From NCBI GenBank assembly GCA_010909165.1, contig VJWM01000007.1, positions 124,001 through 188,000 of the forward strand: 64,000 nucleotides of DNA, written 5' to 3'. The notes beneath the pieces are model-generated. The model did no database searches. It was not told where the DNA came from and was given only the letters and a program-made list of their open reading frames with translations. Numbering within the stretch: the stretch's first letter is position 1; each line of letters starts with the position of its first letter. This document shows positions 1 to 64,000 of this stretch, piece after piece. The position numbers and the translations under genes were made by a program. The DNA comes from Anthoceros angustus. Its lineage: Eukaryota; Plantae; Anthocerotophyta.

Positions 1-2640
1 TTCGTGAGGAATTTGGCCACCGTGCTCATGATCCGTTCTAGCGACTTCCACACAGTGCGATGATCCGTTGCCACCAAGATGTACCGCTTTTGTGTGTGCC
101 TGGTCGTTGGGTATGGGTCCAGCAGTCGATGCCCACTTCTCAAAAGGCGCTAGTGCTAGTATGGGCACTAACGGCCATTGAGTTGTGGCGTCGGCTTCCG
201 ATCCGACAAGCATCACACTTCTTCACAATTGGTGTGTTTCCCCATACATGGTGGGCCACGATTACCCGACCTCAAGATTTTCTTGGTGGTGACTGCTGTT
301 GCATAATGTCCACCACCTAGTCCTTCGTGCATCCCTTTATTACCACCTCCGTCTCACTTTGTTGGGTACCTTCGTTCCATGTCGGCCCCTTAAAGATGCA
401 ACCGTTATACAGAAAGGCGGCGTAGTGCACAAAACTGCCACTGGACCGGTTCGATTCGTTTGGTAGCTCCATCTCCCATAGACCGTTCCAACTCATAAGA
501 GGGCCGCGTCCTCCTTCTCACTTGGTCCATCCCCGGCTTGGTTTGTCGTGTGCTCCTCTTCCTCCTCTATCGCGCCACCAATTCCTCATCCAGGAAGGCG
601 TCCTCTTGATCCTGCGGGGGAGGCTCCGTCTTTTTGGACAAGAAGTCGGCGTTTTGGTGTTGCTTCCTTGCCTAGTCTCCACCTCAAATGTGAACTCCAC
701 AGCAGAATCCACCTCGCAATCCGTCCAGGACAAGTCGCCTTGTTCACCAAAGTGCTTGGCGCAGTGATCAACATAAAACCAAACTCATTGGGCGGAAGGT
801 AGTGCAATTTCTTAGCGTATACCATTCCCAATGCCTCTCGCTCCGTAGTAGTGTACCTCGTTCGCGTCGTGAGCTGTCTTCCAGCGTAGTAGATTGGGTG
901 ATCCCTCGTTTATCATCTTTTGGTGAGCACTACTCGATGGCGGGCGGCACATCCACGTACACATGGAATCGCTTCCCCGGTCCGGTCCTTTTAGTCTGGG
1001 GCCGACAGTGGTGCAGGTCTCGAATGCCGCCTCCTCTCGTCCGGGTCCATTCCTCCTCCTTCTGAGTAGCTCTGTTAGCACAGGCCCTCTTTGCAAAATC
1101 TTGGATGAAGCGCCTATAGTAACCCACCATGCCGGAATCCCGTAACTCCTTCAAGTTCGTTGGTGGGTGAGGATGACTTTCACCTTGTCTTGGTCCACCT
1201 CTATCCCTCTTGCCGACTCGGTGCCCCAACAAGATTCCCTCTGTCATGCAGTAGCATTCTCGGGATGCGAGCCGATTGAGTCTCCTACATCGTTCCAAAC
1301 ACTTCCATAATGTCCACGTGTTTGTCCTCCTCTCGTGCACACAGTCGTCAAGAACACCTCCATGAAGTCCCTCGGAAATTCCGGAAGACATTGGTCACCA
1401 TCCGCATAAATGATCCGGGTGCTCCATCCGAAGGCACTCCGTTTGTAGGCAAGCGTCCCCACTCCGTGGTGAATGTTGTCTTATCGGTCAGACTCCCTTA
1501 GGTGCAGCGGTTGTAGGAGTGGCCGTCAAGAAGGAGTAGGTACTCGATCCGCCACCTTGTCCGATATGTCCACAAAGGGCATGGGAAATGGTCCTTTTGT
1601 GGCGGCGTTAAGCTTTCTCGATCTGAGACCCGAATCACTGCTGCTTCTTGGCCACGACACAATGGCGCCACCCACTCCTTTATTCACGATTGGGAAGATG
1701 ATGTCGCTTCCGGATACTTATCCGGGACTTCCTTGACCTTGGCGAGTGCTTGGGATTGATTTATCTTGAATCCGAGGCACCGCTCGGCTTCGATCTATCC
1801 GGTGTTCCTTGTTTGAATGCCTTCATGTGACCTTGAAAGCGAACACCCTGAATTCCCCAACAAGGTGTGAGGTCTTGTTTAACTCCTGGCATATTGCGAA
1901 TTTTAGGAATTTCCTGGCGAACCTCCACGTCTTCCACATCGTCGATTGGTCTCTCTTTCCTCGCCCTTCTCGCTGCCATCATCCTCTACCCGCGGTTCAT
2001 CTTCACGCATTCCCCATTCTCGGAAGAGTTAAATCGAGGTGCGGTTACTTCTTGAGGTCCTCCTCATCGGAGGGTTCGCCTTTGTTGTCCTCATGACTTC
2101 CACTTGGAAGCGGTGATCACCTCTCCTCCAAAGGTGTCCCTTGATAGTCCATTTTCTTCTTGGACCACGAGATTTTGGGAAAGGGTAGTCCTCATTCGTA
2201 TCCTCGCGTTCATCGTCCCCACTTGTCTTTGAGGTGTACCCTCTGTGGTCTTGTGGTTTCACCACGATGTGTCCTTACTCAGTGTAATCGCTACCGTCCT
2301 TCCCTCACCTTGGATCCCGGTCCACGGCTTGAAGTGTATTTCCTTCCGTCAAGTGTAGTTTTGTCGGCGAGGCCCGGAGCGCTGGACCTCGTACCCAGTC
2401 GGGTCGATGTGACGAAATCTAATGTATAGGGGCTCCGCTATGGTGGCTTGGACTCGGACAACTCCCTGCTGGCGCTCGCCGCGACATGTCCGCCATCACG
2501 AGGGTTTTGGTGGATGGCTCGAAGGTGGTGAACCCGGCCGTCTTGCGGTGGCCTCGGTGATGAGGTTCCTCGACCCGTGTCGAGGCGTTTTAATTACACA
2601 CCGCAATTTCCACTGCACCTGGCGAGTCGTATGAGATACT
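1..2640 (-). pseudogene. pol: gypsy pol (protease, RT, RNase H, integrase), frameshifted
   Basis: Protease LDTGS-like near 2570-2600; RT 'RKLNAATK.DHFPMPFVD' near 1560-1620; 'VGYYRRFIQDFAK' in ORF 930..1391; RNase H 'KKLHYLPPNEF' in ORF 586..831; integrase zinc-finger region below 500. Confidence 0.9.
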
Positions 2641-2869
2641 ACCCTTACCTCACGTTCTTGCCCTTAGGGCCAAGGAGTTCCGGCGTGGTTGCGTTTCCAC
2701 TGATGGCCTTAGGACTTCAGCCGATACTTGTTGTCTTTTAACAAGCGCCTAAGGGACACCAAGTGTTGTTGGTCCATCATCAAGTCGGCCACCTTGAAAG
2801 GGCGGGTGGTTCTCTGCGTCGCGTCCTTGACTCCTCCGGCGTTTGCCACGCCACGGTGGTGGGGACCAC

Positions 2870-4430
2870 TCAGGTCTGTCGGAGTTCTTCTTGAAGCATC
2901 TCGGTCACTTCTCGGACCACATCCGGTGGAAGCTGCGGGCGTTGCCGTGGGTGAGTCCGCTTCTCAGACTCCGGTGGCTTTTGGTTGGTCTTCTTCTGGC
3001 GGCTGCCGGTTAACTTCGTCCTCTTTGGCGGGTTCGGCTTCCTTCCTTGGTGTTCCGTCCTCCGTATCCGTGGGACTATCCCATTTTCTTCCTCTTGCGT
3101 CTCCTTTCCTTCGCTCCTTTCGGCGACTCGGGTTGACACTTCCGGTACCTCCAGTCCGCCTTCTTCTCCTTGGCGAACTTGCCCGTACCACCCAAGCTCC
3201 TCGGTGCCTCCTCCCACTCCGTTGTCGTCTTCAATGCAGGCGCGCCTTAGGGAGGGCGTGGGTGGTCTTGGCTCCCCGGGGTGGCGTGGCGCACCGTCCT
3301 GGCGAGGATTCGGACACAGTCTTGCCGCATGTGCCTCGCTTACAATCTCCACCACAGGTTCAAAGTCCCGTTGCCTTGCGGTGGGGTATGGGCCGTTGGA
3401 GTAGTGCGGGGTTCCCAGTTCCAGACCACCCCGAGAATTCACGGGGGCTCCCATGCGGTCTTGCATCGGAGGTCGATGCAGACGGACCAGCTGCTGGGGT
3501 ACATCGTCACAGGATACTGGTCCGGTTGTGCTTCTTGCACTTGGCGCATCCTCCCATTCCTCGGACTCTTCCCGTAGTCATACTCACAGTTCACGGGTGC
3601 GGAGGCGGTTGGCCTTGAATGCCCATGTTGGTGACACACCACAAATGAGTCACGGTGGTGGCCACCTTCGCGTTCTTTATCCTTCACGGTTGATCGTCAA
3701 CTCCTCCACCCTCTTCATTACCGTTCTAGATCTTCCCTCGGCCCGCTACTTCCTTCAAAGGGAGGTGGGGTGGACCTCTGTGCGGTGCGGGCATCATGAC
3801 CTCCTTCTTTTCCACCCTCACGACTCGGGCTTCTTCTTCTTTATTTTTCGGCGGGGTTCTTCTTCTTCCAGGACCTCCTCGGATTCTTCTTCGGAGTCCT
3901 CTTCCTCTTCCTCCGACGCTGCCTCGGTCTCATCATCCTCCTCGTCCGAGGGTTCTTCATCTTCGGAGTCCGACCCCCGTTTCTTCTTTTTCTTCTTTCC
4001 TCCTGGAGGAGTCCTCGGCCGTCGTTGGTGCATCGATTCTTCATAGTTCTCCGCCGCCCGGACCGCCTTGCTCACATCTTTCTCTGCCAACAGCAGCACG
4101 TGCTTAGCCATTGGCTTGGATAAGCCGGCGAACCAGCACCTTTGCATGGTAGTGTGGTGGGGTGCGGTCCGGTAGGGCAGATTCGATGTCGATCCCAACT
4201 TCTCCGTCTTTCCTCGCTTGAGTTCTCGAGTTTGGACAAGGCGTAGCCTTCTTGATCGATTCGCGGAATCTTTCTAAAGGCATCCTTCAATCTTGAAGGT
4301 TGCGGGGGAGCGTTACAGTGGTCGGTATTTCCTCCGATACCGAGCCGTCCCGAGACCCTTGGAGCAATTTGAATGAGTGCGCATCGAACCTTCTCCGTTG
4401 AAGTTTGCGCGACGAAATCCTCCACGAAGG
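2870..4430 (-). pseudogene. gag: gypsy gag (capsid-like region, acidic/basic linker, degenerate Zn knuckle), frameshifted
   Basis: ORFs 4072..4425, 3818..4198, 3439..3687 and 2870..3466 lie between the PBS and protease; E/K-rich linker. Confidence 0.7.
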
Positions 4431-4700
4431 TTTGGCGTCCCTCTCCTTCTTACCTCAAGAGAGAATCGCTTGCTTGGTGCGTTGTTGCCATCGCCGATGT
4501 AGGATGAGGAACCGCCCCCACCGCGACTTGGTCTGCGTCCTCCTCTCGATCCAAACAACTCCACCACTGTGGTGTCCTCGCCTCGAGCTCGTCGTCTCTC
4601 ACGCGCTGCTCGGGCGCTCGGCGATCTGGCGTCCGACTCTCTCGATTCGTCCTTAACTACCTCCGTCCTCCACGCATCCACGCTTGCGGGCGATTTCATT

Positions 4701-4713
4701 CCCGACAGCGCCA
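4701..4713 (-). promoter_or_regulatory. Primer-binding site of the gypsy element
   Basis: Reverse complement TGGCGCTGTCGGG, 3 nt from the LTR CA end; resembles the TGGCGCCGTTGCC PBS of Athila/Tat elements. Confidence 0.7.
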
Positions 4714-4716
4714 AAA

Positions 4717-5312
4717 TGTGGCGACTTTTCGGCGGCCAGCGGGCGCGCACAATCCGTGTCGTTGTAGGAAGAGTTCGTTCCCAAGGAATAGCGGCTCCGT
4801 TTGCGGCGTTTGGCGATTCGTCTTACTTTCGTCTCGGTCCTACGCACACACTTAGTTCACGTCTAACTACTCGCGACAAACACCACGGGCGGTATGGCCA
4901 AGCGTTTAAGACCCGTTCGCGTCCGTTTCGTTCACGTTCGTCTCTCACACCTCTCGTCCTCCTCTCTCCACTCACTATCGGTCTTAAAAGGCCGGGTTAC
5001 GTCAGGACCTCCTCGTCGTTCACGGGCCTCTCCGTCCGCGGCGCCTCCGAGTCCCTCCCTCACACGTTCCGGTCCGTTCGGTGACGGGCGCGGCTCAGGC
5101 GAGCAGGTCCCCGATCACCCTTCCACACACCACAACACGTTAGGTCCGTCACGGGACCTGATCAATCCCTCCGGGTCGTGCACCTTTCGTGACTCGGGAC
5201 TCACGTTAGCAAGAAGACACACAAAGGTGCAGAGCAGGCATCAACACCAAGGAAAGATGATTTATTCAGGCAGTGACCCTCTTATACTACGCCGGTCGGC
5301 GTCTTTATTACA
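4717..5312 (-). repeat. LTR (about 595 bp, TG...CA)
   Basis: Minus strand starts TGTAATAAAG after a purine tract (AATAGGGGG, 5313-5321) and ends GTCGCCACA before the PBS. Confidence 0.7.
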
Positions 5313-5899
5313 CCCCCTATTACGGTGACGGCCCGGCTCGGTATGCCCTAATCGGCCGCCTACCATCCTATTTCCCTCCCCTATCTCCTTCCGGTGGGGC
5401 AGGAAGGTCCGGGTTCCGCCTTGGGATTGGTGGTCCAATCTCCGGCAATTGCGCGCAATCGGATGATCCGAGACCCTCCTTTCTCCGGAATCACAGCCGG
5501 GTTGGGCTCACCGTGCGGCCGGGTTACCACAACGTCATCCTCCCCTGGCCTTCCCGTGGGTCCCCCTCCGGTGGGGCCACCGGCTGTCAGCTCCCCTAGC
5601 GTAAGTCGAAGGGGACTCCTCCTTACTGCCGGAGTCCGGACCTCGAGGTCCGGTCTCGACTCCGGAGCCTGAACTCCAAGGGTCCGGTTTATTTCCCGAG
5701 TCCGACCGGCTGGGTCCGGCCTCGTCTCCGGGGTTCGGACCTCAGGGTCCGTACTTATTACCGGGGTCCGATCTCCAAACTCCGGACCCCCTTCCTGTGG
5801 ACCTCGTACTGCTAGGTCCTCCTCCTTACCCCCCGACCCTTGTCTTGGTCTGGGTTGGCTCCCCGTTGCACCTGCAGTCACCCCCCTTCCGGATCGGGT

Positions 5900-6975
5900 G
5901 GTGGTGAACTTACCTTAGGTCCGCTGCGTCCCACTCCTCTTGGGGCTCCTCTCCTTGTGCCGTCGTCTCCAAGCAGGGCCCCTAGGGTCCCCCTGTCTCC
6001 CGTGCCCTTCTTCCCCCCTCAAGGCCTTCCGGGTCCCCAGTGAGGCCTCTCACTTGAGCTCGGTGTGGTAATAGGCAAAGTCCGAATCCACTTGTTGGAT
6101 TGCCTCTTCCACGTGTGGAGCACGTCTCCTTCGCCATAGGTGCTCGGGGAGGCACTTGCCCTTGTTGCTCCACCTCCCGAGTTTGATATGGGCCGGGCTG
6201 CTTGAGGCCAGTGCCTCGGTCACCTCCAGATTGTTGCTCCACTTGCTCCAACTCCTCCTTCCGTTCGGCCCGCTTGCCCGCCATAGCAGCGTTCCCTTCC
6301 GACTTCCTCGGTGGACCGCGGCTTCTTATGCCTTCCGCGCCCTCGCCTCTTGTCCATTACATTAACTCCGCCATCTCGCTCCAGACGGTCAACCTGCCGG
6401 GCTGCGGCTTCACCAGGCCCTTTCTCCATCTCGGCGTCCACGCTCCTGTTCCATCGCCTTCGTCCGTCCCAGCAGGCCGGAGCCGCTCTATTTCCCGGTC
6501 GCGTTCCGCGACCATGTCCTGCAGACTACCATTCCTCTCAATGATAGTTTGGAGCTGCAGCTCCAAAGTCTCCTTGCGGTCCTCCATCTCCTGCCGCTGC
6601 TGCTCCACCTCCCGGAGCTGAGTCCGGAGATCCTCCATCTCCTTGTCGCGAACTTCTTGGGCTGGTGGTCGCGCTTGCTCCGCCACCTCCTGCTCCATCT
6701 TGAGCGGGCGGGCGCTATCTCCGAAGTCTGGATTCTCCCATTGAGAATTCCTTGCTTGCTCAAGCGTCTTGGAGTTGTAACTCCAAGGTGTCCTTCTTGT
6801 CCTCCTCCACTCCTGCCTCCCTTCTACCTCCTGCCAGGCTGCGCACAGGGTCCCGATTTCCCGGTCTTGGCCTCCAGTGTTGCAGCTCGTCAGAGCTTGC
6901 TCCACTTGCTCCACTTGCTTTCGGCCTTGGTTAGCGTGGCTCTCTCGGCCGCCTCCCTCCACCGGTTCCGATCAC
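5900..6975 (-). pseudogene. Retroelement accessory coiled-coil ORF, C-terminal part (split by element A)
   Basis: ORF 6357..6962 is a coiled coil (EMEDLRTQLREVEQQRQEMEDRKETLELQLQ); its frame can be joined to the minus-strand ORF ending at about 19042. Confidence 0.55.
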
Positions 6976-7014
6976 GCCGATAGTGATCAACAAGGTCTCC
7001 TAAGAGTGGGAGAC
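6976..7014 (+). repeat. Left terminal inverted repeat of element A
   Basis: GCCGATAGTGATCAACAAGGTCTCCTAAGAGTGGGAGAC matches the reverse complement of 19003-19041, with a 21-bp perfect core GATCAACAAGGTCTCCTAAGA. Confidence 0.75.
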
Positions 7015-7559
7015 GGCTCCTCGTCTCTGGTTTTGAGGGGGTGAAATTTGGGACCTGGAAACAAAAAAGCTTGAAATTCATAATTTGCAGAATTTTTAAA
7101 AAAAATTGCATGATAAAGATGTGACTTTAAGAATGAAACCATGCATTTCAATGGTTTTAAGGTAATAAGACCTTCACATGGTCTACACTCCTCCAAGTTC
7201 TCATGAATTTCTGCCAATTCTTTAAGACAGATACATGCAATTTATAGGCCGCACAAAATGGATATTAAAAAAAGGTCCACAAAATGAGTTTAAGGGTCCG
7301 TAGACTGACCAGAAAAAAAGAGCGACGCACATTGTACTGTACTTGTATGACCCCGGACATCCGGTGAATGTGCGAATGGTATGAATCCATTTTAGCTGGT
7401 GCAGGCCCGAGGTTGCACTACCCTGGAAATTGGATGAAATCTCCGAACTTCATACCGGCTGGCCTTTCGGACACACACCGTGCGGCAATCTATTTACAAT
7501 TGCGGGTTCAATGCGGTCGTACCACATCGTGACATCGTCCTTTACATGCATATGATGAA

Positions 7560-10500
7560 TGCATTCATCATGTCGCGACTAATCACCGTGGCGAGGCTTT
7601 CCACCATGAGACCCGTGTGGTAGTGTTGGACCAATTTCTTATAGCAATGCATTTCGCTATTCGTTGGTACGGTAAGCGCCCGCCATGGTCGATATCGATT
7701 TGCAATTCGATAAGGTCTCGGCCATGACACTTCACGCACATGGACGGCTCGAATCGGTGCCTCACCGCCTTCCCTCGCCTCGATCTCGCGGGGGCCAACT
7801 CATGCACCAATCGTCGGCCGTGGCCGTGTTCGAGACCAATTTCTTATAGCAATGCATTTCGCTATTCGTTGATAAGCGCCCGCCATGGTCGATATCGATT
7901 TGCAATTAAGGTCTCGGCCATGACACTTCACGCACATGGGAAGCTCGAATCGGGTGCCACGGCCTTCCCTCGCCTCTCGCAGGGGCCAACTCATGCACCA
8001 CTCGGCCCGTGGTGACAGGAAATGGCGATTGGCGGCGTGGCGTAGTTCGTCAATCCCCTTTTCACGGTGTTCGATTGAAGGATATGCATGAGGATGCTCA
8101 TTGATGCAATGTTGTTGAGGGACCATGTTTCTCCCTTGCAGCGATCGTGAACAAAAATGGTTCAAGCGAGCTTGGATCAAGCTGGACACAATGGACACCG
8201 ACAATGACCTTTATCACCGGCTGTCCGGTGTTGTGCAAGACGCTATGCACGCCATAAGTTGTCTCAAAGCTTTGGAGTCCAACACAAAAAGCAACGTTAA
8301 CCCAACTGGTAGATCTGCCAGTTTCCCCTCTCTCCCAATCCCAGTTCGGATGCTACAAGTTTGTTTTGGGTCGCGAAGTTGTCTGGAGAGTCAATCGGGC
8401 CATCATACTTCTCGGTGTCTCAAGGATGGACCTCGATCCATCGGCCCCAATGTTGCGGCAAAAGCCTCTTCTGCAGCCATCTCGCCAATGTCTGCGTCTT
8501 TCTCACTAACCTCACGCGCCCGGCGGATGTCCTACAACACCGTCGAAAGTGGATCGACACGCCTCCAATTGTGCATCGCGTCTTCTTGTCGCATGCGCGG
8601 ACCAGCGACCTGCCACCTGCGGCGGTGTTCACCATGGGCTCTTCTGCGTCTTGGGTCGCGCCAAAATCAAGCCTCCTCCTCCTCGCAGCGGTTGTCCATC
8701 GTATTGAGCGCCTGAATTGCCTGGGATCTCGTCTATCGAAATGACATTGCGGCGGACTTGAGGCTGCTACCATACCATACCAGAGCAGCACCATCTAGGA
8801 TCCACTCGCCTTCCATTGTGCAGCTCAATCAACTTCCTCAACAATCTAATGGGCTTCGGTAGGAAACCACCCTATCATCTGCGTGTTGTAACATAGCTTA
8901 TGTTCCTGACCTTCTCGGTAAAGCAAGTTGTCAACCCTCTGTAGTCATTCATAACATCGGTGATGCCGAGGGAGAAATCTTGAGGCAATCACGCTTTAAG
9001 GGCGCGTGGTGATGTAATCACCATCATCTGACTTATCTGGAGGTGCCGTCACATTAGTTTTGTGCGAGCGGGGCGTGACACCACCTTTACATCGCAAGCA
9101 AAACTTCACGAACCATGGACATATCATCGGTGAATGGAATACCACGACTCGAAAAACCTCGGGGTTGTGATGCCACGGAATGTCATTATGATCTTCTCAA
9201 ATTCGACGAGTGAACGCGTGTCATACTCCCTAGAGTTCGCATCCAAATTCAACCCGGGCAAGTCCAAGAATCATGGCAAGCGGACGGGGTTCTAGAGCCC
9301 TGTCTGCGATGTTGCCACATACTATACCTACCTGCAGTTCTCCGTCATCCACGAAAGTCTAACTTTTGATGCGGAGGCCTCCAACAATTGTCGCTCATCC
9401 GCCATTATCCTCCAAGCTTTGGCTTTCAAAACATGTTCCTTGAAATTGTCGAGTGCACTCCACTCGAGGCAGGCATTGGCCAGCGCATATGGCAAAGTTC
9501 CAATCGGACGTGGAAACAAACCATGCGCAAACAAGCATATTTCGTTTAGTACATATCACATGCCGGGTGGCGGTGCTTGCTCCATGTCACTTACCATATT
9601 TTTGAATGCCGGTTGAAAGTTCGATCTGCTCCACCGTCTTTGTATTGAGGGTATCGATCCCTAACACCTGGAAAGTCTCACAATTGAGTTCTTCGCAAGG
9701 GTGATGTGAATGAGGTTCAATTTTTGGCCTTCTCCACCCACTCTTGCATTTGCTTCAAGCTCATTTCTCCAGCCAAAACCTTCATGCATCGTCTTCAAAT
9801 TGTTGTTGCTGTGAGTGCTCGATACCACGAAAACACTTCCACACTCACGGGAACATCCGATTCCTTCACATCGATGACCACAAGATCTCTCAGCAGATTT
9901 CCTCGACTTGTAGTCTTTGTTTATTTGCTAGTGCTCGGGCATCTGCTCGCTCGGTAGTTGCCCATTCCCACTTCTCGAAAATCTCGTCCACATACCTCCA
10001 CACTTCGTCAACTTTTGCCACACAATAATCCAGTGTCCTATTGTCCACGGTGGTGATCACTGCCTTGGGGCCATGCTTGGCTGCATCCCACTTGGGGATC
10101 CTGCCTAATCGTGCATACACATCTAGCTTCCAATCCACGTCACACTTCAAACCCTTGACCTCAAGAGGCGACAACTCACTTCGATGTAACGCACGGTCCA
10201 TGAAGGTAAATGTCTTCTGGCGTGCTATGGTGTTGTGGTCCGTGGCTACGATCCTCATCTCGTCCTCGGTGAGTCCGGCACATATGCATCCATCCACTTG
10301 TACTCTTCCACCGGTGGAGTACGGATGAGACGGGGGACCTTGCACGGAAGGAATGGTTTCCCCTAAGGCGAAAAAATGTAATCCCCCATCCACCTTAAAG
10401 CGTGAAATTCTCTTGTAGCACATTGTGACGGATCCACAACCACAACCATGGGCAACACACCACCACCGGGGACAATGCTTCATCTTTTGCATCAAAGCCT

Positions 10501-11200
10501 CTACCCATGCGAGATCCAACTTCCTCACCTGACACAATTCCTCGAAGTGCAACACTTGATTGGCAGCTTCAGAGTAGACTCCCACACTCTCTTCATTGCT
10601 ATACCGTCCCTTTCCACGTCTCGGCTTGCATCTGCTTTGATGGCGCAAGCACATCGTCTGTAGCCACCGCTATCCTTGGCAATCTCCACAAACCTGGGAA
10701 GCGGTTCATCCTCCTCCTCCGACTCTTCGCTCCCAATTGCAATTGCAGGCTTCTCCCGTTTTGCCCTTGCCTTCTTGGCTTTGCCACTACCGCGGGCCTG
10801 CGCCTTCTCATCGATTGGTTTGCCATCTCCAGCTCCTCCCCTCTGTCGCCCCTTTGATGCATTCCCCACGGGCGGCGACTCTGCTTGCACCCTCCTGCGA
10901 TCCAGGACAAGCCACGAAGGCGCGAGCAATCATGCGATGGGGCGGGACCTCGAGGTCATGCTCACGCCGTCATTAGCCTCGCAGTCTCCTTCCAGGGTGA
11001 GCCATCTTCACCGTCTTGATCATCTTCGTCCTCCTCGGCGGGTAGGGCATCATAGTCCTCTGTGTCCTCACCGTCGTTCTCCATATCCTCGTCATACCCG
11101 GTCAAGCTAGCTTCCTTCTGCAGCCTTGAAGAATCACTAAGTCTGTTGGCAGTCAAAACCCGGGACGTCCGGTGCACACCGGACGCATTGGCTCGGACGA
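7560..11200 (-). pseudogene. ParB-like domain + two tandem beta-class N4C/N6A DNA methyltransferase domains (frameshifted as sequenced)
   Basis: ParB-like: QVRKLDLAWVEAL...GVLPMVVVVDP...FALG(G)NHSFRA (10351-10366)...EMRIVATDHN. MTase-1: DLP.GLN (9247-9264), HKTN, KPIRLLRKLIELH.MEGEWILDG..SG, RRNVISIDE (8720-8860). MTase-2: LADLPVGL (8297-8320), REK.IDEL...F.SP..EWVHEL, C...GRDL..IDID (7640-8050). Confidence 0.75.
7630..8010. repeat. Tandem duplication (about 200 bp) of the MTase-2 C-terminal coding segment
   Basis: 7630-7810 and 7838-8005 share CCAATTTCTTATAGCAATGCATTTCGCTATTCGTT...GCCAACTCATGCACCA. Confidence 0.9.
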
Positions 11201-11399
11201 GCCGGCGCCGATCTTTCTTGGATCATTTGCAATTGGTTGTATTGCAGACCTCTGAACGGATGCAGTGCTAGGATGTTTCCCCACCATGGCATTGCAGGGA
11301 TGCTTCCCTCGGATACCTGCTCGGTTGCATCCCAGCTGAGAAGCTGCTGGGTTGCTTTCCTGCAGATGCCCTTGTGAAATGATTCCCGCCATCTTGAAG

Positions 11400-13330
11400 A
11401 TGCTTCCGGTGATGCGATGCTGTTGTTGCTTCTGGCGGATGCTGGTGTGCTTAGCGGATGCACCGCTTGGATGCTTTGAATTCCGTCAAGTCGATGTCGA
11501 TCTATCCGCCTTTCCGGCCGATGATCCACTACCACCTGCGGCGGCGGTGGGTTTACACTGAATCCAGTACCGGCGCACGCCTAACGCCTTCTAAACATAC
11601 TTGGTGCATTACCTTGTGGAAAACTCTGCCCATCATTTTTCGCAAGCCTGCGGTTCTTCACGGGCGCTTCCTGGCAAGCCACGATGTCAAAATTCTTGAT
11701 CACGGTGAGTAGACTCGGGCGACATTGGGGTCGAGTTTGAGCTGGTTTGTCTTGATGTACACAAAAATGACATACCCTTGGTCATCCTTCTCCACAGTGC
11801 GTGAACAAACAAAACCAAGACATGAGGGCTTTGAAGGCGGCTTGTCCACAGAGGTATGAAATACCAACCGTCTGCGGGCGTTGTTGCCTGATCCAACTCG
11901 CCGAGATATATCGAAAGGAGAGTTGTCACGAAGCATCATTCCGATCATGTCGATGCTTGCTTGTAAGGACTTTGGAAAGTTGCTCTAGTTGGGGCGTTGT
12001 CGTGGGGCGAGTTCACGGTGTCGGGGTATGCATCTTGATGCCTTGGATCGGTGGTCAGGTCTCCATGGGGCCTATGAATCAAAGGCTGCCGCTGGTCCGT
12101 TTTCTCCCGCTAGCGCTCCATCGGGTTTGGCGCCTTTTCGCTTCTGTTTGAGGGCCCATCATGCCAAACAACCCATTGTAGCAAGGAGATCATTGGACAT
12201 ATTAGCAAGTATAACATGAGGGAAGCACATAATTGTTGCAAGCATTAAGGATTGTCGAAGCGTCTGGCGCACATCAACGGGACCACGGTATGTTCTTCGT
12301 GAAACACGGATGGCTGTGAGGTTGGAGCGGTGTTGACCTTCAATGAAACCACGCGAATTGAAAGACACTCCGATTCCGCGGTCGAATCGAGGGATAAGAG
12401 ACAAATCATCGCTTTGTCCCTCTGCTCAATATATCCACCATCTCGGCTCGTTGGCGCCAAAATCGGTCTTCCAGCGTGGAGGAAGGTAGTATGACTATGT
12501 GGGGTCACGATGTGCAAGAGCGACTCGGCATCGTCGGCAATTCGCAATTCCACTCCGCATGGGAAATCATCCAATGCGATCGTCGCCAAGTTTAGCCTTC
12601 ATTCGCCGCTCAAAGGCACATCGGCAAAACAAGTAGTAAAGCATATTTATGAGAATATTCCATGTTTTGCCATCGGCTAAACATGTTTCGCCTTTTGCAT
12701 AACCTCGGCTCCTCGATCCTTGCAATCATTAAGGCAATTAACGAGACTTGACGGGATCAGAGCCATAATTGGACATATTAGCAAGTATAACATGAGGGAA
12801 GCACATAATTGCAAGCATTAAGGATTGTCGAAGCGATGCGGCGCACATCAACGGGACCACGGTATGTTCTTCGTGAAACACCGGATGGCACAGTGAGGTT
12901 GGAGCGGTGTTGACCTTCAATGAAACCACGCAATTGACACTCCGATTCCGCGCGGTCGAATCGAGGATAAGAGACAAATCATCGCTTTGTCCCTCGCTCA
13001 ATATATCCACCATCTCATCGGGTTGGCGCCAAAATCGGTCTTCCAGCGGTGGAGGAAGGTAGTATGACTATGTGGGGTCACGATGTGCAAGAGCGACTCG
13101 GCATCGTCGGCAATTACAATTCCACTCACGCATGGGAAATCATCCAATGCGATCGTCGCCAAGTTTAGCCTTCATTCGCGCTCAAAGGCACATCTGGCAA
13201 AACAAGTAGTAAAGCATATTTATGAGAATATTCCATGTTTTGCCATCTGGCTAAACATGTTTCGCCTTTTGCATAACCTCTGGCTCCTCGATCCTTGCAA
13301 TCTATTAAGGCAATTAACGAGACTTCGGCC
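11400..13330 (-). pseudogene. Unidentified minus-strand coding region in element A (5' exons of the MTase gene or a separate gene)
   Basis: Protein-like fragments (ORFs 12245..12589, 12159..12404, 11700..11948) with no motif I recognise. Confidence 0.35.
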
Positions 13331-13350
13331 GCCAGGATCTGTAGCCGCAA
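12195..13350. repeat. Tandem duplication (about 575 bp)
   Basis: 12195-12770 and 12770-13350 both begin TTGGACATATTAGCAAGTATAACATGAGGG and differ mostly by indels. Confidence 0.9.
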
Positions 13351-13493
13351 TTCAGACATCCGGCGTCAACTGTCATAATTGATTACGGAGCGGGCCCTGA
13401 GAGCTGGATACAAGTTTGAACATGTCTAGCTACGCGTCTTCCTGCTCGAGCACATTGTGAGCAGCACTTTCTTCTACTCTTTGGTAGCGCACA

Positions 13494-16400
13494 ATGGCCA
13501 GTGACCTCAGCGCAGAGGAAGAGTTCTTTGATTTGGTGAACGACAGACTAGTGACTGCTGATGAAGATCTCGGGCATGTGTCCGAGTCCGACATCGTGGA
13601 CTTGGCGGCAGGCGCTTCATCATGGACAACCAAGGGAACCGCGGGACGTCCGGTGAATGTCTGTCAGAAGAACGGCCACACATCGACTTGGATGACACCT
13701 GCGGTGGTATAGCGACGAGGTCGCAAGCGATGGAGACTTGTTTTGTTCGATCCTGGTGGACACGGAGCAGCGGCGCGATCGGCAAGAAATTGCAGACCAT
13801 GTGGATCGGCGGTGGCGCGTGCCGCCGTGAACAAGGCGGCGCCCTCGATATCCCTCCCGATATCCGCAATCTTGGCCCGCCTCGGCACTGCGCCAGTACC
13901 ATTTACCGGCTTGTTCAAGTCACCGTGCGAAGAAGTTGGCGAGGATGTTTTGCCCGGATCCAAATCCGGGCCAAGCGGGTGTGTCCCGCGCGAGAGGAGA
14001 CAAGGTGGCGCCTACAAGATCCGTGTGGGGTCGCAGGAGTATTTTCAACGTTGTGTTTCACCGCGAGCCTGGCCAAAATAGCCGGAATCGGAAAGCAGTG
14101 TTCTTTGGTCGCCTGTGGTGAGAAGGTCCATGGCATTGTTGATTTTGGTTTGGAGTTTGCGAGTGGGTGAAGGAGGTTACGGGAGTGGAAGGCGGGGAGA
14201 CCAAATGTGGTACGAGATCCGATTACCTTTGTTTGGAGAGGAGGCGAGCAGGCCTCTGGCAGTGCAATCTTGCTCTGCTAATCCCAAGTCGAGGGGTTGG
14301 AGTTGCAGTCTATGGATGGGGTTATGTGTTCCACCAAGAACCATCTTGCAAGGAATAAGGTGGACAATGTTTTGGCGGCAGTAGTCGGGCTATGTGCGGA
14401 GGAGGCGGTCTTGTGGGAGAAAGTGCATAGGAAAGTTGGGACATGGCGGGCTAAAAGCCGTCGCGCCTTTTTCGATGAGTAAGGGGGAGCAGGAACAGCA
14501 TTTGCAGGACCAGATTGATGTGATCGAAGATGACGAAACTGGTGTCGTGACCGGATGGTTGAACAAGCTACCACACGGAAAGGTTTCGGTGTGTGTGAGG
14601 GCATTTTGCCGTGTGTTTTGCATTGGGGCACTCCGGTATCGGAATGCTCAGACCCAAGTACAGAAGGGGACGAGGTTTGCCGCTGAGCCCAGACCAGGAA
14701 AAATACCTACTTCGTATGGTCTACAGTAATGTGGATGGATTTGTTTTCAAAGGAAATGTGGAAAGGCTACCCAATAGGGAAGTCTTTAACACCGATACAT
14801 TCACGAAGGAGGAGATTTATATTGAGTATGCTAGACAACGGTGAGAGCGATTACCGCACATGTATGTTCTGACTATTTACGCAAGTTGTGGATCGGCACT
14901 TGGTCTGTTAAAATACCAAGATCCAACCGCTTCTGCATGGCATGTGAGAAGTTAAAAGCTAAAATAAAAACGCCGGAGCAGCGAGCAAGGTACAACCGAG
15001 AATCCCTCTACCTTATCATCAGCACCGGATGTCCGGTGATTGGATGGCCGTGTCTTGGTAGAAGTGTGCGGCAAACCCTATGGCCTTAGGAGACTTAGGG
15101 TTTTGGCACGTATGACTTTGGGCCACAGCAGAACACTTGCGTTGTTGCGCGTGTGTCTTGATGGTGGCCCTTGTATGTGCGAGATAGAAGCGAACTCCTC
15201 AATTATCACCGGATCAACAACGGATGGAGCGGAGGAAAATGGCTTGCATCGCGGAAGTGTATGGCTCAACCGACCAAGTACATAGGGATTGCGATAGATG
15301 GTATGGACCAGAAAAAAACTGAGTTGCCTCATTTCCGTAGAGTGCCCAAAGAGTGCTGCCCTAATCTCTGTCCATGTGGTTGGGGTTTTGGTGTTCAACA
15401 AATTCATGCGCACTTATGTGTACCTAAGCTACCCCAATATTCGGAATGATCCTAACGGCACAATTGCTGTAATCCAGCATTTGATTAATTTGTGGGAGGG
15501 GCAATTGCCTGAAACTCTTTACTGCGGATGGACAATACTGGCTCGAACAAGAACCGAGGAGGTGTTGGCGTATTGCGATGTTGGTGTCCATTGGTATTTT
15601 AAGAAGGTTAAAGTGGGGTTTCTCATTGTTGGCCATACCCATGATCGATTGATCAAATGTTTTCCGTTTTTACATTGTCTTGAACTTGAAGAGGCATACA
15701 CATTGCGGAGTTGATTGCTTGCTTGGAGAGGGCTTATACTCCTCAAGGTCCATCTCATGAAGGAGGTGCCGATTTTAAGCAATATTTATAACGCCGAGGT
15801 TCTCCCGCAACGTCTGATCTACACAACCAGTTTTCAACATCAATTTAAGGTCACTCGGGAGGAGTTGCCTAGTCATGAGTTTGTGGCGGTCTTTGAGGTG
15901 CAAGCAATTTTCCACGGCTTCACGGACCCCGGATGGTGGTGTTCAAACGGATGGAGTGCCGAGAGGGAGATTGTTGCGGCTCCACTGGTACCACGCATGT
16001 GAGGCGAAGGGCAAGGAGCATCCACATGTATGTCTGGCAGGCTATGGGTGAGTGGAAGACAATAGGCGGTTAAGAACTTCCACAATCTTCAATGCGTTAA
16101 AATATCTTGGTGGGATGGTTTTGGGAGGAGCGATTGGCAATAGCGGGTTTAGTAGCGTCGGTCATCTTCGTCCATTGGAAACGCATGGACATGGTATAAC
16201 CGGAAGCGCATGCTCAAGAACCTCCGTGATGTTTCGGACAGTAGTGGTGGATGCAGACACTAGAATATTTGACAGACCCAGAGATTTATCGGTGCCCTGG
16301 CGGAGCAGTTGGAACAACAAGCCAGAGGATCTATTACTGAGATCCAAGCAGGCATGATGATTGCGGTCCAGGCTGCAGATGACCCTGAGGGCCGGCCTTT

Positions 16401-16663
16401 CTAGCTACAAGGTTGTGGAGGTGGACCATGAAGCTGCTGACCTGCTAGCACAAATCCACTGGTGGCGCACAGAAAACCCTAATGCACTTGAGGGTAGGTA
16501 CTCGGAGGAATGGGTGCCGAGTACCCACCAGTCACGGAAAGGTAGGCGCGAATCCTTTGAAGAAACATGTCCAAGCCATCAAGCTTTTGGAGATTCGATC
16601 ATGGGTTACGATTTTGTGTTGACGAGGAGCAGGACTTTAAGCAAAACACCATGGATATGTTGA
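13494..16663 (+). pseudogene. Sola-like (DUF7869-type) DDE transposase A, with an intron at about 14990-15183
   Basis: VCVRAFCRVF; VKIPRSNRFC..CEKLK; YIGIAIDGMDQKKT (15284-15320); (M)DNT..ENKN (about 15525-15555); GFLIVGHTHD (about 15615-15645); C-terminal GMMIAVQAADDPEGRPF..KVVEVD..IHWW. Confidence 0.8.
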
Positions 16664-19002
16664 AGAGGAAGGTCTTTGAGTTATGGCGAGCCTAGTGAGG
16701 CGGTGCTTCCTCCCTGTTGATGGTGATGGCGGTGATGAGCGGATTGATTCGGAAGACTGGACAACATTGAATCCTCGATGCATCTGTTGATTATTTGGTG
16801 GACTTGATGGCGGTGTGGACTCGTGAGAGCGGATCCTAACCCACCTAGAATTAATTTTGATGTTGGTCGGGAGAGAGGCGAGGTCATAGCGGTGATTTCT
16901 AGTTATGTGAAGGTGGTTTGTTTTATTAGGATGTGTGCTCCTCTTTTGGAGTGTTGGCAAATGGTTGAGTCTCTGGCTTCTCCACGGACATCCGGGACTT
17001 GTTATAACACGTATCATGTTTTGTAAGGTTTCACACTTGTCGGTGTATGGCACAGTGTACCGTTTTTGAGTGCGTCGATGGATTCGACAATTGTATGTAG
17101 GATGGGAAGGAATGGGGAGAGACGGGCGTAAACCCTCCTCCGGCCGGTACTCCCTCTTGCCCTCACTCTTCTTTTATTTTCCATCACGCTCCAAGAGCTG
17201 CGCTTGCCGTGGTTGGCGATCTGGCGGCTCGAGTGCCACCGGGGTGAGCGGGCGTGGTGGCCTTGGGTGGCAGCGAGTGGTGCGTGTTGGTTGAGGAGGA
17301 CTGCCATTTGCAGGCGCTATCGGGAGATTGGAGCAGTGGCAAAGGTTTCGCCTGCAGGCTGGTGCATTGGTCTTGGCGCACCGCTTCTGGTGGTGCTCGC
17401 CACTCGCTGGTGCAATGACTGCCTGCTACTAACCTGGACTTGTGGCACCCCGCCTTTGTGCAGGCTAGTTCTCCACGATTGCGATGAGAACGAGGGGCGG
17501 CGGCTACCAGTCACCCCCACGGGTGACATCTCACATCGCAGTGAGGGCTAGGAGGAAGACCTCCTCGGTGGGGCCTCGCAGGGTCCAACACGCGAGGCAA
17601 TGTCGCTGTTGGCGATCCGGGCTTCAGTGGCACCGTTTTCCTCACCCCAAGCTGTTGGTTCGGAAGGGAGGTGGGTGTCGGTGGCCTTAAGGGAGCCGCT
17701 AGGTGTGGACCCCTTCCGAGGGATGAGGGTGGAAAGCCAAGGGATATAACCGTGACCTCTCACTTGGGGAGGAGGTGAAGACAGTGAAAGGAGCTTGATT
17801 CGACCATATTTGGCGGTGAAGCCGGAGATGCGGGAGTTGTCTGAGGAGTTGGATGCGAAGGCACGTATGGGCGAGAAGGAGGCGAGGGAGCTAGCCTGGT
17901 GATGGTCGCAGCAGGCCGCGAGCCTTGGCGGTGGAGGAGGCGGCCGTGAGCGGGAGTGAGGATGGCAAGTATGGTTTCGCCTTCGAGATTCTTGCCATGA
18001 TGTTTACATCACGCTGTTGCTTGTGGTTGTGTTCTCTTGCGGATATTTGATGGTGTTGATGCAGGTGCTAAATGGCACATCTGGTTTGACCGCTAGTGTT
18101 GGTTTCTTGTTCGGTGGTGCATTCGGTAGAGAGTGTAAACGGAGACTAGCCTAGGAATGAGCACTATTGATTTTGGTTTCTATAGCGGATGCTCACTCAA
18201 TCGGAATAGTGCTTTTGTTGAATCCTTTACACACACTTTGGTCTTTGACGTGGTACATCGTTTAAAGCATGGTCAATATGGGCATTGTGGGCTGGTGCTC
18301 ACCGGACATCCGGGTTTTTATTGCTTTCTTCGCCTTGTCCCGTTCGACTTTCTTCATGACGACTTGGCGGTGTTTAAGCTATCCCTTTTATAAGTAAATC
18401 AGCACTGGCTCCTATGGTCTAGTGTGTTGGGTTTTAAGCTCGCCTTGTGTCGTGTATTTGGATGGCAAATGCGTAGAAGGCGATTAGTTAGTTTACATTT
18501 GGCTAAATTATACATCTAATTCACCACTTGGATACCAAATGACATGTGTTGATGCATTTGTTGTATTATGTATAGTGACATGTAGAGACATATTGAACTT
18601 GAACTTTCACGTTGCCACATATTTAAAGACACCGTTCGGGGATGTCCGGACATGAGGGGCATGTGAAGGAAATGAAATGTATCCACAACATTAGTCTCGT
18701 CTGGACTTTGACCCTTAGTACATATATTCAAAAGCGTCACAAACTTGGCGATTTTGAAAGACTAACCGATTTTGGAAAAGTGTCCTTGAAAGTCGCGGGT
18801 ATTTTCAAACTTGATCCAACCGAGGACCATTATTTGCAAGATCAAATGGCATGATAAAGCTAGAAATGGTGTTATGAAAAACCAGGTTATCTGCGATGTG
18901 TGTTTTGACCCTTGTGTGGAAAAACCCACGAAATCACGATTTGATTTGATTTCAAATGTAAAATTTGGTCATTTCGACCTCTGTCTCTAAAAAGAGGGGT
19001 GT

Positions 19003-19041
19003 GTCTCCAGGTCTTAGGAGACCTTGTTGATCGCGATCGGC
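19003..19041 (-). repeat. Right terminal inverted repeat of element A
   Basis: Reverse complement GCCGATCGCGATCAACAAGGTCTCCTAAGACCTGGAGAC. Confidence 0.75.
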
Positions 19042-21351
19042 CTTCGCCGTGGCCTCCGCCTCCTTGGCCACCTTCACCTGAGCCTCTCGACAGCTGGTCG
19101 GTCAGGCTGCCTCACTTGATCCGCGCCCATTCTGCTTGCGCCCGGGCGCCCTCCGCTTCCTGCTGCGCTACGCCCCTCTGCCTGCAGAGGTCCTCCGCCA
19201 GCTTGGGCCTCCTTGGCTGCCCTTGTCCTCCGGTGAAGGAATTTAGTCCGATCCTTGCGGATGGACCACCTCCCTCTCGCCTCGGCGGCGTTTCCCTCCT
19301 CAATCCGGCCGAGAGCTTGGCCTTCCTTCTCGCCTCTGGGCTCCCTCCAGCTGCTCTGGAGGTACCATGCGCCTCGGGTGGCTTCTACCTCTGGGTCTTC
19401 TCGGCCATCCCGCGAGACCCCAGGCATACCGTCCATGGCGGTGGCAGGACCCCGCCGTGTTTCTTCCACGGCGGCTAGTGAGCTCCCACAAAGTCCGTGG
19501 CGGGGCCGGCATCTCACGGTCCGCCAAGGACCTCCATACCGCATCGAGTAGAGTCGGGTGGGTTCTCGGACCTAATCGGGACCCTTAGGTCACGAGTCTT
19601 GGCTCAGCTTCTCCCTCCTTGGCCCTTTTGGCGCGAGCTCCTTCTCGCCCTTTTTCTCACAGGGCTCGGAGGAGGTGAGTCAGGAGCAAGCCTTTTGCCC
19701 CTTCACATCGGCAGGACCCGCCGTGTTTCTTCCACGGCGGCTGCTGTGAGGCTCCCACAAAGTCCGTGGCGGGGCCGGCATCTCACGGTCCGCCAAGGAC
19801 CTCCATACTTGTCCGGAGTAAGTCGGGTGGGTTCTCGGACCTAATCGGGACCCTTAGGTCACGAGTCTTGGCTCGGGCTTCCCTCCTTGGCCCTTTTGGC
19901 GCGAGCTCCTTCTCGCCCTTTTTCTCACAGGGCTCGGAGGAGGTGAGTCAGGAGCAAGCCTTTTGCCCCTTCACAGCCGGGGCCGGCTCGAGTGCTGCAG
20001 TGTCCTCCTGCTCCACAGGCGTCCCTTCGCCCTCCTTCTTGCTTCCTCCGCTTCTTGCCACTCAGGTAGGCGGGGTAGAATCTTGGCACCGGCAGGTGCA
20101 GCGTTGGTGGCGTGGTCTTGCGTCTCTTGGCTCCCTCACAGTCCGTGGGGCTCCTCGGTAGGAGTGGTGGCGGTGGGCTGGCAGTTGGGGCCGCTTCTGC
20201 AGTTGCTGGTTGGGGCACGGGGAGGAGGCGGAATTTCTTCCATACTTCCACAGGTGGTGAGGGGTCCGTTCACGGGTGTAGAGTCGGAATCCTCGATCGT
20301 CCTCCTCCGTCCGTTTGGCTTTCGATCGGCCTCCTCCTCGGCGCCCTTGCCGCTCCACTTGGCGAGCCTCAGTCCTTCCGGGCGCTCGCTCAAGCTCTCC
20401 TTCCTTGAGGAGCTCAATGCCCCATACATGGATCGGTATGGGGCGGCCCAGATGGCGAGGCTTCTCGGTCCACGAGCTTGCGAGCCTCTGGCTAAAGGTG
20501 AATAATCCTTCCCCGGTCCGCCCTCTTCCCCGGCAGCGCATGCGGGAATACCAGTGATTATCACCAAGGTGATCCACCTTGGTAGTAGGTTCGATGGACA
20601 ATGATCCGCGCCTTACTGTTATCAGCGGTCGGATGTCGACCAACCGTTGGTGGTCCGCGTCGAGCCTCGGCGCCATGTTGGTGGCCCTATCTTCCCGCCG
20701 CCTTGAGGGGCTCGGCACCCTCCCCTCTTCCTCCTTTGGGCGGTTGTAGGCGCCTCGGGACCTCAAGGTCCATCGCCTTGGGTCCTCCGGAGGTTCTTGG
20801 ACCGCACCTCCTTATTGACCGCCACATTTCCGGGCGAACTCCGGACGGTGACACTATCGAATGTCGGACCATGGAACACATCTAAATGCCACTCCTGCAC
20901 CAATTCTCACCTTCCTGGGCCGGGGCCCAAAGTCCGGATAGCGCGGGTCACAATGTTGCGCTCCACAAGGTTCCATGACTCCCAAACTTCCATGAGCTTT
21001 TGGGTGCCATCGCCTTCTCCTCCCTTGGTTCTTTGTAGCCGCTTGTCGGAGACCCGGCACGTTGCGCCTTCTTGGCGCGTTCGTGCTCCGACCTCAGCGG
21101 TGAGCCGCGGGATGTCCCAGGTGTCCCACGAGATACGCCGAGAGAGGTGCGGGCGCAAGAGATCGCGAATTGTCTCGAGTGTCCCACGAGATACCGCCCG
21201 GAAGGCCGTGCGGGCGCAAGAGATCGCGGTGTCTCGAGGCCTTCCTTGACGCTCGCCGGGAGTAACGGCCCAGGCGGAGGCGCCTCTTCCACATCCGTAG
21301 CGCGGTACGCATGGCTTGACCTTACGCCTCCGCTTACTGCGGCCTTCGCCG
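19042..21351 (-). pseudogene. Gypsy-family accessory ORF, N-terminal part (host of element A)
   Basis: Homologous in reverse orientation to 60000-60860 (LVE[RK]NIVT.RYPDFGP; shared CACCAAGGT.G.CCACCTTGGT), which lies downstream of a gypsy integrase. Confidence 0.65.
19443..19975. repeat. Tandem duplication (about 267 bp)
   Basis: Units start GGCAGGACCC(C)GCCGTGTTTCTTCCACGGCGGC at 19443 and 19710 and end GCCCCTTCACA. Confidence 0.9.
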
Positions 21352-21510
21352 CGCATACTCTGGCCTTCTGCCGCGGTCCGTAGCGTGAATACCTGCTATA
21401 ACGGCCTCTGGCAAGGTTACGGTCCTGGCCAGCTGCATGCCCGTTCTCCACTCAGAGTCGCCCACGTGGCGTCGCCTGGTCCGTTCCCACGGCTCAACTT
21501 GTGAGTTACT
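21352..21510 (+). repeat. Direct repeat (about 150 bp) flanking the copia complex; partner at 30223-30367
   Basis: CGCATACT...GCGTGAATAC(C)TGCTATAACGGCCTC...GGCTCAAC...GAGTTACT occurs on both sides. Confidence 0.85.
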
Positions 21511-24500
21511 TGAAAAGGTATACTTGGGTGATGAGAGTGTGGGGAGTAGTCTTCAGATCCTTGGTAGAGGAGTCTGTAAGTTTCCCCTACACGACGATAG
21601 TGTGTTAGTTCTTCCCGACGTCTTGTATGTACCAAAGATGGCTAAGAATTTGATGTCACTTAGCAAATTGATGAAGATGAAGGATCTAGTCCTTACCGTC
21701 TCGAGATGGCGCTTGTTGTTTCTCTAGGCGTAGTGCTCCAAACATTTGTATCTTCAAAGCCTTTGTAGATTGATTGTACCGTCTAGACATTTTACGCCTC
21801 CGTAGGCTGACAAGCATTTTCTACGGTTGGCGACCTCACAATTTGTCCTGAGCGGTATGGCATGCGCCTTAGCCATGCTAAGAACTAAACTCATTGATAT
21901 CTCTAAGCGGGACTACTATCGTGAGCCTCTTCCACGTTGTTTTAATGAGCTCCCCATTTGTGAAGTTTGCACTCTTGCCAAGCAACGAGACTCCCTTTCA
22001 AGAGCACACACGAGGTCAACATCGATCCTCGACTTAGTGCATTCGGACATATCAGGCGGGCTACAAACTCGGTCACTAGGTGGTGCAACCTATTATTTGA
22101 CATTAAGCCGGCGACTATAAGGTATCGTGGACATACCCTATGCATCATAAGAGTGATACATTTTCTATCTTCAAGGATTGGTTAACCATGGTGCGGCGTA
22201 AGGCAGTGGATTTGCTAAAGCTTTTCGGGTGACAACGGTGGTGAATTTGTGAGCCATGCCTTCACGGAGTTCTGGCCGGCCAAGGCATTATTCATCGACT
22301 TATCGTTCCATATACTGACAAAATGGGGTCATGAGCGAAGAATCAAACATTGATGGGAATGGCGAGATCAATGCTCTTGTGGTCGGGATTACCTTCTCCA
22401 TATTGGGAAGGCAGTTACTACATATATACTCAACAGACTTCCATCACATTGGTCACGGTATCGCCTTTGAGAGATTACGGAAGAAAACCAAGTATCATGC
22501 ATCTTAGCATCTTTGGTTCGAAAGCTTATGCATACGCCTGCGAGAGAAGGCGTAAACTCGACAATCGTTCAAAGGGGTTAGTATTTGTTGGAGTGCAATG
22601 AAATTGCTAAAGCCTACAAACTCATTGATCAGACACCTTACGACCAAGCGCGGAGTGTGACCTTTCAGAACATTGGAGCCACCAATCACGAGGGCGGCGT
22701 TTTTGCACACTCAACATGATGGTAACTTGACATTAGCGGAGGAACATTCGACTACCACGATGATGTTGATGGAAATCTGCTCGAGATATTCCACCTTGCA
22801 ACTGTACATCCCATGTCTTTGCCTCACGGCCTGGAACCCACCAATTCCGGTGGCCTGACCAACGGATCTTGATCCTCCGATTCTTTGATGCACAAGTAGA
22901 TGCACTATGCGATGCTGAAAATTCGATCATGAACAACACGAGAACCCGAAAATCATGTAGACTCGATTGACACAGTTCTTCTCATGCCTACGATTACTGG
23001 CGATGAGAATGACCATTTACGAAGAGAATGCTCCTCAGCGGTCGTCGATCCACCGTGTACGCGTCCTCCATCGAATGGATAGAGCCCCTTACACATCCAT
23101 CGACTTTGCAAGTCGGTGGGGTTTGCACACCGCTGTCACAATGCCTCCTTGCCATCATCCCTCACAGAACTGTCACCCTCAAAGAAGCATTTCGGTCGAG
23201 ATAGGGATAAGTGGAAATCTGTGATGGATGATGAATTTAATAGCCTCATCTGAGAATGGTACGAAACTTGTTCCTCGACCAAAGGCGTAAACCCATAACA
23301 TGCAAATGGGTATTTAAGCATAAATTAGATGCTAATGGCAACATAGCAAGATATAAAGCGAGGCTGCCACGTGGGTTCACGCAAATACGGTCCGACTTTC
23401 AAGAGACCTTCTCTCCGGTGTACGCTCTCAATCAATCCGTCTTATGCTTGCTTTAGGCTGCGTGATTTTGAGCTGCGGCGAGATGGATGTGGCGGCCTTC
23501 TTGCATGGAATTTTGGAGGAAGAGCTGTATGGAGCGGCCGAAGGATACGAAGATCCGATCATCCGAGACTATGTATGTCGACTTATCAAATGCATATATG
23601 GTCTTAAACAAAGCAGGCGTTGGAATGCAAAATTTGGATACATGCGAAGGGGCTGGGCTTTCGCGAGCCCTGCTGATCCCTCTGTTTATATCTATGATGA
23701 TGGCACCTCCTATGTACTGCTTGCCGTTTATGTTGATGATGCAATCTTTGCTGGCAATGACACACAACTGTTAGCACGAGTACAAGACATGCTGCGAACC
23801 GAGTTTGAAATGACGGATGTTGGGGAACTGAAATTTTGTCTTGGAATTCAAGTGTTGAGGATACGTGAAGAGGGCCTGTTGATCATACACCAGCGCAAGT
23901 ATATTTCAGAAATCCTTCAACGCTTCAATATGACCAATGCACATCCCGCCAATACACCTTGTGCAAGTGTGAAGCTGTGATCCCCATCTCGCGGACATTG
24001 CCATATGAAAGATGTTCCCTCTACGCTTGCTTGGCGTTTGCTATTGTGAGCAATTGACCCGGCGGATATCACATATCTGTTACAGCTTCACAGTTCTGGA
24101 ATGCGCCGTAATCATGGGCGCCATCAAGCGAGTATTTCGTTATTTGAAGGAACACATCATTATGGCTTATGCTACAAGAAGCAGGAGTGACACCTACCTT
24201 GTCATTGCCTTTGGGCATCTGATGGGGATACACGCAAGAGCTTGTCAACATATGTGTTCTTCTTATCCTCTGTAGCTGTCACATGGAGTTGTAAGAAACA
24301 AAGCAGGATCGCCCTTTCAAGTACTGAAGCTGAATACAAATGCCTTCTGACATCTTGCGAAGAAGGCGAGTGGGCACGTTCCTTCCTCTCCTCGGTTCAT
24401 TGTGACGGTATCACCCTCATCTTTGTATTGTGATAACCAATGCGCCTTAGCCCTTGTTGATCGTCCTAGGTTTCACTGGGAAGCATATAAGTGCACACCA

Positions 24501-24961
24501 TTATGTGAGGGACGTCAAGGCTAGGGGATCATCAATCACATATACATCCATCTTGGCGAGAATCTGCGATGTCCTCACTAAGCCTCTACCTAAACACAAA
24601 CATCGGACACATGTAGAGGGCTTGGGCCTCATGGATTTCACCAAATATTTTACTACATGATAGCTTACATTGTGGTCGGACCCACATGCTCTGTAACCTA
24701 GTCTCCCTCATGATGTCTTCACAAGCTCTTGTCCTAATTCTTGTCCTTCACTAATTCTCCATGCATCTAGTGGATGAAGCCACACACCTACCTAATCACA
24801 GGGCATGGAAATCAGCTCACCTCCTTGTCACTTGCTTCACTTGCTTCCGTTCATCTCGCTCATGGTGTACAAGGCAAGGGGAACAATATTATGAGAATTT
24901 TCTGGATAAGACTTTATTGAAAGTAGATTTTCAGATTTAACCCGTCGAGGTTAAGTGGGAG

Positions 24962-25280
24962 TGTTAAATATATAACCATCGTGGGTTAAATGCCCATAGC
25001 TTATTTAGGTTTACGTAATTAGGTTATGACTCATCATTTATTTATGCCTAGGGCTTTAGGTAGTTAGTTGTTATATTAGTTGCAACAACTTATGGTTGCA
25101 ACAACTTATGGTTGGAACAACTTATGATTACAACAAACTTGTTGTTGTAACCACCCAACCACCTAGCCTATTTAAAGGCTTGTACTTTACTCTTGATTAT
25201 TCATTGAATATACTTAGTCATTCATTATCTCTTGCTTTCCTTTGCCTTCCTAACAGCTAGGTGCACAAGGATTTTCCACA
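24962..25280 (+). repeat. copia LTR (TG...CA) with internal 15-bp tandem repeats
   Basis: TGTTAAATAT...TTTTCCACA, preceded by the purine tract AAGTGGGAG; near-identical inverted copy at 29901-30221. Confidence 0.92.
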
Positions 25281-25291
25281 TGGTATCGAGC
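25281..25291 (+). promoter_or_regulatory. PBS (tRNA-iMet type)
   Basis: TGGTATCGAGC directly after the LTR. Confidence 0.85.
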
Positions 25292-28200
25292 TGCCACTTC
25301 ACGATTTTGTTCTTTGTGCAATGCCTCGTAGGAGGGAGTGCATCACCACTTATGCGTGAGGTTTTCCCACGCAACTCTACAGTGTACAGGGTTCCTCCAA
25401 CACAGCGGACCATGGAGCCAATATTTTGACGAATATCGTACCGGATCCGCAAGCGCATTGGCGGAGGCAAGCACAAGAACGCAGCGATGTCATCGTGAGA
25501 GAGATCGTGGGGAGGCAATATCAAATGAAGAAAATGATGATTATGTCCGGACTCTAGTGAATCACTATCAAAATTGATCAACTATCACTATGGAAGACTT
25601 GATGTTCGAATTTCTCAATTGATTGCAAGACAAGATCTCTTTCTCACAGCCCTGCATGATATGGAGAAGAGATTGCAGCATAGCATTAATCAATGCACCA
25701 AGGATTTTCCACAAATATCCTTCAAATTCAAATACCTTTTCGTATCCTTCGGGCTGTTCCATATACAGCTCTTCCTCCAAAATTCCATGCAAGAAGGCCG
25801 TTTTCACATCCATCTGCTGCAGCTCAAAATCACGCTCAGCAGCTAAAGCAAACATAAGACGGATTGATTGAGGCGTACGGAGAAGGTCTCTTGAAAGTCC
25901 GGACGGTATTTGCGTGAACCCACGTGCACGAGCCTCGCTTTATATCTTGCTATGTTGCCATTAGCATCTAATTTATGCTTAAATACCCATTTGCATGTTA
26001 TGGGTTTACGCCCCTTTGGTCGAGGAACAAGTTTCCAGGTACCATTTTGTATGAGGCTATTAAATTCATCATCCACTGCGTACTTCCACTTATCCCTATC
26101 TGGACCTGAAAATGCTTCTTTGAGGGTGACAGGTTCAGGAGGGATGACAGGCAAGGAGGCATTGTGGACAGCGGGTGTGCAAACTCCCACTGACTTGCGA
26201 AAGTCGATGGATGTGTAAGGGGGCTCTATCCATTCAGATGGAGGACGATGCACAAGGGTGGATCGGCCTTGCGGTTGAGGAGCATTCTCTTGGGTAAATG
26301 GTCATTCTCATCGTGTAATGAGGCATGAGAAGAATCGAGGTTAGACTCGAGTCTACATGATTTTCTGGGTTCTCGGGTTGTTCATGATTTGAATTTTCAG
26401 CATCGGCAGTGCATCTACTTGTGCATCGGCAATGGAGGATCAAGATCCTGGTTGGTCGGCCACTGGAATTGGTGGGTTCGAGGTGGTGAGGCAGCACAGG
26501 ATGTACTGAGTTGCAAGGGTGGAATATCCGAGGCGATTCCATCAACATCATCGGTAGTCGAATGTTCCTCTGCGAATGTCAAGTTACCATCATGTTGAGC
26601 GGGCAAAAGCAGCTGTCCCCTGTGATTGGTGGCTCCAATGTCTCGAGAAGGTCACACTCCTTGCTACGATTGTGTAAGGTGTGCATCAATGAGTTTGTAG
26701 GCTTTAGCAATTTATTTGTACCAACAAATACTAACCCCTTTGAGCGATTGTCGAGTTTACGCCTTCTCTCGGTATGTATGCATAAGCTTTCGAACCAAAG
26801 ATGCGAAGATGCATGATACTTGGTTTCTCTTCGAATCTCTCGTGCTACCGTGGATGAATGTGATGGAAGTCTGTTGAGTATATATGTAGTAAATTCGACA
26901 CGCCCAATATGGAGAAGGTAATCCCGACCACAAGAGCATTGATCTCGTCATTCCCATCAATGTTTGATTCTTTCTGCGACCCCATTTCTTTGTTGGGTAT
27001 ATGGAGCGATAAGGCGATGAATAATGCCTTGGCGGTCAGAACTCCGTGAAGGCATGGTGACAAATTCACCACCGTTGTCACCCGAAAAGCTTTAGCAAAC
27101 GACGACCATACCGCACCATGGTTAACCAATCCTTGAAGATAGAAAATGTATCACTCTTATGATGCATAGGGTATGTCCACGTATCTGGCTATAGTGATTA
27201 ATGTCAAATAATAGGTTGCACCACCTAGTGAGAGTTTGTAGCCCACTGATGTCTGAATGCACTAAGTCGAGGGGCGATGTTGACTGCAGTGTGCTCTTGG
27301 AAAGGAGTCTCGTTGCTTGGCAAGAGTGCAAACTTCACAAATGGGAGCTCATTAAAACAACGTGGAAGAGGCTCACGATAGTAGTCCCGCTTAGAGATAT
27401 CAATGAGTTTAGTTACATTAGCATGGCCAATGCATGCTACGCCTGGCCGGATACTGAACGCAACCGTAGTAGAAAATGCTTGCCGTCGGAGGCGAGAAAA
27501 TGTCTAGACGGTACAATTCAATCTACAAAGGCTTTGAAGATACAAATGTTTGGAGCACTACGTCTAGAGAAACAACAAGCGTCATCGAGGCAGTAAGGAC
27601 TAGATCCTTCATCTTCATCAATTTGCTAAGTGACATCAAATTCTTAGCCATCTTTGGTACATACAAGACGTCGGGAAGAACTAACACACTATCGTCGTGT
27701 AGGGGAAACTTACAGACTCCTCTACCAAGGATCTGAAGACTACTCCCCACACTCTCATCACCCAAGTATACCTTTTCAGCGATTGTTGATAGTGTCAAAC
27801 TGGTAAAGAGAGATGCATCCCGACAGATATGGGCCGTGGCCCCTGAGTCCAAAAACCACCAATCCACCTCACTCGTCAAAGTGTTATTAAGACAAACAAG
27901 AAGAATCTTCACGGCTTGCTGAATTTGTGGATGTTGTTGAGGGTATCTATCTTGGCTTGTTGTGTGGTTATATGTGCAGAGGGTCGAGAAGAAGCCCGTT
28001 GAGGCTCGCCGGCTTTCTTTTTCCGGCATTCCCGTGCCCAATGCCCTGGAGTGCCACACCAATTGCATGTACCTTGTCGTTTCTGAGCAGAGGAAGATGA
28101 ACCAGTGTTGCCAGGTGTGTATGAACCAGGGCCAGCACGTTGATTCGGATTTCTCCCCCTTCCTCTACCTCTGCCTCTAGTTGCTGAGAAAACTTTGTCG

Positions 28201-28969
28201 GTTTTATGTTGCTTTTGTTGCCCTCTCATAAGTCGTGTTTGTTCTTCTTGGTATAGGGCTCCCACCAAAGCCTCCAGCGAAGGAGTTGGAGTTCCAGTGA
28301 AGGGACGCCTGAAGAGCAATGGGCATATTCGAGTAGTGACAAAGTTTGATAGCTTGCGGGAAGGCTGACCAGAAATTGTGCCACTGCGTCAGCTTCAGTC
28401 ATAGGACTCCCAAGTGCATTGAGTTGGGATCGCAAGCGTCGAAACTTGCTAACATGATGTGACACGGACTCACCATCTCTCATGCGCAGGCTGCAAAGTT
28501 CAAGGCGAATTGCACAAAAGGTCATCATGTTCTGAACCTTGTAAGTATTTGATAATTGATCCCATATATCCTTGGCTTTAGTCAAGTATTCGGTTTCAGG
28601 AATAAGGTCAGCATCCAAGCCGTTAACCAAAAGAGCAATGGCGATGCTATTGAAACCATCCCACTTGTCCTTGTCGACGAGTAACATTTGCAGCGGTTCC
28701 TTGTGCACGAGGACACCGGGTCCGGATAGGAGCCATCAACAACAATCCAAACGCCACGAGCTACCAAGGTAGTCTTCATGCAAACCTTCCAGATGTCAAA
28801 TCTCGTCCCATTGAAGCGGTCTTTGTCCTTGATATCGGATGTGAATGAAGGTGTTGCCATGGCGTTCGAATGTCAAGTGAATGAACTATAGTAGGACTGC
28901 TACAAGAGAGATGTCTACGAGTCAATAGAAAATGTGGGAGATTCATATCTAGGTAACTGCCTAAATGTG

Positions 28970-29118
28970 AAGGGTGCCCTAAAAATATAAAGGGTGCCCT
29001 AAAATCCAAAAAACTAACTTCAAATCAAACGTGCCCTAAAAACGAAGGGTGCCCTAAAATCCAAAAAAAACTATCTTAAAATCTGAAACGTGCCCTAAAA
29101 ACGAAGGGTGCCCTAAAA
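28970..29118. repeat. Tandem GTGCCCTAAAA-containing repeats in the copia leader
   Basis: Six copies of GTGCCCTAAAA with short spacers. Confidence 0.85.
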
Positions 29119-29900
29119 ACTAATAAGAAAATTCATGTGAATTTTCTGGTGGAAGGGGAGGTGGTTATAATAACTGTTTTTTTTTATAACTACCTATTGG
29201 CAACAAAGAAATTGGGCAGCAAAGAATGCATGCAAAGAATTGCAGATTTGCAGCAAATCTCAAGCAAAAACAAGCAATTTCTTGCTCCAGCGTGATAGAA
29301 GTGGGCTCCCAAGCAATGCGCACTAACGCAATCATCCCCTCCACGCCAGCGGTCAAAGAACAATATCATCGTGGCTTTGCCCGATTGGCCCAATTTTTGC
29401 AATTTCTTCAACCGATTGTTGCATAAATAATTGGATCAAATGTTGGGTTGCGATACACCATCACTTATATCCTTGGTGCATTGATTAATGCTATGCTGCA
29501 ATCTCTTCTCCATATCATGCGGTGTGAGAAAGAGATCTTGTCTTGCAATCAATTGAGAAATTCAACATCAAGTCTTCCATAGTGATAGTTGATCAATTTT
29601 GATAGTGATTCACTAGAGTCCGGGACATAATCATCATTTTCTTCATCGATATTGCCTCCCTCTCGATCTCTCTGATTACGATCTTGCTGCGTTCTTGTGC
29701 TTGCCTCGCCAATGCGCGCGGATCCGGGTACGATATTCGTCAAAATATTGGCTCCATGGTCCGTTGCAAGTTGGAGGAACCCGTTGTACACTGAGAGTTG
29801 CGTGGGAAAACCTCACGCATAAGTGGTGATGCACGGAGTCCCTCCTACGAGGCATTGCACAAAGAACAAAAATCGTGAAGTGGCATCGGGCTCGATACCA

Positions 29901-30221
29901 TGTGGAAAATCCTTATGCACCTAGCTAAGTTAGGAAGGCAAAGGAAAGCAAGAGATAATGAATGACGAAGTATATTCAATGAATAATCAAGAGTAAAGTA
30001 CAAGCCTTTAAATAGGCTAGGTGGTTGGGTGGTTACAACAACAAGTTTGTTGTAATCATAAGTTGTTCCAACCATAAGTTGTTGCAACCATAAGTTGTTG
30101 CAACTAATATAACAACTAACTACCTAAAGCCCTAGGCATAAATAAATGATGAGTCATAACCTAATTACGTAAACCTAAATAAGCTATGGGCATTTAACCC
30201 ATGATGGTTATATATTTAACA
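29901..30221 (-). repeat. copia 5' LTR (inverted copy of 24962-25280); PBS at 29890-29900
   Basis: TGTGGAAAATCC...ATATTTAACA, preceded by GCTCGATACCA. Confidence 0.92.
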
Positions 30222-30367
30222 CCGCATACTGTTTTACGCCACAAGCATTGCGGCGTGAATACTGCTATAACGGCCTCGCAAGGTTACGGTCTGGCGGTGC
30301 ATGCCCGTTCTCCTCGAGTCTTGCGTGGCGTCGCTGGTCCGTTCCACGGCTCAACTCACGAGTTACT

Positions 30368-31500
30368 TTCCTTGGCGTACTTATCACACGCACGGTCTGG
30401 CGTGGGTCCGGACTTATCCGTTCGTGGCGCCTACCATAGTAGGTAGTGCGTTCCTCACTCCGAGTCCGGAGTATACTCCGAGTGCCATCGGTGCTATCCA
30501 TGCTTATTTCTCCCCTTTTTCGCCTCATTTTATCCTTCACTCCTACAAAAAAAACAAAACCCTACCTATTTTCTAACCCCCAAGGGAAGTCCGTAGTCCA
30601 CAGCCACTCACAAGCAACCTACAACCGCAGGTCGGTCTCCCAAAACACAATTTCAAAGGCCCCTTACTCTCCTGACCTTAGCTTCCCATTAGTATCTTTC
30701 ACGTGGCCCTCTAAGGTCACACACACCCCTTCAAGCAGTCTCACAACTTGCCACACTTCAACTTACAAGTTACTCCCCAAAATTGTGGCTTTTCTCCACA
30801 AATTGTCACAGCTCCCACGGTCTTGAGCTTATGCTTGAGCTCCTTTTCATACCAACTCGCGACCTCCGCCACAATCCTTCCTGTTCCTCCTTACGCTAGC
30901 TCATGCCTTAGCTCTTGAAATTGTTACTCAACTTAGCACTTGAGAGTGCCCCCCTTAGGCCAAACAATCCTCCCAAGGCTTCAAAAATTCCTAGCCCCCT
31001 ATACCACCTTAGCTGGCGTTGCTACCTTCTCCCACACGTTGGGCACCCATGAAGTCTCACCACTCTCCGCTCACTCCTTAAGCCCTGAGCTCGCCCCCAA
31101 GCTCTACCCTTAGGCTCCTCTTTGGGCTTGCAACCCCAGGCGGGGTAGCTCGCCCACACCTCGCCTTGCACCCCTCTGCCGCGGCGCTGGCCTCTGTGCC
31201 TGCCGCCTTCCAAACTTCTCGCTCTCCTCCTTGCAGTGGTGCCGTGCCCTGGCGCTGCCGACCTTGGCACCACCGCCTTCCCCCAGGGCTCTGCCCTGAG
31301 CTCCTCCTTTCCTTGCACGCCAAAATCCTCTAGTGTGTCACCGTCTCCTCGCTCCAATCCTCCTAAACACACTCCCTCACTTGTGCCCCTTCCTTGCCTT
31401 GATGCACTTGGCCGTGGTGAAGTCAACCAAGTCCCCCTGCCTCATGAAGTGAGCACAAATTGCCAAGGAGAGAGATGGAGAGTGGCCGCTAAGTTAGGAA
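30368..31500 (-). mobile_element. Degenerate gypsy 3' region
   Basis: 30400-30620 matches 59470-59760 in reverse orientation (post-integrase region); appears CG-poor. Confidence 0.55.
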
Positions 31501-32221
31501 GTAAGCCCCCCAACTGACACCACCGTTGATGTCCGCCACATGGCACTATCTCCTTCGTTGAACCCTTTAAGCAGCCCTCCTGCCAAATATACCTAGGGCT
31601 CCTACTTTATCGCTACTTAAACTATGGGCTCTAAACTAATTACTAATTTCCTAGGTATATACACATATATAGCCTAAAAGAATTCCCTCCCACACGCATA
31701 GGGCAGCAACTTGTTCAGTAGGTCCCCCTACCTACAACTTATTGGCCAGGTACCTACCCTTCCCACTAAGCTATCCATTCCCGGGAAACTCCCAAATTCC
31801 TACCCTTGTCCCTAACTTTCATGAATGGTTCACAAAGAAACACTCGTTACTACCCACTGATCACTTTGATATCAAGATTGAACCAAAATGAACCAAACTG
31901 GATCAAAATGACAAAGGAACCCAAACTTTTGCGTTCCACACCCCGATTGGTACTCAATTCATAACAAGAAAACATTTCATATTTATTTGAATGAATAATA
32001 TATCCTTAAGCTGAGATATCTCAACATTATGATGATTATGGTATCGAAGGCCTATAATATCCGCTATATGTTTACTTTGGTCTATATATGTATGAAAGAA
32101 GAGGTCTAAAAGCGTGCGTTGTTGTTTTTGTTTAGGTTTGAGGAAATCTACGAAGAGCGTATGATCATGCTATTGTTCGAGATGGAGTAGGCGGGGCAAC
32201 GTCTATTGGGGCTATAACATC

Positions 32222-32917
32222 GTGCACGAGATTGTAAGCGATTTTTGGCATCAATACCAACTGATGGAGGGAGAAGGCAGGGGAGCTAGGCAAGGGCGTA
32301 GGAGACTGCGGTCGGAGCTGAATTTACGGCAACACACTATGGCAGCTTCGCTTCCTGCCGAGAACCCCAGGGAGGTGGGGGAGCACGACCACATTTGGAA
32401 TTACCTTTCACACGCGATGCAGCGAGGTGGGGAGCATATGTTGGGGGAGATTGGCTTGCATGAGTTGACCACACTGCAGGATTGTTTGCGCAATGTGGAG
32501 GACCTTGTAGATCGTGCTAAGGCAACAGCTGTGGAGCGGGAGATGGAAGTTGTAGCAGTGCAGAAGGCGGAGATTGAGTTCTCGAGAAACCGTGCCCTGG
32601 AGGAGAAGGCTGACATGCAAGCTGAGTTGGACATTGTCGCGCATGATCATAGAAACAGAATCCGGACTATGAAGGAATTGCAGAAAGCTGCTTTGGCGCA
32701 GCAGAAGGGAGAGCACGAGGCTCTCCTCGCTGAGGAGCAATGCAAGAGTGTTTGTAAGAAGTGTCTTGACAGGTATAGGGATGTGGTGGTGATGCCTTGT
32801 AAGCATTTCACTTACTGCCTGCAGTGCTTGGCGGAACACAGATTGCAGCAGGATAGATGCCCGAGTTGCAGAGGCCCCATCCACGGCATACTGGGGTGCC
32901 TCCTCGGCTATCCTTGA
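32222..32917 (+). CDS. Coiled-coil + C-terminal C3HC4 RING finger protein (putative E3 ubiquitin ligase, BOI/SBP- or IAP-type RING)
   Basis: Intact 231-aa ORF; CKKC...VVVMPCKHFTYCLQC...CPSCRGPI fits the C3HC4_3 pattern; heptad-rich middle. Confidence 0.8.
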   Translation: MHEIVSDFWHQYQLMEGEGRGARQGRRRLRSELNLRQHTMAASLPAENPREVGEHDHIWNYLSHAMQRGGEHMLGEIGLHELTTLQDCLRNVEDLVDRAKATAVEREMEVVAVQKAEIEFSRNRALEEKADMQAELDIVAHDHRNRIRTMKELQKAALAQQKGEHEALLAEEQCKSVCKKCLDRYRDVVVMPCKHFTYCLQCLAEHRLQQDRCPSCRGPIHGILGCLLGYP

Positions 32918-35858
32918 TTACGATCTGGTTGCAAGCATTCATTGCTTGTCATCAGAAATAGATTTCAATTGTTATGTTGTTAGTCGCATGACATTAGAAA
33001 TGAAGACTGTAATGTACATCCCAGCGCAGCAACCTACTTCTCTACCTGTAGCCCCAGCGCCTCTTCCGCGTCTAGGCCTCCTCTTTTTCCGCGTCACCGC
33101 TCCACTCTCAGGCATTTCCTGGTAGTTGTGCATATATCATGGGCCGGGGCGCACTATTATGCTAGGTTCCCATGTAACCCGAACCTGGAGCGATATTCTC
33201 GTAGCCTGTCTTCCAGGTTATGTGTGAACATTTCAACATCCGCACCTATAAGTTTGAGGTGCTTTGCAGAATCGAGTTTTTGATCAAAATTTAGTGCTTT
33301 ACTAATTGATACAATTGATTACAAGTGCTAAACTTATAGCCACTGTAATGCGAAGAGTTGTACCTCTTGATTTTGGAATATCGAGGGTATGGCTGGGTTA
33401 AGGTAAGCTAACCATGATGAGTACTCTAACGTAAAGTCGCGGCCTCGTCTGGGGCCACCAAGTGAATACCACGTACATCTAGATAGAAGCTAATTCTAGA
33501 AATCCCACCAAAATCGCGAAATCTGGCAGTAAAACATATTTAATTAAATAATATTCATGCGGATCCAGGATATACAAGAAACCGAAGCGAATACGTGGAA
33601 ATTTCGTATCCGTGTGGTCCTCCTTTAGTACACAACATCATAATGGGATTGAGATAAAAATATTCCACACTTTAACTTATCAACAATGCACTTATCAACA
33701 AATCAAAAACAAATATGCCAAACTTAAACTTATCACATAAACATTATGCAAAGGCGACTTCAAAGAAAGACTGACCTGCACTGACTGTAAGCGGCCTACG
33801 ACTCCTACCTGTAAACCACAACAGGATATAAGTAGGAGACTCCAAAGTATGCAATAATAATTTTTTGTCAAAGAATGAGACAGATGGACAAAATAAAAAA
33901 TGTCAAGTATAAGAATTACATAGTCCAACAATGTGTAAAGTGGATTAGAGAAGTAACCAACCTTGCAAGTCAATCAGATCAATCAGAACACTGACGGGAA
34001 GGTTGAGTCCACAATGATCACAAATCTGCAACAAAATATCGAGTTAGTCAGGCACAACATGTATGCAGCTGACAAATACATGAACAACACAATCAAGAAA
34101 GAACCGCAGGGCTCCAAAAACAAGATATCTGCTTCTAAGGAACTCAGGACAACCTCCAATCATTAAGAACATAAACATCTTTACAGCTCTTGAGAAACAA
34201 CTTATAGTGCACCACACTGAGGACCACGCAACAGAAGTTAAGAGGAGTCTGCTACTCAAACGTAGGAGATAACTTACATAAACTACCCGTGGTAGAACCA
34301 AGGATGAAGTTAAGGTGTCTGAAACAACAGCAATACGGAACTCACTCTGTATTAGTGTTAAGAGGCCACTAAGACCAAAAACATCTAAATGAGGACATAC
34401 GACGGGACACAATAGGTGGTCAAGAACAATGTTTTTCCAAACGACCAAGTTTAATTGAAACGACAAACGTAACTAAACTTATCTACATGAACACAAATAT
34501 GTTCCATGCACTGCCTTACTGCTCAAAGGGTTAACATGCAGATCGAATATATGTACTAGTGTTTAAAAAAAATGCAAGAATACAAAAAAATGAATCTGTA
34601 CACAGGATATACAGAAACAAACAGAAAGAAATACAAAACGGGCTAAACAACAAATAAAGAAACATTTGATTGCACCAGTCCACCACAAACACGACAAAAG
34701 AGCTAAACTAAAGGATGACAAACATCAGCACACAGACAGTTAGAGCAGGAGGGCAAGGAAACATACAAAAATACTACATCCAAAGAACTGAGAAAGACAT
34801 CCAATCATTAAACAACCATATACCATTATGCTCTTGTGAACAACTTGAAGAGCACCATACCGACTACCACGCAGCAGATGTTAAAACCCAACGTTCGAAC
34901 GTGACATAAATGAAAACCCGAACAACCTGGTGAGGCGCAGCGAAAGTGTATCAAAAGTAGCAGGCATTTGTGAGCAACTGAGCCCGGCCGGGCGCGCCGA
35001 TCCGTGTCATTGTAGTAAGGGGTCCGTTCCCAAAGGAATGGACTCGTGCTTATTCTGCTTGAGCTCTACAACCTATCGCCTGAACGGACTTCATCATGTT
35101 GGGTCGGCGGCTCCACAACCTAAGTGTGTGCCCCTCCACAACTCGTCGGACGGGGCCTTACGACCGGACCTTCCCACAAACCCGCTTTGGGTTTCTCCGG
35201 TACCACCGGAGCCGGGTTTTAGCGGCCGTTCTCCGTCGATCTCGTACTCTAAGCCCCAGGCTCCTCGCCTCTGTCCATCCACAACTCCACCTCAACACAG
35301 CAGCGCCATGGCGACCCTCCTCCTTATCCATCCCTAGCTAGTAGTCACCAACTGCGCTGATGTATTCACGAGGCCGCCTTTGGCCCTTCCTTCACGTTAC
35401 TGCGGAGAAGTAGCTTCTACCTGCAACCTCACATTCCTGATCCGTGCCTCTAGGGATGGCTTCCGCCCAGGGTCACCCCAAGCGCCTCCTAATCCCTTCC
35501 GGTGCTTCCGTTACGGCGGAAATGGCAGCGACTGCAACCCCTGACCTCAGTTCCAGCCTCGAGGTTAGTCTCGCACCAATCACCCTCAGCACCTCCTCGG
35601 CTCAGTCCGACCCGGTCCGCACCCATCAAGCGTGTTGGCGGAGCTCGTCACGGAGCTCTCAACACATCCCTCTCTACCAATTAATCACCTTGCGGTGGCC
35701 AGCGAGGAACACTCCGCTCCTCGAACACGGGAGTCTGGGGCACAGTCTGCGAAGATGCTACCGGATAGTCCCCTCTTGGGCGCCGGGCCTCCCTTTATAT
35801 CCCCAACACCCTAATCTAACCCACCTATGTATGTACCTTAACCCTGGATCGTGGTAAC

Positions 35859-36195
35859 CGCTCGGCCGAACTTACTCCGTCGAACGCCGCTCGGCCGGAC
35901 TTACTCCATCGAACGCCGCTCGGCCGGACTTACTCCGTCGAACGCCGCTCGGCCGGACTTACTCCGTCGAACGCTGCTCGGCCGGACATACTCCGTCGAA
36001 CGCCGCTCAACCGGACTTACTCCGTCGAACGCCGCTCGGCCGGACTTACTCCATCGAGCCGCTCGGCCGGACTTACTCCGTTAAACGCCCCTCGGCGGAC
36101 TTGCCGTCGAGCCGCTCGGCGGACTTACCTCGTCAGCTCGGCGGACTTACTCCGTCGAGCAGCCCTTCGGCGGACTTACTCCGTCGAACGCCGCT
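35859..36195. repeat. 29-bp tandem array (about 11 copies)
   Basis: Unit CGCCGCTCGGCCGGACTTACTCCGTCGAA at period 29 (35881, 35910, 35939, 35968...), no spacers; core related to CCGGAGTAAGTC at about 59717 in the gypsy 3' region. Confidence 0.92.
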
Positions 36196-36491
36196 CTAAC
36201 GGACCATATCTTCCCCTTCGCCGGATCACCCCATCCCCACGGACCAGTCCAGCACCCGTCGGACCTATTCGCGCCCTAACGGACCCAGGGTTTAGGGATT
36301 GCACTCTAAGTGCAATCTGGCCAAAATAGCCTTATTGGCTAACTCCTCCTATCCCTCTTATGCTGACCGAAAAAACAAAACAAGCCTAAAACAAGTCGCT
36401 AGAATGCGGACGCCAGTTTGGCACTCCACGTGACCAAGAACGCTTAAATGAAATAGCAAGAAAAAAGCAATATGAGAAGCAATACCGGCAA

Positions 36492-38313
36492 CCATGAGCG
36501 ACCATAAACATACCAAAGAAGCCAAAAGCACATACCTCACACTGAGCGGCCGGAAAGAAGCTGAGGCGGGCACACGTGGAAACCGTCATCGTATGCAACT
36601 ACAGGAAACTTCCGCCCTCCCGTTCGATTCGCAATTTTCTTCTTCCCCTCCCGCTTGCGTTCGGTCGAGGCAAGCTTTGCCACTTCCACCGCTTCCCTCC
36701 CTGCCTTCTGCAGGCACACATTGCACATACAAACCAGCATGGCCATCATGAGTTATCTAGCGTTAATGGGTTTCCACAACAAGATGTCCATTTGCCTTAC
36801 CTTCCCTCCAGTCCCTCCTCTTTTCTTACGCCTTCTTGCTGGACATTTTCTCTTATGTCCTCCTTCTTCCGGTATGCCATGACCCGTACCCTTGTCACTT
36901 TCGCCCCATGCATGCCTCCTCTACTCCTCCTCCGTTTTCCTCTTTCGGCCTCCACCCTTTATTGAAGAATAAGTGATTTAGTTAAACCTAACACAGTTAA
37001 GCTATCTAAGTTGCTATATGAGCAGTCACTTAGAAAGTATTTAAACAATTTTGTACTCTCATTTTATTATTCTGTTTTATGCTTTTGCTATTCTCTCGCC
37101 TCCGCTCGTGTTTTTCACATGGTATCATAGCCATGCTCTGTTTCTTAATACAATTAACAAGGTAATATTTGAAGGGGCTGAATATACATCAAGCAGCTTC
37201 ATAGGCCAATATACGCTGAACAGGGTTCGTGATGGGTATCAAATTGGTTCTATGCTTCATAGTTAGCGGAAAACACTGAAAAATTATGGTGTTCAACATG
37301 TGGATCTGATACGTTTATGGAAATCAGAGCGGCAGATCACACGTTCGGCTGAACTCGTAAAAGGAATACTTTACAATGAAGGGGGAACAAGGATATGAGT
37401 CAAGTCCATGAGCGACCATAAACATACACCAAAAGCCACAAAACGCACATGCCTCACACAGGCGGAAAGAAGCTGAGGCGGGCACAGGCTGAAGCAAATC
37501 ATCGTATGCAACTACGAAACTTCCGCCCTCCCGTTCGATTAAATTTTCTTCTTCCCCTCACTTGCGTTCGGTCGAGCAAGCTTTGCCACTTCCACGCTTC
37601 CCCTCCTTGCGGCACACATTACACATACAAACCAGCATGGCCATCATGAGTTATCTAGCGTTAATGGGTTTCCACAACAAGATGTCCATTTGCCTTACCT
37701 TCCCTCCAGTCCCTCCTCTTTTCTTCTGCCCTTCTTGCTGGACATTTTCCTCTTATGTCCTCCTTCTTCCAGTACATGACGTGCCCTTGTCCTCGCCACC
37801 ATGGTGCCTCCTCTACTCCTCCTCCCGTTTTCCTCTTTCGGCCTCCACCCTTTATGTTAAGAATAAGTGATTTAGTTAAACCTAACACACAGGTTAAGCT
37901 ATCTAAGGTTGCTATATGAACAGTCACTTAGAAAGTATTTAAACAATTTTGTACTCTCATTTTATTATTCTGTTTTATGCTTTTGCTATTCTCTCGCCTC
38001 CGCTCGTGTTTTTCACATGGTATCATAGCCATGCTCTGTTTCTTAATACAATTAACAAGGTAATATTTGAAGGGGCTGAATATACATCAAAGCGACTTCA
38101 TAGGCCAATATCTGTTGAGCAGGGGTTCGTGATGGGTATCAAATTGGTTCTATGCTTCATAGTTAGCGGAAAACACTGAAAAATTATGGTGTTCAACATG
38201 TGGATCTGATACGTTTATGGAAATCAGAGCGGCAGATCACACGTTCGGCTGAACTCGTAAAAGGAATACTTTACAATGAAGGGGGAACAAGGATATAGAG
38301 TCCAAGTCCCATG
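36492..38313. repeat. Tandem duplication (about 914 bp) that includes part of the left LTR of copia-2
   Basis: Units start CCATGAGCGACCATAAAC at 36492 and 37406; the junction is at CCATGAG(C) microhomology with the LTR. Confidence 0.92.
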
Positions 38314-41300
38314 AACGGTTACAACTGTGAATAATTGTCATTAGGGTTTGCTAAAGTAATTAACCCTTGGTATATAACAATGAACCATAACTAATATAAT
38401 TATTTATCAACACCCCCTCTCATTGTATATACAATCAATTAGCAAAAACGGATAAACCAAATAATTGCCAAAAGCTGCTTAGGGTGTGAATGCCTCATGA
38501 CGGCACTGCTTCGATCGATCATCATCGATCACTCGATTGCCTGACTCCGGCTGTCGCGATCGCCTAAGCGCTCAATGTGGCTCAGCGGCTCCATAGATTT
38601 GCTCGGCTTCGGTCGATCATCATCTGATCACTCGGTTGCCACCAGCTCCGGTGTCGCGATCGCCTAAGCAGCTCAATGGTGGCTCAAGCGACTCCCATAG
38701 ATTTGCTCGACGAAGATGAGCGCGATCCACGAAATGAAGGACACCTACCAAATAGCTGTGCCTTCATCAAGTAGTAAAGAGTCTCCTGGCATGATTGCCC
38801 TCAGCGCCGCGTTAAGTGCCACAGCGCTCCTCCTTGCCCTGTCCATCCCAAGGAAAACATACACAGGATGTCTGACCGAGGAGCTGCTAGACACTGGCAA
38901 AGGTGCCTTCAAGAGGCGAACGAAAGGGAAGCAAGACTGGTGCAGGAGATAGCTTCACTCAAGCGGACTGCTGCAAAGACTTTCATATAGCCTGCTCCCT
39001 ACAACTACTAGAACGCTAAGACACGGACTGAGAAACTGACGGAGGGGCTGGACCAGGTGATACTCCCTGAGAACTATCAGCCGAGAGACTTCAACATGCC
39101 CCTAGGTCACCTGTACAAGACGAGGAGGGTGGTGACAGACGGAGATGGTGCTAACGACCGTATGATGCCTGAGGTCTACATGTGCCCTACATCAAAGGTG
39201 ACCATGTTCCGGCAGAATTGGTGGAGATGGGGAGGACAAGACAGCAACTTTGTGTCATACTATGGTGAGTCCACAACACGTCAGATTACTTGCACACAAT
39301 TATTGTGGTTTGACACCTCTTGAACCTCACGTATATCTTGTCATGTCTAGAGAAAGGATGGTGAGAAATTTGGAATAGATGCGGATGAAGACGAAGAGGC
39401 AGTGCGAAGGAGACAACCCTGACTTTGACCCAAATCTTGTTGAACTCCAGAAGATGAACAAGAAAGGAAAAACTAAATTCCTATCCCCCTCTAGCTCCGA
39501 GGGGTCTGATGATTTCTGAATTCTGCATCTTCTTAGGTAGGGTGTAGATTAGCAAGAAATTGAACTTGACTCCTACCTACCTGCCTCTCAGACTTTGTGA
39601 CTCACACTCTGTTGGAAATGTTTGACGTGTGAAGAGGTCCAAAACGCCCAAGGCTTCTTTGAAGTGATAATGCTTCACCCTAGGTAAGGATTTGGTAAGT
39701 ATGTCTGCAGCGTTTGAATCTGTTGGCACATAATCCAGCTTAACCTGTTTTCGTCTCAACAGCATGCTGTATGAAGTGGTGATGAGCTTCCACATGTTTA
39801 GTTCTGGCATGAAATACTGGGTTTTGTGCCAATGCCAACGCAGACTGATTGTCACAATATATGACAGTTGGCTCCTTTTGTGGCTGTCCAAGATCAGCTA
39901 GTAGTCTTCGCAGCCATATTGCTTCCTTAGAGGCCTGTGTCAGGGCAGAGTATTCTGCCTCCGTTGATGAAAGGGACACGGTTATGCCTTCTTTGAGGAC
40001 CCGGTGACGCTCACGGCCGGTAAGAAAGCATAGGCGGACGGATCTCCTCGGGATCTACGCAGCCCGTCGGCATCGCGATGCGACAAGCGTAAGTTCCTCC
40101 CCTTTATATCTCTGTTTGGTGTAATGTATGCCATGGTCACTTGTGCCTTTCAAATATCTCAAAATCCTGCTTAGCCGCTGACCAGTGTGCCCTTCCCGGA
40201 CTTTTGAGGTGCTGTGAAACCATGCTCACTGGAAGAGCTACATCAGGTCGGCTGTTATTGGAGCAATAAATAAGAGAACCAACTGCTTGAGCATACGGGA
40301 CTGCCACCATCTCCAGCTTGTCGGCATCAGTCACTAGAGACTGAGCAGTTGTCAACTTACATCCAGTCTCAAGAGGTGTAACAGCTGTCTTTGCCTCCTC
40401 AAGTTTGTACTTAAATAGCATATCGAGAATGTATTTTTGCTGATGAATCACAAGTGTGCCACTTGCAGGATCTCGATACAGCTGTGTGCCAAGGCAGACA
40501 ACTCCCCGACATCTACCATTTCAAACTGACCAGAAAGCAAGACCTTCACTCGAGTAATCCCTTCCAGGTCTGTCCCTAAAAGTATACAATCATCTACGTA
40601 CAGGGCTAATATGACAAAACCTGTTTGCTCTTGCAGAAGGTACACATTAGTATTAGTTGTGCTTTTGAGGAAACTAGACCTAAGAGAAACTCATCTATAC
40701 ACGCATACCATGCACGAGGACTCTGTTTTAAACCGTAGATTGTCTTTAGCAACTGACATACCCAGTCCTCTTTCCCCTCAACCTCAAATCCCTCAGGCTG
40801 CTGCATAAATATGTCCTCCTCTAATTTCCCATGGAGAAAGGCGGTCTTGACATCCATCTGGTGGATGAACAAGCCAAAGAATGCAGACATAGAGAATAGC
40901 ACCCTAAGAGACTGAGACTTGACTACAGGGCTAAAAGTGTCATGATAGTCTAAGCCAGGAACCTGTGAAAAACCACGAGCAACTAACCTGGCCTTATATC
41001 TGGAGATAGATCCGTCCGACTTATATTTCAGCTTAAACACCCACTTTGAGGTGACAATTTTTCTCTCCTCAGGCGGAGGAACTAGCTGCCAGGTATTGTT
41101 CTGTATCAATGAGTCATATTCGGACTTGATAGCAGCTTGCCAAAGCGGAGCCTCTGGCCCACTAACAGCCTCCTCATAACTCTAAGGTTCATAGCCAGGG
41201 TCAAAGGCTAAATTGACAACATCCACTACCACTTCATCCGATGCTGAGCCATGAGGTCTAGGAACCGTCATGAAGTCTTCACTGCGGTATGGGGGTTCCT

Positions 41301-44300
41301 TCCAGTTCTCACGTGGTCTATGCACTCGAGCAGATCTCCTGAGTGGCGCAGGCTGAGGTATAGGCATCACGTATTCCACAAGGTCATCAACAAACCAATG
41401 GGTTTGGACATAAGGTGAGAGCGATGAGTGTCAGGACCTCGGGTTCTTCATCATCGCGTCACGGGATCGGTGGTGGGAGAGGATCATCAATTGGCATAGG
41501 ATCAGGTGGATCTCCATGATCATGTGGTGCTTCTGGCACGACGGGCTGGGGTTGAGGTAAGTTGGGAGCTACTGCTAATGGATCTACAAATGATGAATCA
41601 GTGTCAGGAAACGTCACAAAATCTGAGTCACTAATCTCAACATCCATCTCTGCAGGTTTGTCTTCTACCTCAACTCTGTCAGTATCAAGAAAATCACCAG
41701 GAGGATGAACTGGAGATTCAAGAACAGAACTCTCATCAAAGGCAACTGTCCTAGCATGAGACACTTGACGGTTAGTGGGATCAAACAGCTTGTATCCATG
41801 TATCCCTGCGGTGTACCCTATGAAAATGTGACGCTTAGATTTGAAAGAAAATTTGTGACGAAGCTTATCTGGTATGTGAGCATATGCTGTACTACCAAAC
41901 ACTCTAAGATGCGACAGATCTGGTTTGATACCCGTCCATGCTTCGAAAGGTGTACAGCCATGAAGAGAAGAAACAGCAGAACGGTTCTGGAGGTATGTGG
42001 CCACTTGTACTGCTTCTGCCCAAAATCTAACTGGTAGTCTCCCCTGATAGAGAAGGGCTCTAGCAACATCCTGAATTGTTTGTGTCTTCTCTCAGCTCGT
42101 CCATTCATATCTGAATGATGTGGGATTGTGAGTTGTCGTGTTATCCCCCTCTCCTTACAATAATCCTGAAAGGCTGTGGATAGATACTCTTTCCCATTGT
42201 CAGAACGGATACACTTCAATTTGATAACACTGTCTCGCATATCACGAAGTCACTTAAAGCTCTCGAACACCTCACTCTTGTGTCGAAGGAGCTCTGTCAC
42301 AGTGAAATGTGACTTGTCGTCTTCAAACACGATAAAATATCTTGCTCCTCCCTAAGAGTTCACAGACATAGGCCCACAGATATCCGTGTGGATTAGGTCT
42401 AGTACTTCTGTGGCCTTTCTTGGTTTTCCACTACCAAAGTGAGATTTAAATTGTTTACCATGCACACAGGCCACACACAACAAGATCAGAAAGTTCCTTC
42501 TCACTAAAGCAAGTTACCATCTTCTCTCGAAGGAGTCTCCTCATAGCTTGTATGTTGGGATGTCCCAAGTGGCAGTGCCACTTAAATGCACTGCTGGAAT
42601 TGCCAGCCTTCGTACTAATATCAGTGACATTGGCTGATGCAGATGGGACATCAGAAGAAAAGTCCAGAAAGTAAAGATCGAACAAAGGGGTCCCTCGAGC
42701 AATTACTTTTGATGGTGCTAATAGTCTGGAGATATGGCATTCGATCCCCTCGAAAGTGATTCGGTACAGACCTGTCTTCCCAAGTGCCATTGTGCTCACC
42801 AGATTCTTAGCAAGGGCTGGAACATGTAGAGCACTCTCGAGTAAGTAACGTCCTTGTGATTTGTATAGTTCATGTTCCCTTGATTGGAATAGTTGAGTTA
42901 TCTCCTAATACCACGGCTGTCTGATGGCATGTGGGAGATGGCTCATATGTGATAAAAGACTTCCTCGAGCACATGTGGTTGGAGGCTCCACTGTCCAGGA
43001 ACCATTTCTGACAGCCTTTTGTAGAAGAAGTGAGACATGCGACCAGCAGGCCAGGAGTAGAAGCCCTAGCTGTATGAGCTTCGGTTTGCCTACCTCTTGC
43101 ACTCTCATCTTTAACTTTCTTCCTATAGTCCTTAACCCAGTGACTGGTTTCCCACAGTAGTTGCAATTTCCAGGCTTGGAGGTAGAATTGAAGGATGGGC
43201 GGGGTGGGAGGATGACATAGCGGACCTCTACCCTGCCACCACCTCTACCTCTCCCCTACCTCTACCACATGCCCTCTGCCACCTGGAGAACAATGTATCA
43301 CTCTGTTTATGTGGGGCATGGGGCCGGAAGAACTACCCTTCATTTGTTTTCTATTGGCTTCAAGTGCAGCAAGGCTCCTACAACATACATGCAGAGGTTA
43401 GAAGTTGTTGGGGTAGTTGCTGTGGCAGGTGTTACTGTTGCTGATGTTTGAAGGCTTGAGCTGAAATATTCGTAGCTAGGTGGAAGTGAAAGTAACAGCT
43501 GAACTGCTGCCCTTGATTCGGAGATGATAACTCCACAGGAAGCAAGTCTGGCTTTCAAAGCCCTGAACTTAGAGACATGGCCCTCAACGGAGTCACTCTC
43601 CTTCATGCGAAGTGTTTGATATTGCAGTGTAGCTGCAGCCTCTGCTACCATATCCTTAGTATCATAAGTTTCTGATAGCAATGACCAAACCTCGTTTGAA
43701 GTCTGCGTCATTCTTATATGAGTATCATCTCTTGAGACACGGAAGCCACAAGAATGTTTCTTGCCTTCTGTCTTTGTAATTCCATTCTAACTCATCCTTC
43801 TTTGTATATTTAGTCTGACCCGGGCAGAGAAGGGAGGCGATCGACAACTCTCCTTGATGCAGTCCATCAACAACATCCATCAAAAGCTTCTCATCTAGGA
43901 TATACAACCACGGCTCAGGCATCAAAATTATGTGAGGTCAATCAGTCCTTCTCCGCAATCTATCGGATCCGATGTATAGATTAGAGGACCCCATGCTTAG
44001 TCAAAACTCGACTTAAAGAGACCCGACAGGCGAGCCAGCTCCACGAAAGTAATGTCTATTCTTGTTTAGCCATTGTCGAGATCAATCCCCAAGCTCTCAA
44101 GTCGATCCTGTCTTGTTGCAGTTATCACACAGTGGTGTACTCCGATGTGCTCCTCACGTTCAGGATAGAATTAAGAATAGCATCATACTCTGTGAACTTC
44201 TCTGGGTAGCGCTTGGAACTACTGGATTGTGGAACACTTGATGATGCTGAATTCGTATGCTGATTTCTGCAAGCTGTTCTCCTTCTTTGGGGTTGCTTAG

Positions 44301-44797
44301 GTTCTGAATCTAAATCACGGTCTTCTGTGTGCGTGATGCTTGCAAATTAAAGAACTCACGAGAAAGCGAGCTCTCGGCTCTCTCTGTGACGCTCCTCCTT
44401 GAAGAACTTCTTTTCAAATTCGATCTGCTGATTGCTGAATTTTCCCCTCTCAAATTAGGCGGGATTGCACAGAGAATTCTTTCGAGGCATCCTTGCTTTA
44501 GAAACTAGGGTTTCATAGATACTCTATGTGTGAGAACTCCCATCACTTAGAATCGACAGATGGCTATAGATGAACAGAGACATTCAAAGTGCAGGCTCAC
44601 GATGATACGTTTGTAAATCGAGCGGCATCACGTTGGGTGAACTCATATAAAGGAATACTTTACAATGAAGGGGAACAAGGATATAGAGTCCAAGTCCATG
44701 AGCAGTTACAACTATGAATAATTGTCATTAGGGTTTGCTAAAGTAATTAACCCTTGGTATATAACAATGAACCATAACTAATATAATTATTTATCGA
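38207..44797 (-). mobile_element. Ty1/copia retrotransposon (copia-2), both LTRs present, degenerate
   Basis: LTRs about 200 bp at 38207-38412 and 44603-44797 (TGATACGTTT...TTATC); PPT GAGAGGGGG at 38413-38421; possible TSD GGATC/(A)GATC. Confidence 0.92.
39577..43925 (-). pseudogene. copia-2 gag-pol
   Basis: gag ORF 43340..43711; WFLDSGASNHMC; KWHCHLGHPN; CIRSDNGKEY; KWVFKLKY...ARLVARGFSQ; LYVDD; SLSSTEAEY; ADILTKSL. Confidence 0.95.
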
Positions 44798-46459
44798 GAT
44801 CATAGGATCCATGGATGACGATTGGAACAAGAATTAGTACTTGCATCACAATACATGATTCAAGGGAATGGAGACCCATGCCGTAACAAAGTGCATAGAT
44901 GCGAGCATTATGAATTTGTGCTTGTTGTATTAATTGCGGACTTATTTATGTATGTCCTCACGACCTGTAACCCAAAACTATAATGCATGGACTTTCGGAA
45001 AAGGAATACATCGGTGAGACATAATATGTAGGATATCATTAGTGATTAGGGTGAGAGGGTTAGGGGGCGCCGCATCTTGGGCGCCCATTTTCATGTCGGC
45101 TCCTAGCCATGGTCCTTGCTCATTGTTCAGATGTGCAAGGAGGCGGTCGGGGTAAATGCCCGGCATGCAACACTGCCATTAGCCACGACCCACCGCTCTC
45201 CTTGCAACATCTAAATGAGATGGTGCCGCCCGTCGATCAAACGATGCCATCAGATGAATTCTCATGCCTAGTCCACATGAGCGGAGGAACTTAGTTTATC
45301 CCCGTGTCTGTTCTTTGACAACATGCCTCAAACTAGGGTTGGGAAACAAAGTGTGATGAACCCTAGGGTTGGGATCTCACTTCAACTGAGGAATGTTCAA
45401 TGAATAAATCGATCCGTTTCATGTAAGGGGCCGCATGCCCATAATGTAACATTTTCTTTGTAATCTGAGATAATAAAATTCACTCACACGATACTCTTGC
45501 TCGTCTTCCATTGGCCATGACAACACCATCCAATAGATCTCCTTATCTTGTACCAACCATTAAATCATCCTCACTCTTAGCGACTCTAAACCTTCTTCTC
45601 AACACATGTCGCGACCGGAATTGGTGTACGCGACACGATTCTGATTTCCGTTCATTTGTGTAACCCGATGCGATCGAGAGAAGGAGGTCGAAACCTAAAG
45701 GCTATGATGCGGAAGTTGAACAACCTTTCGTTCCAACACCAATTCAAAATTACCCAGTGGGCACTATTCCACTCTATGTCCACTCTATGTCACACAGTAG
45801 GTCTGTGATCCCCAAGAGGTATCCATCATTTCCATTAGTATAATCGCTCTCCTCGAGAAGACGAATGGAGGGAAGAGGATCTCCCTCACAGAAATTCCGC
45901 AGGAGGTCCTGGATATGATGGACGGAGGAGTGAAGGCCCATGCCAAGAATGGATGGAAGACGGACAGTATCAAGGAGCTGAAGTGGAGGCTCTTTGCGAA
46001 GATTGTGTTGGGGTTGGTGAATTACCAATGGACTTCTTACTTCGGCACCAACAACACCATAATATTTGAAGCGGCTGAATATACAAACCCTCTTCCGCAA
46101 ATCAGAAACCCTCATGTTCAAATCTTGACAGTGCCTATAATGCATGATTAAGCATGATTTGATTCTAAGGGATGGGTGTTATGTCATCTCAATGCAATTT
46201 CCTTTGCAGTTAATCGCCTCTAGTTATGGTGGTTGCCTTGAAATAGGCGTTTTGGACGTACCGTTAAAGGCTTTTGAAGGTGAAGGCGTGGCATGCGCGC
46301 CTCGCTCGTCGTTACACATAAAACTTTCAACCCATGAAAGCAAAAAGCTTACCTACTACCGCGGCCAGTCAAAACAAGGCGGGACTCACATGAGCCTTGT
46401 GACACGCTATCCATGACTACTTCTACGGTCTTGAGGTGGCATGATCTGGGTCTTCAAAG

Positions 46460-49400
46460 TTGTCGTTCTCCTCCATGATATTTCACGTGTCCGAGGAGCC
46501 ACCTCCACAACGATGGCTTGTCATTGGAGGCCACCTGTGTCCAATGTTTGCTGCCCAACGTCAAGGATCTCTGATCGGCGCTTTCCTCACAGACCCCAAA
46601 GAAACAACTTGAGCTTGTGACAAACCTTTTCCGACAATGTCACTTCTTTAGCCCAGGAGTTGGACCCGGCGGTGAGGCTCGTGGGTCAACTCCTCATCGG
46701 CGTCGGCAAAACTTCATATCCATGGATCCTCGATGTATGAACTCTGCGCGTTGTCCACATCCACGCAATGCAATTCGACCGCATAGGGGAGCGCCATCGT
46801 TGTCGATCCACTTCACACGCAGCGTCTAAAATCCAATCTCCCTCCTTCGAGAAGTTTTTGATGATTCTCATCATCGGGCCCAATGGCCTCGATGCACACA
46901 CCACCCTTATCGAGGGATGTGTATAGCGACTTCTTCACGGCGATGTCATGCCCAATGATTGACGTCCGTTGTTGAAGGAACCTGGACATTATTGGGGAGC
47001 ATGGAAATTTTGGCCAACTGGCGTGCGATGTTAAGCCCCACCCAAATGTATTCCATGTTATCGTAGCCCCTAGGTCGCTCGCATATTAGTCTTGTCCCAT
47101 ACAAATGACACCAACCTCCCCTTGCACCACTTCGCATTGCCTCCCTCATGTGGTGCTCCTCCACACCGCATGACTATCATCCGTATCTCATCGCAACTTG
47201 TCATATCATGGAAAGCATGGAAAACCGTACTCGGTCTGCCATAGTGACATCATGTTTTCCCTTGTTAAATCCTCGGGGCACATCCATGACCATCAATGTG
47301 TATTTCGAATCCATGAAGCCCCTCATGTCAACGATATCCCTTGCCATAACTGGTACTTCACAATATTCTCTTGTCGGGCCTTGAAAGATTGCGGGCCTTC
47401 TTCCATGTGTCCGCCATAGCCCTCTGCTCCTCCTCAAGCCTTTCCAAGTGTGCACTTCAAGCACAAAAGCTTGAAAAGCGTCCGGTAGTTTCTTCAGTCA
47501 TCCACATCCTTTACTTGCATAAACAAAGATTATGTCAATATAGCAGACGGACATTCAATGGAAGGACATTCACAGGACAAAGGCATATCGGAAGAGCAAT
47601 GGCGGGCCGCATGCCCGGTCGTCGCCATTCTAAGACCTTCTCGAATGGGAGGCGTTGGGCAGCCGGCATGCGCCCATTAGTCCTCAAGTCTATCACGGAC
47701 TTGGAGGCTGCTGGACAGGCCGCATGCGGCGCTATCCGGCACGACCCCATGCCTGCATGCATTCGGCGCGGCACTCGCGCCGTTCGGCTGCCGCGCGGCA
47801 TGCGGCGCGGCCCGCCTCAGGAAAGCCGCGCCCGCCAGATGCCCCTCTCCTCGAATGCTGCGCCTCTCTCAGAGATGGAGGATAAAGGACACCTACCTTT
47901 CCCTCAAACGCGTTTGAAATCTTTACGATGTCAGTAGAGTGTTGAGGATATTCTTGCGGACTTGGTCGAATGAGTCACACCCCAAGTGCTTGGCCATCGC
48001 CACCGAATCACATGAAACTTCTTCCTCGGGGTGATTTCCTTCGCCATCCCATTGAGGTCCGAAGCCCCAAAACCTTCTCTGCACTTATCAACATTTGTTG
48101 CCCACTTTCCTGTGGGATGCCTTGAAAACTCCTCCAAGGCTTGCCTTGCATCTCTTTAGGCTTCAACAATGCGCCATCCCCTTGGGTCAAGTGACTTTAC
48201 GTTTGCCCTTGCTCTTCTTGCTTGTGCACGCTGCAACATGTTTACTGTCCGCAACTCCATGGACTCCCACTTGCTGAATATCTTGTCCACATTCGCCCAC
48301 ACTTTGCCTTCCAACGAGATGCATAGAATGTGGGTCCTGTTCTCTTGCATCCTCTCGGCCTTCGCTGCCGATCACCCAAGCACCTTGTACAAGTTGAATT
48401 TCGTTCATGGTCATGTTGACACCATCCCTCTTCGCGATTTGCAGCTCGTCTCTCAAATACCTCACGCTCAATAAAATTCATCTTCCGCCTCTTGTCGGAC
48501 ATGGTGTTGTGTGGTGGCTAAGACTCTCATTTCGAATAGTCGGACCACAATACACATGAGCCTCAATCCACGAGGCTTGCCTTCCAGTGATATGTCCGCA
48601 AGGTCTTTGCATATGCATATGTATGGTTTCCTCCAAGCACTCCCATCACATATTTTTACGAACTTCGCCAATCCAGACTTGATATCATTGCATTCTGCGG
48701 ATCAATCATGCAAAGCGAGGCAAGACTCCTTCCTCGATTCTCCCTTTGAAATCACCGCTAGGTAGTTCATCAAGCCTCGTCCACTTTTCGGATCTGGGCA
48801 TGAGTCGGGAAGCGGTCTCAAGTATTCCAAACGAGCGGTTTAACCACTTTCTTCCCATATGCGGCTTCTCTAATCTTCAAATAATCCTCATCCAACACGC
48901 CTCAACCTTTCTTCATCGATCGACACATGAAGTGTAGGAATATCTTGGATGGCGGATGGCTTGCCCATCATTGTGCCTTTCTTCCTCCCCATGGTATCTG
49001 GTTCCCCCTTACGCTCGATCACATCTGCGGTAGGTGCTTTCGCCTTGTGTAACATCCGAGGATACTCGGGCACCACACAATAACATCTGGATGGGCCGCA
49101 TCCCGGCCATCTATCCCGCTTTGCTTTCGGCATGCCCACCTGCCCCTTCCTCCGGCGCGCATCTGTTCCCACTCCCGGCCTCTGACCCTTGGTTGGCTCC
49201 CGGTTCCGGACCCGTCTCCATATGTCGGGTGCCGCTTTCCCATGGAAGGCACATCAGGCGCCGGCATGCCGGCGCCCTTCTTCGACCGCTTGTCCGGCGG
49301 GCAAAACCAAGACACTTGGGGGTGCCCAATTCACGCATGGCATGGGCGGCGGCGCCCTCCCTCTCCTCCCTCCTCGTCGCATCCCGGCATATGCTTGCAG

Positions 49401-49620
49401 GAGCTGCCGGAGGTTCGGCGAAAGTCCATGATGATATCCGCCTCCTTGCATCTTCCCTTCGGACCCGTCGCATCCATTGTCCAGTACATCGGTATAGGGC
49501 CATCTTCCTCGTCGGAAGGGCCCGGCTCGCTCATCAACATGAGGGATGGTCCTCATTGCGAACTCGGTGCATCTTGTTCTTCGGAAGACATCTCCCTCAC
49601 ATGATTAATCAGACTCTGTG
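46460..49620 (-). pseudogene. ParB-like domain + one beta-class N4C/N6A DNA methyltransferase domain (frameshifted as sequenced)
   Basis: QIRKVDEA; MIDP; VLGGNHTYA (48621-48640); EMRVLAT; YTLMVMDVPRGFN (47265-47300); FVWDKTN...MEYIWVG; RPLGPMMRIIKNFSKEGDWILDAAC.SGSTT...NCIA.DVD (46750-46890). Confidence 0.82.
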
Positions 49621-51619
49621 ATGACCCCAGAGGCATCTCAGAAACAGTCTTCGGCTGCAAACCATAGTGTTGAAATGTCGGATATCGGGATGGGGAGGAA
49701 AGGTGCGTGAATTTGAAGGCCTAAGTGGCTGGACTGTTTCAGCGTAGGCTTTCTCGAAATTGCATTGCCAGCTCCTTTGGTTCACATTTCTTGAAAGCCA
49801 TCTATCACGAGGAACACCTTGTAATCATCTGGGGTGTGCGATTATCAACGCCATAGGGTCTTGATGTGCGAGCACTTGCACCTCCGGATGCAATGTGTCC
49901 ATCTCAAACTTGCCCACAATACCCATCCAGGCTCTTGGGATTAGGCGAGCCCCAGGTAGCCTGTAACCCACAACTTCAACAAGGGTGTCCATATTGCCCC
50001 ATCTTCCAGCTCACTTGCAGGTTAGAAACCATTCTTTGTCCAATCTTGTTTCCTCAACGGCTTGTGTGTCTCCTTGTGTGTCTCCTCATACGTGTATGGC
50101 GATGGATTGGGCTCAGGGTGCTCTTCTTTTGCTCCGAGACATTCCACTCTTCTCCTCTGTTCCTCCATGCGCTTTGGTGCTGTCTTTTTCTGAATTCAGA
50201 GACCCGCCTTGAACACCATGCAGGAGTTAAAAAGCACGGAAAAGATGGATTCATTGACACCAACATGCCACGGAAAACGCTCACCGGCAATGGAGATTCG
50301 AAACGCATCTCTCGGCGCCTTGATTTCGCGCCTTCTTCGCCTTCACCACAATCCGGGGTTGTCGGCAGCCGGCGTCTTTCTTCCGCCGTCCACTCGCCAT
50401 AATCCGCACCCTGCATGTCGTGACACACGGTGTGAGTTGGAGCAAAAAGCTAGCGATTGCCACAATACCTTCGATTTCGTCCCGCGATGGCGCCTCTAGC
50501 CCTCGGGCGTCCGCCAATCGCTCCGAGATGGGATTAGCCGAATTGGGCGAGTTGCGCCCAAGGTGCTGGCGCGATGGTGTGCTTCCGCGGATTACGCCGC
50601 GCCGCCCTGAGCACTCCGTCGAGCTTCACGCAAGAAAGCGCGCGGTGTGGGGCTCTCTCAAGTTATACCCTTTTTAGAAGCGGACATCCGTAAGAAACCC
50701 TAATGTGGTGGCCGTGAAATATAGACCAACGCCAATATTTAAACCCCAATACCTGTCTTATTTATACCGGATATGACACTATCTCGATCATTACGACCGT
50801 TATATCACAATAAATGCAATCTATTTTCGCTGGATATCCTCGCCGCCACCGAACCATCGATGCAATGGCGGTTGGTCGAGTGGATTGTCTGGTAGCATGT
50901 CTTATGCCCTCTTAATTGAATAGCGCATCGGGTGTTGGACGGCGGCAATAAGAGGGAGGTTTCGGTGGTTGAAGACCCATCCGGTATGTTCCAAGCTTGA
51001 TGTTCGTTGCCCGTGCCGATCGTCTAAGTCGGGCAGCAGATGCGCATTCTATCCATGGCTTGGGCGAGGATGAGGTATTCTCAAGTCAACAGGTGATCAT
51101 TTACGCTACGAATGTGGGAAGTCATTGCACGTCTGTTTGTTCTAACGCCTCCGTTGCGGAGGTCCTTGTTCATGGAGTCCGTGGGTGCAACAAGGTCCTT
51201 CTCATTCATGCGAGAAGAAGAAGGTCTTGGAAGGGACGGCGAAGGAACTCATGTGCACCATCGCTTGGCGCTCTAACTCAAGCCCGGCACAATCCCTACT
51301 AGAAGGTCATTTCTTTGATACCCACTCCATGCCTTTGCGAAGACCAAATGTCACTGGATCATGTATGGTTCACATTTCTTTGTTTGACTTGAATAGCAAG
51401 GTGTCACAAACGCGTAGAAATGGTCCCTTAAGCGTGCTTTGTTCCATGGGATGAAACCGATGGTCTTCCTTTGCGGGGCTAGGAGAACACACCGCACCCA
51501 ATGTAGGAATACAGATTTGCCACCTACTCCCGGAACTTGAATAGGTGTGTGGGTGGGTGGAAGCCAGTCGGAGGGAGAAAGGCGGTCGTACAAATCCAGC
51601 CTCCCAAGGTGATCGGATC

Positions 51620-54600
51620 TGTTGCGAGATGCGAACACCAGTGGTGGGCGGACGGTTCATTCCGTTGTTGATGTGCCGCATACACCTCGGAGGAAGCGAA
51701 ATGGTGTCTCTTATCGGCGAAGCCGATGAGTCGAGACAATGCGAGGCAGATGTTTTGCCGATTCAAAAGAGGCGAGCAGTGTCTCTTTCTGGGCGCGTGC
51801 TGATGGCGATTTGGAAGCCATCTTGCAACAAGTTGTGTCTTCCTATTTTGTCAAGGGATGGTCTTGAGAGCAGAGGACAAGGTTCTTGAGGCTAGCGGCG
51901 GAGCGAGTTATTCCTTCAATCTCTTGTTAGACCGGATGTGAATGCCAAATGCGAGACAAGGTTGTCACCTACATTATGGGAGAGCCCCGTGTTGCACAGC
52001 ATTTCGTCGAGTAGGCTCTGACGAGTTGAAGAGCGGTATTCTTGACGCACCTTGGGATGGGGCCAAGCCGAATCCTCGTGTGCAATCCTCACATGCTCTT
52101 CTGCGATCGCGTGGATGGACTCAACATTTCTTCATTGGCGGAAAGGTTGCCCAACGTTGAAGTGTACAACCTTAGGACACATTCACTAAACTTGAGGTTT
52201 GGAATCGATCATACGACATGGAACAAGCTGGGCTGCGGTTTGTGTCATATGCATATTTCACGAGGCTATGGGAGAAAATTTTAAGAGGGTGAAAATTCAA
52301 GTCCAACGGTTTTGACATGTGCGTTATGCGCGGGTTGAAGTACAACATCCGTCTGGTCATCGGATTGATCAAGGTATGCAGACATACGGTTCTCCGTCAT
52401 TTCACGCATAGAATCTTTGTAATAGGTATCATACTCTTTCGGAGCTAACCCTCTAAGCGTCGTGCCGTAGATGCAAAGGCGGAATCCCGCCCTAGCTTCC
52501 TGGCGGCAGCCATGTTGGAGCCATGGAATGAAGGCGGCGACATGCCGGTGCCCCAGTGGCAAACCTTGCGCTTCGATGAGAGACGCCGGCGTCTTGCCGC
52601 CGGGGCGCGCATGCGGCGCCATGCCACGTCGGCGGGCGGCCGGAGGCGGGCCGGTGCAGCGCCACTGTCCTCTAGGCGCCATGCCGTGCCAGGCGCCGGC
52701 ATGCCGGCGCTCTGCGGCATGCGGCGCCCTCTATGGCGGCGCGGCAGGGGCGCGCGGCGGCTGCGGCGCCCTCCCATCGTGCGTCGGGGCCGAGCCGGGC
52801 GGCCGGCATGCGGCGGCGCGGGCGCGCATGCAGCGCCGATTGGCGCCGGTAGCGGATGCCGGCGGTACCGTCGATTGCCGCGCGCCCTGCCGCATTAGCC
52901 GGATGGGAGGCGCCGGCGGTGCCGTCGGAAAGCGCCGGCATGCGGCGCCTACCGGTTCGGCATTACGCCGGATGGGGCGTCGGCCGTCGATTAGGCGCGG
53001 CATGCCTCCCGATCGGTTAGGCGGACGAAGGTCTCTGGCATAGTTGCACTGCCGGATGGTTGGTAGCCTTCCTCCTGTCATGCCTATCTTGGTGGAATGG
53101 CATTACGCGGGGTGCCTCGATGACATGTTTCCGGCATGTGGGGGAATAAAATGTTTGTATTTTTGAATGGGCTAACCCATTGTCGGACCTAACCCCGCTG
53201 TCCTTTCTAACTGGTTCAGTGCTGTGTTTAGCAGATGTATATCAGGACGCTTTAAATAAACATCGAACACAGTTGATGAACGAGAGGAAGAAGTTGATGA
53301 AGCATCGCACTAAAAGCTACACTGTCCCTCAGAAATACATATTACTATGCATTGACGGGATGGATCAGAAGAAGACGGAGTTGCCGCATATTTTGAGATG
53401 GCCGAAGGACCTGAAGGAGGACTGCCGCATAGCAGTCCACGTGGTGGGCTGCATGGTACACAATTATACTTTGAAAGCCAGGGCGTATCTCCACTTTGCG
53501 AATCTGAGGAATGATGCAAACTTGACTATTGCTATTATTCGTGGGCGTTATCCACACGTATAATGGGTTCCTTCCGAAAATTCTATATTTGCAATTTGGA
53601 TAACACATGCCGGAGAATAAGAACCTTGCTTTTGCGTACCTCAATATGCTTGTTGAGGTGGGCACCTTTGAAAAGGTGAAGGTCGGTTCTCCTCGTGGGC
53701 ATACACACGACCAAGTGGACGGATGTTCTGCTTTTCTAAACATCCAAGCACAAGGAGGTGAAAACCCTACCCTATGGAAACCTTGATAAGCAGTACGTAT
53801 CGCAACCCGGAGGTTCGGTGTTGGGGTTCCTTCGGACGTATGTCGGCCTATAACAAAGGCGGGATATCGATACAAGGCAGTGAAACAATTGAACAATCTA
53901 TCGTTTCAACATCGGTTCAAAATCACGAGAGGAGAAACGAATCGTGGGAAAATATGATTATCCGGAGTAAGCGATTCAACCTCTCTCGCTGGGAGTCAAG
54001 ATGGCTTGGAGTTCACGCGTTTGTTCGAGCGATATTAGCCGGCACCTTTGATGGCGCTCAAGCCAAGGACAAAAGAGGTGGTGTTGCGGGGATGACGCTA
54101 TTCGGGGTTGCTTACTTGCGGAAAGGAATGCTAAATCTACCAACATATGTCAAGAAGAAGAACAATGGTGGACAATGTTCGGAAGGATCGGAGGAGATTG
54201 CATGTATCGTAGACAACAATATTGGTCTTGTCTTTGGAAAAACCATGGAAGTGTACGACAACGACGCAACTCACTCCACCTCCGGTGGCGGTTGTTGTTC
54301 TAGATGAAGCATTGTTGCGGAGATTCCCCAAAGGGACATGTACTTAGGACCCCACCGGTGCGATCGTCAAGGACAAGAGTGTGAAAGGATGAATGGGGAT
54401 ATCATGGAGATAGAGAAAGGCATGTTCATTATAGCGCCTTGTGAGGGTGACATACACAGTAGCTTTACGGCTCGCAAAGGTTGTGGAAGTCCATTTCACC
54501 GCACTGATCCTTACTTGTGCATTGGTGGAGGACACACGAGGCCTACTGAAGGGAAGTATATGGCGGAAGTCATCCTCGAGTTGAGAACGGCGAAGGCCGT

Positions 54601-54620
54601 CACCCGAAAAGGAAGAGGGC
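51620..54620 (+). pseudogene. Sola-like (DUF7869-type) DDE transposase B, with an intron at about 52374-53234
   Basis: CCTAFRR; AERLPNVEVYNL; YFTRLWEK.FKRVKI...FDMC; LCIDGMDQKKTELPH (ORF 53180..53563); (L)DNTCR.NKN; FEKVKVGF..GHTHDQVD; C-terminal IEKGMFIIAP domain. Confidence 0.82.
52480..53050. repeat. Very GC-rich low-complexity segment rich in CGGCATGC(C/G)G, inside the predicted transposase intron
   Basis: Repeated GCGCCGGCATGC(C)GGCG at about 52690, 52715, 52800 and 52930. Confidence 0.7.
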
Positions 54621-55390
54621 AAACAACACAATCCACCTAATATCTGAAGTTATTCGTTCGGAAAAGCAGTTATCGTTTATTATGGGTTCAAGCACAAGGA
54701 AACATCTGTCTGCAGCAAGAAAGCGATCAAAGAGAAGATGAGTGCTCTGAGCCCACCTCAAGCCTGCAACCCGGATGGTGTAATGGACAGGCGATGAATC
54801 GAGCGAAGGCATATCTCGGAGGAGGGACTCGAGTCAGCGAGGAATGATCGGAATATGTGCCTTGTTCCAACGGGTTTGCAAGGTGCCTTGTCCACGACCA
54901 CTCGGAGGAAGCAACTTTTGTTCATTTTGTAGGTTCGTCCATGATCGTGTGCCCGTCGGCAAATGACTAGTCCTCTAAGGCCGGTCGATGCGATTAAAAC
55001 TTTGAAGAAGTGAGTCCTGATTGGCATCGAAAGTCATTCAACGTTGGCGCCTACGCGCGCCACTGGACAAGTCCCGGGCGGACGTGGGGCATGCCGGCGC
55101 CCGGATCGGCGGTTCTTCCGTTCGGCCGTCCTTTTAACCTATCTTGTTGTTCAAAACCTCGTCCACCATGTGCATATATGGGTGTATAGCAGAGTATACA
55201 TATGTGTCGCATTCCCTCAAAGGGGCCCGTGGTGCCACGGTCGTCGGATCTAATCGTATCGCATGGTCTAAGGACATGGGCATCGTTTCTAAAAAACAAT
55301 GCTCGTGCGATTAGGCGGACCCTTCTGTCACGAGATGTGCCGTCATAGCATATGAGGCGGTCACGACACCTATACATGCCATCTTAGTGT

Positions 55391-56068
55391 ATGCTCAAAT
55401 ATGGCTTTCGATACCCATCGAAAACCCTGTTTGCCGTATATTCAACTGAAAAGCCGCTTCATGTATATTCAGCCGCTTCAAATATTATGGTGTTCAACTT
55501 CCTGCAATTTTTGTGGAAGATTTCGAAAGGAGCCAAACCGGATTGGGGCACTATCATGTATGAGGCTTATATCCACCACCGGGAAAAGCTCCTTAAGCCG
55601 AATTCGGTGGATGAGGAAGGGCCAAGACCCTGTTATCTCAGCACCTATTTGGTGCATTTATGGGAGACGGAGGGGCTCTTGACCAGCAAGGAGCTTGAGG
55701 ATGCGTGGCATCCTTTTGAAGTCATTCACCTCCAGCCAAGCTTGGAAAGGCCTTTGCTTTTCGCCTTGAGGAAAACAATGGGGGGTCAGACCTCCACAAG
55801 CACGCCAGGACCAAGGGCGGAGGAGGTAGAGGCAACAAGGTTGCCGGAATGGGAAGTTTTTCCTTCCCAAGAGCGTGAGGAGGAGGAGCAAGGTCTGGCC
55901 GAGGAGGGTCGGATGGTAGTCTATGAGAGGAGGACTACCACGGTAGGAACGACGACTCCAAGGGTGGGGGGAGTCCCCACCATTGCATGGGTGCCTAGGG
56001 AAGAGGCACTTTCACCCATTCGGTGGGGGAGGCGGCCTACCGAGCGGGGTAGGCAAACTACCGTGTAG
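55391..56068 (+). CDS. Hypothetical retroelement-associated accessory protein
   Basis: 225-aa open frame (PDWGTIMY...CYLSTYLVHLW..EGLL) followed by coiled-coil fragments to about 56770, upstream of gypsy integrase remnants. Confidence 0.45.
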   Translation: MLKYGFRYPSKTLFAVYSTEKPLHVYSAASNIMVFNFLQFLWKISKGAKPDWGTIMYEAYIHHREKLLKPNSVDEEGPRPCYLSTYLVHLWETEGLLTSKELEDAWHPFEVIHLQPSLERPLLFALRKTMGGQTSTSTPGPRAEEVEATRLPEWEVFPSQEREEEEQGLAEEGRMVVYERRTTTVGTTTPRVGGVPTIAWVPREEALSPIRWGRRPTERGRQTTV

Positions 56069-58329
56069 GCGGGGCCACAGTAGGTAGGCGGACTGCACCG
56101 GTGGGCGGCCCTACATGCAGTGAGTAGGCTTACCCTGCAGGTAGGCAGGAAGCGTCTCTGGTAGGAAGAGCAGGAGGCTTGGCGCCTTGTGCGCCCAGCG
56201 CCCGACATACCCGCATTAGGTGGGGAGGCGGATGGGGCGGTAAGGGACCCACTGTAGCGGCCCGTGGAGTGCAAGCTGGAGATTTCCGGCCAAGAGGCCG
56301 GCAGCCCTAAATTCTTGTGAGTGCTTGTAGTACTCGGCGTAGACTGAAGGGGCTAGAACTAGCGGCCTCCCTATGGGCATGTCGAGGAAGTCAAGGCCCA
56401 GGAGATGACCGAGAGGAGAGCGAGGGACCAAATGGCGGTGGAGGCCATGGAGTCCGACGAGAAGGCGACCAAGTTGGAGAAGGGCGTAGAGAAGCGCGAA
56501 CGCATGATCTGTGGCGTGCGGAAGGTCCCGAGGGAAGGTTGTCACAAAGCGAGGAAGGTTGCAACATGTGTATTGCAGCAGGAGGCCTCAGACTTTGATG
56601 AGGCGAGTGACATGGACTCAGGAGTCTCGGAGAATCGAGGAAGGAGGAGGCTGCTGCCAAGGGTGGAAGATGGCGCGAAGAGCAAGGAGGGGATAGCCCG
56701 CCCTCACAGGGGGTCGACCTACCATGGTGATGACCTACCGCGATGGATACTGCAGACTACAGTGGAGGACTGACCACACTACGCCTGGTGTCCGCGGACT
56801 CAGGTAGGGCAGTGCCGATGGTATGAGAGCTGTTGGGGAGTCGGGCAGCGAGGCCCCGGTGAGATGAAGGGCCGGGGTCCGGTGAGTATACCTCGGAGGC
56901 GGTGGTGGTGGAGACAACCCCACGGAGGAGACTAAGGACGGTCCGGCCCGTCGAGGAAGGGGAGGTAAGAAATTCCCTCACCCCTCGGATAAGGAGAGCC
57001 AGGGCGGGAAGAGTCGAATGCAAGGGCCGAAGAGTTAGACATCGGCCGTGATTGGGGAGAAAGACTCTTTGAGAAATGCTCCCAAAGGTATGGACAAACC
57101 AAGCGGAGGATAGGAGCAAGGAGGATCTCCACCCGAGGAGACATCAGATGGAAGGAAGAAGAAGGAGAGGACGAGACTACCATGGTAGTCACGGACTCCT
57201 TGTGTGTGCCGAAGGAGAAGGCGCGACAGTGACGGAGGTGAAGGAAAGGCGCTGAGTGCGTGGAGGCGCGATTCTTTGGAGGAAGGAGGAATCAGGCGCC
57301 GCCCAGAGAGATGGAAGGAAGGCGGTACTTGCCCCACACATTGGAAGGCCAGGGATGCAGGAAGAGCAAGGAGGGAGAGCCAATCCCCGAACACGTCGCC
57401 ACCCCGGAGATAAGGACTAGTGAATGGTCAATGACCATAAATGAGCTTTAAGAATGGGAAGGATAGATGGTGTGACATCCTTTAAGGATGATCTTAGGTG
57501 AAGTTACTAGAATAGAATTTACCAAGGATCGGACAATAGACTTAGGTGCCAAGCATTAAATCTTGGCGGTAGGAAATAATAGAATATTGGAAAGGTGACT
57601 GCGGTGGGGTCACCTAGGGAGTGTGGAAGGCCTCCTATAAGGAGGAGGATTTCACAAAGTAAAGTATCATGTCTTGCGCTTCCATACTGAGTCCTTTGCC
57701 TTGTAAAGGAATTTCGTGCAGTGTGAGCCAGCGTCTGGTAGAGAGGAAGTCGCGGTGGTGGTGCTTGGTGGAGGGCTTGCTTTGCAGTGCGCCTAAGCAG
57801 TTACTCCCTTGTGAATAGTTCTTTGTGAAATTGCTTTGCTTTGGGTGTGTGGCAATGCCGAACTCTCGGCTTGAGGGTTGATAGGGGAAAGACTCCTGGA
57901 GGTTCTCCTGGTGTCAAACTCAGCAAGCCCAAGGAAGAACTTCTTTGGTGGAGGCCGACCCCAGGCGGTTGTGCCGTGTAGAGGCGGTCAGCGATGGTAA
58001 GGAGGTTAGAATAGGAGGAAGAGGATGAGGAGATGAGTAGAGGATTAGAGTGTAGGTGTTAGTGGAAGGCCCGTGAGCCTAAGGGAAGAATCCCAAATCA
58101 CTGCAAGTAAAGGCGCTCCACAGGTGGGAAGAGTGGTCTTAGAAGTAGGGACGAATGCGGTGTGGATCGGGGGTCCACAGGCGCCCGTGATAGGCTCCTC
58201 ATTGCTAAGGCGGGACACAATTGTGTTGTGTCGTTGTAGGTCGAGGATTGGCAATTTTCGGGCGGCAAGTGGTGTAGCCTAAGAGGGTGAGTAGAGGCGC
58301 CTTGCTTGTTTAGAAGGCTGAGAAGTGTG

Positions 58330-59451
58330 TGTGTCCTGAGTGTGATCGGTTATCCACAAGGACCTCGAACTTTCACACAAGTCTCATGGGACGAAACCCA
58401 GCGTCTGAGCGTTGGGATAAGTGTGGCCGCTAGAGTGGGAGAATCTCGGAGGCCCCGGGGTTTTCCCTACCACAGCAGATCACCGCCAAAAAGATTTTGG
58501 ATGTGGGGTACTGGTGGCCCACCATGTATGGAGAGACACACCAGTTTGTGAAGAAGTGTGATGCTTGTCAGCGGATCGAGAAGCCTACTCAACGACACAA
58601 GCTGTTGGTAGTGCCCATAATATGCCCGGCTCCTTTTCGAAAATAGATATTGACTTCCATCGGACCTGCTCGACCCTCGACGAGCACACCGCGTTAGAAA
58701 GATGCTCCTAGTGGCCGTTCTGCACGGTGGGTTGAGCGATGGTAGAACCCGGACTACACGCAGAAATGTAGTAAGGTTCCTCTGAAACATCATAACTGCG
58801 GTATGGATGTCCGTTGCGATTGGTGGCGATAGGGGAACTCATTTCCTCCAATGATGTGATAGGCTGCAATGACGGGTATTTTGGTATAAATCATCATGAG
58901 CGGCACCATACAACCCCAAGGCCAATGGGTTAACAAAGAAGACAAATGGACTTATCTGTCGCATTCTGAATAAACTCACGGTTAATTATGCGCACGACTG
59001 GGATACCAAGCTACCGGCCACACTATGGGCTTTTCGTGCGGAAAGGTGACCACCCAAGAACTCCGTATCGAATTTATCGACATTCCCTATTGATGCCGTC
59101 CCAAATACCAACATTAGGGTGATGATGGAGGCGGCGCAACGGGAAGAGAGTCTAATTAGAGCTGCTCGGGTTTATGCAAAGATACTGGAGGGATGGAGAG
59201 GCTCACAGAGAATGCCAGTGCATAACGCAAGATTTGGCACCGGCCGGAACCAAGAGTATGTAAAGGAGGGGACTCGCCTCCTCGATTCGGCCATCTACAT
59301 ACATTTTCCAGGCAAGCTCCATTTGAGGTGGATGGGCCCCTACTAGGTGGTACATGTCTACGACAATGGGTCCATCCAACTCAGGCAGTTAGATGGCGAG
59401 CTGCTACCTACCCGTGTGAACGGGTGGAGGGTGAAGAAGTACTATGCTTAG
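58330..59451 (+). pseudogene. Ty3/gypsy integrase, frameshifted
   Basis: KKILDVGYWWPTM...VKKCDACQR; PKANG...NYAHDWDTKLPATLWAFR; GKLHLRWMGPY; RVNGWRVKKYYA*. Confidence 0.9.
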
Positions 59452-59989
59452 TGTTGGCGGAGATGCCAACAGATGAGAAGGGGAGTGTGTGGACTGTGGG
59501 CTCTCCCCCTTAGAAAGATAATGAGCTCGTTTTTGTTTTTTTTGTTAGTGTGGAGTGGAAAATAAGGCGAAAAGGGAGAAATAAGGTCGGGAAAGGTGAA
59601 AAGGGAATGAACGACCGAAGAGCATAAGGCCGGAGTGGCTCCGGATTGCACTCCAGAGTAGGCTGGGTGACTATGGACTGTTCCGGAGTAGGCCGGGGTG
59701 AGTCCGGACTGTACTCCGGAGTAAGTCGCGATAAGTACGCTGGGAAAAGTAACTTTGGAAAGGGGGAGCGTGTTTTGGCAAGGGGGCCACGTGGACGGTG
59801 CTGAGAGGAGAACGGGCATGCAGCGGACCAGGACCGTAGGGTTGTCAGTGGCCGTTATGGGCAGGTAACCACGCCCCGGGTACATGCACCGTAAGGCTTA
59901 GAGTAGCGGCGGTGGCGGCGTAAGTAGAGTAGCGATGGCGGACTCGCGCTATGCGGCGAAGGATGCCCTCCGTGCTATTCCCAACGCGT

Positions 59990-60860
59990 TACCGAGAGAA
60001 GGCCATTCTCTCGACCGACTTCTGGTAGTTTTCAATACCGCTTAGGCACCTGCTCTCGGCGCTATCTCTTCCGGCGCCCAAGCGCAGTCGAGCGACCATC
60101 TTCCCGAATGAGCGTCGCTGGAGCGCATAGGAGTATGCAAGCCGCCAATCACGCCTGGCAAAGGTACAGCCAGGAATATAGGGCCCAGAAGGCGGCGGAG
60201 GTCGAAACGTCGGCCTAGTTGAGAAGAACATCGTCACCAAACGCTACCCGGACTTCGGACCTTGGCTGGAGGAGGCGGAGGAGTTGGTGCAGGACTGGCA
60301 CCAGGACGTCTTCCAGGCGGTATGGACGTTTGACAGTGTAGCGCTGGTCCGGGAGTACGCCCCGAAGATGTTCGCGGTGGCCAACAAAACCGTCCGCTCC
60401 AAGAGTCTGAGGGAGGTTCAAGGAGATGGACCATGGAGGTCCTGCGGGCGTGAGTATCACCTGGTGAAGAGATTAAAGGCGTGGTCCCAACCACTAAGGT
60501 GAAAGGGAGGGTGGAAGCGGCCAAGGCGGCGCTTTGAGGCCGGGACGCAGCTGTCCTCAAATGGGTGGTCGGCTCGGACCTATTGGATCGACCAGGTGAG
60601 AGCGGTGTGAAGTCATCGTGCATTGGAACATGCTCACCAAGGTGGACCACCTTGGTGACAATTTTTGTGTTCCTCCACGCCTGCAGCGGGGAAAAGCCCG
60701 GACGGGAAGGATCATCTCGCCGGATCAACTAGGAGGCAGGTGAAGTCAGAGGCGAGCTGGCCAAGTCTGTCGCCATTTATTGTCCACGTGCAGGGACACC
60801 TCAACCTCAAGGAAGGAGAAGAAGAAGGCGGCGCTCGAGGAAAGGGTTGGTAATAGCGTC
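59990..60860 (+). pseudogene. Sense-strand accessory ORF in the gypsy 3' region
   Basis: LVEKNIVTKRYPDFGPWLEEAEELVQDWHQDVFQAVW; homologous to 20300-21000 (-). Confidence 0.6.
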
Positions 60861-61169
60861 TCTCTCGGCATAGGGTTATTCTCCATTAAAGGGTTTGGGT
60901 CCCTAAAGACCAAAAATGACCCCAGCAGGCCAAAATGCATCATCTTTAGCAAAACCACTCTTTAGACATGAAAGACATTGACCATGTTATTTTCTCGTGA
61001 ATACTTACGCTATGAGGTTTAAGCGAAGAAGGTTCGCGGATTTCACCTTCACAAGGAAGGGATTTCAAGGATTTTTAAGTGCTAGGAATCCTAAACACCT
61101 CTTTCGATAGTACTTCCTAGCGGGGTGAGCGATGAGGCAAACCAAACAAAATTAGTCCAGACAAAAAAG

Positions 61170-61500
61170 CTACGGACGTCCGCAACCAACACATAAAGTA
61201 GCAATTAGAAGAAAACAGCTGGCGGACGTCCGGCGGTGAAGAACATTAATGCACGATCATGGCCATCTCGAGAGGACCAAACTACGACTCTAAAAGTAGC
61301 GGGGCGTCGGTGCATGTGAGTACACAACCGGATCTCCATTGTTAGAGTGAAAAACATAGAAGGAATTGGAGCAATCGCGGACGTTCGGCACATTGGCGAG
61401 TCTGCTAAACTGCGCCGGACGTCCGGCGCATTTCTGAGACCCCAATCTTGCGGGCGTCCAAGATGGAAATGGTGGAGTGGATCGGACGTCCGGCGCACAT
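61170..61500. repeat. Cluster of CGGACGTCCG palindromes
   Basis: Perfect copies at about 61174, 61222, 61415 and 61483, plus a variant at about 61378. Confidence 0.85.
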
Positions 61501-64000
61501 CTATATATTGTTTGTATCTTAAAACATCGCTCGGGATAGGTGCAGATAGACTCAATGGCATAAGAACTCCAAGGTTAAGCACCTCGGTCAGAACAGGATG
61601 GGGTGTTGACTTTCGTACTTGTGCTTTTGCTTTGAACTAGTTGCACTCTTGGGTCGGATTAGTACTAGGATGGTTTGCTTGCTTGTTTTGGCGCTTTGAA
61701 AACTTTGTAACTCCAACAACCTAGGCGTATCAATACTAGGATGGAGTGTTGATTTTTAGTGGTTTGAAAAATTTGTAAATCATCCGGTATCTAGGCGTAA
61801 AGTCATGAATATTATTTTTGAAAATCATTTGTTGGTTGATGTTATATTCCCACATTCGCTTTGTATACAACATGTAAAACCTTTTGGCCTTACTCTATGT
61901 GCCCCTTAGATGACTTGCGGTGGATCTCTTTGATTGGCCAAATGTCCGCTCATTCGAGTTTGATGCGTATAGATGCATAGGCCTTGGTTTCTAGATGAGC
62001 TACATTTTCCAAAATTCGACATGTATGATGGTGGTTTCTAATGGCCAACCTTTTGAAGGCGACAATGTTTCACAATGTTTTGCGGAGAAGCAAGAAAATA
62101 AATAGAATAGATGATTTGTCCTTGAGTAATGAAAGCACAGCCGGATGCGATCGAACACAAGTATAAGAGCATCTGCTGTGCGAGCCCTAGTGAGCCGCAG
62201 TATCTGAAGAAAGAGGCTGGTCGGGGTTTTGACCAAATGGGCGTATTTGTGAGGCTCACGAAGGAGGACCATCTATACCTTGTGGCGCCCCCTACGGTGG
62301 CGCAGGTGTTCAGAGACGAACTATAGCCAAGCTTAGGAGATTTTGAATTTAAGATCGACTTGCTCCATGTGCCACCCATGGATAGATTAAGGTTGAAAGC
62401 GATGCGGACTTGACAAGAAGAAATGTAAGCTCGAAGAGTTTGATCAAGAGCGGTTGAGGAGGCCTCACCATCCTTTACCTTGTCAATTCTACTTGAGCCC
62501 TAATCTGGATCTAAGTGCGGCTTATCTCACGGAGGGGCCGGGTCGGGGCAGGGTATGCCGTGCAGGATTGCTCAATCACGGGGTTTGAAAAGAATTGATG
62601 TGAGTGTTGGTGCGGTGGCAAGTGTGCACAAGCAACAGCGAAAGTGCTTGCCTACACAAGTATTGACGCAACCCTCTCCAAACCCGGTGTATTGCACCTC
62701 TTTGGAGTATAAGTCGGGACGTTGGTGCACTCCCTCTTTGGAGCATAAGTCATGATCATCCGGCCACTTGGTACAAGTGTGTCTCATTTGTCGGACGGTG
62801 GGCATAGGTCTTCTTTTGGGCTCGGATGCATGGGGCATGGGTTCGCAAATCACAGCGTGAAATGAGACATGTGCATTTACGGATGGTTGGGGCCAAAATG
62901 GGGTTGGAGACAAACCCTATCTTTGAGAAACTGTTAATATCTCCACTCACTCCGCTGTCAAGGGTCCAGCCACTCCTCAGGCCAAGCACGTCAAATCTCG
63001 CCCTACATGCGGAATGACTCGCTCATGGAAGTATGGAGGAAATACTCCCTCCGTCCTCACTGCCACACTCGAGCCACGAGAGAGCTGGTTTGCAGTATCA
63101 CATGGACAATTTTGGCCTTCGCAGGAACCCGAAGAGGGAGGCATCCCCACTGCTCACAGGACAACCGGTGGCTTGCCTTGCTTGGCGGTGGGCAGTGGTG
63201 GCGGGATTGCGTGCCCGGGCTAGGACTCTGCACCACATGCCTCCCTCGCCCACAGGAGGAGCTGCTCCTACCTCCTCACTAGCTTCTGAAGTTGCTGGAG
63301 AAGGGATGCCCAGCGGGCGAGGTAGATCCGGACCCGAGGTATGAACTCAATTTTATCCTGAGTTCCCAAGGTCGACTCCTACGGCTGTCAGCGGTCTGCT
63401 TGGTCCTTAGGACCCGAGAGATAAAAAGGCCTTGCATCGGCATTTCACGTATCCCCGGCCAGATGGAAGAACAAAAAACATTGAGCCTTTTAGCCGTCAG
63501 ACGGTTGGTGGGGGTCTCAAGGTGCAAAGAGGAAGCCTTAGGTGCACAAGGAATAATTGGAGCTTGAGTCAGGCCTCCGTAGGGGCCAAGGCGGAGACCC
63601 TGTTAGTGGAGGAGGAGAAAGCCTTCCGATTTGGACGGAAGTTTCTAAGTGCTTACCCATGAGCTGAAGCACATACAAAACGCAAGCATTGAGGACCTTA
63701 TGAGAGGAGGTATGAACAGACTTGAGTAAGAACTTGGTAGCTTGACCTGAATCTAGAACCAAGCTTTCTAGAGAAGCTAGGTGAAGATAGCTAGGCGAGC
63801 CTACTTGCCAAAACTGATAAGGATCACTTCTTAGACACATAGCCGGTGGAGAAGGCGGGCAGGCGGCAGAGCGATAATTGAGCTACAGCAACTTAAATCG
63901 GTTGGCGATGAGGAAAGGAGTTAAGAGACCTCAGATACAAGGTCACGGAGGCCTCTTGTGAGTTGGAGGCGGAAGGGGCCAGAGCTACGACTTCAAAGTA

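Follow-up and report, generated by a model that had tools for sequence, protein, structure and literature searches.

A probable two-gene DNA transposon of Anthoceros angustus with a DUF7869 transposase and a methylase-like accessory gene

Prokaryote-type methylases in eukaryotes and mobile elements

Two eukaryotic 4mC writers of bacterial origin have been described, N4CMT of bdelloid rotifers and DN4MT1 of Marchantia polymorpha (PMC8885841; bioRxiv 10.1101/2021.02.12.428880). Both are host genes with an N4-type (T)SPPY motif and demonstrated activity. Among retrotransposons, DAM-LTR and DAM-DIRS elements carry and amplify a prokaryote-derived DNA methyltransferase domain (bioRxiv 10.64898/2026.05.21.726589), and the copies of the methylase domain found in DIRS1 were judged catalytically inactive (PMC4738411). 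Cut-and-paste elements with a second, epigenetic-modifier gene include the fungal TET/JBP DNA transposons, SET-domain HarbingerS and MuDR elements, and VANDAL elements with their anti-silencing genes (PMC12730594).

Here, a 64,000-nucleotide stretch of the Anthoceros angustus genome (contig VJWM01000007.1, positions 124,001 to 188,000; hereafter the window) was analysed. We consider it fairly probable that positions 6976-19041 of the window are an old, dead copy of a eukaryotic cut-and-paste DNA transposon of about 12 kb with two genes. As with N4CMT and DN4MT1, a prokaryote-derived beta-class amino-methyltransferase domain is present in a eukaryotic genome; however, the domain described here is multicopy and transposon-borne, with Asp as the first residue of its catalytic motif and the aromatic residue missing (for DN4MT1, as compared with its published description). 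DAM-LTR, DAM-DIRS and DIRS1 are retrotransposons with Dam-type domains, whereas the present domain is of PF01555 type and lies in a separate gene of a TIR DNA transposon of predicted DDE type. The TET/JBP, HarbingerS, MuDR and VANDAL elements differ in enzyme class and transposase superfamily, and no amino-methyltransferase is listed among them (PMC12730594). The literature searched contained no description of a cut-and-paste transposase paired with a phage-type methylase-like gene, nor any mention of DUF7869 (PF25273), the family whose profile the window transposase matches. At neither end of the element could a target-site duplication be seen, which counts against the reading given here.

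The best database matches of the methylase-like domain, as represented by a near-intact relative from another organism (L003), were orphan beta-class PF01555 methyltransferases of phages and plasmids, including Gordonia phage GMA4 Orf54 and the Fusobacterium phage Funu2 DNA methylase (E down to 3e-6). In these enzymes motif IV likewise precedes motif I, and they share with the L003 domain the block (T)QKP...L...ii......VlD...GSG...A..L.R..i..e. Their motif IV, ADIPYN, with which that of the present family aligns, is unusual in having a non-proline second position, as in D-L-P here. Unlike these proteins of approximately 260 residues with a motif IV Tyr, the present domain forms the C-terminal end of a eukaryotic protein of approximately 1000 residues, its gene contains an intron and lies in a TIR transposon, and the Tyr is replaced by Arg or missing.

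Boundaries, transposase and introns of the element

The element is bounded, as originally predicted, by terminal inverted repeats: a left arm of 39 nt (6976-7014, + strand) is complementary at 34 of 39 positions (87%) to the right arm (19003-19041, - strand). These arms were clearly the best inverted pair within 5500-20500, and by our own estimate approximately 5e-8 pairs of this quality would be expected by chance in 15 kb. Exact matches to the 16-nt core of the repeat, GATCAACAAGGTCTCC, occurred in the window only at the two element ends. A weakly similar TTGTTGAT..CGAT terminus, not significant alone, was seen at the right end (approximately 5760-5790) of the related transposase locus L008. 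Within the element, the left arm contains two direct repeats of about 195 bp (7629-7823 and 7834-8012, together spanning 7629-8012; 87% identical by self-BLAST). The methylase-like gene runs on the - strand from about 12000 to 8630, and the transposase gene begins at about 14400 on the + strand, so that the two are arranged head-to-head. The intergenic region between them (12189-13325) contains a 561-bp tandem duplication (12189-12749 and 12765-13325; 94% identical by self-BLAST). Both genes are pseudogenes with numerous frameshifts and stops, and the window copy is incapable of making any protein; activity of this copy is not supported.

The transposase pseudogene (14415-16546, + strand) consists of pieces collinear with the relatives L008 and L014 by tblastn. 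Consistent with the prediction of a DDE transposase on this strand, the piece at 15298-15711 matched Pfam DUF7869 (E = 4.6e-15), as did L008. DUF7869 relatives have in common the blocks IDGMDQ, LYLQxDN and GHTHxxID as well as a conserved intron. In the window, IDGMDQ, with the first Asp, was located near 15290-15305, RMDN, with the second, is retained but out of frame, and the C-terminal half, in which the IHWW region was located at 16409-16546, contains at least 6 stops in its best-frame alignment to L014. An AF2 model of L014 (pLDDT 70.7, pTM 0.75) displayed the order beta1-2-3-alpha-beta4-alpha-beta5, and its top Foldseek matches were retroviral integrases (probability 0.9-0.99), RNase HI and UvrC-C. 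The transposase core is thus predicted, from the model of this relative, to be RNase H-like and of DDE type. The closest relative of the window transposase piece found by a word-indexed search of a 5.8-billion-protein collection was from sequencing run SRR33208241.

Introns were recognised in both genes. The GT-AG intron suspected in the transposase corresponds to a degenerate intron at approximately 14990-15161 (+ strand; donor AAG/GTACAA), at the same position as in-frame, canonical GT..AG introns of L008 (2889-3326) and L014 (2816-2895). On the - strand, 9495-9594 is a degenerate remnant of a conserved accessory-gene intron, with the donor GTAAGT at 9594-9589 and no recognisable acceptor; its position agrees within a codon with that of the intron revealed by comparing L003 with L004. 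In L004, which is unspliced, this intron is a 267-nt GTAAGT..CAG sequence that is absent from the otherwise identical, spliced L003, and an interruption at this site was also seen in the relatives L005 and L007. The introns are genuine, one being demonstrated directly by the spliced and unspliced contigs.

The presence of introns argues against bacterial contamination, and the spliced and unspliced contigs, the conserved intron positions and the copia elements around the element support the eukaryotic residence that had been proposed. Contamination with bacterial or phage DNA, or prokaryotic DNA that was inserted horizontally only very recently, would fit the fact that the closest identifiable relatives of the methylase-like domain are phage and plasmid enzymes. 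However, identity to the phage enzymes is just 25-40% and confined to the C-terminal half, spliceosomal introns occur in both genes of the family, the transposase is of eukaryotic type, copia retrotransposons and a RING-finger gene are present in the window, and long open reading frames are nearly absent. We regard such an origin as extremely improbable.

The methylase-like accessory gene

Motif search, translations and collinearity with L003 identified the remnant of an N6_N4 (beta-class) methyltransferase-like domain at 8632-9270 (- strand), in which the frame changes at least 4 times and several stops occur. The motifs quoted in the original prediction were found on this strand: a motif IV-like LDLPGLNLD (DLPG at 9264-9253), followed by KPIRLLRKLIEL (8856-8821), EGEWILDG (8813-8790) and RNVISIDE (8751-8728), in differing reading frames with stops in between. 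The C-terminus has the beta-class amino-methyltransferase order, motif IV then I. Pieces of the window region alone matched no Pfam family; the methylase identity of the region derives from L003, assembled by Logan from runs SRR33208241/2, with whose methylase-like end it is collinear. L003 (2655-3260) scored 27.7 bits with the Pfam N6_N4_Mtase profile (cut-off 26.7), a marginal score obtained for this single relative and mostly for the SAM-binding half. It also matched a PHROG DNA methyltransferase (1e-7), as well as records from phages (373) and plasmids (85) that carry a DNA methyltransferase annotation and are themselves members of PF01555. A PDB profile search with L003 gave weak matches to DpnA, TTHA0409, N4CMT, RsrI and CcrM. 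The similarity to N4CMT (chain 8s9m) was not significant (E = 0.23) and weaker than that to DpnA (E = 0.011), and a particular link to N4CMT was not borne out.

L003 has preserved the region of motif I, which binds SAM, well (QKP...DGCCGSGSG). Motif IV of the family, as read from two sequences that are both damaged copies, is D-L-P-(R)-G and not [DNSH]PP[YFW], the defined motif, whose aromatic residue stacks on the flipped target base (PMC4738411). At the aromatic position L003 has Arg, and the residue is missing in the window. LDLP-GL-LD is the best conserved stretch of the segment between these otherwise far diverged copies.

Upstream of this domain, a conserved middle domain (9812-10704, - strand) was identified by tblastn with pieces of L003-L007 and includes the motifs GGNHS, DWKL and VWQYVDEIF. 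A 259-codon open frame within it (9893-10669) leaves the ancestral frame at approximately 10330-10394. The middle domain matched no known family in Pfam, PHROGs, NCBIfam or a PDB profile search; the ParBc domain that had been suggested was found in none of these, nor by tblastn against phages. The region at 10705-12050 (- strand) comprises an acidic/basic linker and a probable N-terminal domain, for which similarity was weak; the sole clear similarity of the window here was PLPRFVEIAKDS at 10704-10669. The N-terminal domain is 46% identical over 92 aa between the relatives L001 and L003 but can hardly be followed in the window. Among 1.84 billion cluster representatives, standing for approximately 15 billion proteins, an exhaustive HMMER search found only five relatives of the accessory gene, all from runs SRR33208241/2. 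In the organism of these runs the gene exists in multiple copies, with paralogs that are frameshifted relative to one another. The gene would once have encoded a protein of about 1000 residues, with an N-terminal domain, a charged linker, the middle domain and a C-terminal methylase-like domain probably descended from phage and plasmid beta-class N6_N4 DNA methyltransferases.

Association of the two genes and the possible role of the accessory protein

The anatomy of the window copy, its homologies and its decay are established, and so is the existence, in another organism, of relatives that are transcribed and spliced. One 16-bp palindrome, CACCGGACATCCGGTG, is common to the loci of both genes in both organisms. 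Allowing up to 2 mismatches, four distinct sites were found in the element: in the left subterminal arm (7351-7366, 1 mismatch), in the left arm past the 3' end of the methylase-like gene (8215-8230, 1 mismatch), within the degenerate transposase intron (15023-15038, perfect) and in the right subterminal arm (18300-18315, 2 mismatches). One further site lies elsewhere in the window (63155). The chance expectation was 0.08 matches over the whole window, and shuffled versions of the element gave 0.0 sites. In the other organism the palindrome was similarly enriched, both at the accessory-gene loci (4 vs 0.015 in shuffles) and at the transposase locus L008 (6 vs 0.005), where four copies lie in the intron; it was absent from more distant DUF7869 loci. 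With copies in the arms, in the intergenic region and in introns of the two genes, it probably serves the family as a protein-binding site.

The location of both genes inside the inverted repeats, the shared palindrome, the recovery of the closest relatives found for either gene from the same sequencing run(s) and their similar divergence (41-61% identity for the transposase, 37-57% for the accessory gene) collectively, if indirectly, suggest that the two genes belong to one element family. The multicopy state of the accessory gene in the other organism points the same way. The alternative is an accidental neighbourhood, in which the ends of a DUF7869 element came to enclose, through nested insertion or capture in this single copy, a methylase-like gene that stems from another repeat or host gene family and is not a regular transposon component. 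Consistent with this alternative, no further copy was found in which one contig carries the two genes. At L008 a truncated copia RNase H fragment, and not the accessory gene, lies approximately 800 bp upstream of the transposase, and at L001 an accessory gene without its methylase part and without a transposase adjoins a ubiquilin gene. The accessory gene was also not seen at seven more distant DUF7869 loci, whose flanks are short, or at the second DUF7869 remnant of the window. Against trapping stand the presence of the palindrome at both kinds of locus in both organisms and the occurrence of relatives of both genes, with similar divergence, in the same run(s). In addition, palindromes flank the gene on both sides inside the inverted repeats, those at 7351 and 8215 lying beyond its 3' end, and an inverted-pair search found no internal second TIR pair or LTR bracketing it. 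We therefore consider trapping improbable, and, as judged from these sequence comparisons, the methylase-like gene likely belongs to the transposon. Gene 1 (+ strand) would be the DUF7869 transposase and the divergent gene 2 (- strand) the element's own accessory gene.

The proposal that this gene encodes an amino-methyltransferase is upheld with respect to domain homology, through L003, but not with respect to a 6mA or 4mC writer, which is not supported since motif IV lacks an aromatic residue; nor was support obtained for the element as a route of such enzymes into seed-free plants. That live copies encode a working DNA amino-methyltransferase, marking the element or the host genome with 6mA or 4mC, would be in keeping with the homology to PF01555 methylases and the conservation of motif I and the QKP region in L003. 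The nearest phage relatives already tolerate a non-proline at position 2 of motif IV (DIPY), and conservation of LDLP-GL-LD between far diverged copies suggests selection on this stretch. Against it stand the loss of the base-stacking aromatic residue, the precedent of the transposon-borne DIRS1 methylase domains judged inactive (PMC4738411), and the inability of the window copy to make any protein. On balance, a working enzyme appears rather unlikely. The product of gene 2 is more likely an accessory factor that binds SAM and DNA, or else a methylase of an atypical kind, than a standard 6mA/4mC writer, and in live copies it would act on the DNA of the element.

Element boundaries and the transposase gene

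The original prediction described a DNA transposon with inverted termini at 6976-19041, and these termini were recovered. The best inverted repeat within 5500-20500 consisted of 39-nt arms at 6976-7014 and 19003-19041 that matched at 34 positions (87%), and a 16-nt core with zero mismatches was present in the 64-kb window at the two element ends only. The element was 12,066 bp in length, and neither a second copy of this unit nor a paralogous empty site was found within the window. The flanks (...CCGATCAC to the left and CTTCGCCG to the right) contained no direct repeat of 2-10 bp; since the terminal inverted repeats (TIRs) themselves differ by 13%, the target-site duplication may have decayed. 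The insertion site may be a gene or another repeat. Its left flank (6357-6962, - strand) contained an open frame of 201 aa that was coiled-coil-like and matched nothing in Pfam. On the right, ~400 bp past the end of the element, began a tandem duplication of 268 bp (19443-19975; 94% identical).

The window was eukaryotic and repeat-rich, with only five ORFs of at least 220 aa and no matches in an Rfam search. Ty1/copia fragments were detected at 23444-24476 (+ strand), 27523-28708 (- strand) and 39670-42004 (- strand), with RVT_2, copia-type gag, Pol beta-barrel, integrase SH3-like and RNase H domains. At 32222-32917 (+ strand), a 231-aa ORF, possibly a host-gene exon, combines a coiled-coil-like region with a C3HC4 RING finger at its C-terminus (Pfam E = 2.8e-11).

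Stop-free pieces of the + strand gene at 14415-16546 were collinear with relatives, and the piece at 15298-15711 matched Pfam DUF7869 (E = 4.6e-15), a family to which Pfam assigns no function. A metagenome scan yielded seven DUF7869 loci, including one (L014) with a near-intact protein, of which 2916-3878 was modeled by AF2 using a 14-row alignment. The model (pLDDT 70.7, pTM 0.75) displayed the canonical order beta1-beta2-beta3-alpha-beta4-alpha-beta5, with IDGMDQ on beta1, LDN past beta4 and GHTHDHID past beta5. Foldseek comparison of this model with the PDB placed retroviral integrases on top (probability 0.9-0.99), with further matches to RNase HI, NurA, UvrC-C, terminase nuclease and EndoV, all at weak values (E ~1e-3, TM ~0.3). 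Because nearly all of these matches have an RNase H-like fold, the label of DDE-type transposase is reasonable for the window protein. The claimed + strand DDE transposase is consistent with both the Pfam match and the fold predicted for L014. In L014 (1044-2843), acidic SEDFNGTDDEFP-like repeats made up the N-terminal 330 residues as one long array, followed by a Cys-rich region; such an array was absent from the transposase copies of the window and of L008, a contig carrying the closest relative found for the window transposase piece.

The window transposase gene is a pseudogene. Its frame changes near 15340-15380, and best-frame alignment to the intact L014 relative revealed at least six stops in the C-terminal half. 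The first putative catalytic Asp (IDGMDQ) was in frame, and the second (RMDN), intact in L008 and L014, was out of frame with its flanking residues. A search for TIRs in the metagenome DUF7869 loci found nothing convincing, and in L008 neither a left TIR nor TIR similarity to the window element was better than in shuffles. A second DUF7869 remnant at 52116-54026 (+ strand), which differed from that of the element, was 54% identical to L014 over 106 aa.

The accessory gene and its methylase-like domain

When 1.84 billion cluster representatives (~15 billion proteins) were searched exhaustively by HMMER with a 259-codon frame of the - strand accessory gene (9893-10669), only five relatives were recovered, all in Logan assemblies of runs SRR33208241 and SRR33208242. 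With relatives of its accessory gene confined to these two runs in that search, the family is extremely rare, and no paper on either run number was found in the literature searched. One contig of 3260 bp (L003) carried a near-intact homolog, with the order N-terminal domain, charged linker, conserved middle domain (GGNHS, DWKL, VWQYVDEIF), linker and C-terminal domain (LLLLDLPRGLDLD, later SPYQKPLLCLLKRIISMF..EWVVDGCCGSGSG..ARNVVAVDV), and between 10704 and ~8730 the window was collinear with it. Word-indexed searches with the L003 methylase piece and with the N-terminal domain returned no match or the query alone. This contig, otherwise near-intact and spliced transcript-like, contained one in-frame stop at 2401-2403, where the window has Trp, and, within its methylase-like domain, one frame change at a run of T (~2695-2710). 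The frame change could be an assembly error, in which case the L003 copy would be nearly functional. An ancestral or programmed frameshift common to the methylase domains of L003 and the window was rejected, as their frame changes fall at different nucleotides.

A reading of the middle domain as ParB/Srx (ParBc) was not upheld, since Pfam, a PDB profile search, PHROGs, NCBIfam and tblastn against phages were all negative. Its GGNHS..AR stretch was ParB-like by eye only. Scanning of JGI metagenomes and IMG/VR found no copy of the domain, and its AF2 model, built with 12 fragments, was unusable (pLDDT 46); the domain is treated here as one without known fold.

Comparison of L003 with a second contig, L004, revealed 100% identity apart from 267 extra bases in L004 (1890-2156) that begin with GTAAGT and end with CAG. 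Because of this difference, the accessory gene appears to be transcribed and spliced in the organism of SRR33208241 and SRR33208242, with the type of sequencing deduced solely from finding spliced contigs alongside unspliced ones. Two further relatives (L005 and L007) were interrupted at the same codon, and a GTAAGT at 9594-9589 of the window lies within one codon of the L004 intron position. Introns of the transposase relatives had identical position and phase, each splitting an Asp codon (GT..AG at 2889-3326 in L008; GTATGT..TAG at 2816-2895 in L014), and the interruption of the window transposase at ~14990-15161 is the homologous intron in decayed form. The earlier argument from an intron in favor of a resident eukaryotic element was therefore sound: introns occur in relatives of both genes, at positions matching those of the window, and exclude bacterial contamination.

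Ten window pieces of the - strand gene gave no match in Pfam, and the motifs quoted in the original prediction were spread over different frames. The corresponding region of L003 (2655-3260) matched Pfam N6_N4_Mtase (PF01555) at profile positions 74-213 (E = 3.3e-6), with the methylase assignment coming from this one relative and its score of 27.7 bits barely exceeding the cut-off of 26.7. The same region matched PHROG DNA methyltransferase families (down to 1e-7) and, weakly, NCBIfam CcrM and beta-class enzymes in the PDB (DpnA, 0.011; TTHA0409, 0.054; N4CMT, 0.23; RsrI; and CcrM). By tblastn, it matched records with a DNA methyltransferase annotation, 373 from phages and 85 from plasmids, which are clear PF01555 members in their own right. 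From these similarities we conclude that the C-terminal domain derives from a methylase, and it probably binds SAM.

The beta-class motif order claimed for this gene, with motif IV ahead of motif I, was present in both the window and L003. Motif search of the window translations on the - strand located LDLPGLNLD, with DLPG at 9264-9253, followed by KPIRLLRKLIEL at 8856-8821 (KP..L), EGEWILDG at 8813-8790 and RNVISIDE at 8751-8728. Motif I of L003, with its QKP block (SPYQKP...EWVVDGCCGSGSG), aligned to DpnA and the phage enzymes; the window retains PKP...EGEWILDG, with a frameshift through the glycine loop.

The clade-defining form of motif IV is [DNSH]PP[YFW], whose aromatic residue stacks against the flipped base; in N4C enzymes the first position is Ser (PMC4738411). 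When aligned, LDLPRG of L003 and LDLPG of the window fell on ADIPYN of the best phage relatives. Thus, the motif reads D-L-P-R in L003 and D-L-P-G in the window versus D-I-P-Y in the phage relatives, with Asp first, Leu (Ile in the phage relatives) at position 2, and the aromatic residue replaced by Arg or missing. As aligned, the domain departs from a defining feature of a standard amino-methyltransferase. For this family, motif IV is represented by two sequences, both from damaged copies. L-D-L-P-G-L-x-L-D was the best conserved part of the segment between the two otherwise far-diverged copies, and this stretch therefore looks ancestral and selected, not like a result of decay. Collectively, PF01555 homology, motif order and, through L003, motif I speak for the amino-methyltransferase that had been proposed, and the motif IV without an aromatic residue speaks against it. 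A relationship to N4CMT of bdelloid rotifers found no support: in place of a Ser-type motif IV ((T)SPPY), the family has a motif that begins with Asp and contains no PPY, and the N4CMT structure sequence matched only at E = 0.23. A precedent exists in DIRS1 retrotransposons, whose methylase domains were judged inactive (PMC4738411).

A 16-bp palindrome and the probable linkage of the two genes

The 16-bp near-palindrome CACCGGACATCCGGTG was present in the window at 7351-7366, 8215-8230, 15023-15038 and 18300-18315, with weaker copies at 11159 and 13640, against an expectation of 0.08 matches in the whole window. Copies flanked the accessory gene on both sides, inside the TIRs. It was also present in L008 (1534-1576, 3086-3207 and 5442), L004 (2034 and 2082), L005 (1449) and L007 (1438). 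Compared with shuffle means, there were 4 sites versus 0.0 in the window element, 6 versus 0.005 in L008, 4 versus 0.015 in the accessory-gene loci (L001 and L003-L007, introns included), and 0 versus 0.005 in the more distant DUF7869 loci (L014-L020). Often in inverted pairs, and at a frequency far above chance, the palindrome occurred in the arms, the intergenic region and introns of both genes, and in two organisms. It may serve as a site for protein binding, form a hairpin or be tied to the origin of the introns. The DUF7869 remnant at 52116-54026, which bears stops and frameshifts, had no palindromes and no accessory-gene homolog nearby.

These observations bear on whether the two genes belong to one element, which we regard as quite probable from four indirect lines. 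A single two-gene element is favored because the accessory gene lies inside the TIRs with palindrome copies on both sides, because L008 and the accessory-gene loci are likewise enriched for this palindrome, because relatives of both genes were found in the same run or runs (the closest transposase relative, identified by word-indexed search, came from SRR33208241), and because both genes are similarly diverged, with amino-acid identities to the window copy of 41-61% for the transposase and 37-57% for the accessory gene. The accessory gene was multicopy in the organism of SRR33208241 and SRR33208242, with paralogs mutually frameshifted, as would be expected for genes of a transposon. The two genes were not found together on any second contig, and the accessory gene was absent from the more distant DUF7869 loci and from the second DUF7869 remnant of the window. 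In L001, an accessory gene without its methylase end adjoined a ubiquilin gene. L008 carried a truncated copia RNase H fragment ~800 bp upstream of its transposase (998-1480, - strand) with no LTR at the junction, which could reflect rearrangement or deletion, or chimeric assembly of the contig. Because this fragment abuts the upstream region of the transposase, L008 is unusable for a linkage test of the two genes.

Possible function and significance

The element copy in the window is dead. In live copies, we favor a model in which the accessory protein would act on the element's own DNA, with the methylase-derived domain serving as a SAM-dependent module whose catalytic activity may be altered or lost. 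Either this protein or the transposase might bind the palindromes found in the arms, promoter region and introns. It is rather unlikely that the accessory protein is a standard 6mA or 4mC writer; if the domain were active, Asp at the first position of motif IV would point to adenine rather than cytosine under the published rule (PMC4738411). More speculative still, and in our view improbable, is the proposal by analogy that the family carries a self-directed DNA-marking module, in which the accessory protein would recognize the 16-bp palindromes and its SAM-binding domain would methylate or otherwise mark the element's own DNA. The parS palindromes recognized by ParB proteins are likewise 16 bp. 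Such self-marking, if true, would mean transposition control or escape from host silencing, and the element would be the first example, among cut-and-paste DNA transposons, of a self-targeted amino-methyltransferase system.

Dam-type methylases have been described in LTR and DIRS retrotransposons, such domains having formerly been reported from DIRS elements only (bioRxiv 10.64898/2026.05.21.726589), and TET/JBP, SET and VANC genes are borne by DNA transposons (PMC12730594). In Trichomonas, Dam-like genes lie near Maverick-like elements, and protists harbor several phage-derived N6A clades (PMC4738411). The literature searched did not mention DUF7869, nor did it describe a PF01555-type gene in a DDE-type TIR transposon. 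The cases found there fall into two groups, retrotransposons bearing C5 or Dam-type methylases and DNA transposons bearing TET/JBP or SET genes. A DDE-type TIR transposon with a gene derived from a phage-type N6_N4 methylase would bring to the transposon-borne DNA modifiers an enzyme class and a vehicle that are both new. Transposons that bear DNA-modifying enzymes are a documented route by which prokaryotic methyltransferases enter eukaryotes, and they illustrate the manipulation of host epigenetic control by mobile elements. For this family, the altered catalytic motif and the family-specific palindrome pose a concrete question: is the methylase-like domain a writer, or a repurposed binder?
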